Origin: Sphaerodactylus townsendi
Lineage: Eukaryota
NCBI RefSeq assembly: GCF_021028975.2
Contig: NC_059437.1
Coordinates: forward strand, 31,744,001-31,808,000
Length of the DNA: 64,000 nt
Reading direction: 5' to 3'
Part shown: one piece after another, positions 1-64,000 of the stretch
Numbering within the stretch: position 1 is the first letter of the stretch
Layout: each line of letters starts with the position of its first letter
Notes under the pieces: generated by a model
Told to the model about the DNA's origin: nothing
Databases searched by the model: none
Seen by the model: the letters and a program-made list of their open reading frames with translations, nothing else
Program-made: the position numbers and the translations under genes

Positions 1-380
1 GTGCACGCACGTTCCGGGGCGGCGCTATGTATTGCGGCGCCGCGGCGCTGGGGGGAGAAGAGAGTGGCGGTTCCGCTAAGGCGGTTCTGGGTGTGAGAAA
101 GACCGTCATCGTCCCCGCTACGAGCGCCCGCTATGTCTGAGGCGGCGGTGGCCGATACGCGGCGCCTCAACTCGAAGCCGCAGGATTTGACGGACGCCTA
201 CGGGCCGCCTAGCAACTTCCTAGAGATCGATATCTTCAATCCGCAGACCGTGGGCGTCGGTCGGGCCCGCTACACCAGCTATGAGCTCCGCATGAGAGTG
301 CGTGAGGAGAACGAGGGGGGAGCGCAGGGGGCGGGGCTACAGCGCGTGAGGGGTGTGGCCTGACTTTCCCTGGCTGGAGG
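1..380 (+). promoter_or_regulatory. CpG island / promoter and first exon of SNX12
   Basis: Very GC- and CpG-rich stretch around the SNX12 ATG at 133. Confidence 0.75.
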
Positions 381-3300
381 AAGTGGGGTGGGTGGAGGGC
401 GCCCCTGGATGTTCTTCCTCCTTGGGAAAAGCACCGTGCGGTTAGAAAGTTAGGTCAAGAGGGGGGCTGTTTGCAGAACTGGCTTTCTGCATTCGGTTAC
501 TTTTTATTTTTAAAATGCAGTTCCAAATTGTTGTTGTTTTGCCTTGCCTGGCTGAAGTGGTGGAGTCCATTCTATCTTGCCATATTCCTGCTTTTCTTGC
601 ATGTGTGAACATTTCTTAGATTTCCTGTTCGTGTCACACAAAGATGCTCTACGTGGTGGCGCCTATGGCACTCCAGTTGTTCATGGACTACAACTCCCAT
701 CAGCCCCTGCCAGCATGTAGTCCATGAACATCTGGAGTTCCATAGGTTCGCCACCACAGCAGGGCAGGAGTATGAGAGTTTTTACTCTGTTGGAAAGAGA
801 GGATTTATGAGATGGAGTAGTGTGGTTTCTCTCCATATTTCTTGCCTCTCACTATGTTTATGAATTCATAAGGAGCACTGCTGGGGGGCATGCACGTATG
901 ATGTACAAAGACTGTTCTTGTAGGGTTTAGTTACAGCTGAGGATGGGACTTAAGACGTGTTAAACCAGACTCTTCTGGGTTTTTTAAGAGTCTTATTCTG
1001 AAATTTTTGCACCAACAACTTATTTTGAATGGTCACAGAGTAGCTTCTAAGTCTCCTTGGTATTCTGTCTTGCTATGAGAAGCCTGGAATTAGAGCTTCT
1101 CTTGAGCACAGTCAGAGCAATTCTTGTAGCCTTCTTCTATAAATGAACAACTGTAAAATGGGCTAGTTGCGTGGTAGTTCCGCCACCTTTTGTGCTCAGG
1201 GCCCGAGACTGGTCTTGTTCCTGCTACTGTTAGGCTAGCACAGGGGTAGGGAACCTGCGGCTCTCCAGATGTTCAGGAACTACAATTCCCATCAGCCCCT
1301 ACCAGCATGGCCAATTGGCCATGCTGACAGAGGCTGATGGGAATTGTAGTTCCTGAACATCTGGAGAGCCGCAGGTTCCCTACCCCTGGGCTAGCAGAAT
1401 GTCTTATGACTTCTTTCTACACAAAGCATCTCAGGCCTTGTCCCAAAGATTGCAGTTAAGTCTGCAACAGATGTGACAGCTGTTTGTTTTTAGAAGTACA
1501 AATCTATTCCCTAAAATGTTCAAGGCTGAGGTACCAAGAACTTGTGAGTCAGCTGATAGACTTGAAATTTGTGCAGAATACACAATTTGTCGTGGAAATG
1601 AAAGGTCCATACTCTCTCAGCGTAGTAGTAATTTGTTTCTGGTAGCCACGGAGACTGCTCTATAGAGGCAAAGTATGTTCATTCCATACCTACACCCCAT
1701 TAAGAGGACTTTATAGAGGATATATAGCAATTGGTCCTTGGAGAGCATTTGTGGCAATTACCCTGTTTCAACCCAAGATGATGATGCAGCCTAGTGCAGT
1801 TTTGAGAAATGCACTTCTGCCTTTCTGTTGCAACAGTACTTTTACAAACTTGTTACTCATAGGGTGTGTATGTGGTTTACTTACACAATTTGAAAATGGC
1901 ATAATAAACTTAAGGCAATCAGCAATAGATAGGACACAACCAAGATCACGGTAGCCCCAAGTCTCAAAATAATGCATCAGAAACTCCAAAAACTTATCCA
2001 CTCCAAAATAATCCTCTGTAGTGGAGGTGATTGGAGGAGAATCTTGACTAGATATCTAAAGGAAAGGAGTGCGTGGGCAAGCTAGGCTTCTTTCTCAGTT
2101 ATTAAAGTAGCTGCCCAGGGCATTATGGTGTGACCTGAGCAGAAGATATAAGATGATGGGTATGTTCACATGCATGGAGGAAGTACCATTGTTACTCTGG
2201 CCCAAGCCTTTTAGGTATTAACTCATCCCCTATTACTCTGAATCAGGTCCAGAAAAAGTCTGCAAACCAGTGAAGATGATTAATTTCAGAATTACATCCC
2301 CGACAGTGGGTTCATGTTAATAATTTTGCTGCTGTATTCTGCACCAACACAATTTCTGAATTCCTTCAAAGGCAGTACGGAGACTATGCAACATTAATCT
2401 AATCTGTGTATCACAAGGCCTGTATTAGTGTTGTCATATCTGGCATGAAGAAGCTTTTTCTGCTGGTTGCCAGAACTAAAAGTAAGCTGATAATAATATC
2501 TGTGGATCCTAGATACTCATAACTTAGCCTTGCTCTAATTGCTTGCATAACATATAAACAGAAAGAACTGAAAATTAATTTTTAATATGTCTCTGTGTTT
2601 TGCTCTTGGTAATTGCCTTCTCTGTGGTCTTCTGTGCCCTTCTGTGCCAAGGAAAGCAGTACATGTGCCACTGGGCTGTAGCGCTGCATGTATTGTAGAG
2701 TGAACGGAATGATTTGTAAAGCAGCTGCTGAGTGTTATGTGTCTTCTTGCAGACAAATCTACCCATTTTCAAACTGAAAGAGTCTTGTGTGAGACGACGA
2801 TATAGTGACTTTGAGTGGCTGAAAAATGAGCTGGAGCGTGACAGTAAGGTGAGTGCAAGGGAGCATCTACTGGATGTAGTCCTTGACCTTAACTACAGAA
2901 TAGATACATATGTGTCACCTTCCATCTGCCACAGAAATACTCTCTTTTGTCAGTTAATCTATAGTTTCGATGGTTTAAGATTCTGTTCTCTCTGCTTCCA
3001 GATTGTAGTGCCTCCACTTCCTGGCAAAGCCTTGAAACGCCAGCTTCCCTTCCGAGGAGATGAGGGCATCTTTGAGGAGTCTTTCATAGAAGAAAGAAGA
3101 CAGGGCTTAGAACAGTTCATAAACAAGTAAGATGCACACTGGTGTTCACTTTTTAGGGAAGTGGAACACTGGGAGAAAGGAAATAAGTTGAGTCCAAGTC
3201 TCACAGCACAGCCAACATGTGCATCACCGCTATTTTGCTAGTGGAAGTGGCCATTGCCAAGTGAACTATAAATATTTATCTTGTACACAAAAGGTTATCT

Positions 3301-3836
3301 TATGAGGACTGATTCTGTGTGACACAGATTGGTAGAAGCTTGACTTTAAAAAATCAGTTCCTTCTCATTGCTTCTGTTATCAGCAATTTAGGGCATATCA
3401 AGTGTTGCTATGGCAATGCCCCTTCCCTCTGAATTCATGCCAGCATGCTGGCATGGGCTGATGGGAATTGCGATCCATGAACATCTGGAGAGCCACAGGC
3501 TGCAGACCCCTGCTCTAGAGGCTGATGTATTTCTGCCCCCCCTTTCCCCCCCAGAACCTGGAAATTGGGGTAGTACAGGATTATCTTCTGACCATGTTTT
3601 GTGAAGTCCAAAATCAGATATCTTTCCCCAAGAGTTTCTGTGTTTGCCAACATTTTTTGGGAGGGTCAAGGTCAGATATAACCACAATGAAGACCTACTG
3701 AAACCTAACCACCTTCTTGATTTTTCCTGGCAGAATCGCTGGACACCCGTTGGCACAAAACGAGCGCTGCTTACATATGTTCCTGCAAGAAGAGACCATT
3801 GATAGGAATTACGTCCCAGGGAAAGTTCGCCAGTAG
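133..3836 (+). CDS. SNX12: Sorting nexin-12 (PX domain), 162 aa; exons 133-297, 2753-2848, 3002-3126, 3734-3836
   Basis: Spliced translation MSEAAVADTRRLNSKPQDLTDAYGPPSNFLEIDIFNPQTVGVGRARYTSYELRMR/TNLPIFKLKESCVRRRYSDFEWLKNELERDSK/IVVPPLPGKALKRQLPFRGDEGIFEESFIEERRQGLEQFINK/IAGHPLAQNERCLHMFLQEETIDRNYVPGKVRQ* is near-identical to recalled vertebrate SNX12; all introns GT-AG with consistent phases; adjacent to SLC7A3 as in human. Confidence 0.97.
652..759. mobile_element. Degenerate palindromic hAT-type MITE
   Basis: gtggtggcg...cgccaccac ends with internal ggactacaactcccatcagcccc; same family as the 46828 copy. Confidence 0.65.
1241..1388. mobile_element. Palindromic hAT-type MITE (148 bp) with 8-bp TSD
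   Basis: caggggtagggaacc...ggttccctacccctg near-perfect inverted repeat; direct repeat ggctagca at 1233-1240 and 1389-1396. Confidence 0.9.
3436..3512. mobile_element. Half copy of the palindromic MITE
   Basis: gggctgatgggaattgcgatccatgaacatctggagagccacaggctgcagacccctg matches one arm of the 52195 element. Confidence 0.7.
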
Positions 3837-5351
3837 GGAGAGTCTGACATTCTCCATTTCTCTCTCTCTCTCTCTCCCCCTGCAAAAATGACATTTATTT
3901 TTACAATGTCCCTTCTGAACCAGCTTCTTCTCTCTGAATCTCCCCACTTGTCCAGTGTTGCCTGCCATGCTGTCCCATTCCACCCCCTTACCAGGCAGCA
4001 GTGTTTGGTTCTGTTGGTCTTTGGTCTCTACATTAAAGGTGAGAATCTCCACCTGTTGCTTGTTGAAAGTGAGCCAAGAACTAGTGTAAGGTATTGCAGC
4101 ATGCATCAGATCTTCTTGTCTCCCCTTGTGCAAAGATGTGGGGAGTTCTGAAGCCTAGGCATTTGTCCCCCTTTCCATGCAGCCACAGACCTCCGATGGT
4201 GAGTAACTGATCTTGAAACTCTTCCCACAGCTATTGTGGATGTTTCTGTGGGTGTTCTTATGGGTACCCTTCATCCCAGAATCACTGGAAAGTAACAAGT
4301 ATCTCCAATCCCTGCTAGGTTGATACTGCAGACCAGATGCTCCCTTATTCAGACCTTGAAAGCTCCCTTAATGAGCAGGAAAAGGTATTCTGAGTTTTTA
4401 GCTGCTGATGCCACTCCTAGGAATGTCTTTAGCTTTGAATCATCCATATCAAGGGGGAATTTTTTATCCAAAGCATGAGGCACCTTGTTGAAAGCCACTG
4501 CACTCCACAGAAGGGAGCCACCCTCCTGCTCCTCCAGATGTGATTAGCCTAGATGCCAGAATCCTACTGAGCAAATAAGATAGCTGGTTTCTTGGGCAAT
4601 TTGACTTTAAAGCCTGCACAGCAGTGTTTCTCCAAGGATTCCTAAGATAGTGGCATAGAAAGTAGTCAAAGCTAAAGTATATTTAAAATACAGATTCTGT
4701 GGCTGCTAAATGTCTTCAGTTATACTTGTTTGCCTCCATTTGTGGCTACAATGTAAACTTCATTTTTATTATTCATCAGCAGTGTATATTAGAAGGCCCT
4801 GCAGTTGCTCTTTAGGTAATCTAAGGAGCTTCTTAAAAGGGCCCCCCTTAATCCTGGATGTTGTGGATGAGGGTGGGTTTGGGGTTACAGACCTCAAAAG
4901 GTGTGTATCTTCTGCTTCTTCCACTACTTGGCATGGGAGAAGATATCAGAGAGCAAGAAAGAACCTTTGTACAAAACTCCATATATGCTTGGGTGGGGGG
5001 AAGAAGGAAAGACAGGAGTAACTCGATACCTAATGTGGGGTTAGGCAGAAAAGAATGTCATCTGGGCTGCCACAGAAAACACTAAGAGAAAAACCTGCCC
5101 AAGCCCAGGGTGGTCGTATCTGTTGCTGGAGAGGTGCTAACTGTTGTGGAACCTTGCTAACTTTTCTGTTTGAAGCAGCCTACTGCTTCCTCCTGGACCA
5201 GTATTAGCTAAGGGTTTTTTAAATCCTTCATTGGTGCACAAGGCTGAAGATCAAAGGCTGTTAATGCTGTGCATATATTCCGATGTGGGGCTTATAATTC
5301 AGCAAACTGTCTTTGGTTTACTGTCTAATGTAATGTCCAAGATTTGTTCAT

Positions 5352-5357
5352 ATTAAA
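5352..5357 (+). terminator. Candidate SNX12 polyadenylation signal (ATTAAA)
   Basis: ATTAAA about 1.5 kb after the stop, followed by a GT-rich tract (tgtgtgtgtatg). Confidence 0.45.
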
Positions 5358-6635
5358 CCACTGTGAAGCCAATATGTGTGTGTATGATCAGCAGTGGTCT
5401 TATCTAAATGTCTCTGGATAGGCCTTGGTGAAGTCAAAGCATCCTAGGGGCTGTTATCTTATAACTACTTTCCATTCTACTCCCACATAACTATGGAATG
5501 CTAGGGAACATTGTAAATGGTATGTAAGGCTGAAATCTTATACAATTTAGGTGAGAAGCCCCATTGTATTCAGTAGGCCTCATGTCTTAAATATGCCCAG
5601 GATTAGACTTTGTGTTCCCATGATAGAGTGCTTGATTATGGGAGAAGCAAAAGGAAAGTCACTTCTGCTCTGGTCTTTAGAAATATAAAGGCCTGTTTAA
5701 ACTAGGATGCCTGTTTTGGGATTTAATTGTAAAAATAATTCAGATTTTTCAAAAGGTGTATGAATGATAATAGAGTTTTGTGTTGTCCATTCTAAAACAG
5801 CCCATTCTTCCTCAAGGTAAATTGGCACTGTAGATCTTATCCTTCTATTGAAAGGCATATGCTCAGTAGAGCTATAGTGTTCCAAGTGACTCCTAAATGA
5901 ATAGGTTCTGAGTCTCTGGAATGTAGTTTAACAAACATGAGAAATTAACCCTGCAAATAATGTGCCCTGTTGTCTCATGTTTCTCTTTCTTTGCCTCCTA
6001 CTATCATGTTGGTGAGAAAAACCATAATGGTATTGGAGTCAAGTGCTAATTGTGGATTGAACTTATTCTGGGATTTCTATGCTGGATGCCAGGCTCAGCT
6101 GTGAGCCATGTAATTAGGAGACAGTTACAAATGAGAAGAGACAGAAGGCAAGAAATATAGCTCCTAGGACAGTTGTGAGACATGGCATCCTTTTTAGAAA
6201 CCAATTACTGGTCCTTATCAATTCATTTGATTTTTTCCTACCTCCTTCAAGTGAGCTCAGGGCAATGTACCTCCCCCCAACCTCCTACCTTGCAACATTG
6301 TTGTGAGAAAGTGAGATACACTAACTCAAGAACATCTGGCGAGCTCTGGGTCAAAGAAAGTGTTCTAAGCTGGGCCTTTCGAGTTCTAACACCACTATAC
6401 CCTTGCATGCTTTTGCTGGGGTATTTAGAGGTGTTTTATTTATTTAAAATATTTATATCACAGGAATATATGATGGATCCTTATATTATAATTATAATGG
6501 ATCAAAGCATTGGTCTGTTAAGGTTAGTATTTTCTACTCAGAGCAACAGTTGCTCTCCAGGGATCTCAGGCTGAAATCTTTCATATCACGCACTACATGA
6601 TCCTTTCAGCTGGAGATGCCGGGCACTGAACCTCG

Positions 6636-7327
6636 TGCTATTTGAACTGGACCCTGAGCGGCGGAAATTAGCATGTTAAAGGGTCTATTCCAAGAGAAAA
6701 AGCAATAGATACCGATTCAAACTAAATGAAATATTTATTTACTAACAATCAGACACACAACTAAAAGTAGACAAAAATTGTTTCTCATCTTTAACACAAC
6801 TATATACATATAACTCCTTCCCTATAAACACATGCATGCACAAAACTGACAATGGGGGAAAGAAAGGAGAGGGAAAATGGGTAATATACTATTTGATTCA
6901 AGGAGGATAATAAGTTAAGAATTGCATATAGAAAGGAAGCTGCATATCTGTCGCAGGGGTGTTCAACTAATGGAAGAAACCTGACTCACATTGCGCAGAC
7001 CTGCGCTTGTCCTTTTATGGGAGAAAAGTCCGTAGTTTGGCATGGGATCTGACCTTTCCAGGCTCAGGACTGGTCCAAGTAATAAAGTTCAAATTTGATT
7101 GGGCAGTTTGAAGAGCAAATAACCTTCACAGGACAGTCCATCCTGCGATAGCTGAAATAGTATCGTTAGGAAGCTTGATACTATCCAATCCGGCCTGTAA
7201 TGGCAATTAAATTAATTACGGGTGGGATTATAAAACAATGAATCAGTTAAGAACGTTAGCAACCACTGCTTTTGTGAATAGTCAAAGTGCTTGTATGCTT
7301 TGAGTTTACCTCTTTTTTCCCCCTCCA
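6636..7327. mobile_element. Possible solo-LTR-like insertion (TG...CA) interrupting an antisense SINE
   Basis: SINE-like sequence ...gggcactgaacctcg stops at 6635 and resumes ggacctt at 7328; the insert starts TG and ends CA; no clear TSD. Confidence 0.35.
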
Positions 7328-7529
7328 GGACCTTTGTGTTTGTAATCTGCCAGCTGAAAGATTGGAGTCTATCCCACAGAAGCTTCTGCCACAATAAATG
7401 TGTTAGTCTGTAAAGTACTGAAAGACTTCCGGCTATAAAAGAGCCCACAGATATCGCGATCTAATTTAATAAATGCAATCCAACGCCTCTTTAGATCAGC
7501 CTGGTTTGCTGCTTCCCTCTTCCTTCCCT

Positions 7530-7900
7530 TTACTTCCGCCCGTTGCTGCTCATCAAGCACCGGCAGCCAACCTCATCCAATCGGAAAAGCCCAGGGCTTC
7601 TTCCCACCATAGATAAAAAGGAAGCACCAGGTTTTTAGTGCCTAGAGAAGAAGGAAGGGAAACCATAGCACGATCAGGCTGGACCTCCGTCCCACCCCTT
7701 GCTGGTCGACAGGTGACCAGCCTTTCTACGATGCTCATTGGAGGAAAGATGGAAGAGGCGCGTTCGAGCGATCTAATAGGCGCAAACTGAGCCAATGGGG
7801 AGCAGGCGCGGAATGCGAAAAAGCGACTGTTGCCTCCAGGGTGGGCCCGGGGTCTTTGAGGCGCCTGAGGGACTAGCGGCCTTGCTTTCGTGGCCGTTAT
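7530..7900 (+). promoter_or_regulatory. TATA-less CpG promoter with three CCAAT boxes and E2F-like sites
   Basis: CCAAT 7577, ATTGG 7737, CCAAT 7792; GGCGCAAA 7779; GGCGCGGAA 7805; directly upstream of ATG 7899. Confidence 0.65.
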
Positions 7901-10900
7901 GAGGCGACGGAGTGGGCTGCAGAGCGCCGGCTCTTTCCTGGAGCCGCTTTCCCAGTTGTGCTTAAGCCCCATGTCCCAGACAGAGCCCGGCCAGGAGGCG
8001 CCCAGCTTCCTCTACCGCAGCTTCTTCGCCCAGGAGTGCGACGCGGTCGTGTCCCAGCTGAGCAGGGCTGCGAATGAGAGGCGGCCGCGTTGCGTCTCGA
8101 CCGTTCAGGATGAGACGCTGACCCCGCTGGAGTCTCCCAGCTCCTTCTTGGAGAGTCCCGACGGCGGTTCTTCACCTCGGCCTGTCCCCGAGCCCGCCTC
8201 TGCCGGCTTTGGCCCGCCTGATCGTTCCGCGGCAGGGCCGTTCAGTGAGCAGAGCCCGAGCCTGGCAGGGGCTTCTCCTGGCGCAGGAGCACAGCCAATC
8301 GCCACGTCCCCTGGCTTCGACCTGGTAGGGGCTTCGTCCAGGCCTGAACGGGAGAAGGACTCGCCACCGCCTAGCGTGGCCAACATCACGTATGACTGCA
8401 TGAGCTCTGGTGGCTCTGCCGACGCCACGTACCTCTGCACCGGGTCCACTTCGCCGGGGAAGAAAGAGATGGCCGTAGACGCAGCGCCCGCCCATCCTGG
8501 CCTGGAGGTTTGTGGGCAGCTGCTGCCCATTGTCACGTCCACCCCCTTGATGGTGCCTCCCCGTTCAAAAGATGCACCCCCGACAACAGAAGGCCCCCTG
8601 AATAGGGAAGGCTCCGCGCCAGACTCCTGGCAAAAGTCTCCGGAAGATCCGCTGCAGGAGGCAACGTTCAGGGTCAGTTTTACATCCAGCCATGAGAGCC
8701 TTCCTGCAGCTGCCAGAAATGGGGCTAACCAGGTGCCTCGTGTTTCTGGTAAGATTCCCCTTGCCAAGAGAAGTCTGGCTCTTAGAGCTCGAGGGGCTCA
8801 AGGCATAGGAGGTCTTCCTAGAGGCACTGGTGTAATGAAGAAAATCCTGCAGTCAGCTGGTGGATACAACTTTCGGAACTTCCTTGGGCCACCAGAGAAA
8901 TCAGGATCAGCCATACAGAGCCAGCCAGTGGTTCAGGTGAGCAGTAGCCAGGAGGCACTGTGGTATTACCTACCTATTCTGTTTAGTGCATGGGCACGCA
9001 CAAAAAAAATTCAAAAGACCAAGAGAGTTATTATTGTTCCTGCTTCCCTCTGAAAATCGTCCTTTTTGTAAGACATGTATTGGTTTAGCTGGGAGAGGGT
9101 CAAATTCCCACTCACTCATGAACCTCATTGAGTGACCTTTGGCCAGTCATCCTCATCCTGACATGTCAGACAGGATTCTTAGGGTACAATGGAAAGTGTA
9201 GGACCAAGCAGATTTCCATGGGTACCCAGGAGAAAGAGCAGGATAAACATGCTGATGGGCTAATGCGTGGAAAGTAGCCTGTGCCACCTAAGCAGCTTCC
9301 CTGGCGTGCTCTCACTGAACACACAAAGCTGTCTAATGGATTTTTTATTCCAATATATGTGATTAAGTCTTCTCATAAAAGTTTTGTATATAGGAATTAA
9401 TCTGAAGATTAGAACGTCTGTAGCTGGATCTGTGGCTAATTGTCCACAAATGGGAAGTTTCAAGGTCTCTTTCTAGCTAATTTTTAAATACTTATGGTAG
9501 TGGTCATGGTAGAGAGGGATTTTCCCCGCCAGTGGAAGGGAGATTTAGATTACAAGATATATATATATACTGAAAATCTGATTGATTTACTACATGTATT
9601 AGGGGACTACTGATTGCTAGAAGCTCTGAGTCGTTGTGAGAGCTGCTTGATATAATCTGTGATAAAACTAAATAAGTTGTGTTCTCCAGAGAAACTTTTC
9701 CTGGACAGGTGTCTTTTATCTGAGCATTGAGGAAGTAGTGGTGGTCTCTTTTTTGTAGCCGAGGAGTTCTCTGAGAGTGCTGAAGCCCTCTTCCGAGAGC
9801 CACTGTTTCACAAACCTTATTGATAAACACAGGATCATCACCTTTACTAATTAGCCATGATTTACATATAAAGTGCACATAAAGAGGCGGATGGCCTCTT
9901 ATTTGATCTGTGTAAACTTTAGGGTGCTCATGCAGCTCTATATCAAATAAGAAGTCAGCTTCAGTCTTGCGTTCAGAACCTGTGTTCAGACTTTATGGCT
10001 GCCAAGAATTATTTGCATGGTTTGATCTGGTGGCTTTTGCACTTAACTACTTTCAATCACTAGCTGCCAGAACTAAACTTTAGAATAGGTTGTTAGTTAT
10101 ATTTGTACAGAAAGGTTTGTCTGCATTGCCAAATATTTAACATTTATCCAGGATACAACTCAAAACCAAGTTGGTGATTTAAGTAATTTCTCTTTGATGG
10201 AAGCCTTTAATCTTCTCTGAATTCATCATATGCTGTTGGCATTGCAGGATGGGAGATACAGAAATATTCTGTTTCCTCTGTGGTCACGGGAAATACAGAT
10301 CATTCCTCATTGTGTTTCTGTTTCCTGTCTCTGACACTGAGCAGAATATATCTAATTTCGTGATTTACAAATGATAATGAAAGGCCCTTGGAAGCCTATG
10401 TTAATGAGCTGCTATTTGGACAATGGGACATTTCTGCACTTTCTTTGGTATTGAGTTGATTGTGTAATTGTTAAGGGTGTCGGATCCCTGTTCTTGCCAT
10501 GGAAGCTTGCTGGGTGACCAGGGGTCAATCACAGCCTAATGGTCTTACAGTGTTGTTGGGAGGATAAAATGGAGGAGAGCATATTATTGTTGGCTGCTTT
10601 GGGTTCTTACTGGGGAGAAAAGTAGAGTATAAATGAATTAAATTTTTTAAATTGTTCTGTAATTCTATTTTCTGACGCATTATATATCATATATTATATA
10701 TCATATATTCTGATGCATTTTATATAATATATTATGGTCTGTGATTAAATATTTAAATGTTCTTAGAAGTGTTAAATCATTCTAATGTTGGTGTTTGGAA
10801 GTATAGAGAGGGTGATGGATTCACATCAGACTTCTTTTAAGGCCCATCTAATACTTGGGTCTTATATCATGTAGAAACTCCTGCCTGATGAGATAACAAA

Positions 10901-13900
10901 GGCAGATTTGACAGAACTGCCCTGCAATAAGAAGCCCCCGATTTCCATCCAGCCTCCCTCCAAACTTGCTGGTAGATCTGGAGTTCAAGGCTCCCTAGCA
11001 TGTCTGGGTCTGAAGCCCCACAGTTTGTCAAGAGATACTTCAGCAACAAGGCTTCCAGGTCCTGCAGGTGAGCTGGGTTGGCTTCTGGATGAATGGTTGT
11101 GGGTAACAGGGAGGCTGGTCTGTCTGACAAGAATGAACCAAAGTGGGTTGTTCTGACCGTGGAATGTCTGGTTATTTACTATTTTTCTTCAGAGGGTTAC
11201 AAATAGGGAACTGTTTTCTTCTCATCAGCTGGCTTGTGCATCTGTACCAATGGTCCAGAAACTAAATATTAACCAGTTGTCAAATATTTTGTGTGTGTGT
11301 AGTCAAGGAACAGGGCATGTTTAGAAAGGGTGCAGACCACATTAAGAAACCCATAAGCTAGAAAGTGGGTGGAGTGAGTGGATCTTCAGAAGACCTTGCA
11401 GCCTACTGGGGCTGGTAGTGGTGTCATCACTTCATTGTGACCTGCAACATGCTAGTACAGAACTTGTCAAATCCCAGGAGCCAAAGTGCCTAGCATTTTA
11501 GCAGTAACTTTATTGCCATGTAGCTTGGAGGTTCTTAGTAGAAATACAAATCTTATTTATAATTTCAGATTAGAATGTGTTGTAGTATGACCTAAAAGGT
11601 CAAAGTTGTTTGTTTGTATATTAACTTTACACCATTCAGTGGCGATAAAACATATCCATTCTTAACTATTGCTTTCAAACTAAACCTTTTAAAACAACAA
11701 TAAAATTGGAGAGATCAGGTTAGACAGGTTAGCTTTTCATTGCCACGATGATAACCTGGATTACTCCATATTTTTTTAATATGCTACAATACTTTTCTCA
11801 GAGCTTTAATAAAGCTATAAGAATCTGCAAAGAGCGTAGGGTTAGGTTCTGTAGCAATAATTAGATGATACAATTATTAAAATACAATGCCATGTCGAAA
11901 AATTAGCGTGGTTCCTAAATTTGGAGGACTTGCTCTTAAAGCGGAAAACATTTGTCAAGACTTATGCTAATATTAAAGTGGCAGTTGCGTTTACTGGCAA
12001 AATTAGAGGGCCAGTGTGGTGTAATGGTTAGAGTGTTGAGCTAGATTAGAATATGGGAGACCCAGATTCAAATCTCCACTCTGTCATAGAAGAGTGCTGG
12101 GTGACTATGAGCCACTCAAATGATTTGAGCTGCTTTGTATCTTCTTCTAATGTAAGTAGATCTTTCCTTGGAAGAGGACTCCTTAGAGTGGGGAAAGGCA
12201 TAAAACTTTGCTCTGTGGTGTGATAGGATACATGCCACCATGTGGGGGTCCAGAACACTATGCTTTGTCGAGAGGTTAAATGCATCTCCAAGGTTTTGTT
12301 AACATTTTTATTACTGTGACATTCAGGCAACAAGACAACAACTAAGAGCATAGCTGCGATTCAAAAACGCCCTCCGTGCGGACAAAAACCAATTCGACAA
12401 AACTACTAAGCATCCCCCCCCTGAATCCAGCTTTCATTTTCCTCAAGTTGCCGCATCCCATTTGCTTCTGTGCAAAAGTAAGTTGGAAAAGATATTTTAT
12501 CTCAGTAGTAAATGCAGTGAGTTCATTGGGGGGGGGGGGGGGGGCGGCAAGAAGGGTGAGAACTCTGCCAGGTTAGAGATGCTAGGAATACCTAGTGAAA
12601 CTGTTTCTGGTTCAGGTTGCTGTATACACTGAAATGCAGGAGCTTCTCAAGCCCAGTACTATCCAACTATAGCAGTGATGGCGAACCTTTTCAAGACCGA
12701 GTGCCCAAACTGCAACTCAAAACCCGCTTATTTATCACAAAGTTCCGACACGGCAATTTAACCTGAATACTGAGGTTTTCGTTTAGAAAAAACGGTTGGC
12801 TCCGACGTGTGCGTTACTCAGGAGCAAGCTTGGTGGTAGTAGATGGCTTTGCTTTGAAACAGCTGTGCAACTCTTTCAATGGGTGAATCACGACCCTAGG
12901 AGGGTTTACTCAGAAGCAAGCCCCATTTCCAGCAACCGAACTTACTCCCAGGTAAAGGATTGTGCTTTAGTTTAACAGCGCTTAACAGGGTTACCTACAC
13001 TATTTCCTCAAAACTAGGTCTTAGGTTTAATGCTAATAATCGAACCCAACGACCCAGGCCAGTCGGGGGGGCACTCTGTTTGCGCGTGCCCACAGAGAGG
13101 GTTCTGAGTGCCACCTCTGGCACCCGTGCCATAGGTTCGCCATCACTGAACTATAGCCACAGTGGAGGCACTGTCATCATCTTTTGGGCTATAGCAATTT
13201 CATGGTCATCTATTATGGAATGGAATACATGCTCCTTCAGAGAGTTGTGAGAGTGGCTTCAATCAAGATATTGTGTATCAGGTGCAGAGGTGATAGTTTG
13301 CCAGTAGAGGGCAACAGCAGACCAAAGACGCTTCTCTCCCTTTCCACAAGCAGTCTTCTAAGGTAGGAAAGTTTTAGGTATCCCTCAGGGGAGAGGGAGG
13401 AACATCTTCACCCTTCCCAAAAATAGTAGGTGAGTATATCTTAGGTTAGGAGTTCCACAGAGCAAAACTCTGAGACTCCAGTTTGTAAGGCAACAAAGAT
13501 GGGAATCACTTCTCTTTCAACCAGGTCAGAAAGAGAAGTCCACAAGTAGTGATCTGATGGCTGTTGGACAAACCCGAAATGCTGCTCTGAAGAAGGACTT
13601 CACTGCATCTTGCCCAAAGGTAGAACTAGCAGAGTGAATGGCTTTAAATCACCCAAGAAAAAGAGGGTCGGTCTCTCTCTTAAATGTTTAGCATCTCATT
13701 CATGTTTCATAAAGAAGCATGTGTTCTCACAGCAAATATATATATATATATATATGTGAGAAGGTTCTGTCAGAGTCAGACCACTGGTATGCATAACCCA
13801 GTATTACTTTCTGTGGCTGCCCACAGCTCTCCAGGTAAACTTGAGGCTGAGAAGGATCTTTCCCAACCTTGCTGCCTGGGATTTTGCAACTGCAAACACT

Positions 13901-15465
13901 GGCATTGAACCTGGAACCTTGTAGTTGCAAAATAGTCCTTGGTTCTCTGTTGTTAGGAATATAGCCATGTATTTGCTGTGATGGCTAACATGCCATCTGT
14001 TTTGCAATTTCAGTGCCAATGGCTGGCTGAAGAGAATCAGCGGTTGAAGAGCATGTTAGAAACATGTCAAAAGACTATTGCCTCCCTGAAACAAAAGGTA
14101 ACCTCCTCGGGAGCCCTGCATTTACAGTTCTATATGCAGATTGTGTAATGCAGTGCAGTCTATTGCAGGCAGCTGCTAGCCTCAGCAGAATTGCTTTCAG
14201 TATTCACACCTCTAGTAGAATGGAGCTTATCCACAGTGCCGGTAAATGGATTGTGGTAGTCTAGTCACTTGACCTTGTTATCCAAATTGGTACAGTGTGC
14301 AAAGACCCAGTCACTGAAGCAGTTATTTTGGAACCAAGCAGTCTACCATATACGGGAGTGCCACTCTGATACACCATTTCAATTTGGGAAGGAAAAACAA
14401 AACACAGAGAATCTCAAAAGAAATAACCTGTATTCCCCTAACCAGATGAAAGACTAGAAAGAGTAAATACAAGGAAATGCAAAAACATTGAACAAAACCT
14501 TATATATTCTCCAGAGAACTTTGTGCTCTGCAAATAACAACTTGATGATGGTCCCTGGCCCCAAAACTATTTGGCTGTCCTCAAGCAGGGCCAGAGCTTT
14601 TTTGGCTCTGACCCCTGTCTGGTAGATCACTCTGTCAAATGAGACCCGGGTCCTGCAGGATCTATCACAGTTCTACAGAGCCTGTAAGATGGATCTGTTC
14701 CACCAGACCTTTGGTGGAGGGCAGCAGTGGTGTCTATCTGGCTGGCCTCCCTGCTCTTCCTTCTCCTTTCTTTGCTGTTTGTTTTGTTGTCTTTTTTCTT
14801 TCTTTTTTATTGTTCTATTAGCATAGACTGTTGCTAATTCCATCCTTTTAACAAGATGTACTTAGGGTGCCATGAGCTATGTATCTGTTTTAAATCTTTA
14901 TGGAATTCTTTGTTGGAAACTGAGCTTGGATGGAGAAATGCTGCTTAGAAATCAAATTATAAATAAAATAGAATTGCAGTGCGGTAATGCATTGCTGCCC
15001 TTGGTTGTTGTCTGAGTGCATGAGGATAGTCATCTGTGAGGATAGTGGGACCATTTAGGTGAAGTGTTAGTTATTGGAATGATGGACCTGAAAAATGCTT
15101 AGCAGCTTTGTTTACATTCCACTGGGTTGGAGATTCAGTTACTGGAGTAGGCCCTAAAGTAAAAAGAATTGTATAGCCTTAAGGTATTAGGCATCAAATG
15201 AGACAATTACTCCACTGGTTTGAGGAAACTTCTGGACACTTGAAGTCAGAGGTCTGTAATCAGTTTGCTACTGTTGGGGGAGTATATTTGCCGTCGGTTC
15301 CAAATATTAGTAATGAACAAATGTTGATAGAATTTCAATTGTCATAATCATGATTGTTCTGTATATCATGTAACATGTACCCATTTTAATCAGTTCTTTT
15401 TCCTGTTTTCTTAGCAAGCTGCAGTAGAAAATGAAAACTGTCCCCCTGAGACAGAAGCTAAATGA
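7899..15465 (+). CDS. Uncharacterised ~486-aa Ser/Pro-rich protein with C-terminal coiled coil; predicted exons 7899-8936, 10875-11067, 13525-13619, 14014-14097, 15415-15465
   Basis: 1038-nt first exon ending CAG|gtgagc; four downstream exons with AG/GT ends and matching phases (0,1,0,0) giving ...KLLPDEITKADLTELPCNKKPP...TRLPGPA/GQKEKSTSSDLM...ASCPK/CQWLAEENQRLKSMLETCQKTIASLKQK/QAAVENENCPPETEAK*; AATAAA at 15588 and 15611. Extra exons are possible. Confidence 0.75.
12673..13148. mobile_element. Non-autonomous hAT DNA transposon (476 bp) with 8-bp TSD
   Basis: TIR cagtgatggcgaacc / ggttcgccatcactg; TSD aactatag at 12665-12672 and 13149-13156. Confidence 0.9.
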
Positions 15466-15587
15466 AGAGGCTTCTTGGAGTTCCTGTGTCAGATTATATA
15501 AATGAGACTTTTTAAATGAAGAATACCAGTGGATATTTTATAATAGACAGGGCCTTTCTGGATATATATTAGGAGTATAATGAATAT

Positions 15588-15616
15588 AATAAAATGAACT
15601 TTTGCTGTAAAATAAA
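15588..15616 (+). terminator. Tandem AATAAA polyadenylation signals of the uncharacterised gene
   Basis: AATAAA at 15588 and 15611, ~120-150 nt after TGA 15465; GT-rich tract downstream. Confidence 0.6.
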
Positions 15617-18600
15617 TATAGTCCCTGTAAAGCAGAGACTGTGTTTTCTTGTGTGTAAACTGCCTTGAATGGTCATAGAGGCATGAGAGAAATAACATGG
15701 TTTTAGACTGCCTGTCAGGAGCTTTGCTAGTCCCTACACCTTAACTGTCGGTTGTAATCCTTGGTTTATCTGGCCATACCAGAGTGCTCATCTGAAAATA
15801 CAATTTTGCACTCCTCCCAATTTCAGTGACATGGAAATTAAAAAAAAACCCTGCCAAACTCCTTTTCATCTGCCTGTCTGTTTCCTGCTGTCTTGCAGGC
15901 TGGGCTCTGGAAGATGTCCAGCAGATGGAGTACAAACTTAGTTAAAACCATGGCAATGCTGATTATCAGGATATAGCATAACTGCTGTTCTGAATCTGTC
16001 TCCCTCTGGGCAAATTGCTGGAATCCAGATCTACTGACAACAAAGCTAAGTCAAGACCCAAGCCCTTTTTCTCTGCTCTTTTGTTGAGCTTGATTTCTTT
16101 CATTTCAGCAGTTGTACCAAGGTCTGCCAGCCATTTCTGAGGCTACAGCAACCTATGAACTCAGTCACTATTTTCTTCAAAGATGCTCCTATCTATATAC
16201 CTTCTACCTTCTTAGAACTCCTTCAGTGCAACTGTGCTTTGGAATGTATACCAAATACATGCTTCTAATTAGTGGAACAGAGGTTTTCTTGGTGTGTACA
16301 GACCTGTCATCCTACATTGCAGGGAATAATTTGGCCTCTAATTTATTTAAAAAAAACACCAAATCTCCTGTCCACAGTGGAGTTGGTAACAGTATCGTGG
16401 CCTGCTAGCTTCCTTCTTCCTTGTTAGAGTGCCTTGCCACCTGGCCATCTTTAGGGTTTGAGGACTACGTTAAGTTTGTGCTGCTCTTACTTCCCTAAAA
16501 GTTAAGGCAAGGGGGAGCTGCATCCTATTTGGTCTTTCAGAACGAGAAAATGTTACTTTAGTCAACTTAAAAAAAACACCTGTATTCCACATTCAAATGG
16601 CATGAATTCCATTCTTGTGCTGTGAAGATTTTATATCTAATGTTGAAAGATCCAGAATCTGCTCTTAACCCAAGCTAGTAGTGTGGGACTTAGCAAGCTG
16701 TAACCATAAGATATGAAATCACATGATATAGTCATGAGGTTTTGAGACAAGAAAAGGGAGAAACAGACTTTACTAGTGTCAAGGCCAAGTCTGTGTACAA
16801 TAGACCAAAAGAGCTAGAGCTTGAAACTGCAAACTGAGCAGCAATGCTAAGTCATGAAGAAATCTTCTCTATTAAGTGACCCCCATATTTCTGTCCAGCT
16901 GCTTCTGGAAGTCTTTCCTTTAGAAATAATGCCTCTGTAGGGGCCTGGCACCCAGTTGGTGGTGGTTGTCTGCAACCTACCTGATGGTCCCAACGCATGG
17001 GCTGAATACTACTGTTCTAGAGCATCTGACTGCTAGAAGCAATCAAATACAATTATAAATCCCGACAATTGTTGACGTTAACCAGTTCAATGAAATTCAT
17101 CATATTTTTCCTCCCTTATTCCATGTTCTCTTTATTATAAAGCTGTTCTTTTTTTCCTGAAAATTTATGTTATCTGGACACTGGAAATATATGTAAATGT
17201 TTCCAATTAGAATTTGCTTTCACAAATTTAAGCAGAAGACTTATGATCTTATATTATTATTAAATTTATAGACTGTCCTTCCCCAAAGGGCTGGAGTTAA
17301 ATTAGGCTGGAGTTAAATTAACAGGACTGAAAAGGCTTCTGTACTTTATAATTTGGCATCGGATCAGATTTCCTATAGCCCTTCTTGAATGCCCAAATTT
17401 GCATGAAAAGCAGATGAGTCATTGTTGACCTTTCTTTGGAGAGTTCTGGACTTTTTTCTCTGTCAAAACAGTAGTGACTTGTTTTATGAAGGAAAACTAT
17501 CCTGTGCACTTAGAATACAGAAACAACAGGAAAGAGGTTTATACATATAAAAGATGAGAATAATTCCAAACAAAACAGCTCACCCTGCTCAGCATAAATG
17601 TTGTATATCTAATTATTCTCCAGAATAAAATATATAAATAATCCATCTGAAATGTGTGTACTTGTTCTTCATAAGCAGAAGGTGAGGAAGAACCGTCTTA
17701 GTCAACACAGTCATGGGAATGGCTGAAAATTAGAAGTGTTGCAGTAAAATCTGAGTTTACCGTTATTTATAACCTAGGGTGTGTGATCTGCTTTCTTTAA
17801 AAATACCCTCCCTAGATTGGAGCCAGTAGCTCTTTATTAGCTAATTTGCAAATTGTTTTGTTAATACTGATGGACAACAGTTAACGATTTGGCCATTTGC
17901 CATCCTTTCCCATTGGTCTGTTGCCCTTACTTTGGCTACCTTGGCAAGCTGTTCTTTTAAAATTACCAGGTCTTATGAATTCTTCAGGATGGTCAAGGTT
18001 TTTAGGCTTCTTGACCATCAAAGGCCCTAATTTGCAACAAGTGTTGTCTTCATGCTTACCAGTTTGCAAAGGAAGGAGGTCATGAGTTCTGCTTTCTGGC
18101 ACTTCTCTTATCTCCCATTAACAGTATCAGTATTGCCTCTGAGCTTCCTCTAGCTCAGCAGCCCTAGTAATGCCATGGCAACAGGAGGGCAACTTTATGA
18201 CCTAATCCCCACTACCAACTTTTTAAAAAGCTATCTGGCCTTCCAGATTCTCTATCATCTTCTCTTCAGCCAAAGATGACAGTCTTAAGAAAAGGCTGTA
18301 ATTAGGAATGTGAATGTTGAATGCCCTAGCCAGCCTTTTCAATGCTCTGCGGATTAGCAAGATCACAAACCTGCCTGGCTCACACTATTAAACTGGTCTA
18401 GATGCTGGGCCCCTGCAGGAATATGCATTGTGGCTACACGGGAACGAAAATGGTGCATGCTTTTACAGGAACATTTCATCAGCCTGTGTTGTGCTCAGGA
18501 AATCCTCCTGTAACAGAATATACCTGCCTTAAAAAAGGAACCATATGACCCAGATTGCTGACACAGCACAGATACCAAGTGCTTCATGGGCATGCATCCA

Positions 18601-18922
18601 ACTACCCCACAGATCTACTAAGACAAACACCGCCATGAACTTGGGCTGCCTCTGCGCCTGAAATTATACCACACATGTCCATCCATTTGAACAGAACTCT
18701 GCTGAAAATTTCTAAATTTAAAAATAATCTAGCGCAGGCAAGTTCCTAGGCTTTATGACAGAAAATAAGCCTGAAGGCATGAGAGAGATACAGGAGGAAG
18801 GAGAATTAGTTTCCAATACTTCAAGTAAATTCCTTCAGCAAACAGCAGCAGGCTCTCACGTCCTACATTTCCAGCAGGCATGGACTTTGTTATTTAACAC
18901 CATACTACAAATGATAGAAATA

Positions 18923-19395
18923 CAATGGAACCTCGGTTTTCATCAATTTTTTCAGTGAAAAATTTGTCTCTGTTTTCATCAGTTTGCCTCGGTTTTCATC
19001 GATTTGCAGTAAGGTGCAGGGGTTTGTGGAGAAAAATCACCCGGACAAAGCTGTTGCAGGCCATGTCTGCAGCTTGTTTAATGACAATGTCTTGCCCCAT
19101 TTCAGACAAATCTGAAAGAGGCGTCAGAAACAGACCTCTTTGGACAGCTTTCTGGTGCTACATTGTCCACTGGCTCTGAAGTTGGTCCTAGTGTTATTGT
19201 TTGTTACTATTTTCAGCATTAAACACTATGTTTATTCACCACAAAATGTGTTTTTGGTATGTTTTTTGGAGTGCCTAGAACGGATTAATTGGCTTTACAT
19301 TGATTCCTATGGAAAAGTTTGCCTCGGTTATCATCAGTTTCGGTTTTCATCTATTCTTTTCGGACAGATTACCAATGAAAACCGAGGTTCCAGTG
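18923..19395. mobile_element. Non-autonomous Tc1/mariner (Tigger-like) element with TA TSD
   Basis: ta|caatggaacctcggttttcat ... atgaaaaccgaggttccagtg|ta; internal repeats of cctcggttttcatc. Confidence 0.85.
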
Positions 19396-20287
19396 TACTA
19401 TGAAACCACTGAGAAAGCAAGTGTCTGGTTTGCACAGTGCTCAGTTTCTGGCTATAGAAGATTTATTACCTCTACATACATCATCATCTGAGTGGGCTCC
19501 AGCTAAAAGATAGCCTGCCCACAGGACCTGAGATATGCTGGACAGTGAATGAGCCATGCTTCAGCAAGATCTACAGCAGGGTTTCAGTTCGCTCCTGCCA
19601 TTTAAGAGGTGGGGGCGGGGTGGGATGGAAAGAATCAGTGATGCTGGATTCTTCAGCAGCCCGAGCATGAGGGAATCTTGGCTGAAACCTGGGGCTACCA
19701 GGTTCCAGAAGAACCATTGCCCAGTACATAGTGGAGAAACTTCATAAGGAAATAAACTGGCACAAAATGCTGGCAGTAAGACAGATCAACCTTCCTTATT
19801 TTTATGAAAAAAGTTATTTGGATTTTTAATCATATAAAACACAAACATTTCTGACAAAAAAAATACAAAGAAAGTTAAAAGGAAAGCAAAAACTTACAAC
19901 CAAAGCACACTGGGACCCCATTTTTTTGACCTCTAATCACCTTACATACACACATGCTTCTTACTACAAAAGAAAGGCAACTGTATGGCCAGACAATAAA
20001 TACAGACATCAGGTATATATGGCAGTTTGCCTGCCGGTCAGCTTTTTCCAAGGGCAAGAGGGCTGCAGTGCTTTGCATCTGCCCCCCTTGCCCTTCAGGT
20101 TGGTGCTTGCTTTGTCTCCTCAGCAGGATAACCTTGTTTGGGTTTACTGCAGTGTACAAGGGGAAGCAATGTGCCCAGGATCTTTCCCTCTCCTGCTTGT
20201 TATGTGGAAGGGCAGGAGACAGGCAAGAGCTCAAAGACAGCTGTCGTGTGGAGGGCAGGGCAACTGGAGAACCATCACCTCCTTCTC

Positions 20288-23200
20288 TCAGATAGTTGTA
20301 TCTGGACTCGGGTCAGAGCTGGCAGAATTCAGAGGCTTGTTTGTCGTTAACTGTGATTGCCGAGTGGTCTGTGCTTCTACACTGTGCCGGATCCCATAAC
20401 CAAAGTAGATGGCAAAGCCTGCATGAGTTACAAAAAAAGCTTTTATTTCATGTGTTAGTAGCTGCTAAATTGCTTTATCTCAAACATTCAGTGTGGTATA
20501 GTGGTTAGTGTTCTAGACTAGGACTGGGGAGACCTTAATTCAAATCCCCATTTAGTCATGACACTTGCTAGGTGCTGTCAGCTCAGTCACTGGCTCTGCC
20601 TGAGCTATCCCACAGGGCTCGAAGTGATGACAAAAGGCATAGGGGGGGATTTCTGGGAACTCCTCAGAGGAAGAGTTTCCTCTCTGGATCACCTTTGGAT
20701 TGTTTGGATTCCTACTTGGCCAAATGCCTCCTAAAACTCTAAATCTCTGTTTGCAGATTCAAGGTGTAGTTGGCTCATCAGATAACTAAACACTTAAATG
20801 CCACCCCAGATAATGTCTCCACACAGAAAAATCAGTACCTCCTTGCTGTCCTGTTGAAAGACGATAGGCCATTATTGAGATCAGTCCTGCATAACAAAGT
20901 TTCAGACACTATCATGCTCCTTACCTATGGCCATCCAGACACCAAAGCGGGCCCATGTGCCTGCATCCAGCTGCATCATGAGATAGATATTCACAAAGAT
21001 ACTGAAAAGAGGGAGCAACGGCAGGGCAGGCACCTGGAAACGAAGAGAAAGCACCCAAGACAAGTGTATATAAACATTTCTCAAGATTATGGAAAATTGA
21101 AGTTCTTTCACAAGATACACAGTTCAATATAAAACTGGACTAAATTCCAGTGAATTGTCGGAGTCTTCCCAGACAACAGAGAAAAAGTAATCGAGGGGGG
21201 GGGGGGAGGGTTAGATGCAGTGTGAAGACTGCCTCATTGAATTCCTATAGCATTGATATCCAATATGCAATGGATATTTCCCTTTTTTAACTGCAAGGGA
21301 AAATAGAATCTTTCATTTTCATTAGATTTTGTGGACATGGTTTTCAAAATATCTTTCTCCCTTATTAGTTCTGAAATACTACTATTCAGGAGAAGATAAA
21401 CCTGTTACTTTATAGGAGATTACTCTGCTCATTAGAGTTTCAGCAGTGGTTACATGTATGGGGAGGGGGAGATGGCTAAAAAAAGATCTTTACCAAACTG
21501 AACAGGAATTGGAGACAGCACACTCTGAAGTCACAGCTGTTGGCCAATAGATGCTCAAGAACCATCACCCACTATTCCACACGTTCGCATTTCCAAATGG
21601 CTCAGAAGTGGCTTCAGAATGCTTGAAAAACACGTTTCCAGATAACAGAGGTACTAAGTAAGGGGAATGTAAACTGGACTGTCCAAGCCAACTTAGCTTT
21701 CAATCCATTTTTTCTGTAATGATTCAGAAAAGCTGCCCTGATGTAGAAAAGGACACTTTTTTGCAAAGAGCATGGAAGTTGCTAAGGCAAAACAGAAGTC
21801 TTTTCATGCCTATGGGAGGAATCAGACTACAAAAGCATTGTGGGAAGAGGGACCGGAGGGTTGGAGAGACAGGAGTTATTCCTTCTGAAAGGCAGACAGT
21901 GGGGTTGCTATTTGAATGGGATGATCCAGCCATTCAGAAGCAACAGCACAAGTGTTACGATTCCTTCAGCAAACGCTGCCCACAAAAGATACCAAGTGCA
22001 GCATGCCAGATCTATGCCAACACCCAGCTCAGTCACCGACATTCCCAGCAGGATGAGCAGTTTTCTGGCCAGGACTCTTACCTTGAAAGTGAGGCGCTTC
22101 TTGCTTTCTGGCTGCCTCCAGATGATAATTGCAAAAATCACAGAAATACCCAGGAGAAGTGCACATGCCACAGTCCAACCAATGCTGCCATCCATGAGTG
22201 CTTCCCGCTTCTGTGCCAGGAACCCGCACAGGACAGCGATCACGACAGCTGCAAAATAAACCTCCACTTTATATCAGAGGGAGCGTGATCTTGATCTAGC
22301 AGAACCTCTCTAACGTTTCCCAGGAGTCGTCAAATAGAAAATGTTCAGGGCCAGAACTGAAAAATGGCTTGTAGCATTTCAGATCTGCTACTGAGCAAGA
22401 TCTATTCTCCTCCTGGTCTCCAGAATTGCTGTTTGGGCTCTCCCAAGGCAGAATGCAGTTGTCTTAAAGTGCCCAGTTGACCAACTGATGTTGGACCTCC
22501 CCTTCCCCAACTTTGCTGGAACTTTTAAAGCACTTCTAGTCCCAGTGCCACTGTTGGCAGAACTTCCAATACAAATCTAAATTGAACACCTCAGTTCCAC
22601 CCCCCAGAACTTACAAACAATTGTGGTGCAGATGTAAACAGTGCGTCCCGAAATGTTGGTTGGGAACTCCCCAGAAGGGCAGAAAAGGCTCCCCCAGGTG
22701 AACTTCTCTTTGAGTCTAGTCTGATTGCTGTTGACTGATGAATTCATTATCACCTTCTCTTCTTCACTTCCATTCACCTCCAACATCTCCACGTCCTTGG
22801 AAGAGCTGCCGATCTCAGGCTGGTATCTAACAACAAAAGCATTAAGACAATCCAGCATCAGCGCTTATGCAAAAAGAGTCTCCACCACTCAGAGATCAAG
22901 CAACCCCCCAGTCCCCCAAAACACCCAGCTGGGACATCACAGTGTTTGGATGGACTTTGAGTACCCAACATCAGTAATCATTCCTAAGACACCCACCTGA
23001 GGATGAGAACGCAAACAGCTACCAGTGAGTATGCCAACAAGGTGCCAATTGACATGAGGTCTACCAGGGCCTTCAGCTCAAACAGGAATGCCATCAAGGC
23101 TGCAAGAAAATACATGTTACATGAGATTCATCCTAACCCACGGTTGGTTGGGGGAAGAGCAAGGGAACAGACTTCTTGGCTACCTATCCTTACCAGATAT

Positions 23201-26200
23201 GATGCCCGACACAACGGTAGCCACCAAGGGAGTCTTGGTGCGGCTGTGCACCCGGGACAGCCACGTAAAGAGGAGCCCATCTTCAGCCATGGAATATATG
23301 ACTCGCGGCATTGGGAACATGGAGCCGAGCAAACTGCATTGAGCAGGAAGAAAAGTGGTCAGTACCTGGGCATGAAAAGAGGCCTTGGACAGCCACTGTC
23401 ACTGCCAGGCTCTGCCTTCCACCCAGACCTTACCTTGCGCTGAGGGCGCAGAGTGAGCCAATGGCCACGACATAACGGGCAGGCTCCCACCCCACATCCT
23501 TGAAAGCCTCAGGCAGGGGGCTCTCCTTGTTCACCAGGAAGTAGGGTACCATCAGGGTCAAGGCAGCAGAAACCCCAAAGTAGGCCACAAAGCAGATGAG
23601 AAGGGAGACAATGATGCTGATGGGGATGGAGCGCTGGGGGTTGCGAGCCTCCTCACCTGAGGATGGGGATGAGAGTCCAATGAAATCAGCCCGCTCTTAC
23701 AGTGCCCAAGACAGGAAGTGACTGGAAAATCCCCAATTCAAAAACCAGCTAATTTGAGCAGGAAATGCAGATTTTCTTTCAAACGTGAGAACATGTAGTA
23801 CAGAATTTGTTAATAGTTGTTATTATTATACACTGTCAATCTATTACCTGGGCACGTGACTGTCACCGTGCATGAGCACTGTTCTGTGCAAAGGAGTCCT
23901 CAGAGCTCCCAAGCTAAGCAGCCATCTGTGTCATTGGGCTGCACGGCTAATGATTCATTTCCCAGACCACAGGGAGATGCTTTCTGAAAGGAGTGCAACA
24001 GGCACAGCACAGCAGCCCCCACACCCCTGGCTGAGCAGGGATCCCATGTGAACGTGCTTCTGTACACAGCCCCAGTGCCCAGTCACTCAGCATGAAATGC
24101 CCCCTCCAGGACTAAATACCAACCAAGTGTTCTGTGGAACAGGGGAGGAGGGTGAGGGCATGGAGCAAAGTTCTCCCTACTGTTCCGTTCTTCCTGCAAC
24201 TGTTTACCTGTGGTTGCGATGCAGTCAAATCCAACAAAGGCATAGAAACAAGTTGCAGCACCAGTGAGGACCCCCTTGAAACCAAAGGGGAAAAAGCCAC
24301 CTGACCCAAAATTGCCGGCCCTGAAAGAGAAAAGGAAGGAGGAAGAGAGGGAAGGCCTCCAGCTACACTCAGAGGACCCGAGCAAGCGACTGAGGGGGTT
24401 GTCTCCTCCACACAGGGAGTGGACATTAATACTTAAATGGCTGTTGGACAAGTATTTCCCTCCAGCTCTATTGCTTTTCCTTTCTCCACCAGTCTAATGC
24501 CCCATGCCTTTTTTTGCTTTGCAGCATTTTAAGAAAACTTGGTGGAAAGATCTGTGTTGCCCAGAACAGTCAGATGCAGGAGGAGGAGGAAGAAGGAGAA
24601 GAAGAGTTTGGATATATATTCCCCCTTTCTCTCCTATAGGAGACTTAAAGGGGCTTACAAACTCCTTTCCCTTCCCCCCTCACAGCAAACACCGTGTGAG
24701 GTAGGTGGGGCTGAGAGAGCTCAGAAGAACTGTGACTAGCCCAAGGTCACCCAGCTGGCGTGTGGGGGAGTGCACAGGCTAATCTGAATTCCCCAGATAA
24801 GCCTCCGCAGCTCAGGTGGCACAGCAGGGAATCAAACCCAGTTCCTCCAGATTAGAGTACACCTGCTCTTAACCACTACACCACTGCTGCTAATCCCCGG
24901 GGAGCTGAATGAGAGGAGACAACTCGGAACAGCAAACCAGGCAGTTGCCACCTCAGGACGAAGGCATCTTCTTACGTGATTCCAGTCTTCAGAGCTTCTT
25001 GCGACCGGTTCTGATAATACTCCTCAGTCACACTCCAGTTCTTGACATCGCCCTTCACAAAGCCAGAGATGATGACAAAGCTGAGGACCAGCAGGTTGAT
25101 TGCAGTGAAGATTTTGTTCACTAGCGCAGATTCACTCACACCAAATGCTAGCAAGCCTGGAAAGGGAGGAAGCAAGAGGATTGGGGGGAGAGGAGGTCAC
25201 AGGAATATACCGACTCCCCTAAACTCAGCAGTGCTGGAGTTCCAGCCTCCTTGAACATACCTGCCCTCTCCTCTAGAGAGCCTGACACCTAGTCCCAGAT
25301 GCCAAGGTTGGCTGGTTTACTTTTAGTACTACTTTCCCATGCCTTGAAGCTAGTCCAGGCACTGAATAACCATTTCGAGGGAAGTGTGGTTCAGTTTAAG
25401 CTCTACAGCTTGTGGGCTTTTGCAAGGGAGGGCAGCTTTGCCACCTTAGGATCATCCCACCTGTCAGCAGCAACACCAGGAAGAGGGCAAAGAAGTCAGG
25501 ATATTCAGCCAGCACGTTCTCCAAGTGCAGGGCAGTGCTGTTCCGGAAGAAGGTGGAGATGTGATTGCCAATGATGTTGTCAAAGGCAGAGCTCCAGGCA
25601 CGAGCAACACTTGCCGTACCTGGCAATCAAGAAAAGAACCCTTCTTTAATCCAAGAAAGCATCATAGACACCTTATCAACACTACCCAAGAAACATCAAC
25701 AGCAGAACTACAAAAGAGCCTCACAGCTATTTAAAAAAATCCCCAAAGCTGGATGGTTCATCCTAACGCATCAGCTTTGCACACATCCCTTCTTGATCGA
25801 CCTAAACCTCCACAGAGGAGCACTTCAGGGTAACTCAAGTAAAGAATCCTAGCCTTGGTCTCTGGAGAAAGGCCTGTTCCTACAGCCCTCCTCTATCATT
25901 GTTGGGGCTACCCAGATAGAGTCAAAGATAGATTCTGCACAGCCTTGTCTTGCCCAGCTCAGATGCCCGTGCTCTTCCACATTCTCCAGTTACAAAATCA
26001 GATTCCAGTTATGGAAATCAAAGGGGTTTTCCCAGGGAGCTTGGATATATCACATACTTCTGGGTCCTGAAAAAAACTGTTCCAAAGAGCAGCCTTAAGA
26101 GCCAGAAGATTGGGATGAATGACTTCAAAGGGGAACTCTGTATCTAACACTGAACAATACGCCTCAGAAGTGTTGGAACTGGCCTCACACAGAGAAGCTC

Positions 26201-27299
26201 TGCTTTGGAGAAGGGGACACTTCAAGGGACTATTTCAGGCCTGGAAAAGCTTTTGATTGTGTTCTGGAGCAACATGAACAAGAAGTTAATATATTCATCA
26301 ATTAAAATATTTATATTCTGCCTTTCCTCATGACTCAAAGCAGCTTGCAAATCATCATTAAAAATAGCACAATTTAAAACCAGCCATATATCACCCTCTA
26401 ATAACCCCCATCAGATGTGAGGAATCGTGACGAATAGCGATTAAGGGCCAGTGTAGTGTAGCAGTTACAATGTTGGACGAGGATCTAGAAGACCCAGGTT
26501 CAACTTCTGCTGGGTGGCCACGGGCCAGTTATACACTCTCAACCTATCTTACCTCACAGGGTTCTTGTGAGGATAAAATGGACAAGGGGAGAATGTTGTA
26601 GGTTGCTTTGGGACCCTATCAGGGAAAACACTGGGATACAAATCAAGCAAATTAACAGGGGATAAGTGTTCAAAATATCTGTGTGATATCTCTTATAGCA
26701 GTGTCTGGATTGTAGTGTTGTTTGGAGTTATAAATGAAAATCTAGTCTGGGATCTCCAATTATGAGAGGGTTAGCCTGCTGAGGAAAATGCAACAATTAT
26801 GTTTCTTCAGAACAAAACAGAAAGCAAGCTCTGGTTGTGTCAGGAACACATTCTGTTACCATGATCTTTAAAAAAAACCCCAGAGGTTCCTCCCTCCCCA
26901 CACTCATCCCAATGGCACATACCTATCACATACGATAGGATGAGGTTCCATCCTGTGGTAAAGGCCCAGATCTCCCCGACAGTCACAAAGCTGTAGAGAT
27001 AGGCCGAACCAGCCTTCGGAACCCTGGCTCCAAACTCTGCATAGCACAGCCCAGCAAGAATTGATGAGACAGCCGCAATGAAGAAGCAGAGCACAATGTA
27101 TATGTGTCAGCATCCTTCACGCCCAGCCCTGCCAAGCTTACATATAACATCCGTCCCCCAGGGTGCTACTCCGGCCTCCAAGTTCTACCAGTCCCACGGT
27201 GGAGAGGCAACGGGCAAAACGGGTCTCTTCTGAGCTCAGGTCCAGCACACGTCGCCGGATCAACTTTTTGCCAAAGTTTGTCATGGCTTTCTGCAGCAT
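20288..27299 (-). CDS. SLC7A3: Cationic amino acid transporter 3 (CAT-3); coding exons 27299-26923, 25619-25461, 25156-24976, 24320-24208, 23656-23434, 23333-23194, 23099-22997, 22826-22615, 22248-22082, 21033-20925, 20418-20288; exon 1 has a local frameshift/stop patch (probably assembly error)
   Basis: CAT motifs [140 protein letters not shown]; all introns GT-AG; exons 2-11 open and in phase; SNX12 neighbour favours SLC7A3 over SLC7A1/2. Confidence 0.92.
24578..24891 (-). mobile_element. Squam3-like SINE (antisense to +) with (CTT)n-type tail
   Basis: tRNA-like head (ggaatcaaacccagttcctccag...ttaaccactacacca) and gaa/gga repeat tail typical of squamate SINEs; older relatives at ~9080, 10490, 12010, 20490, 26446, 29205, 32556, 43310. 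Confidence 0.75.
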
Positions 27300-30200
27300 C
27301 TTGCTACTTGTGTGCAAGGCCTCACTTTTCCCAAAATACCTAGAAGAGAACATATTACAGCATGACAGGCAGCAGTGCAAATGCTATGTTGGCAGATAAG
27401 ACTGCAACAATGATTTGGAGTTCTAGCAGGTCCAACCCAAATGCAATATTGATACAAGGTTGAGCAACCTGAGACCTTTTTCTGCTTGAAATGTAGATAG
27501 CTTGCAGAGAATTGCCATGATGGTGTCTCTCTCCTCCTTTTCCACGTGGGGAAGGACAACTATTCAAGGCAGGATGCTAAAGGTTCAGGCATATAAAAGC
27601 AAGCATAAGAATATAAGAGCCACGCTGGATCAGACCAAAGGCCCATCTAATCAGGCATTCTGTTTACACAGTAGCCAACCAGCTGCCTCTGAGAAGGCAA
27701 CAGCATCATTCTACCTGTGCTCCCCAGCAACTGACAGAAAGAGGCATGCTGCCTCTTGTATCGTACTACATATCTACAATACTGGTTCTAAAGAACAGCA
27801 TCAAAAACTGGGTTTCCAAAACCCTAGCTTCCTTCTGTGCTGGAGAAGAGAGAGGGCCCCAGAAATCAAGGCATTTCAGACTTCAAATCTCAGTCTAGCG
27901 ACTTGATCTGCTAAATCTAGTGTTGGTTCAGTGCCATTATAAAAATGAAAAAAAAGAGAAAGAAACCTAGACAGCCACCATACAACACAGTTTCCAACAA
28001 GCTAAGGCTTTGTTTTAGAGAGGGCCTGCAGTGGGATTTTGTCGACAGTCACATGACAGTGTCAGCCCAAAGTATTATGCCTTTAGAAGTGGCAAGAGGG
28101 CAGCTTACGACTAAACAGGCTGGGGTTACACATTACCTTCATGCCTGTTGCAGATGTCCACCAATATTAGCACAAAGCAAATCTCAGGATAACTGTGTTT
28201 ACACAAGTCATTCATTGGATAAAATGTCAGGAAGCCATCTTCAGCGATTAACCAGTTTAAGCAAACTTTAGACCGACACTTAGAACAAACTATTCTCCAG
28301 AAAGCCAGGCTGTGCAATAACTTATGTCAGCATTAAATATGGCATGTAATACCTGGGACAACCTAACACTACATATCCCAATTTATGGTTAACATTACGA
28401 TGCTCGTTTTTTAGTATTTCAAGATGGTTTATGCAATGTTAAAACACGGTCAAGCAACCAAAACAGAAAAAGTACAGGGTGATTCAGCCTTGACGATATC
28501 CACTAAAAGAGAAAGGCTAGAGAGAAAAAAGTTTTCCTGGCCCACTTGCTCGATGCATGTCAGTGTCAATCAACAATGGCACATCAATATCCAGGAGAAA
28601 GAGGAAATCCATTCTCATCCCATTTATGAAAACACCACTGTCTGCTCGTCTGCAAGCAGTCTTTACTGGGCACAAGCAAGTCAATGAATGATAATTTTCA
28701 ACAATGACATGCAGGTTCAGGTCTGGCAGGATTCACCAACATTCAGAGGTGAAGTATGTAATCTAACCTTATTCTCACAAGACATTTCAAGTATGGAAAA
28801 AAGGTAAGCCTGGAAACTGGGACCAGTTCTACGCCCAGTACCAGTGTCTGTGATTGGATCTTGAAGCCACAGCAAAGGCACAAACATGGCCACAAGCTTT
28901 CAGAAGCTGCAGCCTGTTATATCAGGTGCAGAAAAATGGACTGTGAAAGCTACAGAAGACACACGCTGGGGTACAGGATTTCAAACATGAGCATAAGATA
29001 TGTCCACCTTGGAAAGAAGTTCTCCAAACTCAGCAGCTTACAAAATGTGTTCTTAGCTCACACATTCCTGGGTTAATTTATGGCCTTGATTGAAGAAGGA
29101 AAAAGCACTCTCTCTTTTTTAGATTTCAGCAGTGCCTCTATCTGATTGCCTGTTCTTACACGACATAAGCAACTGACTCTTTGCAACGACACGCTTAGCT
29201 AGGACTCCTGGCTTTGTTAAGTGGCTAGACTGTTGGACTGGAGCCTGGAACAACCAAGTTCAAATCCCTGCTCTGCCATGGAAGCTTGCTAGATGATCTT
29301 GGGCCCATGATACTCTCCCAGCCTAACCTATCTCACAGGTTCTTATGAGGATAAAATGATGTACATGATAAGCTGCTTTAGATTCCCAATAGTGTAAAAA
29401 GTGTCATATAAATAAAACACTTAGCTTAAAACAAAATGCACACAATAATAATTAATTTGGAATAGGGGTTTGCAATGCTACTAGAATCTGAATGTGCATT
29501 AGTTTTTGAATTAATGTTGAAAGATCAGGTGATTTTAATTAATAAAATAGTTGTTTTCCCCCCAGATATAAATCCTATATAATCAGTCAACGGAAAGCTC
29601 CTGTTATTTCCAAATGACCTCCATCATCTAGTCTGGCCCATGGAATCAATACAGGTACCAGCCCGTCCATCAAGCTGAATTGATAGCACTGACAGAGGAT
29701 ACAGCAAAACAAAGACCTACTCATTTCCCCTTTCTGCAGCACTAATCTATGAAGATTAATGACTGTCTCCTGCTACAAGGTGCCTTCGGTATGAGAGGGG
29801 GCGGGGTTGTGTGCACTCTGAATTGCAAGGGCAGGGAAAAAAGAACTGGCCAGCTTATTACCAAAGGATAGTCCTAAGTCAGCTCTATAGTAGGCAGGTG
29901 GGATTGAAGGAGCAACACAAGCTCAGTTGCAGAAAATAAATTGGAGGGATACACTGCAAAAACCACATATCACCAACAATATAGGCAAAGCAACATTTCT
30001 AGATTAATTTGGATTTTATTTTAGCTAGCATGGGTTTTTTTTCTTTCTGTCCCTCTTTAGACACAAAAAGAATATAAATCAAAGAGAAGCTGAAGTTTTT
30101 CCAAGGAGCTGATTAGCAAATGGCAGACAGCCAGAGCCATCTACCAAGAACCTCCCGGCACGTTTTCCACAGGCCATAAAAACATGTATGGGCTTTTTGA

Positions 30201-31947
30201 TGGGAGTTCCTTGGAGTTTGTGTGAGTCAGAAATCCCTTCAGAAGCAGGAAAGAGCAGACTCCCTTCCCCAAAGTCCAGGAGTCACATGCACAGTGCCCT
30301 GCACAACTACCTCGGGCTCCTAACCAGCAGGGAAAATGATGGATGAGCACCAAAAGAAAACAAACGTCTGCTTTTAGCTGAGCAGAAGGGAATCTCACAC
30401 TCTCTCCCAGGAAGCATATTTTCCCCACAATGCTGGAGTGTGGCAGAACAAACTGTTGAGATAACAACTGTCTACACAAGCAGCAGAAAGAAGCTTTTAC
30501 CCTGGGCTGCTTCCTCTCACAAACCAAAGCACTTACACAACACCAGAAGTTGCCAAGCGAGGGGAGCAGATAAAACCTACACAAACAAACACCAGGGCAG
30601 CTCTTTTCCCCTCACCAAGCCCAGCCAGCACCTCCGGGATCAAACAGTCCAGCTCAACATCATTTTTTTCTCAAAAGCTAGCAGCTTTTACTCATCTCTC
30701 TCCTTTCTGCAACCTTTTCCACTTTGCACACAAATCTCTTCAGCAAAATGAGGGACAAAAGGCAAACCTGCTCGTTTCTGAACTGGGAGCCCTCTTTCCT
30801 TACAAACCCATCCGGTGTTGATTCTTGGTCAAATAGGAGGCCCTGCTGTCGTCACCAGGGACTGAAAGCTTTGCAAGAGAGAGGCACCTCTTTCTGCCAG
30901 GAACCTGCTTATGGGGAGGGGCAGCTGCCAAGCAGCATATTCTACTTTAGAGACAAGGCAAAGGGGACGGCTAAGCTGCTTAGAAGGCCTTTTAGTGCAA
31001 CGGCAAATGTATCACAACCCCAGTACAAGATTAACTGGCCAGACGTGCCCACTGGAATACTGGACTGAAATATACATACCTGCCTGGTATAGAACACCTG
31101 GAGGAGAATGCTTGAGCACCTGCTAGATCACACTGAACATAAGTGTTTGCAACACAGCCAGTCAGGGAAGCTATCTAAACAGACCCCAAAGGACTGACAC
31201 ATAGGGAAGTGTCTTATTAGAAGCATCACCATCATAAAACCCTAGAGGGACCCAACTGGTTGCTTGCTTCCCGCCGAAGATGGAAGTCTTGAGGCTCACA
31301 AAGCTTGCTGCCACTCATCTGCTTCAAGCAGTGTGCAAACGAGAGGCTGGAAAGGGTCTTTGGAGGATCTCCAGGTGCAAGCATTCAATGCTGATGGCAC
31401 AAGCAGGGCAAGGGAAAACAGGGCTGAGCAGCCATCCAGAGACGGAGGGTTTGTGTAAGAGGCACCAGAACAGGAAAGAGGAAGAGAAGAGCTATTGATT
31501 ATAGGTCCATGTGAGGGTAACAGAAACAAAAGAAAAACATTAAGGATGCAGAAAAACTCAACCTGCTTAGAAGTCCAAGCCTACTGCATATCAAAGATGT
31601 AGGAGAAGCTTTAATCTGTGCGATTAGCAAATACATGCACGTACACACAAAGCCGGTACTTTGTAATCACATTTCAGTACCCCCTTCCTTTCATTTAATA
31701 GTGTACGCTGTGAAGTGTAGCCTAGAAACGCAGATGTTGCTCAGAACAAATTAGAAATGTGCTGGAGAAATTTTTACCTGCTCATTTCATTTACACCTTG
31801 CCTTTCTCCCCAGTGGGGACCCAAAGCAGCTTATATCATTTTCCTGTCTTCTGTGAAAACTAGATGATGGATAGAAAAGCACAACCACAGTGGGTTATAG
31901 ATGACGAATCTGAGAACTTAAGAAAGCAGCCCATTCACTTACACATT

Positions 31948-32554
31948 GGGCGATTCCGCACATGAGTAAAATAGGTTCGACCCAGTTCCCTGAGAAGGGT
32001 ACTAACCTAGGTCGAAGCCATTGTTGTTCCCCACTGCAACCAGCTTGATCCCAGCTCAGAGGGCGGGATCATCCTGTGCCTCTTCGCCGCTCCATTCCAA
32101 TTGGCTACTGTTCTACGGCCATGTTCCATCTATCCCCACACACATTATTAAAAAACTGCCACAGGAATGGAGGGACGAAGGTGGTGTTTTTTGATTGGCC
32201 GCTTACATTGGTACGTGGAAATTGTGCGCCGTTTGTGCGACCAGCCATTGCTTCGAATGCAAGAAAGAAGAGGGGGGAAAATTAGGCACGATTTTTGCCG
32301 CGGCGGTTCTCCAGCTGTACGCATGCCTAAAACACTCCGCTGTGATTGGCTGAATGGGGGACTCCTGGCACCAGAGATTCCGCACTTTACTGGAATCAAG
32401 CTGAGTTCGAGCGTGGTTCCCTGAAAAAGTAGTAGTTCCCAACTGGAGTCGGGGCAAAGCTGGAACAAAACCACGTCGATCCCAGTGGTTATGCGGAGAA
32501 CTTAGGTTGAATGCAGCTCGAACTTAGGTCGATAACGCAAGTGCAGAATCGACC
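31948..32554. mobile_element. PIF/Harbinger-like MITE
   Basis: 14-bp TIR gggcgattccgcac / gtgcagaatcgacc (2 mismatches), subterminal aggttcga/aggtcga repeats, CpG-rich relative to flanks. Confidence 0.65.
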
Positions 32555-35500
32555 TTAGTGTAGTGGTCAGAATGTTGGAGCAGCCTGGAGAGACCAACAT
32601 TCAAATGCCCACTTAAGTCATGAAGCTGACAGACCTTAGGCTAGTCACATGTTCTCAGACTACCCTGAAAAACCATTGTGAACATAAGGGGATAGGAAGC
32701 ATATGTGGCCAAGTTGCTCAAGAGGAAGGGAAGTATAAAAATATAATAAATATAAATATAATAAATATAAATATATTAAAATATAATAAACAGCATCACA
32801 AATTGCTCTGAAAAGGTCATATGGCATACTTTCAAGGAGTTATCTGGTTCAAAGTATATCAGTTGACTGTCCCATGGGTACATGTATAAATTGGAATAAC
32901 CAAGTTTAAGTCCTATTTGAAGGGATCAAAGGGTCCCCCCTCTCACACCTGTTATTCTGACTGTAATCCAGCCTTTATACAAGCAGCTGCTCAGTCCAGA
33001 AAAATATTGAGCGTGTAGAACATGAGCGGCCAGAAACTTTTAGCACAAGAACCCTGGTGAATGGGCATATTCTTCCTTTTGATCCAGAATCCAACCTGCA
33101 GAAACTGAAAGCGCTCAGTGAAACTGTGAATTGGTGGTGATTAAGTCAGAAGGGAAGAAAAGCACAGTTGCATTTGTAGCAAAAAATGATACCTCTGATA
33201 AGAAGCAAAAATTACCCAGTTTTAGCCAGGGCTTTGCATTTGTACTTGGATCCATGCACAGCATGAACAAGGAACCAGAACGGGAATGGAAAGAAAAGAA
33301 TGAGAGACTGCAAATTTGAGGGGATTCATGGATCTGAGGTCCAAAGTAAAGCAGGAAACCCAGGCAAAAGATAGCTTTGCTGAGGGAGAATAAGATCGGA
33401 ATGTGCATTTGTTCTTCAGAAAATCCTATCTCTAACATCAGGAATCCTTGTAGTAAATTGTTGATTTAAATACTAAAAATTGAATTTTGTTAATGGGAAC
33501 TTGATGGCTTGGGCTACAGGATGAAATTACACTTTATAAATGTGTAAACAGTTAATTGAAATAATTTATAGTCTTAACCTGTCCACATATTGTGTCTTCT
33601 ATGAAGCACTGTAAGTGTTATAGAGAATTTGTTTGGAGACCAGACTTTGCACCCTTCCCCCACCCCATAGCACACCTACCCACCCACCCACCCCCCACCC
33701 CAAGCCACAGACTCAAGACCAGATAAGTGGAAAGTGTTGTGCCGGGAGGAGTAGGCAGCTGCTTACAGACCTGGTTAAACCCACTACAGGAAAAAAATGC
33801 TTTCTCTCCCCACCCCACTCCTGCTAGTGGCCATTACATCTCCTATAGAACAATAATGTTTACGACTAGCGTACTAGACATCAATTAAAAGTAGAAAACA
33901 CCGCCAGTCGTACTGCTACAACAATTGATACATCAAGACCTGTGTTAAACAAAACCATTTACTTTGTGAGGTGAAAAAGTAATTAAGGTGCCTTAATAAT
34001 AGTATAAACACAAAACCTTCCACCGTGCAAAAGTACGCAACACATATAAGTTCAAAACAATTCCCTTAGTAACAGTGTTGACTGTACTGTAGGGAACTAA
34101 AGAGATGCTGTGCTTCTTCTTTTGGAATGCAAAGTGTTCAGCAGAAGGCCATTCTATCTATAACACTGTTTCGTGGGTTACTTCCTCAGTAGATGAAAAA
34201 CAATCCTCTGCACTGTGATAAATAAACCAAAATATTATACAATTATCCACACAAAGGAATTTTAACTCCTAGACATTTTACACACTTACAGTGGATAATT
34301 CAGTATCTCCTTAACACAGCTTGCTTAACCATTTTTAAAGCACAGGTTTCAGGACATGATCAGGTGCAGCATATAGGAAATTATCCGGACATCCTTTAAA
34401 TAGGTTGTCTTACCACAGGTGAATGACATCCAATTAAGGAAAATGTCTATACAATTAAGGTAAATGTCTAATTACCAATTAAGGTAAATGTCTATAAATG
34501 TCTATACTGTGTAATTAAACAGGCTCCATCTCTTTACTATACAAAATTATTTACCATTTACAAGACAGACAAGTATAACATTACAACCACAATCATGCAC
34601 TTAAATTTTGTGATGTAATGGGCTTTGCTGCTAGTCCATAATAAAGCACTCTTGCAACTCCTCGGATCCTTCACCCAAGCTCTCCCCAGTGAAACAGAAT
34701 TGGCACAGCAAAACACAGAACCAAGTGAAATACCCAAACACTGTAATCAGTATTGGGCTTTGCCATCACAACTGACAGAGGCTGGCAGCTCAGTCGGCAA
34801 AGCATGTAATTAAACGTTCCGCATTTTATCACTTCAGTATGGAAGCTGATGGTGCCTTCGAATGCTCATCTAATTCTATTAATATATAATAAAACTGAAT
34901 TCGGCAGAAGAGAGAGCCAGAGAAGGTCAACTTTGCCGGAAAAGCTGCACCAGAACCTATGCAGTGTAGCCCAGATTGTTGATGGATAAGGGGAAGTCTG
35001 CTCTTGACTGGCAGAAGCCAGAAGCCACTGCCATATCATTATCAGCTTCCCTTTCTCTAGTTAATCTCAGACTGTTGTGCCATCTTCCAGGAAGTCAATA
35101 CCCACTTTAGTTTGCAGTTGAGAGAATCACACAATTGAATCCTTCTGCATTAACACCCGTCCCCCCACAAAAAAAAATGCAGCCCAAGTTTTTTATAAGC
35201 AGTGATTTTTTTTTCTTCTGAAGGATTTCATACTAAATTGCCTCTCAGCCTTTGCAGAGTGAAGAGATACAGACCAAACACAAATTGACTATCCCAATTG
35301 CTGTTCATGAAATGCAGGTCTGTAGTGGGAATCTAAGTAAAAATACACAAGGGGGAGGGGTTCGCTATAAGTCGAGACTGCAAAAACTTGAGCTTATGTC
35401 TTCCATTATTAAAGTTACATAATCATATTATATAAAAGGGCAGCCATGGTGGCGACAACTCACTTCTAGCCAATTGCCATGCACACATGGCTTGCGGGCG

Positions 35501-36989
35501 GGGCTTACAGAGAACGGTTAAAAAACACATAAACAAAACAGTGATCACTCACTCTCTCGCACATTCACCCTACTCCCTCACTGTTCCATCTGCAAATTCC
35601 TGAGGAGGAGCAGGCACTCCCCGTGGGACAATCACAACTGCTGGCAGCCGCAACTGCGTGGTTAACTGTTGTGTGGTGATACAGACATCCAGGAAGAGGA
35701 GCAGGCATCCAGGAACAGGAGGAGGGAGCTGGTGCCTGGTGACAAGAAGTCTGGGGAGGAAAGGCAGGAAAGAGTTGCCCTCTTGATAGGCACTTAAACC
35801 CACCAACAATTTTCTACAGTCCATTGTATTTGTTTCGCCAACAGGCTTTACTGCTAATTTGAACATAATTTGATTTTAGTTCCAGGTGCCCAACTGCTCT
35901 TCTAGGATCTGAATTCCAGGATGATTAATATTCTATTCAAAACAAGGGAGCATCTAACAGAGCAAATGTTGCACAACAATTTGTATCTGACAAAGTGAGC
36001 TTTGACACACAAAATATTGTACCCAAGAAAAGTTTGTTAGTCTTTAAGAAGCTGCTAAGCATCTGTGGAAATGGGCCATACTGGATTCCTGCTCCAAAAC
36101 AGTATCTGAAGAGTCCAGGATTCCAACCAATGTAAAGGAAATGAGAATGGCTGGACCAGGGGGAAATGCCCTACTAAATTATCAACCAGGCAGCAAAATA
36201 CTGTATTTTCACCTTTTGCTATCATAATTTATATAGCAGTGCAAAGCCCCATCAACTTAGATCACCTGACTGTAAAAATGCACTTCTAGGATTTGTAAAG
36301 CTACTTGGATATCTTAATAATAGGCAGTTGTCTTCAGTTTATGCCAATCCTAGCACATTCTCCCTAATGGCCACAAAAGATCAACCTGAACTACGTGGGG
36401 GAGTCAAGACAATGATATGCATGCTATGCATGTTGCTCTCTGTAGGTGGTGTCTTCTGGGTACCACCACAAACTGGATACCATTACAAGCTAAATCATTA
36501 CGTTCCACCTAATAGTTAGAAGGCATATAATGGAGCTATCTTGCAGAAGCCAAGAAGTCCCAGCTTTTGTGTATGCAAGAATGGGAGACCACTTGGGATA
36601 CCTCCACCCATACCCCATGTACGCCACGGATCCATGATGGAAGAAAGACAGGATACTGATGCCATTAAGACAACAAATATTACAAAAAACAAACCAAGAA
36701 TAAAATGTTTAGAGCCTCCCTCTATCTTGTCTGAAAGGCCTTTGAAGCCAGGGGGTCTAACCACAACACAGGAAAGCTGGCAGTGGTGGAGTCAACATTT
36801 GAACCAAGATATCCTGCTTATTAGAAGGTGGTCAGAAGAACAAAGAAAAATTTGGGGCAGAGCCAAGATAGTTTCCCTCAGGTTGTGAGGGAGGCTGCTT
36901 TCACACACAGGTTTATCATTGCTTCACTGGCCAAACTGTAGTGCCTTTCTTTGAAGCATCTGTGTGACAATCATGATGCAATCACCTTT

Positions 36990-37200
36990 TCTAACATTTT
37001 GCCCACATCTGTGGCTGGCCTCTTCAGAGACATGGCATGGTAAGAAGTGTTCCTCTCTGTGGCACAGTATGTAGGCATGTGTGCCACAGAGAGAAACACA
37101 TCTTACCATGACATGCCTCTGAAGAGGCCAGCCACAAATGCAGGTGAAACATTAGGAGCTAAAACCACCCGATGCTCGGAAAACCCACAACAGCCTGTTG
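36990..37200. mobile_element. Penelope-like element remnant arranged as an inverted repeat
   Basis: Arms tgtggctggcctcttcagagacatggcatggtaagaagtgttcctctctgtggcaca / tgtgccacagagagaaacacatcttaccatgacatgcctctgaagaggccagccaca, followed by a cggaaaacccacaacagcc tail recalled from squamate Penelope elements. Confidence 0.65.
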
Positions 37201-39256
37201 GGAAAACTGTTTTGTAGATGCTTTAATGACATTACAAATGCTCCTGTATTCACAAAAAGCAGTGAGCGCCACATGCAAAATTGCTACCACATAACAGCAG
37301 CAGAAATCAGAAACAAAGAAGACTGTCAATTCTGGAACCCTTCTGTCAGTGGTGTTTCCCACATTTCAAAGGCCCGTCAAATGGCAAAAGATATAAGACA
37401 GACTGCTCCCCCTCCCCCTTTTTATTTTTTGAAGTACTTTTCAGTTGGTTTATTTTCATCACACTAAGCCTGCCCTGGAGGACCATTTAAAAAAAAAACA
37501 CAAGAAGGCCACAGTAACAGCACTCAGTCTGTGGCTCACATTGTCCATTATGAGGGAGAAGCAGACACAACAGGGAGACTGTGGGCATTCATGAGGCAAA
37601 ACTCATTAAACAGTAAGATGTACCTTTGAGAGAACAGGGCACACCAGCCAGAGTAAAAGGACTGTTAGAATTGTTGCTCTGAGGGAAGCCAGTACCTCAA
37701 GGATGCCCTCAGCATTCCAACTGCCCCTTCTCTTAGTCTATTCCAGCTGCCCCTCAGCACCCACTTTAATACTATTGAGCTTGCGATATGTAAAGCAACC
37801 AGGGCCACATTTTTTCAACTGGAAGGCAGAACCTCCCTCCTTGCAGACAAGGCAAAACAAGAATGACCTGCAGGATAGGATTTGCCACTGCATAGATCTG
37901 CATTGTGTTTGTGATAGACTGGAGCATCACCCCGCCAATTCACACTTTGTAAATGACAACAGACTCACAGAAACAGTGGGACTCTGCTGAGTGATAGTTA
38001 AGGAGCAAAAGGTGTCCTGGACATAGTCAACGATGCATGAATTGATGGGGGTAAAAGTCCTGGACAGCTAAGAACAACAAAAGCAGAGAAGGCCAATTAC
38101 ATTAGCAAACTCAATGAGGAGGAACTGCCTCCTCCATCTGTTACTATTCTCTGCACAGCCGCCCCACTCCCACCCAACTATTGACCAGTAGGTGAAGGGT
38201 TTAAAGGGGGGGGGGACTTTCACACCAGCAATGTGCCAAGATCGCAAAGCTCAGTGATCCTCAAACAGCGGGCCTGCGAGCCCTTGGGATGACTCACCAT
38301 CTTCCAGGTTAGATGGCATTTGGGATCAATGCACAACAGGAATTAAATGCAGCTTTGGCCACAACGGTAAGGTCGAACCGAATTAATTTACCTGTCTACT
38401 CTTCCCCATTTTTCATTAAATTCCATTGGAGGGTCCTATCGTTTGCAATGCCAAAGCCTCTGGATGGCCATCATTCCTGCACCCCCACATGCAAACCTTC
38501 CCCATACCCATTGGAGGGATCCATTCCCCAGTTTAGCAGAGCCAGAAGTTGAGCTAGCAATATTTTACAGCCCCTGCAATTGAAAAGCCCTTAGCCCTCA
38601 CCTCATCCTGAAACTAAACTTAATTATGTGTTTGTGCATATTTGTGCAAGATCATTCTCCAGGTCCTGTCTCTCTCATTTTCCCACTGTCAGTTCTTAAA
38701 CAGTAACCTCCTTGGAGAAGGAACCTGACCATTTCTTCATTAGCTTATGTTACTCTGTTCAGGGCCATATGCACTCAAAGCACTGCACAAATAAAATAGC
38801 AAAGATTTGTCTCCTGACATTTCCCAAAGGGATCTTTCCCCACACAGCTCTATGTACTCTTCTGCCGCTTTGAAAGATTTCAGACCAACATCCCCAACAC
38901 CTGGCAGCCTAGAGGAACTAATCTAGGATGTAATGTTAATGCAGTCTGCTTTAAAGTTAGTTGGGCCATGAAAATATATATATATATGAAACTGAGTTCC
39001 ACAGAAAACATCTGAGTATCTAATTGGGAAGAAGAAGAGTCTGTATCCGTACATGAAAACATGGTTCTCTTTCATCATTTAGGCCATTAAAATCTGTTAG
39101 ACTCACTGCAGGCTCACACTTGGCTCAGTGATTGCAGACGGAACTAAAATGGCCCTCCTCCAAGATACCAGTGCTACTCACATCCACCAGTCCCATGAAG
39201 ACTGAACAACTGGAAACAGACCAAAAGTTTGCCACACAGCAAGAGCAAGTACGCAC

Positions 39257-39450
39257 ATGAAGCAGCTTTATACCGAGTTGGACCACTGGTCTATTCATGG
39301 TCATAACTGTGTACTCTGACTGGCAGCACCTTTCCAGGGTCACAGGCGGATGATTTTCATATCACTCACAGCCTGATCCTTTTAACTTGAGATGCCAGCT
39401 GGGAATTGAACCTGGAACCATCTGCATGCAAAACAGATGCTCCGCTGCAC
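39257..39450 (-). mobile_element. tRNA-derived SINE (antisense to +)
   Basis: catgaagcagctttataccgag...gggaattgaacctggaaccatctgcatgcaaaacagatgctc; same family as ~6480-6635 and 46446-47050. Confidence 0.65.
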
Positions 39451-40420
39451 TGTATCTCTGTATACTGCATGGGATCTCCAAAAGCCTGGGATCTCTGCAG
39501 CCTGCACATCATTCAAGCAAGCAGGTCAAGCCTCTGGATAGATGGGAAGGCTTCTATACCATTCTACCATTTTCAGCTGGGAACAGTCCTTCATTTCTTT
39601 GGGCTCAAAAAGCAGCTAGCAGCACTCTCCATCTAAACATCCTCGGTACTCCCCTCAGCAGACGGCTCCAGGAAAGGGGCAAAACAAGTCCTGACTCCTG
39701 CCCCAGTTCTTAACTCATTCCCCCCTTCATGCCTGAGCCTAAGTTCATAAGAACAAAACAGCATCAGTGCTTCTATCCACTGGAGCTATTAGCAGCACAT
39801 GCCTCAGTTTACAAGGAAACCAGGGAAAGATGTCCCAAGGCTCCTTTCTGTCTGCTCTGCAGAAAGACAGAATGATCCTCATTATTACGATGGCCGCAGG
39901 CATCTGGAGAAGAAATGGGCAGATCCCATTCTGGCAGACAGTTCAACACAGTTCAGAAGCAGGGAGGGGCACAGCATGTTCTCTGGAAGGGCTCTCATGC
40001 CTCTCAGCCTGTGACAACAAAGCTGCACAGTTCACCTGAAGGCCAGATATGAACACCAACAGAATAGGTGATCTGTGCTCACTGAAGCGAAGGCGCTGTG
40101 ATGGCTTCGTTCAACTCAAGAGGGTGTTTGCGTGAACGTGGTCTCGGACTCTGTCCTCGCAACAGGAGAGGTGGTCAGCCCATGTCGGCGAGAACAGGGT
40201 AGGAACAAAAAAACAAAGCAGCAGGAAAAATAGTGCAACCTCAAACCGCAGAGCACCAGGTAGGAGCAGAGAGGCCAGCCACTGTTCCAGAGCCACTGCT
40301 TGATTACTGTCAAGCACTTAACTATAAAGGTATTCTAGGGACAGCAGAAACCAGAAAGCAAGCTATCCAATGGCAGGCATCAGCTTGGTGGTAACCAGTC
40401 TTCCTCCTCAGTCTACCACT

Positions 40421-40523
40421 ACCTGGGTGGTGTAGTGCACAGACACAACATACCTTCTCCTGCTTCTTTTAACCTGGGTGGTGTAATGCACAGACACAAC
40501 ATACCTTCTCCTGCTTCTTCTAA
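40421..40523. repeat. 51-bp tandem duplication
   Basis: acctgggtggtgta(g/a)tgcacagacacaacataccttctcctgcttctt occurs twice with period 51. Confidence 0.9.
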
Positions 40524-42099
40524 CATCCAGCATGCCCTACAACACTGTTTGTGCAGGAGGAGAGGAAGACAGATACATATGCATAAATGCACAGGATATG
40601 GTAGATATAGGGGGCAAAACTCCCCACAGCTTGAGGTACATGCAGGAAACAATAGTAGGAAACAGGCAGGGTGGGGCTCCTGAAATGTACTATGGGCGCC
40701 CTTTAAACTGGTTCCAACACCCCACTGGGTCACTCCCTATCCTGGAAGCACCTATTTTTGTTGCAATTCCTGTTCCAAATGCAGACATGAGAAACAAAAA
40801 TGCGGAACAGGTACATCCTACTAACATTATTTGAGGAATACCACAATTGCTGTGCTTGAGGGTGAATTAAAGTCTGAAGAGGAATCTGGGCTGCTAACAT
40901 CTTCCCATGTGTGCAAATAGCCAGTTATTCAGACCAGGGTCTCAGAGGAAATCCTCTTACCTATCTCCCACAACATCACACCGACTCTATCCTGTACTTC
41001 AACACTGGGCTGAAGGAAAAGGTTGCTGGAAAGCACGTTTCAAAATCTAGATTGCACAAGAGCAATGCAGAATAGAGATAGAGAGGCAAGAGCTGGTACT
41101 TGTTTCTCTTCTGGGATACCAAAGTCTCTGACTGGCAGGGTTGTCTTAACAGCATTGTAGGTTCCTGGGTAAAACAGTGCGTGAGGTACGTACACATACA
41201 TGCATGCACGTGTGGATGCAAGGTGACTATAATATTAAATCAGAGGTGAATGCCAATATTCACTCGTTATCACAAAAATCAATATTAATATCTTTCATTA
41301 TCTTTAGTAAAACACATGCTAAATATGAATTTTCCAAAAACAAATATTTATAGTTTAATTTCGTATGGTAGTTATTGACAGACAGCAAGTCACGACATAC
41401 ATAGATTAGCATGCTCGAGGGCCCCTTGGGCAACTGCCCAGCATGCCCATGAATTAAGATGGCCCTGCTGACTGGACTAACTGTTGTAATCAGATGTGCC
41501 AGTCAACAACAAGGGCTGCTTTTTGGAAACGGCTCAGGTCCTCATTCCCATCCCCCCCTCCCCCCCCCAGCTTCATTTACTTACCGTTGTAAGAAATTGG
41601 ACAAGGTGTGTCAGAGGGACTGAGTCAACAGAATCTGCCTCAGGGAAGGCAGCTAAGACACAGGGTGACGTGAACACCCCAAGCCACCCTGGAGGACTAG
41701 GAAAGATCACTTCCTGAAAGACTGACTGAACCCACACAAGTGCCTTGCCAAGAGACGCAGCCCATCCTACTCTCCCTTCCGTGAACTTGGAGTTAGGAGC
41801 GACATTATTTTCCCACACCCCATTTAAAGGACTCTTTGGACAACCAGCAGCCCTACAATCCACACCTGCCTGTTTTCCTTCCGACGGGGTGTCTGTGGGG
41901 ATAGCAACCCAGCCTCGGATAGACACAAATACCCAACTAAGCCATAATCTTCCTCGCCCAGCAATCATCACTATTTCCCCCTTGTTCCAACCCCGACCTC
42001 GCGCTCCCAGCGACCTCTTCTCATCCCCTTTGACCAGGAGGCCACTGTCCCTCGCCCAAGGCCTTGACAGGCTCCTGTCGCTGCCAACCAGACTCAGCC

Positions 42100-42860
42100 C
42101 CCAAACCTCAAAGGGCAACTGAGCGCCAGGACGCCTGCTGGCGCACGCGGAAGGTGAAACAGCAACAGTTAAGAGAAGGTTCCGCAAGTACCCACAAGTT
42201 CCCAGCACAGAGATTCAACAGGTGAAGTTTTCCTTCCCTCCCTCCACCGGCTAAATGTCTGCCTGCTGGGCAGCTACGAAGGGTTTGGAGCAGGGCCGGG
42301 GGGCATGAGCCTAACCAGGGCTGACGCAACCAGGAGCTCCGCTTGCCAGAAGCAACAGCGAGGCGGGGAGGGTGGAGGCGCGAATCTTGCACCCGTCCTT
42401 GCACCCTCGGCAACCTCGTCTCCGGCAACCCGGGGCCCCCCAGCCCTGCTCCACCGCTCTGGTTTCTCACCCGCCAAAAGTGCGCAGCTCCGCTATTTCC
42501 TGCAACTAGCAAGCAAATGAATGAGCGGAGAGCGGGAGACAAGGCTGGCCCCTGGAAGAAAGCAAGGAAGGCGTGCCCACAAAGCGCCCTCCTCCAGGCG
42601 GGCCCATCGGCCGCCCACTGTGAGAAATTTGGGGAGGGGGCGGGTCCGCAAGGAGACTCTCCAGCCTGGCTGGAGAGAGACGCACAGGCGCTCGCGTGGG
42701 AGCGACGCGTGATCCAGCGCCCAAGCAGCCAGGTGTCTGCTCCCTAGTCTCCTTCTGGGGTGCTGCCTTTAGTGTTATGTGCCCCGCAGTCCCTTCACCG
42801 CCCCCTTGCTCATGGACACAAGCTGTTTGCGAGCCTTCCGGCATGTAAAAGTCGACTGGA
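42100..42860 (-). promoter_or_regulatory. CpG-rich region; probable SLC7A3 promoter / first non-coding exon
   Basis: GC boxes (ggggcggg ~42637, ggcgggg 42362), high CpG density, minus-strand donor GGCGG|gtgaga at 42470. Confidence 0.55.
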
Positions 42861-42913
42861 TTCTTTGTGAGAGCGGGGAAAGCTTGGATGGTCAGCCCGC
42901 ATGGGGTTCAAAG

Positions 42914-43105
42914 CAATGGTGGGATCCAAAAATTTTAATAACAGGTTCCAATGGTGGTGGGATTCAAACAGTGGCGGCACCGCACACACACACCTCCAGT
43001 CCCTATCAGGCAGGGAGGTTGCTTTAGTAACCCCTTCTCGGCACTCAGAAAAAATTAGTAACCACTTCTAGAGAAGTGGTGAGAACTGGTTGGATCCCAC
43101 CTCTG
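42914..43105. mobile_element. hAT-type non-autonomous element with 8-bp TSD
   Basis: TIR caatggtgggatcc / ggatcccacctctg; TSD gttcaaag at 42906-42913 and 43106-43113. Confidence 0.85.
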
Positions 43106-43405
43106 GTTCAAAGCCGCCGAAAGGGGAATGTTGGTATGTAAAGGATGGCAAAATCCTCCTGGGTTGTTTTTGCAGCAAAGGATAATTCGACCACAGCTCC
43201 CTTTCTTCCGGTCCTTTCTCCATGGCTTAGTCAGTCCTCCAGAGTATGTGCTTGATGCCTTTCTTATCTCCTGCAAACTCCTGACTGGAGGAAAGGCTGC
43301 TGCGTCTTCCTTGTGGCTAACGTTTGGGATTAGGATCTGAGAGAACCAGGTTCACATCTTCACTCTGTCATGAAAGTTTGCTAATTGCAGTCACATACTC
43401 TCAGC

Positions 43406-43653
43406 TTGCACTGCCACTCACACGGTCAGGAGTTCGAGCCCCCTGTGGGTCAGATATCCTGGCAGCTGGCTCATGGTCAACTCAGGCATCCATCCATTTC
43501 TTGGTCGGTAAATGAGTACCTAGCTCATAGCTAGGGGGTAAAGAATAGCCAGGGCAAGCAATGGCAAACTACCCCACAAAAAAAGCTTGCCTATGAAAAC
43601 TGCTTGCAGTGGAACCCCAGGGTCGGACACGACTGAAGGGGAAACTTTACCTT
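43406..43653 (+). mobile_element. Sauria SINE nested in an older SINE
   Basis: B-box-like ggagttcgagccc and BovB-like 3' end gggtcggacacgactgaagggg...tttaccttt; TSD tactctcagc at 43396 and 43654. Confidence 0.8.
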
Positions 43654-46528
43654 TACTCTCAGCCTAACCTATCTCACAAGATTGTTGTGAGAATAAAATG
43701 GAGAAGAGGAGAATTATGTTTTGGGTTTTAATTGGGGACAAAGACAGGGTATAAATTAAATAAATACATTTATTTTCTCTTTGCCTATCCATCCCACAAC
43801 CTCTCAATCAATTTTCAGATTATAAACCCCTTGAAGCAAGGTTCTGCCTTCTTCTACTGAGGAAAGAGCCATTATCATTTTTATCATCCAAATAATCATT
43901 GTTTAAAACTGAAGTCCCCCCACCACCACCCCCCCAGTGTCAGGACTACAACGCCCAGCATGCACCACCTTCAGCCTTTTTCCAACAAGAGCGGGAAAAC
44001 AAACTGAGAAGCTACATCCCACTGCATCTTCACGGCCAATGAGAGGTCAGAGACTGGGCGGAGGGAGAAAGCTGATTGGTTGCTGTTGAGTCCAGAAATA
44101 AAATGAATACTGCAACTGAGGAAACGAATCATCTGTTCCAGCACCCTGTATTTAGGGCGACGCAAATCAATAAAGTTTTTTTCTTTAAGTTAACTGCGTT
44201 TGAGTGTGTTCAGCCTTACATCCAGGATCACTTACAATTTTTTTCCTGGAGATTTAAGGTTGCAAGTCTATCTGCTGTCCTGAACATTGCTTCCACATTA
44301 CCATGCATTGGGCTAGCCTGGCTAAGTCACAGAACTATTTCAGCGTGAGAAACAAAATTAACAGTTAACATGGAAAAAGAAGGTGAAGAAGAACAGAAAG
44401 CAAACAGCCAAGACAGCACAAGCCAGCCAGAGAAGGACCCATAGGCACATAGCAAAACAAACAAACAAACAAAACCACAACAACCAAGGATTGCCTATGG
44501 AGCCATCACAGTCCTTTCCAACTGGATTTTCCTTTTGGGGGCAAGACCATCCAGAAGGTCAACAATTGTTCTAGCACAACAATAGCAAAATACCCAACCA
44601 TCTATCTGTGGAGGGAGCTTTGATAAGACTGTGGCTGGGATAAACATTCAAAACCCATCATACAATAACTACAAAACGCTAAGGCCACACATCATCTTTG
44701 CCTCCATCTCAGAAATCTCCCATTTAGTTGCAGCATGTTGTGAGGCTTGTAACTTGCACAAGATGCAGCCTCAATCATGCACACAGTGTGTGGTTTGGCC
44801 TGTCCTCATCTCAACTGCTGCCCTAAGGGTTGTAGTGTAGAAGATGCTGCTGAGAACATTCTCCCTTATAATTACTGGGTGTGTCACTCCTTATTAAGTC
44901 TATTCGCCCTTTTACAAGTTCTGGTAAGTAGCCCAGACAAGCTGCCCAAACTGATTCTACTGAATCAGCCCAGGAAAGCAGCTGCCAGCATTTTACTGCT
45001 CTTGTTCGTGTGCCTTTAACAACAGCATCCCATTCAAAAATTAATTTATCATTACTCTTTATTCTGGCCAAGAAAACCATCCCTCCCCCTATAATTTCTC
45101 CATGCCTCGCTGATGTTTAAAAGGTCCAGAGGTAAGACTAGTTTTTAGAAGCTGGAAAGTCCATCCAGGAAGAGCCAGCACAGGTGAGATAGTGTGCTGG
45201 AAACAGAACCCCTTCTTCATCTAGTGCAAAAGAACCTCCCTGTAGATAGCTGCTTTTGTATGTGTTTTTCTAGCATTCCTTATCTGGGTGAGTGCTGAGA
45301 GAGCAATAGGGTAATTGTAGACAACTTTAGAGAGTGCACATTGTACCAAACTACATTACCCAGGATGCTCTGCTTCCACTGATGCAAGCTCTCACCTGCT
45401 GTCATCAGCGCCTCTAGTACAGACGCCAAGCTCCTGTTGTTGCCAGCAGATGTATACCTTGTCCTCTCTTGACTCCAGAAATGGTTGAGTTGCTCAGAAC
45501 AGGATAGACTAGTTGACTGGGGCTCAGCTTCCTGCAGTCCTTGTTCCAGGCCACCCATTTCAGTGTTCCCTTCTCCAGAGATGGGATTACTGGCATTTCC
45601 TTCCTTAGAGCATTCAGTGCTTGGACTGTGCCTGTAACTCCTCCCATTTTGGCTCCTTTCAGTTTGCTGAATCTCATGTCAGCAGCACTGCCACCTTCTC
45701 TCTTCGCTCTGCCTTCTTTTGTGCTGCACCCCAACAGCTGCCACGCCACCCCCCTTTATTCTTGTTCCCCACTCACCAGCTTTTGTCTCTCTGGGGTGAT
45801 CCTTCATTCTTTGATGCTCCTGGGTTTCATGAGCAGACTGAAGCACCTTTCACACATTCTGGTTGTTGTGAAGGTTGCAGTACTGTTCTAGAACTAGCAG
45901 CTGTTATTCATGTTGTTCTAAACTTTGGGGCGAGGCTACTGTAAGCCATTCTGGATCAAGTAGCTTTGGGAGAGCAGTCACAATAGTCTGAATCCTAATC
46001 CAGAATTAGATCTCTGAAGCAGAGAATCGCAGGACATTTTTCACTTTTTAATGGTGGCCACAGCCTGTTGCCAATGGCAACCACCTTGCTTGCTCTCATT
46101 GGGCCAGCTCTGTCTTATCTGTCTTCCCAGGGCCATTCCCCCACTCCATCTCTTGCACTGATGCAATACGCAGAAAACATTACTACATAAATCAGGTCAA
46201 GGATTTCCTAAAATGCTTTTAGGAGAGAAAGGGTCTTCTTATTCTTAAAACAAAATCTGTTTAGGGCTCCCAGGCCCTACACTAGTAAGATGTTCAACAT
46301 AAAACATGTAGAACTTGTCAGGGACTGGATATGGGACCTTCTGCACATGAAACTGCATCTTCAGCAGTGGGAGTACTCCCTTTTCTTTCAGGACTACTTA
46401 GGGCTAAATCTGCCCCACTGCTGACCAGAGTTTCGTCCCTGAATACATGAAGTTGCCGTACACTGGCTCAGATCATCAGTCTCTCAAGGCCTATATTGTC
46501 TACTCTGACTGGCACCAGCTGCCTAGGG

Positions 46529-46788
46529 CAGGAGTCAAACATGCAGCCTTGCAGGGGCTTATCAGCACTACCAGCCAGCTGAGGCAACCCAAGCTTGCCA
46601 GTCCAGATCAGGAGGCAGGGTGGAGTTTGCCTCAGTTAACTTGCGGGTCTGATAAACCCTCTCAAGGCAGCTGCAAGCTCACCAATTCACCCCCCCATCC
46701 CCCAGTGCCATTCTGGCCCAGCCGAGGAAGTCACCTCCCACCACTCCCGGGCCTGGCTTGATCAAGTCACATCAGTTTGACATCCCAG
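46529..46788. mobile_element. hAT (MER5/Charlie-like) element nested in a SINE
   Basis: caggagtcaaac ... gtttgacatcccag ends flanked by ctaggg repeats; host SINE spans ~46446-47050. Confidence 0.55.
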
Positions 46789-46827
46789 TCTAGGGTCACA
46801 GGCAGAGGCCTTCCACATCATCTATGA

Positions 46828-46964
46828 CCGTGGTGGCGAACCTTTGGCACTCCAGATGTTATGGACTACAATTCCCATCAGCCCCTGCCAGCATGGCCAG
46901 TTGGCAGGAGCTGATGGGAATTGTAGTCCATAACATCTGGAGTGCCAAAGGTTCGCCACCACTG
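46828..46964. mobile_element. Palindromic hAT-type MITE with 8-bp TSD
   Basis: ccgtggtggcgaacctttggcactccagatg...catctggagtgccaaaggttcgccaccactg; TSD atctatga on both sides. Confidence 0.9.
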
Positions 46965-49900
46965 ATCTATGACATCCTGTTCAGGCAGACACTTGAGACT
47001 GAACCTGAGAACTTCTGCCCATAAGGCAGATGCTCTTCCACTGAGCCACGGATCCTGAACCCTGACATACTTCATCAGGCCACAGCCCTGTAAAAGCACA
47101 AGTTTCTTCCCTACAGTCTGAAGATAACTACAGATAATGACAGTCCTCCTCTTACTCCTCGGTTGGAGAGCTGAGCTGCTAGCCAGGCTAGTGTGTGAGC
47201 TTCCTAGCACCTTTGAAGCCTGATAGACTTATTCTAGAATCATACTCCTCTAACAGCTTATAATTGAAGTATTTTGTTTTTTTATCAGTTTGAGGCACTT
47301 CACCTTCCAGCTACCTGGGAGGGAAACTGAGCAGGTTTTGCAGTAACGCCAATCAATCCATCACGTGAGAATAGTTTTGGCTCCTGAGCTAGGAAAGTCT
47401 CTACTGACATTGTTCATTCTTGCCTTTGTGGTCCAAGATTACTTTGCTATTTGGCTGTTCTATTTGCAAATCTTGTCCATGATCACTGCAAACGTCATAT
47501 GTTCAGCGTCTACCCTACGGGCCTACATTTATTCTCTTCAATACATCGCCCTCTGCTGGATGCCTTCTACAGTCTATGACGCCATAAACTTTTAAACCTG
47601 TTTTGTGGCATTTGGATACACAGGCCTGGGTTTTGCTAAGAGCTAATTGTGTCTGTTGGAAGCCAGAGAATTGCCGGTCTAGGACAAGAGCTGGGTCAAA
47701 ATAAAGGGCTTTGGGAGTTTCCTCATTCCCTGCTAGAATTAGCCTGCCTGGAAAAAGACTTTGAGCTCTTCCGTAGGAAGGAGAGGAAACATGGGATAAA
47801 GTAAGAATGCAGATGGGATAAACTAAAGTTACTATTGCAGCAGTCTCCATAATTTTTGAGCCTGCAGATGTCTTTGTAATTCTGACACAGAATGGTGGGC
47901 ACAGCTACAAAATGGCTGCCATAGGAGACACAAACTGGCTGATGCAGGTTATCTTCAGTCACACAGTGAAGATCCTTGTGCTGTGGTAGCAGCTGCTGCA
48001 AAAGCAATTTTGGAAAAAAAAATCTGACCACCATGATATCTCCAATAGCCAGTCAGAGGTCTTGCTGGGCAAGAGATCCACCTGCTTTCTAAAGACAATT
48101 GATAGGTGCCAGAAAAGTGCTGGTGAGCATCATTACATCCATGGATACCACATTGGGAAGCTCATGTACTGTGGTACGAAGTAGGTAGCTTGAATTGAGA
48201 CAGGCAGTAACAGAGCTGGGAGGAACCCCAAGATCAACCATATCAGGGGCCAGAATTAATCTGGATCTTAGCTCACAAAGCATATATTCCATTTCATTTA
48301 ACTATGAATTCTCTCCCTTTCTCTAAATAGAGAATAGAAGCTGCTAAGGAGAAGAAGCATTACAGCATGCCCAAGCACTTTCATGTATGAAAATCTGATC
48401 CATTTGAAAAAGAAATTTCCTTCTTCCGCATCCAAACTTCCCATCAGGCCCGAAAAGCACAGCAAATGCTTTGGAGTTAAAGTGCTATCATGAGAAAGAC
48501 AGCTGCAAATTCAGGGAAAGGGCTGTCAGGACTCAACTATAGCTTTTCAGTGCCTCCTGCTGGCACCTTCTGATTCTCTCTCTCTTCTATAAGAATTGCT
48601 GGGTCTGTATTCCTTCATAAAATAATTATTTGGATCTGAGTTTATATCCCCTGAGGATCACACTATACCACAACAACTAAGTAGGCCATATAGACCAACA
48701 AAGTTCCTGCCACAATAGTGCGGTTAATCTTTAAAGCACCTCATGACTCTAGTTTTTGCTGTAACAGATTAGCACAGCTAAATTATAGGAGTAATAGTTA
48801 AGCTACTTTTGTCTGAGATTGCATTTGCTTTTTCATAACGTCTGGCTACTTCTGAGCTAGGCCTTAGGCTCTTACTCAAATTGAAAGGGGCCATATTACA
48901 ACCAGTGAGTATATGACCCACATAGTAACTCTAGTGAATCTCTACCTCTTCCCTCATTTCTCTTGCTTTTAGTTGGTTCACAATTTCCCACAAGTGACAT
49001 AATAATGTCCACAGCTGCTGGCACAATCCTTCAACATTTGCCTGTCGCTCAGGTCCTCAGTTACTAAAGAGTAACTTGGAACAAGCAGTAACATGTCTTG
49101 GTTGTATTCACATTTGCTTCAAATAACTTTTGATCTGGAATGGCCTGCCTGATATGGTGAGGAAGGCTCCCATTTTCCGGGCATTCTGTGAACGATCACA
49201 CAAGTAACGGGGCTATACTATAAGAAAATGATTGGAATGATCCTTAGAAAAACAGAATGTGGACAGTACATACTGTGGTATAGTATATACTATTTGTTAC
49301 AGAAATTACACAGGTCACACATACATCATTTAACATGTTATGTGAAGCTTATGCTCTGTTTCATCTCTATTTTAGAATTCTGCATTCCTAATCCTACTGC
49401 ATTGCTTATTAGATGTCCCATCTTGTCCACTTTATGGTCTTACACTGTGCAATCTACCTTAAGTCTCAATGAGAAATACTGGCTACAAGCAATGTAAATT
49501 TGCATTTACAGGAGGGCTGTCTCTCTTTGCCATAAGGCAGCACCAACCACTTGCCTTTCTTTCTGTCCTTTCCTATTGGTTGGCAGAGTCTGGAATTCAG
49601 TCAGCTGCCAGAAGCTAAGAGACACTGGTGATTACACACTAATATATTCCTGAGACCTTGTAACTTTGCATCAGATTTGAATTTGTGTAAGCTATTTTTG
49701 GTCTCTGCAATTGAGCAGTCTAAAAATTCCAACTAAAAACACACAACACCACTTCTTAGATCACACCCCTGCAGTGTAATGCAGGTCATGGGCAACCTCC
49801 CCGTGCCCCAATTATTTGTGGTCTGACTTCCACTCACTCCAGTCAAAGGCTTCTTGTCATCCCTTAAGTGCCAAAGCTTTGTCTGTAGAGAGAAAAATCC

Positions 49901-50395
49901 CAAAGTGACAGAAAACCAACCAGAAAAATCACAACTCCCTGGGCTGAGATAAGGATCCTTCTTTATTCACTTTACCAGCCATCTTATTTCAGGCTACAGC
50001 AAAAGTTACAAAACCCACTTTATTTAGGAATTTTTTAAAAAAGAATAAAATAAAGGATTCAAGACAGAGAAAAACTAGGGAACTAAAGTTACTACTCAGG
50101 AAAAGCAAGAAGAGCAAAGAACCAATCAAATTCCACAGACAATTGTGTCTTCTGTCATAATCCAGCTCAGACAGAGATTCTGACAACATCTGGATTCCTT
50201 GGTTCCGTGTTAACCAGGGCGAGAAGCCCTAAAGGGCAGATAGAGCAGCATATTGCCAAGAATGTTGTCAAACCATCATCTTGTTTCCACGTGAGTCCAG
50301 GGATAGTTCTGCCATCATGAATGGCCCACCCCCATTGGTCCTGGAACAATCCGGTCTTCCTCTTCTCCCACTCTTACCCTCAATCCAAGAAGCTG

Positions 50396-53300
50396 CTAGT
50401 AGATGACTGTCTGCTGATTTGTCTTCTGCATCTGAATAATCTTGCCAAAGCCTCCTCTTCCCACATCATAATCTCTACGATATTCATCGTGCATCTACAG
50501 AGGAAGGAAAATGAGATAAATACTTACAGCAACCAAGACATGGGAACTTATCCAGAACTATCTAAGTTGGTCCCTATCAGGATGATAACCTGGAACGTTT
50601 AATGCTGAATTTGTCAGAGTTCAAAGACGCTGCTTTAGAATCACGATTCCAAACAACCTGGAGGAAAGTGTCCTGTTCTTTTAATAGAGGTTTAATGTGT
50701 GGCATGAACAGTTGAAGCTTCTCGTGGCGTACAGGTAACTAGGAAGGAACATCCCATTAATTTTCTATTAAAGTGATAGAACATTTTTCTCCAGGCTCTT
50801 CACAAGCCTATGTAGAAGTCAAGTCTCTCCTCTGTAAATTCCGCAGAGGACAAGGTTAGCTCTTTGGCCTGGAAGAACTAGGACTAACAGGTAGGCAATT
50901 TCACACTCTTGCCTCTGGTGCAGTTTCCAACCCAGGTATTAATTTTGAAAACCTATTTTTGATAACAAGCCTACTTACTGAGCATATTGTACTAGCTATA
51001 CATTTACTCACATATTTGGTCATTGACCGTAAATGAAGTATTACATTCTACATTTACTCACAGCCTGAGAACTTGGGGGAAGGCACACATCCAGACAAAA
51101 ATCAAAACCAACCTAGCCTAACATCTGCCAGACTCCTCAAAATTCCCTAAGATCTGCAAGCATCCCACAAACTTTGTTACTCACCTGGCCACCTGTCTTC
51201 CCACGGCCAAATTGCCGTCCTTCTTGGAACCCAGCATCCCAGTCTGTTTTAATGACGCGGTCATCCAACCGGGTTCCATTGATAAACCGCATACAATGCT
51301 CAGCTTCTGCTCTAGTGTAGTATCTAAATTGTTACTATAAGGAAAGACTAATGGGACCATTTAAAGAGCTGGTTCTGGCTTCCCCCAAGCTAAAGAAAAA
51401 ACAGCCAGAGATCTCCAAAGTTCCCATTTCCCTAATCAAAAGTAAATTGGTTTATAACTTATTATCATAATCCAGAGAATTCTAAGTGTAATACAGTGCT
51501 GTTTCACTACTAAAGCTAAGGAAGTTTACCAGTCTAGTTAGTAAGAAACAACTTCAGAGCTCCGCCCATCACCAATTTTGCAGGAGGGATGCAGGTAGAA
51601 TACATAGATTCAAGTTAAATACATCTTTACTTCAATATGGTACATGACAATTCAGTCTCACCTACAATTTGAAGTGTTACAGCCCAGTCACAAAAATGCA
51701 GGCCTACCAATCACGTAGTTAGGTTATTACACAACAAAAGCACCGAAAGACCAGACCTTGCGCCCACAAAGGAAACGGAATTTTAGGTGTTTCAAACTGC
51801 TTCAAAACTTCAAATAGGCACAGAACATAGCATCCTTCCTCAGTGCCTTTTATAAATGGGAGGCACTATTCTGTGATTATTCTGATCTTACCTTGAGGAT
51901 AGGCTACAGTGTGTTGCTAGGAGACTGCTGCTCTGCTCCCTGGCCTACAGGGTTCCCTAGGATTCCATCTTTCCTCCCATGTTGTTCAACACTCATATAA
52001 AGCCTAGTGGAAGAGATTTTTCAGAGATTTGGGATGAGTTACCACCAATATGCAGAAGAAAATTCCAGCGCTCGCTACCAGCATATCTCAAGGAGGCAGA
52101 TTTGGAACGGATTATGGCTAACAAGCTGAAACACTATCACAACAAAATGGAGGTGCTACTGGCTGGGGGAGGGAAATGGGTTATCTTTATAGTGCAGGGA
52201 TCTGCAACCTGTGGCTCTCCAAATGTTCATGGACTACAATTCCCATCAGCCCCAATTGGCCATGCTGGCAGGGGCTGATGGGAATTGTAGTCCATGAACA
52301 TCTGGAGAGCCGCAGGTTGCAGACCCCTGTTATAGTGGATGGGGTTGAAGTCCCCTTAAATAAACATACCCTGAAGAAGCTTCTGGATCCAGGTCTCCAG
52401 CTGAATAAACAGATGGAAGTGGTGGTCAGGGGTATCTTTCAGCCAAAGAGCCTTTTGCAGCCCTTCCAGTACAGTGTAACAGCTAGATTACTGCTATGCA
52501 CTCTACACGATTCATATCATAGTTCTTTCTAATACTATGTATTGTTGTAAAAGCTGAACAATGCAGAAAGCAGACAGGAACAAAGTAGATTCCTTTGAAA
52601 TGTGGTGTGAAAAAGAGTTTAAAGGATACTGGGGGCTGCCAAGATGACACACAAGTGGATTCTCGATCAAATCAAGCCTGAACTGACCCTAAAATGACTA
52701 AGCTGAGGCTATGAGCACATTATGAGAAGACCGGACTCACTGGAAAAGGCAATGATGCTAGGAAAAGTCAAAGGCAACAATAAAACATGCAGATCCAACA
52801 TGAGATGGATAGATCCATGAAGGAAACATTGGCCCTCAGTTTGCAACACCTGAGCAACACAGGTAACAGTAGGACACTTCAAAGGACACTGGTTCATAGG
52901 GTTGCTGCTGTAACTTGGAAGTGACTTGACGACACTTAACATACACACACGACATGGGATCAACACACTTAAAGACTGCCATTTCCCATATGAACCTACC
53001 GTTCATCCTCAAAAGCTCTGTTTTGTTGCTGCCATCTGAGGAAAGATGGGTGGCAACCCAAGAAAGGGCCTTCTCCTCTATGGCACCAAAAAATTTCAAT
53101 TCCATCCCCAAGAGGAATCATGTGTGTCTCTGTATTGGTGTCTTTCACATGCAGGTAAATACTTTTTTTTTGTTTCATCTTCCAAACCCCAATAATGTTT
53201 CTGACCCCCTTTCTAGTGCTGTTTGTTTATGTGTTTTTAAGTAAATTAGAAACTCTTAACTATGTCCTAATCGTTTAAATGATTTTATGTTCACCACTTT

Positions 53301-54865
53301 GTTAACCCTGATTGGATAAAAAGGCAGCTAAAAAGTTTTAAATAAAAATAATATTAAACAATAATTAAATCAAAAGGCAAAGGATACTCCACAAAGCAGA
53401 AACCACAAGGGGTTTTCTTCACCTTGTCGAGCCCCATGATGATGCGCTTGACATCCCCACACTTAGAAAAGAGCTCATGGATTTGCTCCTCTGTGGTGTA
53501 GAAGGACAAATTGCCCACATAAAGTGTGCTAGAAGTCTTCAGAGCATTCTCCTGCTCTTCTCTGTTCTGGGATACAGATGGGGGTGTGGGGAGAGACAGC
53601 ATCACATATATTCCATTTCTACGATAATTTACCATGCAAAGCATTATTCACTGTAGAAGAAGCAGAAATAACTTGGCTAGGTATACCAAGGCAACCCAAG
53701 TAACATAAAAGTGGAGGAAAAGGCGAGCGTTAGCCAACAACACTCAGATTTGGAATAACGTCTTCCATGGATCTAACATTTAAGAGGTGAAGTATAAAAC
53801 AATGTAATTAATTAATAACTTGCCTCATTAGTAAGGAAAGATGTGCCACTCATCCCAAATTAAATGCCCTGGCAAAAATCTTAACTGCCTAGTCACTCAG
53901 AAATTTAAAATAATAATTATCCACTAATACCAGCTCTTAAAATAAACTGGCATATATGAATTTTTGGTATTTCCCACCCCAGCAAGACCTGTAATGTGGC
54001 AATTGGTTCTAGTATTATTTTGCCATATTAATTATATTGTATCTCTCCTACATAGAGATGCCATCACATCCATCCAAGAGACAATCAATCATATTAACAT
54101 GGGTCAGAGTGGCCTTTTTTTTTTTGTTTCTTTGTGCCATCAAGTGACAACAGACTTACAGCAACCCCATAGAAATTACTACCTATATTTTCCATGTCAC
54201 AAAAGCAGTACATTATCCCTCAAGAGGAAGCTTTATGCCTCCCAAACGTTTAATTTTCCTATGCTCAAGATCAACAAAGTTGCTTGGATTTGCAGCTCAC
54301 TCTGCCCATATGCACAGAGGCAATTGGGCAAAGTGGGCAGTTGGGCAGTCCCATTGGGCAAAGTGGGCAGTTGCCCAGGGCGCCCCTTGTGGGGGGCGCA
54401 AAAACTGCAGGTTCGTTTGTGGGATTTTTTGTATTTTCACTGTTTTCACCATTTTTGGCCTGCAGGGGGCGCAGTTTTTAGGCTAGCAGCACCAAAATTT
54501 CAGGGGTTTTTTGGAAGACTCTCCTAATGATATCACCCAGGTTTGGTGAGGTTTGGTTTAGGGACTCCAATGTTATGGACTCCCAAAGGGAGTGCCCCAT
54601 CCCCCATTGTTTCCAATGGGAGCTAATAGGAGATGGGTTCTACACCTTTGAGGGTCCATAACTGAACCAAACTTCACCAAACCTGGGTGGTATCATCAGT
54701 AGGGTCTCACGAAGATACTCTAAAAATTTTGTGCTGCTATCTTAATAATTGCACCCCTGACAGCAGGCACCCCCTAAATTGCCCCAGATTTTCCTTTTAA
54801 ATCCACCCCCTTCCTGCCAATGCTTGTTTTCTTTCTTTCTTTTATTCTCTCAATGCCTAATAAAG

Positions 54866-54927
<62 letters not shown>

Positions 54928-57381
54928 ATCCACCCCCTTCGGCATGGATTTAAAGGGAGAATCTGAGTTTAAACATTGAAAGTGATGCTGTTTCAGGGTG
55001 GGGTATAATCCACCCCAAAACAGCATCACTTTCAAAGTTGTTTAAACTGGGAACCCCAGATTATCCCTTTAAATTGGATTTAAAAGGAGAATCTGGGCTC
55101 CCTAGTTTAAACATAATTGAAACTGATGCTGTTTGGGGGTGGATTCCAGCATTACTTGTTTAAACTAGGGAGCCCAGATTCTCCTTTTAAATCCACCTTA
55201 AAGGGAGAATCTGGGATCCCCAGTTTAAATAACATTGAAAGTGATGTTGTTTCCCCCAATTGCGGGGACTGGATACAACACCATAAAACGTTTTCATAGC
55301 AGTAATGAAACATTTCGAAAGCATTTTGAAAATGTTTTCAAAAAAATATTTCTGCTGTGTGGCATGGCCCATTGCTGTGTTCAAATTTGTGAGTTGGGGC
55401 ATGTTCTATAATGTGATGGTGACTTTGAAATGACCTGGTGGAAAAAAATCATTGTTTGGTCATGATGGGAGAGGGTGGCCACCCATGGGGGGGCATCAAA
55501 CTCAGGTTTTGCCCAGGGCTCCAGTTTGCCTAGGTATGCCACTGCATATACAGCAACATTTATACCATTTTAGACACAATCTGCACAAGCTACGCAAAGC
55601 CTCTGCATGTCACAAAACCCCACCTCATCTCTTTTCTCTCAGTCTACACAGATTGTCCCTCCTCTCTAGCAATGTCGGCTTCCATTGGTTTGTTACTTAT
55701 TTAGAAAATGTCTTTGACGCCTCTACAAAGAACTTGTTCAAGCACCTTTCCTACATTTCCAGCTTCAAACACAGGATGCCCTGTTTGCAGAGCTCCACTT
55801 CTGAGAAACTGGCATAAACACAAGGCTGAGGGCCTTCTATCCCCTACAGTCACTCTCTACATGGGCTGACGACTCTGGGCTAGGAAATTCCTGGAGATTT
55901 GGAGGTAGATACTGGGAAGTGTTGGGGGGGGGGGGTTGGGGGGGTTGCACCTCAGCAGATAAAAAGAGCTACACAGTCCCTTCTCCAAACCAGCCATTTT
56001 CTCCAGAGAAACGGATTCCTGTAGGTAGTTTCTGCATGGTCCAAATATCCAGGGTTGAGCAAGGGAAATATCCCTTTGGCCAAGAGGTTTGCAGAGTTCC
56101 CATTCTTGAAGCAGGTTTGTCCCGCAATATTTCTCTCATCCCGGGATTTTCAAAAATCGCTACTATGCAAACATCACGGGAGCAGAACCAGTTTATATTT
56201 CCCACCTAGGCGCCTGATCCTCCCACCCCTCCACCCATCCCCAATCTCCCCACCTGGCATCATGTCAGTTTTCAACACTGCTGAGTCGTCGACCATTGGA
56301 GCCCACCATTCCCGGAAAGTTCCCCAGACAGAATTCTGCTCATTTTATCAACTGGGTGCCATTTCACCTGGGTTAATCAGGAGTGGAGTCCAAAAATGTC
56401 CCCATTTTCTTTTCTGTAGGTGTACTGGCTGCTCAGAGTGCATAGCTAGGGAGATGTGTACTTTGGGCTGAATGTTAGTGGGCATATCTCCGTGGGGGGT
56501 GGGGGAGAGGGAGTCTCTTGTTTTCCACAAAAATATGAGACTGAGTGGGAATGTGACGTGATGCTGTGCCTCATTATTTTTTGCTGCCATGTGTTGAGGC
56601 CTGCACTGGGCTCTATCCGGAAGTGGAAAAAGGGGGAGCTTTGTTTCCCCCTGCTGCTGCCCCAAAACAACAGCCAATCAGAACTTGGGACACCGGGAAT
56701 GTTTGCGCATGCACAAATACACTTGCGATGTAAGTACAAAAGACCCAGGCTTGTGCAAAACAAAGTGGAGTATTTACTCCTGGTCTTCACTCAGTTCCTT
56801 CACAGAAATGGGCAGCAATGCAGAGGGAGATACTGGGATAAAACAGACCCTGATTGTAAAATACCAACTGTAACTCAGAATAACTGTGCCGCACAGAAAC
56901 AGCCTTAGTCTAGAATAGATGACAGCTGCAATTCTGGCAGGTCTTTGGGCTCTACCTGAAGATTAATAATAAAAAAGCATGAATATGACCAATGGTATTA
57001 ATATACCAATAACTCTAATATTCAATATGCAAAACATAATCTCACACTGGCTCATTACAAAGAAACATTAAGCAAATGTTTCCTGAAGGTTGGCAGCACG
57101 GTCTCTACAAAGAACCGAAGGATTTAAAAAACAGAACCGAAAGCGAGGACGTCTCTGAACATGTGCAAAGTGCCTTTCCGCTTAAAGAGAAATGGAATAA
57201 GCCCTTTGAGCACTAACAAAACACCTCCCCTTCCCAGGAGTTTCGGCAGGACCTCCTTAGAGTGAATCCCCTACATAGCTTCTCCCTTTCCTACCTGAAA
57301 CTTCTGGTCCCGGTACAGGGTCAAGTTGCAGTGCGAGTCACTGTCAAGCACTCCTAGCGTCGTGCTCAGGATGCCCGACAT
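50396..57381 (-). CDS. NCBP2L: Nuclear cap-binding protein subunit 2-like (CBP20), copy A, 167 aa; exons 57381-57295, 53566-53388, 51323-51185, 50494-50396
   Basis: [167 protein letters not shown]; RRM with NCBP2 exon structure, open frame. Family is certain; the NCBP2L vs NCBP2 symbol is inferred from the X-homologous neighbourhood. Confidence 0.9.
52195..52329. mobile_element. Palindromic hAT-type MITE with 8-bp TSD
   Basis: cagggatctgcaacc...ggttgcagacccctg; TSD ttatagtg on both sides. Confidence 0.9.
52545..52940 (+). mobile_element. RTE/BovB LINE 3' fragment (decayed)
   Basis: tttgaaatgtggtg...cacattatgagaagaccggactcactggaaaaggcaatgatgctaggaaaagt resembles the RTE ORF C-terminus (FEMWC...HIMRR.DSLEK.MMLGK). 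Confidence 0.7.
54315..55544. mobile_element. 1.23-kb non-autonomous hAT element, present only in copy A
   Basis: Imperfect TIR cagaggcaattgggcaaagtgg / ccagtttgcctaggtatgccactg; 8-bp TSD catatgca/catataca; the empty site catatgca is seen in copy B at ~63967. Confidence 0.85.
54867..54925. repeat. (ATT)n microsatellite
   Basis: About 19 consecutive tta/att units. Confidence 0.95.
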
Positions 57382-57399
57382 CTTGCCTTCCCAGCCCAC

Positions 57400-57700
57400 A
57401 AAAAATCTTCAAGCAGGCCTGCTCAGATAATTAGTTGCAGTAGCTGCCACTCACAATGTTCCTCTTGGTCGCCACGATGAATGCCATCACCCACTAGGCT
57501 CAAGAAGAGCCAATCAAAGCCCAGGGGCGGGTTGCCTTGTCGCAGGGGATGCTGGGGATTGTAGTTGTTGTTCTTCTATTCCTTGTCAGTTTGCCTAAGA
57601 CCGGCCTAAAGGGATGTGAAAGGGCGTCTGCGCATGGTGCCGTTTGGGCGGGAACGTTAGTTTCGGACAGGACATAGCATCAGAAAATAATTGAAAGCTT
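57400..57700 (-). promoter_or_regulatory. Promoter of NCBP2-like copy A
   Basis: CCAAT ~57510, GC box ggggcggg ~57524, ZNF143-like actacaatccccagcatcc (minus strand, ~57547-57565), CpG enrichment just upstream of ATG 57381. Confidence 0.6.
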
Positions 57701-60525
57701 TTGGAGTTGTTGGCTAAATGACAGAGATTTAAATAGTAATATAACAATGGCACATTGGGATCAGTTATGTAACGTTTAATCAATATAGTTTGGGGTAGAT
57801 GTCTTTTCTGTTTAATTCTTCTTTATCCTCTGGTATTTTTCTATCCTGTTAAAATATTTTTTTAAAAAACAGCTAGGATTGCTAGGTGTAAGGTGGTTAG
57901 ATCCAGGGTGGGAAACATGTGGAGGTTTGGGGAAGGAGCGTGGGGAGGACAGGAACGTCAGTGGGCTATAGTGCCCTGGAGTCCACCCTCCAAAGCATCC
58001 GTTTTCTCCAAGGATACTGGCTTCTGTCCTCTGCAGATGAGCTATAATCCCACCTGATCCATTTGAAGAAGAAATTCCCACTTGGAGGCTGGCGTCCGGA
58101 AAACCAGCTGTACCTTTTTTTAATTGAGGGAGGATGTGGAAGGTGGCAACGATTCAGGGCCACAGAACTAATAAGACCACCCCTGTGCATGTGATGAAGT
58201 GGACTATAGCTTACCTCAGGAAAGCATCCTTTTTCATAAACCTGCTGATTTTTAAGGTGCCACAGGAATTTCTGAGTTGGGCATGGTCCAACTAGGGTGT
58301 GATGGAATGTAGTATCCACATTTTGAGACACAACCTTTGCACATTCTGGTTTTCTCTCTTGCTACTGGAGCCATTTCCCCCCATGTTATAGTGAAGCTAG
58401 TCCACTATTGTCCCCTGGGCCTCAAGTAGTGAAGCAACAGCTTCTGCTTTTTCTATCTTTGAGAAGTTTGATTTCTGCTTAAGATGACTCCTTTTGTATT
58501 ATGGTGATTGAGGCCTGCTACAACTATAACAAGGAGACTGACAATTGTAATAACAACCTTTTATTGTTTTCCAACCTTACAGTTCCTATTGTCAGATATA
58601 CTTTAGGCTAGAATACATGTAATGTTAGGAGGTGACATGATGGTTCTAGGCAATTAATACATGACTGCAACAATAGCGGTCACAAAGCGGCAATTCAGAG
58701 GGAGAAGTTTTACATAAGCTTCTATTCTGGCTTTGAGGTACCATTCCAAATCATTCATCATTCTTCAGCGTGCTATGTTCAGATTAGAATAAGAGATTAG
58801 CTCTATTCAGAGTTTCTGCTGCACTGCCAGCTAGGCCAAGGGCAAGTGAACTCTTCTCTGCCAGAGTGAAAGAGGCAAAGGTGTTCTGACCAGATGAAAA
58901 GCTCCACTCAGCACAAGAAGATGAGCCTGCACTCCCATTCCCAAATGTTCCAACTGGTGGCATGTCCAGGGCTTTGGGTCTCTTTGGGGCACATGCAGTG
59001 CTAGAGTTCTCATATGCTACAAAAGACAGGATTGCAACAACACATCCCAAATGATTTGGCATAAGTTCCAAGGAAGCAGATTTCTAAACCAAGTGAATGT
59101 AGGAATAGCAGCCTGAGCTTGCATCCCATGCAAAGTTCTAATGTCACCCTGTCAATGGTGCTTCTTGTAACAACAGTAAGGTCATCAAGTTCCTGAGAGT
59201 TTTAGGGAAACATGGACAAGGCTGAGACAGATTCAGGGTTAGCTTGTTGGTATCTGCATGCTTCTCTGGAAAGGGTTGTTTTCCTGGGGCTGATCAGATC
59301 TGAAAGCAATTAGCCCCAGGACTGAGGGGCTCCTTAATTGCATTGAATCCAGAATGGAAGACTAACCAAATAGCAGAGATTCACAGGCATGCCACCATTG
59401 AGGTTGATATCCTTAGGCTGAGGCTCTTGCCATATTCTCCAGTTCTTGCCAAGTGGTTAACCTGTGCTGGCCCGCTATTCACAAGGTTGGTTCAAATACA
59501 CGCTACTCCTACCTGAGCAGGGCTATGGAAAACTTGCTTCTCCCAGAACTACAGGAACTGTCCTTCCCCTTATTCTGCAGTTGCCATAGCACTGCTCCGA
59601 AGAGGTCACTGTGCTTTGGAACAGCTCCACTGAATCAATAAATGGGAAAGACAAAACCCTACATCTGCCCCTCTCTCATCAGCAGAGAAGACAGGGAGAA
59701 AGAGGAAGGAAGGCAAGGCACCTTGTCCTGGTTCCACAAAGGAGCTTCATGCGACCCAGCCGAGTACTGCAACCCAGTTGAGTGCTGGGGCCAGGCACTC
59801 AGTTCCCACCACAGTGCCCCAACCCACTTTAATCTCATCGCTGACTCATCACTTCTTAGATCATGCCCCTGCAGTGTAATGCAGGTCATGGGCAACCTCC
59901 CCATGCTCCAATTATTCAGTTTATAAGCAAAATGTTCAGTCTGGCTGTGAATTGACTTCCACTCACTCCAGTCAAAGGCTTCTTGTCATCCCTTAAGTGC
60001 CAAAGCTTTGTCTGTAGAGAGAAAAACCCCAAAGTGACAGAAAACCAACCAGAAAAGTCACAACTCCTAGGGCTGAGATAAGGATCCTTCTTTATTCACT
60101 TTACCAGCCATCTTATTTCAGACTACAGCATGAGTTACAAAACCCACTTATTTTGGAATTTTTAAAAAAGAATAAAATAAAGGATTCGAGACAGAGAAAA
60201 ACTAGGGCACCAGAGTTACTACAAAGGTAAAGCAAGAAGAGCAAAGACCCAGTCAAATTCCATAGACCATGGTGTCTTCTGTCATAATCCAGCTCAGACA
60301 GAGATTCTGACAACATCGGGATTCCTTGGTTCCGTGTTAACCAGGGCGAGAAGCCCTAAAGGGCAGATAGAGCAGCATATTGCCAAGAATGTTGTCAAAC
60401 CATCATGTTGTTTCCACTTGAGTCCAGGGATAGTTCTGCCATCATGAATGGCCCACCCACATCAGTCCTGGAACAAACCTGTCTTCCTCTTCTCCCACTC
60501 TTGCCCTCAATCCAAGAAGATGCTA

Positions 60526-63230
60526 CTACATCACTGTCTGTTGATTCGGCTTCTGCATCTGAGCAATCTTACCAAAGCCACCTCTGCCCACATCATAGTC
60601 TGTCCGATATTCATCACGCACCTACAGAGGAAGGAAAATGAGACAAACACTTACAGACCAAGATATGGGAACTTATCCAGAACTATCCAAGTTTGGTGTC
60701 ATGACAGGTTTTTTTACCAAACCCAAACCACAGGTGTTTATAAGGATAACCTGGAATGTTTAGTGCTGAATTTGTCAGCTCAAACAACCTGGAGAAAAGT
60801 GTCCTTAAAAATGGAGGTTTAATGTGTGGCATGAGCAGTTGAAGCTTCTCATGGCATACAGGTAACGAGGAAGTAACATCCCATTAATTTTCTATTGAAG
60901 TGACAGAACATTTTTCTCCAGACTGTTGACAAGCCTACTTAGAAGTCAAGTCAAGTCAAGGTTAGCTCTTTGGCCTGGAAGAACTAGAACTAACAGGTAG
61001 GCAATTTCACACTCTTGCCTCTGGTGCAGTTTCCAACCCAGGTATTAATTTTGAAAACCCATTTTTGATAACAAGTCTACTTACTGAGCATATTTCACTA
61101 GATGTACATTTACTCACAGCCTGAGAACTTGGGGCATGGCACACATCCAGACAAAAGTCAAAACCAACCTAGCCTAACATCTGATAGACTCCTCAAACTT
61201 CCCTAAGATCTGCAAGCATCCCACAAACTTTGTTACTCACCTGGCCACCTGTCTTCCCACGACCAAACTGCCGTCCTTCTTTGAACCCAGCATCCCAGTC
61301 TGTCCGAATGATGCGGCCATCCAGCCGGGTTCCATTAATGTACCGCATACAATGCTCAGCTTCTGCTCTAGTGTAGTAACTGGGTTGTTACTATAAGGAA
61401 AGACTAATGGGACCATTTAAATAGCTGGTTCTGGCTTCCCCCAAGCTAAAGAAAACACAGCCAGAGATCCCCAAAGTTCCCATCTCCTTCTGACCCTCTT
61501 TCCAGTCAGCCTGACATGAATTCCAGGGAAGATTCTGGAGCAGATCATTAAACAGACGATCTGCCAGCACTTAAAAGGGAACACTGTGATCACAAAAAGT
61601 TAGCATGGGTTTCTGAAAAACAAGTCATGCCAGACTAATCTTATCTCTTTTTTTGAAAGAGTGACAAGCTTGGTAGATGAAGGGAATGCTGTGGACATAG
61701 CATACCTTGATTTTAGTAAAGCTTTTGACAAGGTTCTCCATAACATTCTCGCAAGTAAGCTAGTGAAATGTGGACTAGAAAATGCTACTGTTAGATGGAT
61801 TTGTAATTGGTTGATTGATCGAACTCAAAGGGTGCTCATTGACGGCTCATCTTCATCCAGGAAAGAAGTGACAAGTGGGGTGCCACAGGGTTCTGTCTTG
61901 GGCCCAGTGCTATTCAATATTTTTATCAATGACTTGGATGATGGAATAGAAGGCATGCTAATCAAATTTGCAGATGACACCAAAATAGGAGGAGTAGCTA
62001 ATACCCCAGAGTCAGAATTCAAAATGACCTGGACAGATTAGAGAGCAGGGCCAAAACAAACAAAATGAACTTCAACAGAGATAAATGTAAGATACTACAC
62101 TTAAGCAGAAAAAATGAAATGCACAGATACAAGATGGGTGACACCTGGCTCAACACTACATGCGAAAGGGATCTGGGAGGTCCTAGTAGACCACAAACTG
62201 AACACGAGTCAGCAGTATGATGCGGCAGCCAAGAAAGCCAATGGTTCTGGGCTGTATCAATAGGAGTATAGTGTCAAGATCGAGGGATGTAATTGTACCA
62301 CTCTATTCTACATTGGTTAGACCTCACCTGCAATATTGTGTGCAGTTCTGGGCACCGCAATTCAGGAAGGATATTGACAAACTGGAATGGGTGCAGAGGA
62401 GGGCAACCAAAATGGTGAAAAGTCTGGAATTCATGCCCTACGAGGAGAGACTTAGGAACTGGGGATGTTTAGTTTGGTGAAGAGAAGGTGAAGAGGTAAC
62501 ATGATAGCTATGTTTACATATTTGAAAGGATGTCATGTTAGTGAGGGAGCAAGCTTGTTTTCTGCTGCTCCAGAGACTAGGACCAGGAGTAATGGGTTCA
62601 AGGTGAAGGAAAAGAGATTCCACCTAAACAACAGGAAAAACCCCGACAGTAAGGGCTGTTTGACAGTGGACTGCACTTCCTAGGAGTGTGGTGGAGTCTC
62701 CTTTGAGTTTTTTAAAACAGAGGCTGGATGGTCATGAGCCTACTGGGGAGGGTGATCTAAAAATATAATAAATAAATACATACATCTGTCAGAAGTGCTT
62801 TGACTGTGTGTTCCTGCATTGCAGGGGTTGGACTTGATGGCCCTTGGGGTCTCTCCCAACTCTATGATTATAGTGCTATTTGTTTATGTGTTTCTAAGTA
62901 AATTAGATACTCTTAGTATGTCCTAATTGTTTAAATGATTTTATGTTCACCACTTTGTTAACCCTGATTGGATGAAAAGGCAGCTAAAAAGTTTTAAATA
63001 AAAATAATATTAAACAATAACATAATTAAATCAAAAGGCAAAGGATACTCCACAAAGCAGAAACCACAGGGGGTTTTCTTCACATTGTCAAGCCCCATGA
63101 TGATGCGCTTGACATCCCCACACTTAGAAAAAAGCTCATGGATTTGCTCCTCTGTGGTGTGGAAGGACAAATTGCCCACATAAAGTGTGCTAGAAGTCTT
63201 CAGAGCCTTCTCCTGGATTTTGTTGGTGCC
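60526..63230 (-). CDS. NCBP2L: Nuclear cap-binding protein subunit 2-like (CBP20), copy B, 5'-partial (exon 1 beyond window); exons 63230-63049, 61379-61241, 60621-60526
   Basis: [138 protein letters not shown]; open frame and intact splice sites. Symbol inferred as for copy A. Confidence 0.88.
61380..63048 (-). other. U12-type intron of NCBP2-like copy B
   Basis: GTATCCTTT donor; TTTCCTTAT branch-like motif shortly before CCCAG. Confidence 0.9.
61505..62870 (+). mobile_element. 5'-truncated CR1 LINE (decayed RT fragment), present only in copy B
   Basis: [57 protein letters not shown] motifs with frameshifts; CR1-like 3' end ...cccaactctatgatt. Confidence 0.95.
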
Positions 63231-64000
63231 CTAGGATATAGTTGGGGGTGGGAGGAGAGACAGCATCATATAAATTCCATTTCTACCATCATTTACAATC
63301 TAAAGCATTATTCACTATAGAAGAGGCTATGTATACCAAGGCAACCCAAGTAACATGAAAGTGGAGGAAAAGGCGAGCATTAGCCAACAACACTCAGATT
63401 TGGAATGATATCTTCCATGGATCTAGACCATTCAAGTCCTGGGGTATAAAACAATTAAAGTTAATTAATAAGGAACTTGCCTTATTAGTAAGGAAAGATG
63501 TGCCCCTCATCCCAAATTAAATGCCCTGGCAAAAATCTTAACTGCCTAGTCACTCAGAAATTTAAAATAATTATTATTCACTAATACCAGCTCCTAAAAT
63601 AAACTAGCACATATGAATTTTTAATATTTCCCACCCAGCAACACCTGTAATGTGGCAATTGGTTCTAGTATTATTTTGCCATATTATTAATGGTATCGTA
63701 TCTCTCCTACATAGAGATGCCATCACATCCATCCAAAAGATAATCAAATTAACATGGCTTTTTTTTTGTTTTGTTTTGTTTCTTTGGGCCATCACGTGAC
63801 AGCTGACTTACGGCAACCAGGTAGAGTTTACGAATTTCCCATGTCACAAAGGCAGCAATACATTATCCCTCAAGGGAGCTCAAGAGAAAGATTTATGCCT
63901 CCCAAACTTTTAATTTTCCTTTGCTCAAGATCAACAAAGTTGCTTGGATTTACAGCTCACGCTGCCCATATGCAGCAACATTTATACCATTTTAGCCACA

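What the first reader, a model, noticed from the sequence alone, without database searches (positions are those of the whole stretch)
7899..15465. Unnamed multi-exon gene between SNX12 and SLC7A3 with a cell-cycle-type architecture
Seen: five phase-compatible exons, polyA signals and a CpG promoter, although the ORF track shows only fragments. The protein has an acidic Ser/Pro-rich N-terminal half with many SP/TP sites, a basic Ser/Pro-rich middle with SxIP-like motifs (GKIP, TRLP), a short coiled coil (CQWLAEENQRLKSMLETCQKTIASLKQK) and a KEN-like ENENCPP tail. I recall no human protein-coding gene at this position. Inference: a disordered, possibly microtubule/EB-associated, cell-cycle-regulated protein that may have been lost in mammals.
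Basis: partly seen in the sequence, partly recalled or inferred. Interest (0 to 1): 0.7.

Follow-up and report, generated by a model that had tools for sequence, protein, structure and literature searches.

The report
Gecko gene in MTUS family's seat
This is a real but unstudied six-exon gecko gene, misread in the genome assembly, whose floppy protein likely docks the cell-division kinase Plk1 and may descend from a fourth copy of the MTUS microtubule genes, because it sits where such a copy would be expected.

Summary
The gene is real. RefSeq lists it as uncharacterized LOC125442905 (Sphaerodactylus townsendi), cut short at 437 aa. It has six exons, not five. A 39-codon cassette exon at 12327-12477 is garbled in the assembly: short-read contigs carry 86 bases where the window has 120, which gives 117 nt in frame and a protein of about 525 aa. 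Every named homolog is a gecko protein, 48-68% identical pairwise. The protein is predicted disordered apart from a C-terminal CxxC coil. TRLP is partly kept, GKIP is not, and there is no true KEN box. The gene lies tail-to-tail with SLC7A3. The three other CAT1-3-type transporter genes in this genome each have an MTUS-family gene in that position, and early intron phases match MTUS1/2. It lacks the long MTUS coil and shows no significant similarity, so I do not file it as an MTUS. Rival: CXorf49. No earlier scan note matched.

The parts
7577..8500 (+). Promoter region and CpG island, with CCAAT boxes at 7577, 7737-7741 (minus) and 7792; begins about 100 nt after the last upstream AATAAA (7468), which likely ends SNX12
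7899..8936 (+). Coding exon 1, 346 codons, ends in phase 0; disordered Ser/Pro-rich region
8382..8432 (+). Two Plk-type sites, [ND]xT[YF], at residues 162 and 175
   Evidence: both present in 6 of 6 exon-1 sequences; consensus from PMC8832123
8526..8546 (+). Polo-box docking consensus PIVTSTP, residues 210-216
   Evidence: full seven-position match in 5 of 6 exon-1 sequences, core STP in 6 of 6; consensus from PMC2920843
10875..11067 (+). Coding exon 2, 193 nt, phase 0 to 1; SxIP-type TRLP at 11046-11057
12327..12477 (+).
12348..12467 (.). Likely assembly error: 120 bases where short-read contigs hold 86; it causes the false stop at 12407-12409 that ends the RefSeq model
   Evidence: tables 5, 7, 8
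13525..13619 (+). Coding exon 4, 95 nt, phase 1 to 0; holds the first Cys of the CxxC motif
14014..14097 (+). Coding exon 5, 84 nt, phase 0 to 0; second Cys and the predicted coil
15415..15465 (+). Coding exon 6 with stop; NENCPP at 15430-15447, a possible degenerate KEN box
15588..15616 (+). Two AATAAA signals
133..297 (+). First coding exon of the upstream neighbour SNX12 (context)
   Evidence: best PDB match sorting nexin-12, E 6e-28
20923..21039 (-).

Best explanation
This is an intact six-exon gene for a protein of about 525 aa, predicted to be disordered except for a short C-terminal coil, that likely works as a phosphorylation-switched docking scaffold for the mitotic kinase Plk1 near microtubules and likely descends from the fourth copy of the MTUS family. 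Shown: exons, reading frame, conservation in geckos, the motifs, gene order and intron phases. Inferred steps: (1) Cdk1 phosphorylates Thr215 in S-T-P; (2) the Plk1 polo-box domain binds there; (3) Plk1 then phosphorylates Thr164 and Thr177; (4) the basic middle part and TRLP bring the protein to microtubules or EB1-marked plus ends, and the basic cassette exon 3 tunes this; (5) the CxxC coil makes it a dimer, perhaps with zinc; (6) NENCPP may serve as a weak APC/C degron. My odds: real coding gene 0.97; six exons with an assembly error 0.93; Plk1 docking 0.6; microtubule or EB link 0.45; MTUS descent 0.45.
For: Gene: exon 1 equals RefSeq XP_048370643.1; named homologs in five other gecko species; single copy. 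Exon 3: two runs skip 120 bases with 86 between, and a third runs on for 85 unlike letters; 151-120+86 = 117 nt; the Eublepharis isoforms differ by exactly 39 aa there. Plk1: full polo-box consensus in 5 of 6 exon-1 sequences, expected 0.002 or less per shuffled protein; TSTP is the longest invariant run, among 57 invariant positions of 346; two Plk sites in 6 of 6, shuffle P 0.0015-0.016 each (the orthologs are not independent). Microtubule leads: Atlas neighbours of the 437-aa form are ssp2, MTUS2-like, AMER2, PSRC1, CKAP2 and NCKAP5, all under 0.9. Origin: 3 of 3 other CAT1-3-type transporter genes in G000 have an MTUS-family gene facing them tail to tail, at about 20 kb (C4), 52 kb (C10) and 24 kb (C3). 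This gene faces SLC7A3 at about 5 kb. Both MTUS genes open with a long coding exon ending in phase 0, then a 0-to-1 exon (181 and 241 nt; here 193) and a 1-to-1 exon (186 and 207 nt; here 117). MTUS1 and MTUS2 exon 2 are themselves unrecognisable to each other (z -1.3), so a lack of similarity in this part is expected.
Against: No significant similarity to MTUS1 or MTUS2. Seven gecko profiles ranked no MTUS exon above noise among 28,533 six-frame fragments. Nineteen MTUS exon frames found no in-frame match under E 0.2 among 175 frames from this gene to SLC7A3. The best of 21 exon pairs was coil against coil at P 0.01, z 2.9, against z 8.9 for MTUS1 with MTUS2. The long C-terminal coil that defines the family is missing, the coil is split by an intron that MTUS genes lack, and MTUS genes have no CxxC there. 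The long exons of MTUS1 and MTUS2 do not carry the full polo-box consensus. For the full-length Heteronotia protein the Atlas puts CXorf49 first. A salmon gene table lists snx12 and slc7a3 with no MTUS-like gene in a 150-kb stretch. Paroedura lacks the flanks of the docking site and TRLP. The motif patterns were chosen after I had seen the alignment. All mechanism steps rest on motifs alone.
Confidence: 0.4

Rival explanations
1. It is the reptile counterpart of CXorf49 (DUF4641), a fast-evolving, testis-expressed X-linked gene, and likely works in germ cells, not in general mitosis. This does not exclude MTUS descent.
For: The top three Atlas clusters for the full-length Heteronotia protein are DUF4641, scores 0.89-0.90 with 175-183 of 256 features shared and lengths 409-578 aa. 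By the tool's own note, 170 or more shared features are seen in 9 of 10 true family hits and 1-2 of 10 chance hits. CXorf49 is an uncharacterized testis-expressed X family (passages). Recalled, from no call: human CXorf49 lies in Xq13.1 under 1 Mb from SNX12 and ends in a CxxC coil.
Against: Pfam PF15483 does not hit any of the 10 proteins scanned nor this locus in the genome. No DUF4641 protein appears. The truncated form, which lacks the coil, does not retrieve it, so the signal may come from the coil alone. Shuffled proteins reach 0.9 in 4-10 of 100 cases.
Confidence: 0.25
2. It is unrelated to both: an old gene of its own or a gene that arose in geckos on the CpG island behind SNX12, whose position facing SLC7A3 is chance after the fourth MTUS copy was lost. 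It may still be a Plk1 partner.
For: All named homologs are gecko proteins in four searches, one of which read 1.84 billion representatives without a word filter and gave 7 hits. No Pfam or PDB match. No paralog in the genome.
Against: It leaves three coincidences with the MTUS loci unexplained: position, orientation and the first three intron phases. At 48-68% identity among geckos, more distant orthologs would fall near or below detection. One loss in the sister clade of geckos would explain the lack of other lizard hits (phylogeny recalled).
Confidence: 0.3
3. In this species the gene is a decaying or truncated copy, with a real frameshift in exon 3 as the RefSeq model implies.
For: The window has a stop at 12407-12409 and RefSeq ends the protein there.
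Against: 0 of 4 runs carry the window's letters there; two carry 86 bases, which restores the frame exactly. The downstream exons are intact and about 80% identical to Heteronotia in the coil.
Confidence: 0.04

Closest known systems
MTUS1/ATIP3 and MTUS2/TIP150 (microtubule-associated scaffolds; PMC11621681 and PMC10318397, passages)
   Same: Tail-to-tail position with a CAT-type SLC7A gene; long first coding exon in phase 0 followed by 0-to-1 and 1-to-1 exons; disordered Ser/Pro-rich body; SxIP-type words in the early small exons (SRLP in MTUS2); a coil after them.
   Different: About 525 aa with one coil of about 35 residues, against a long multi-exon coil; no significant sequence similarity; CxxC before the coil; an intron inside the coil; a full polo-box consensus that the MTUS long exons lack.
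CCDC69 (MTUS paralog that shares only the C-terminal regions, PMC11621681 passages)
   Same: A shortened gene at an MTUS-type locus: a gene on C3 that matches the last two MTUS exons faces a CAT-type gene; I take it for CCDC69 from recall.
   Different: It keeps the late coils, and no long first exon or first-coil match was seen in 200 kb; this gene would keep the opposite part.
CXorf49 / DUF4641 (PF15483)
   Same: Length, low complexity and language-model features; X-homologous region and a terminal CxxC coil (recalled).
   Different: No Pfam or sequence match; different immediate neighbours (recalled for human; in G000 the NHS-family gene on C13 lies 18 Mb away and OGT 0.5 Mb away).
Disordered Plk1-docking proteins such as BRCA2 Thr207 (PMC8301801, passages), and SxIP plus-end proteins such as PSRC1 and Drosophila ssp2 (Atlas leads; their functions recalled)
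   Same: Short conserved motifs in a fast-evolving disordered chain: an S-T-P docking site beside Plk sites.
   Different: No shared domain or homology; likeness in working principle only.

Membership tests
MTUS family | Long C-terminal coiled-coil region homologous among MTUS1, MTUS2 and CCDC69 | tested here: not met
   the same exons did find the C3 paralog
MTUS family | Lies tail to tail with a CAT1-3-type SLC7A gene | tested here: met
   PMC7584565 passages for mtus2 beside slc7a1
MTUS family | Long first coding exon in phase 0, then 0-to-1 and 1-to-1 exons | tested here: met
   exons between these and the first coil were not all found in MTUS1 and MTUS2
MTUS family | First coil encoded in one 1-to-0 exon and similar in sequence | tested here: inconclusive
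   two exons here; P 0.01 and 0.025 uncorrected among 21 pairs, in different registers
MTUS family | Binds microtubules or EB1 and regulates KIF2A/KIF2C | not testable with these tools
   needs experiments
CXorf49 / DUF4641 | Match to Pfam PF15483 | tested here: not met
   (HMMER filters drop most matches above E 0.1)
CXorf49 / DUF4641 | Language-model features of the family | tested here: inconclusive
   first hit 0.90, 183 features; not retrieved
CXorf49 / DUF4641 | Shared intron positions and a syntenic bridge through other amniotes | not testable with these tools
   no other vertebrate genome and no CXorf49 sequence was in hand
Plk1 polo-box ligands | [PF]-[hydrophobic/P]-[hydrophobic]-[TQHM]-S-[TS]-P consensus, conserved, in a disordered region | tested here: met
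Plk1 polo-box ligands | Phosphorylation of the site and binding to the polo-box domain | not testable with these tools
   needs experiments
SxIP plus-end proteins | Conserved [ST]x[IL]P in a basic, disordered context | tested here: inconclusive
   TRLP in 4 of 6; counts not above shuffles except in one partial protein (P 0.04)
KEN-box substrates of APC/C | K-E-N core | tested here: not met
   0 of 7. NENCPP has Pro at +2 and +3 as in the consensus; an NEN binds the KEN site in one crystal, which the authors ascribe to high concentration (PMC3690534 passages)

The most novel reading that the evidence does not exclude
This gene is the missing fourth copy of the MTUS family from the early vertebrate genome doublings. 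It kept only the disordered front part and the first coil, the mirror image of CCDC69, and became a Plk1-docking protein. Mammalian CXorf49 is its displaced, unrecognised descendant, which would give that orphan testis gene an origin and a testable link to Plk1 and microtubules.
Probability: 0.12. Interest if true: 0.7.

Novelty: new variant of a known kind. Interest (0 to 1): 0.42.

Why it matters
At the least it repairs a broken public gene model and turns an uncharacterized gecko protein into a candidate Plk1 partner with one residue, Thr215, to test. If the MTUS descent holds, it completes a four-copy gene set and shows two copies that kept opposite halves of one scaffold. It would also be a clear case of an apparent orphan gene whose origin shows in gene order and intron phase after the sequence signal is gone. 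If the CXorf49 link also holds, a human testis gene of unknown function gains a history. As it stands this is a narrow finding: one lineage, motif-level function, origin by position.

Tried and rejected
No RNA holder listed; junction support was therefore not seen directly. The prediction of a coil dimer with zinc was not available, so dimer formation and zinc binding stay untested. No fold search was run, because the model has mean pLDDT 39.8. Pfam gave only sub-threshold coil matches such as bZIP_1, SIKE and GIT_CC, and PDB only designed coils at E 0.4 or worse; I rejected these as generic. An eyeballed 9-of-26 match to the first MTUS1 coil did not survive profile searches. One MTUS2 exon hit a wrong-frame fragment of exon 1 at E 0.0045; rejected as low-complexity noise. 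A G2/M promoter was tested and not supported. D-box, PP2A-B56 and full CDK sites are not conserved or absent. The search for TEX11 found nothing and rang in no control, so the gene order beyond SLC7A3 is incomplete. No CxxC-coil motif in a single frame was found in 200 kb around OGT; an intron could hide one. UBL3 was found only on C4. Look-ups of earlier scan notes gave nothing relevant. Paper searches for the neighbourhood (5, 3, 2 and 5 papers listed) showed no title or abstract start on this gene; I did not search the LOC number. One search returned nothing. No supplements were read; annotation or expression tables there could hold this gene.
Full report
1. The observation. A CpG island covers the start and two AATAAA signals follow the stop. 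Exon 1 is identical to RefSeq XP_048370643.1, uncharacterized LOC125442905 of Sphaerodactylus townsendi. The upstream gene matches sorting nexin-12 best. The downstream, convergent gene is a CAT-type transporter. A FOXO gene lies upstream and a DLG-type gene about 120 kb downstream (the names FOXO4, SLC7A3 and DLG3 are recalled from this neighbourhood).

2. A sixth exon hidden by an assembly error. The RefSeq model is exon 1, exon 2 and a third exon from 12327, ending at a stop after 437 aa. The second public model (496 aa) uses the last 30 nt of the same exon. I laid four public runs on 12180-12520. None carries the window's bases 12348-12467. Two have a joint that replaces these 120 bases with 86, a third runs on for 85 unlike letters, and the fourth contig ends 21 letters past the break. 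With 86 bases the exon is 117 nt and symmetric in phase 1. Read by hand in frame, the printed 30-letter loose end of the third run gives QKRPWDK at the same positions as in the two Gekko proteins. The two Eublepharis isoforms differ by exactly these 39 residues. That the patch comes from a noisy long read beside the G run at 12528 is my inference. That RefSeq isoforms rest on RNA data is general knowledge, not checked here.

3. Range. Named homologs come from Heteronotia, Eublepharis, two Gekko species and Paroedura; three more hits are unnamed fragments. Pairwise identity among five proteins is 48-68%. A single-protein search of 1.84 billion representatives gave 7 hits, and a profile search of 7,993 word-matched candidates gave 5, all named ones geckos. 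The word-based search is weak: exon 1 alone missed the 59%-identical orthologs. The gene is single copy in G000. Loss in mammals could not be tested.

4. Anatomy. AlphaFold2 on seven sequences gives a mean pLDDT of 39.8, with 461 of 516 residues under 50 and one confident helix at the C-terminal coil. A CxxC motif just before the coil is kept in 6 of 6 proteins that reach it. In exon 1, 57 of 346 positions are invariant in six sequences, and the longest invariant run is TSTP. With its flanks it matches all seven positions of the polo-box consensus quoted in PMC2920843 (passages) in 5 of 6 sequences; shuffled proteins give 0.002 matches or fewer each. Two sites fitting the Plk1 consensus of PMC8832123 (passages), narrowed to an aromatic +1, lie 38 and 51 residues upstream in the window's protein and are present in 6 of 6. 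The same paper states that Cdk1 primes most such docking sites. TRLP is kept in 4 of 6 but such words are common by chance. NENCPP has the prolines of the KEN consensus, and an NEN can occupy the KEN site in a crystal (PMC3690534, passages); this is a weak lead. I chose the patterns after seeing the alignment, and orthologs are not independent.

5. How it likely works. Cdk1 would prime Thr215, Plk1 would dock and phosphorylate Thr164 and Thr177, and the basic middle part with TRLP would place the protein on microtubules or at EB1-marked ends (SxIP-EB1 binding as described in PMC10318397, passages). The coil would dimerise it. Each of these steps is inferred from motifs; none was tested by a binding prediction or an experiment. 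The Atlas neighbours of the truncated form are mostly proteins I recall as microtubule-associated, all below 0.9 and so leads only.

6. Origin by position. mtus2 neighbours slc7a1 from fish to mammals (PMC7584565, passages). In G000 I found six CAT-domain loci. Two have long-exon layouts and sequence that I read as SLC7A4 and SLC7A14 (names recalled). The other three group with SLC7A3 in the C-terminal exon: the C3 exon shares 24 and 22 of 37 residues with the C10 and C4 exons and 19 with the window's, against 15 with each of the two outliers. All three face an MTUS-family gene tail to tail: MTUS2 on C4, MTUS1 on C10 and a gene on C3 that I take for CCDC69 (names from recalled motifs; what lies between MTUS1 and its transporter was not annotated). 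CCDC69 is a known paralog that shares only the C-terminal regions (PMC11621681, passages). The gene studied here faces SLC7A3 in the same way, and its first three intron phases, 0, 1, 1, equal those of MTUS1 and MTUS2. Against this, direct similarity is not significant, the family's long coil is missing, and a salmon table shows no MTUS-like gene near snx12 and slc7a3 (PMC7147387, one passage). A control limits the weight of the negative for the front part: exon 2 of MTUS1 and MTUS2 show no similarity to each other, exon 3 shows z 3.8 and the first coil z 8.9. The coil here reaches z 2.9 at best. I therefore hold MTUS descent at about 0.45 and do not file the gene as a family member.

7. The CXorf49 rival. 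For the full-length Heteronotia protein the Atlas ranks three DUF4641 clusters first, at 0.89-0.90. CXorf49 is an uncharacterized testis-expressed X-linked family (bioRxiv 10.1101/2020.12.29.424738, passages). Its place in Xq13.1 and its terminal CxxC coil are recalled. Pfam PF15483 does not match. No CXorf49 sequence was in hand, so the question stays open at about 0.25; it is compatible with MTUS descent.

8. Literature seen. Passages only, by term search, of PMC7584565, PMC7147387, PMC2920843, PMC3690534, PMC5706962, PMC8301801, PMC11621681, PMC10318397, PMC8832123, PMC7468164 and two bioRxiv preprints (10.1101/2020.12.29.424738, 10.1101/2020.05.22.110767). All other papers were seen as search listings. 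No whole text and no supplement was read.

9. Verdict. A real, conserved, uncharacterised gecko gene with a repairable public model, a strong Plk1-docking signature and a suggestive but unproven origin. Interest 0.42; new variant of a known kind.

Noticed in passing
G000:C3:80,484,000-80,510,700 (L122-L125): A fourth CAT1-3-type transporter gene faces a CCDC69-like gene tail to tail, with a retroelement-like stretch between them. I recall no such transporter gene beside human CCDC69.
   Followed up: partly
G000:C13:32,221,700-32,231,900 (L066-L067): About 10 kb of a C-rich tandem run giving poly-Pro and poly-Gly frames of about 3,400 codons; probably an assembly artefact.
   Followed up: no
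window 2732-3127: One SNX12 intron is open in frame between its two exons, so a retained intron would not stop translation.
   Followed up: no
window 1-21039 and neighbours on C13: SNX12 and SLC7A3 are on opposite strands here; as I recall they are on the same strand in human, which would put an inversion breakpoint where this gene lies.
   Followed up: partly
G000:C13:35,795,290-35,799,194 (L135): A second CAT-family gene on C13, SLC7A4-like by recall; the TAG inside its Pfam match lies at the exon's start and looks like the splice acceptor, not a break.
   Followed up: partly
G000:C13:32,289,714-32,349,243 (L072-L078): Beyond OGT lie two long single-frame membrane-protein ORFs and an ORF that looks like an MmgE/PrpD-type enzyme by recall; no CXCR3-like long ORF was seen in these 200 kb.
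   Followed up: no
window 12528-12546: A long G run lies about 50 nt behind exon 3 and may explain poor short-read polishing of the exon.
   Followed up: no

What the first reader, a model, noticed from the sequence alone, without database searches (positions are those of the whole stretch)
50396..63230. Tandem CBP20 (NCBP2-like) paralogs with complementary substitutions at functional residues
Seen: two open, spliceable CBP20-like genes in a tandem duplication. Human CBP20 numbering is recalled. Copy A keeps the stacking tyrosines Y20/Y43 and D114/W115/D116 but has R112K, V134M and R135H (VIKTDWD, QMHDEY); R112 and the Q133-R135 segment are cap-contacting in CBC crystal structures. Copy B keeps R112/V134/R135 but has Y50H, E87D and D108G; I recall Y50 lining the CBP20-CBP80 groove that binds the ARS2/NELF-E C-termini. 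Both copies have an extended C-terminal tail. Inference: alternative nuclear cap-binding complexes with altered cap affinity (A) or effector recruitment (B), in addition to a canonical NCBP2 presumed to lie elsewhere.
Basis: partly seen in the sequence, partly recalled or inferred. Interest (0 to 1): 0.8.

Follow-up and report, generated by a model that had tools for sequence, protein, structure and literature searches.

The report
Tandem CBP20 gene pair in gecko
A dwarf gecko has two intact side-by-side copies of the gene for the small subunit of the nuclear mRNA cap-binding complex; one copy has changed residues in the cap pocket and the other near the partner-protein groove, and they look like duplicates of the lizard's only such gene, not extras beside a standard one.

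Summary
The window is Sphaerodactylus townsendi chromosome CM037626.2. On its minus strand lie two four-exon CBP20 genes with open frames and GT-AG introns throughout. Exon 1 of copy B lies just past the window end. Both are already annotated as 167-aa genes, and copy B is RefSeq "NCBP2" (XP_048370119.1).

The substitutions are as stated. Copy A has R112K, V134M and R135H. Copy B has Y50H, E87D and D108G, and also K75N. Four outgroups show that all are derived and copy-specific.

Both copies remain under purifying selection (branch omega about 0.32 and 0.37, both below neutral), at a higher rate than non-gecko lineages.

Two parts of the interpretation fail:
- The long C-terminal tail is a trait of the whole "type-2" CBP20 paralogue found in lungfish, amphibians, turtles, birds and squamates.
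- A canonical NCBP2 elsewhere is not supported. The pair sits at the conserved TEX11 / SLC7A-permease locus of that paralogue. No squamate human-type NCBP2 turned up in three searches.

Copy B keeps a CpG-rich promoter and copy A's is eroded. I read B as the working CBP20 and A as a retained paralogue with a retuned cap pocket.

This gene is also tandemly duplicated in Eublepharis and Rhineura. One Rhineura copy carries R112E and R135Q. Expression could not be tested.

The parts
57295..57381 (-). Copy A exon 1, coding part: ATG, 29 codons, includes the Y20 equivalent, Y14H and G8V; donor GT
53388..53566 (-). Copy A exon 2: 59 codons plus 2 nt; start of the RRM; Y43 and Y50 kept; K34N; one codon shorter than B at its 5' end
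   Evidence: RRM_1 E 2.4e-11
51185..51323 (-). Copy A exon 3: 1 nt plus 46 codons; R112K (AAA), I110V, K120Q; D114, W115 and D116 kept
50396..50494 (-). Copy A exon 4 with stop: V134M (ATG), R135H (CAC), T140R; ends ...QQTVIY*
63049..63230 (-). Copy B exon 2: 60 codons plus 2 nt; Y50H (CAC), K75N (AAT)
   Evidence: matches P0049
61241..61379 (-). Copy B exon 3: its first nt T makes the split codon GAT (E87D); F100Y, D108G (GGC); R112 kept
60526..60621 (-). Copy B exon 4 with stop: V134 and R135 kept; I153A, T158P, I164M; the final Y codon is now a stop
49747..51431 (.). Copy A 3' half of the duplicated segment; partner 59847-61487, 83.4% identity
59847..61487 (.). Copy B 3' half of the duplicated segment
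53211..54314 (.). Copy A exon 2 and intron 1 part of the duplicated segment; partner 62868-63974, 86.9% identity
62868..63974 (.). Copy B exon 2 and intron 1 part of the duplicated segment
57029..57674 (-). Copy A promoter and exon 1 block, 83.4% identical to the copy B promoter (L001:9693-10343, outside the window). CpG o/e is 0.57 in A against 0.82 in B

Best explanation
The locus holds two functional tandem duplicates of the squamate type-2 CBP20 gene. This is the TEX11-adjacent paralogue of NCBP2, and apparently the only CBP20 type that squamates have. The duplication arose in the Sphaerodactylus lineage tens of millions of years ago (inferred). Copy B lies next to TEX11, keeps every cap-pocket residue and has a CpG-rich promoter. 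It most likely supplies the ordinary CBP20 subunit of the nuclear cap-binding complex, although its ARS2/NELF-E arginine-binding site is altered (Y50H, E87D, D108G). Copy A is kept by selection but has lost part of its promoter CpG island. It has replaced R112, V134 and R135 in or beside the m7G and phosphate pocket. It most likely still pairs with CBP80 and forms a cap-binding complex with lower or altered cap affinity, probably with narrower expression. Shown here: gene structure, intactness, derived state of the substitutions, selective constraint, synteny and promoter composition. Inferred: which copy is housekeeping, CBP80 pairing, the biochemical effect of the substitutions, and expression.
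For: All seven in-window exons, and copy B's exon 1 just outside the window, have open frames, and every intron is GT-AG. Both are annotated as 167-aa genes, and B is XP_048370119.1 NCBP2. A against B gives dS 0.252, dN 0.071 and omega 0.28. Polarised with four outgroups, A has 13 N and 11 S changes and B has 11 N and 8 S. Both ratios are below neutral (p 0.0065 and 0.034). A neutral sequence would keep its ORF, ATG and splice dinucleotides in only 3-8% of simulations, with substitutions only. R112, R135, Y50, K75, E87 and D108 are near-invariant in 224 relatives. The literature says R112 and D114 coordinate N1 and O6 of m7G, and that V134, R123, R127 and Q133 bind sugar and phosphate (bioRxiv 2024.05.04.591051). 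R112 and Y43 are called key for m7G, and R112 binds PHAX E150 (PMC12350170). [quoted passage not shown] Promoter CpG o/e is 0.82 in B, close to single-copy Hemicordylus at 0.83, and 0.57 in A. The TEX11-adjacent position is shared with Hemicordylus, Eublepharis, Rhineura and the turtle type-2 gene. SLC7A-type permease exons lie on the other side.
Against: The counts are small. Omega near 0.3 averages the whole time since duplication and cannot exclude recent loss of constraint on A. R112K is conservative, T. brucei CBP20 binds caps with T at this site, and Gekko has V134I, so A's pocket may work almost normally. The cap contact of R135 is recalled, not read here. B also carries changes at near-invariant sites (Y50H, K75N), so calling it the ordinary copy is a relative judgement. 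A further CBP20 gene elsewhere in this genome could not be excluded directly.
Confidence: 0.55

Rival explanations
1. Copy A is a redundant duplicate sliding towards loss. With B covering the essential function, constraint on A's cap pocket and promoter has relaxed. R112K, V134M, R135H and the CpG erosion are early decay, not a new function.
For: Three of A's changes in the conserved core hit the best-conserved pocket residues. Both arginine codons are CpG-containing CGN in the outgroups, so they are mutation-prone. The promoter CpG o/e has fallen to 0.57. In Rhineura, a copy 99.2% identical to its twin carries R112E and R135Q, which looks like fresh loss of cap binding in a redundant copy. 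Elgaria has a visibly decaying extra copy, P0195.
Against: A's N:S ratio is below neutral (p 0.0065). Its ORF, ATG and all splice sites are intact after about 0.1 substitutions per silent site, which a neutral sequence achieves in only 3-8% of simulations before indels are counted. Its single indel is in frame. A and B have evolved at about the same protein rate (13 against 11 changes).
Confidence: 0.27
2. One reading: both copies are specialised alternative CBP20 subunits. A has altered cap affinity and B has altered effector recruitment. Both work beside a canonical NCBP2 encoded elsewhere.
For: The substitution pattern is real. In A it clusters at the cap pocket. In B it clusters at the proximal ARS2/NELF-E site: Y50, E87 next to Y89, and D108 next to D107 (PMC5670239). 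Birds, turtles and salamanders do carry a human-type NCBP2 as well as the type-2 gene.
Against: No squamate human-type NCBP2 appeared among the ranked hits of a turtle type-1 query, nor among members of four large type-1 clusters, nor in the NCBP2L query. In Podarcis and Lacerta both annotated genes, NCBP2 and NCBP2-like, are type 2. RefSeq names copy B itself NCBP2. The locus is the ancestral one, not an extra insertion.
Confidence: 0.1
3. The two copies are kept for dosage or for divided expression only, and the amino-acid differences have no functional effect.
For: R112K, E87D, V134M, and Y50H (aromatic kept; F occurs in 14 of 223 relatives) are fairly mild. Tandem duplicates of this gene recur in squamates without such changes, as in Eublepharis, the lacertids and Rhineura c2/c4.
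Against: R135H, D108G and K75N are not mild, and they hit sites that hardly vary in 224 relatives. Omega is 2-6 times the non-gecko background.
Confidence: 0.08

Closest known systems
NCBP2 / CBP20, the small subunit of the nuclear cap-binding complex (human structures 1H2T, 1N52, 5OO6)
   Same: Same fold and length class. There is an RRM_1 domain with N- and C-terminal extensions. Copy B matches human CBP20 along almost its whole length (E 9e-77, residues 5-156), as do copy A's exons. The stacking tyrosines and the D114-W115-D116 motif are kept in both. The three introns lie at the same places in all type-2 loci compared.
   Different: The genes are not at the locus of the human-type gene. 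They belong to a separate sarcopterygian clade, called type 2 here (SH-aLRT 85-90, quick trees). Type-2 markers include KCGDVKR, KKTPCGF and a tail ending in QMQK.NQQ..IY. Copy A lacks R112, V134 and R135. Copy B lacks Y50, K75, E87 and D108.
Type-2 CBP20 paralogue of sauropsids, amphibians and lungfish (for example Hemicordylus XP_053130267.1, Chrysemys XP_005286082.1)
   Same: Same clade, same TEX11-adjacent position, same exon structure and same C-terminal tail.
   Different: Here the gene is duplicated in tandem, and both copies are on long branches. Copy B's terminal branch is 0.20, against 0.017 for Hemicordylus. The substitutions at near-invariant sites are absent from the other type-2 proteins aligned. 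The one exception found is Rhineura P0202 (R112E, R135Q); other Rhineura copies (c2/c4) were checked only over exons 3-4.
Mammalian NCBP2L (X-linked NCBP2-like)
   Same: A second CBP20-type gene on a chromosome that also carries TEX11 in mammals; the human NCBP2L cluster sits on a 156,040,895-bp contig, which I recognise (from memory) as the length of the X chromosome. It has a somewhat extended C-terminus.
   Different: Its place in the tree is unresolved because of a long stem of 0.5. Its best non-NCBP2L matches are mammalian NCBP2 (78%) rather than type 2 (72-75%). From memory it does not lie beside TEX11 in human. Orthology with type 2 is therefore open.
Tandem type-2 CBP20 copies in Eublepharis macularius and Rhineura floridana
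   Same: Same locus and orientation, with two or more copies. Rhineura copy c1 changes the same two arginines (R112E, R135Q).
   Different: Within-species copies resemble each other more than they resemble copies in other genera: 82% and 79% against about 71-74% over whole genes. The duplications are therefore independent or homogenised. The Rhineura repeat is 99.2% identical and could be an uncollapsed haplotype.

Membership tests
CBP20 / NCBP2 family | Single RRM with CBP20-specific N- and C-terminal extensions, and near full-length similarity to solved CBP20 | tested here: met
   Pfam RRM_1 matches A exon 2 (2.4e-11), B exon 2 (5.7e-11) and P0049 (4.4e-17). PDB CBP20 is the best hit for all A exons tested and for B.
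CBP20 / NCBP2 family | m7G stacking tyrosines Y20 and Y43 | tested here: met
   Both are present in A and in B.
CBP20 / NCBP2 family | Guanine-specific contacts R112, D114, W115 and D116 | tested here: inconclusive
   Copy B has all four. Copy A has K112 with D114, W115 and D116 kept. T. brucei CBP20 binds caps with T and S at 112 and 114 (bioRxiv 2024.05.04.591051), so K112 does not by itself exclude cap binding.
CBP20 / NCBP2 family | Sugar and phosphate contacts R123, R127, Q133, V134 (and R135, Y138 from recall) | tested here: inconclusive
   Copy B has all of them. Copy A has M134 and H135, with the others kept. The role of R135 was not confirmed in a source read here.
CBP20 / NCBP2 family | Obligate heterodimer with CBP80 and synergistic cap binding | not testable with these tools
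   No complex modelling or assay was available. Interface residues were not checked one by one.
Canonical (human-type, type 1) NCBP2 orthologue | Groups with human, chicken and turtle NCBP2 in a tree and carries the type-1 sequence markers | tested here: not met
   Copy B falls in the type-2 clade with lungfish, caecilian, salamander, turtle, bird and squamate proteins. Copy A shares the type-2 markers exon by exon.
Type-2 CBP20 paralogue | Head-to-head neighbour of TEX11 (Pfam SPO22) and the shared tail ending in QQT.IY | tested here: met
   TEX11 lies upstream of B. The same arrangement is seen in Hemicordylus, Eublepharis, Mauremys and Rhineura.
Mammalian NCBP2L | Orthology shown by a clade with mammalian NCBP2L proteins | tested here: inconclusive
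   NCBP2L forms its own long-stemmed clade whose attachment is unresolved.
Expressed functional gene (either copy) | Spliced transcripts | not tested
Only the annotation models exist.

The most novel reading that the evidence does not exclude
Squamates lost the human-type NCBP2 and rely on the TEX11-adjacent type-2 CBP20 gene, which has since been duplicated in tandem again and again. In at least two independent lineages one duplicate has replaced the same two cap-pocket arginines: R112K/R135H in Sphaerodactylus copy A and R112E/R135Q in Rhineura c1. This would be convergent evolution of a second cap-binding complex with altered cap or PHAX coupling, not mere decay.
Probability: 0.2. Interest if true: 0.7.

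Novelty: new variant of a known kind. Interest (0 to 1): 0.45.

Why it matters
CBP20 is among the most conserved RNA-processing proteins, and its cap pocket hardly varies across eukaryotes. A vertebrate that has kept a paralogue with three pocket changes for tens of millions of years gives a natural test of how much cap affinity the complex needs. That holds all the more if the lineage has no human-type NCBP2. It also tests whether cap binding and effector recruitment through ARS2, NELF-E and PHAX can be tuned separately. The wider pattern seen here suggests the vertebrate cap-binding complex is less uniform than assumed. That pattern consists of an old type-2 paralogue, its probable sole survival in squamates, recurrent tandem duplication, and repeated hits on R112 and R135. 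If copy A proves silent or decaying, the finding is an ordinary duplicate pair that is already annotated.

Tried and rejected
2. Source papers for R112 and R135. Mazza et al. 2002 was not held under the two ids I tried, and I found no held paper that describes R135.
3. Published squamate loss of NCBP2. The squamate gene-loss paper PMC13005343 mentions none of NCBP2, SENP5, PIGZ, DLG1 or TEX11, and no supplements are held.
4. The turtle type-1 locus. P0090 is not on record in the gene index, so type-1 synteny was not seen.
5. Pfam on ten long ORFs in window 1-50000 gave nothing. The permease exons were found by hydropathy ranking instead.
6. The careful tree did not finish in 300 s, so only quick trees are reported.
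7. Hypotheses considered and rejected:
- The pair as an assembly haplotig. Rejected, because 82-87% identity is far too low.
- A third copy in the window. Rejected, because tblastn found none.
- A gekkotan-wide shared duplication with simple orthology. Rejected, because within-species copies are the closer ones. Concerted evolution cannot be excluded.
8. Copy A's exons were never joined for a search, fold or look-up. Its protein was studied exon by exon, and no structure prediction was made for it.
Full report
**What is there.** The window is a piece of Sphaerodactylus townsendi chromosome CM037626.2 (GCA_021028975.2). Locus L001, fetched through protein P0049, matches window 64000-50526 at 100% identity. 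A self-comparison shows two duplicated blocks. The first is 49747-51431 against 59847-61487 at 83.4%. The second is 53211-54314 against 62868-63974 at 86.9%. A third block joins copy A's promoter and exon 1 (57029-57674) to copy B's promoter just beyond the window, at 83.4%.

Each unit carries a four-exon CBP20 gene on the minus strand:
- Copy A: 57381-57295, 53566-53388, 51323-51185 and 50494-50396.
- Copy B: exon 1 outside the window at L001:10001-10087, then 63230-63049, 61379-61241 and 60621-60526.

Every intron is GT-AG and every frame is open. The public annotation already lists both as 167-residue RRM_1 genes. Copy B is RefSeq XP_048370119.1, named "nuclear cap-binding protein subunit 2". 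tblastn found no third copy in the window.

**The residues.** Alignments to human CBP20 chains show that P0049 numbering is human plus 3.
- Copy A keeps Y20, Y43, D114, W115 and D116. It has K112 (AAA), M134 (ATG) and H135 (CAC).
- Copy B keeps R112, V134 and R135. It has H50, D87 and G108. D87 comes from the split codon GA|T.

It also missed Y14H, K34N and K120Q in A.

**Derived or inherited.** I extracted the orthologous exons from Gekko kuhli, Eublepharis macularius, Hemicordylus capensis and the turtle Mauremys mutica. At every one of the listed sites, three or all four outgroups carry the usual residue; the exception is V134, where Gekko has I (ATT). Each change is therefore specific to one copy.

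In an alignment of 224 relatives these sites are near-invariant once mis-modelled fragments are set aside. The long C-terminal tail is different. It is present in all type-2 proteins, from lungfish to birds.

**Selection.** I used Nei-Gojobori counts summed exon by exon, leaving out the split codon. A against B gives dS 0.252, dN 0.071 and omega 0.28. The background is 0.05-0.09 among Hemicordylus, Eublepharis and turtle, and 0.15-0.19 in comparisons involving Gekko.

Polarised by the outgroups, A has 13 nonsynonymous and 11 synonymous changes (omega about 0.32). B has 11 and 8 (about 0.37). Both ratios lie below the neutral expectation (binomial p 0.0065 and 0.034). Both exceed the Hemicordylus-turtle background (Fisher p about 0.005), but not the Eublepharis-Gekko one.

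In simulations with substitutions only, a neutral sequence kept its ORF, ATG and splice dinucleotides 3-8% of the time. Both copies have therefore been under purifying selection for much of their history, at a relaxed level. dS differs among exons, from 0.09 in exon 2 to 0.80 in exon 4. This hints at past gene conversion.

**Age and origin.** Whole-gene DNA identity is 82% between A and B. It is 79% between the two Eublepharis copies, and about 71-74% between genera. The duplications are thus lineage-specific or homogenised. The Sphaerodactylus duplication is roughly half as deep as the split between gecko families. I take that to mean tens of millions of years, which is an inference and not a dated estimate.

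**Which gene is this.** Upstream of B, head to head, lies a SPO22-domain gene, which is TEX11. The same arrangement holds in Hemicordylus, Eublepharis, Rhineura and the turtle type-2 gene. On the other side of copy A, at 20905-27106 on the minus strand, are exons of a cationic amino-acid transporter (AA_permease_C, E 1.5e-19).

Quick trees place copy B and all squamate proteins in a clade with lungfish, caecilian, salamander, turtle and bird proteins. I call this clade type 2 (SH-aLRT 85-90). It is separate from the tetrapod clade that holds human, chicken and turtle NCBP2, which I call type 1. Birds, turtles and Ambystoma have both types.

No squamate type-1 protein appeared in any of three places:
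- the ranked hits of a turtle type-1 query, where squamate type-2 proteins do appear lower down;
- the listed members of four large type-1 clusters;
- the NCBP2L query.

In Podarcis and Lacerta both annotated genes, "NCBP2" and "NCBP2-like", are type 2. I conclude with moderate confidence that squamates lack type 1. A and B are then duplicates of the lizard's only CBP20 gene. This is indirect evidence. The relation of type 2 to mammalian X-linked NCBP2L is unresolved.

**Functional reading.** The literature read here gives the following:
- R112 and D114 coordinate N1 and O6 of m7G. R123, R127, Q133 and V134 hold the sugar and phosphates. T. brucei CBP20 has T and S in place of R112 and D114 and still binds the cap (bioRxiv 2024.05.04.591051).
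- R112 and Y43 are called key for m7G, and R112 also binds PHAX E150 in the snRNA export complex (PMC12350170).
[quoted passage not shown] Y50 stacks on ARS2 I856, and D107 makes a salt bridge to ARS2 R854. Y50A combined with three CBP80 mutations lowers ARS2 affinity twelvefold without harming cap or PHAX binding (PMC5670239, bioRxiv 2023.07.25.550453).

Copy A's changes thus cluster at the cap pocket. Copy B's changes cluster at the proximal effector site: Y50, E87 two residues from Y89, and D108 beside D107. The cap contact of R135 rests on my recall of the 2002 structures, which I could not read.

ARS2 binding is cap-dependent in that work. The two defects therefore cannot simply complement each other in trans. 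That argues against plain subfunctionalisation of the protein.

**Promoters.** The 800 bases around the ATG have CpG o/e 0.82 in B. That is almost the value in single-copy Hemicordylus (0.83). In A it is 0.57. I read this as B keeping a housekeeping-type CpG island and A having lost much of it. This suggests narrower or lower expression of A, but it is an inference.

**Verdict.** The best reading (0.55) is that B is the working CBP20 with a modified effector site. A is a selectively retained paralogue with a retuned, probably weaker, cap pocket. The main rival (0.27) is that A is a redundant copy in early decay.

**Wider pattern.** The same gene is tandemly duplicated in Eublepharis, with two copies about 16 kb apart. 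In Rhineura there are at least four copies. Rhineura copies c1 and c3 lie in a 32-kb repeat that is 99.2% identical. Their coding sequences differ by four bases, all nonsynonymous: L5P, R112E (CGA to GAA) and R135Q (CGA to CAA). The same two arginines are hit as in Sphaerodactylus copy A. Both are CpG codons, which explains part of this. The repeat could also be an uncollapsed haplotype. Even so, the coincidence is the most interesting lead to come out of this work.

**Limits.** Copy A's exons were not joined for any search, fold or look-up, so copy A has no full-length search or structure model. No human contig was fetched or used.

Noticed in passing
L006:10001-15096 and L008:10001-15111 (Rhineura floridana CM057620.1): There are at least four tandem type-2 CBP20 genes. 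A two-gene unit of about 32 kb is repeated at 99.2% identity. Copies c1 (P0202) and c3 (P0226) differ by four coding bases, all nonsynonymous: L5P, R112E (CGA to GAA) and R135Q (CGA to CAA). These are the same two arginines changed in Sphaerodactylus copy A. The repeat might be an uncollapsed haplotype.
   Followed up: partly
L003:10001-14240 and L007:10001-13801 (Eublepharis macularius CM053289.1): A tandem pair of type-2 CBP20 genes lies about 16 kb apart. The TEX11-adjacent copy (P0028) has a rewritten stretch right after the Y20 equivalent (YWEPRLK instead of YRDQRFR). The distal copy (P0241) has G103K and T113I.
   Followed up: partly
protein sets: No squamate protein of the human/chicken type of NCBP2 was seen, whereas birds, turtles and Ambystoma have both types. 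Lacerta agilis and Podarcis muralis each have two type-2 genes on different chromosomes. This suggests that the canonical NCBP2 was lost in squamates.
   Followed up: partly
window 58784-59071 (-): The submitter's model of copy B (P0121, 229 aa) leaves exon 4 after ...GRGGF and continues into this ORF downstream. It is either an alternative 3' exon or a mis-model.
   Followed up: no
window 61661-62480 (+): Reverse-transcriptase ORFs of a CR1-like LINE lie inside intron 2 of copy B. They are absent from copy A and are part of why the two units differ in length.
   Followed up: no
window 20905-27106 (-): Exons of a cationic amino-acid transporter are present (AA_permease_C, E 1.5e-19; AA_permease_2). 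This fits SLC7A3 lying next to the CBP20 pair, opposite TEX11.
   Followed up: partly
window 50396-63230, exon by exon: Synonymous divergence between A and B is very uneven: 0.09 in exon 2, about 0.24 in exons 1 and 3, and 0.80 in exon 4. This suggests past gene conversion of the 5' part.
   Followed up: no
L004 (Gekko kuhli CM122953.1): The Gekko type-2 gene has V134I. Within 10 kb its called neighbours are an IFT20 gene and an unnamed 349-aa gene rather than TEX11. The submitter's model is truncated to 130 aa, although exons 3 and 4 are present.
   Followed up: no
window 54850-54930: A long ATT/ATA-type microsatellite reads as poly-isoleucine or poly-tyrosine ORFs, in intron 1 of copy A.
   Followed up: no
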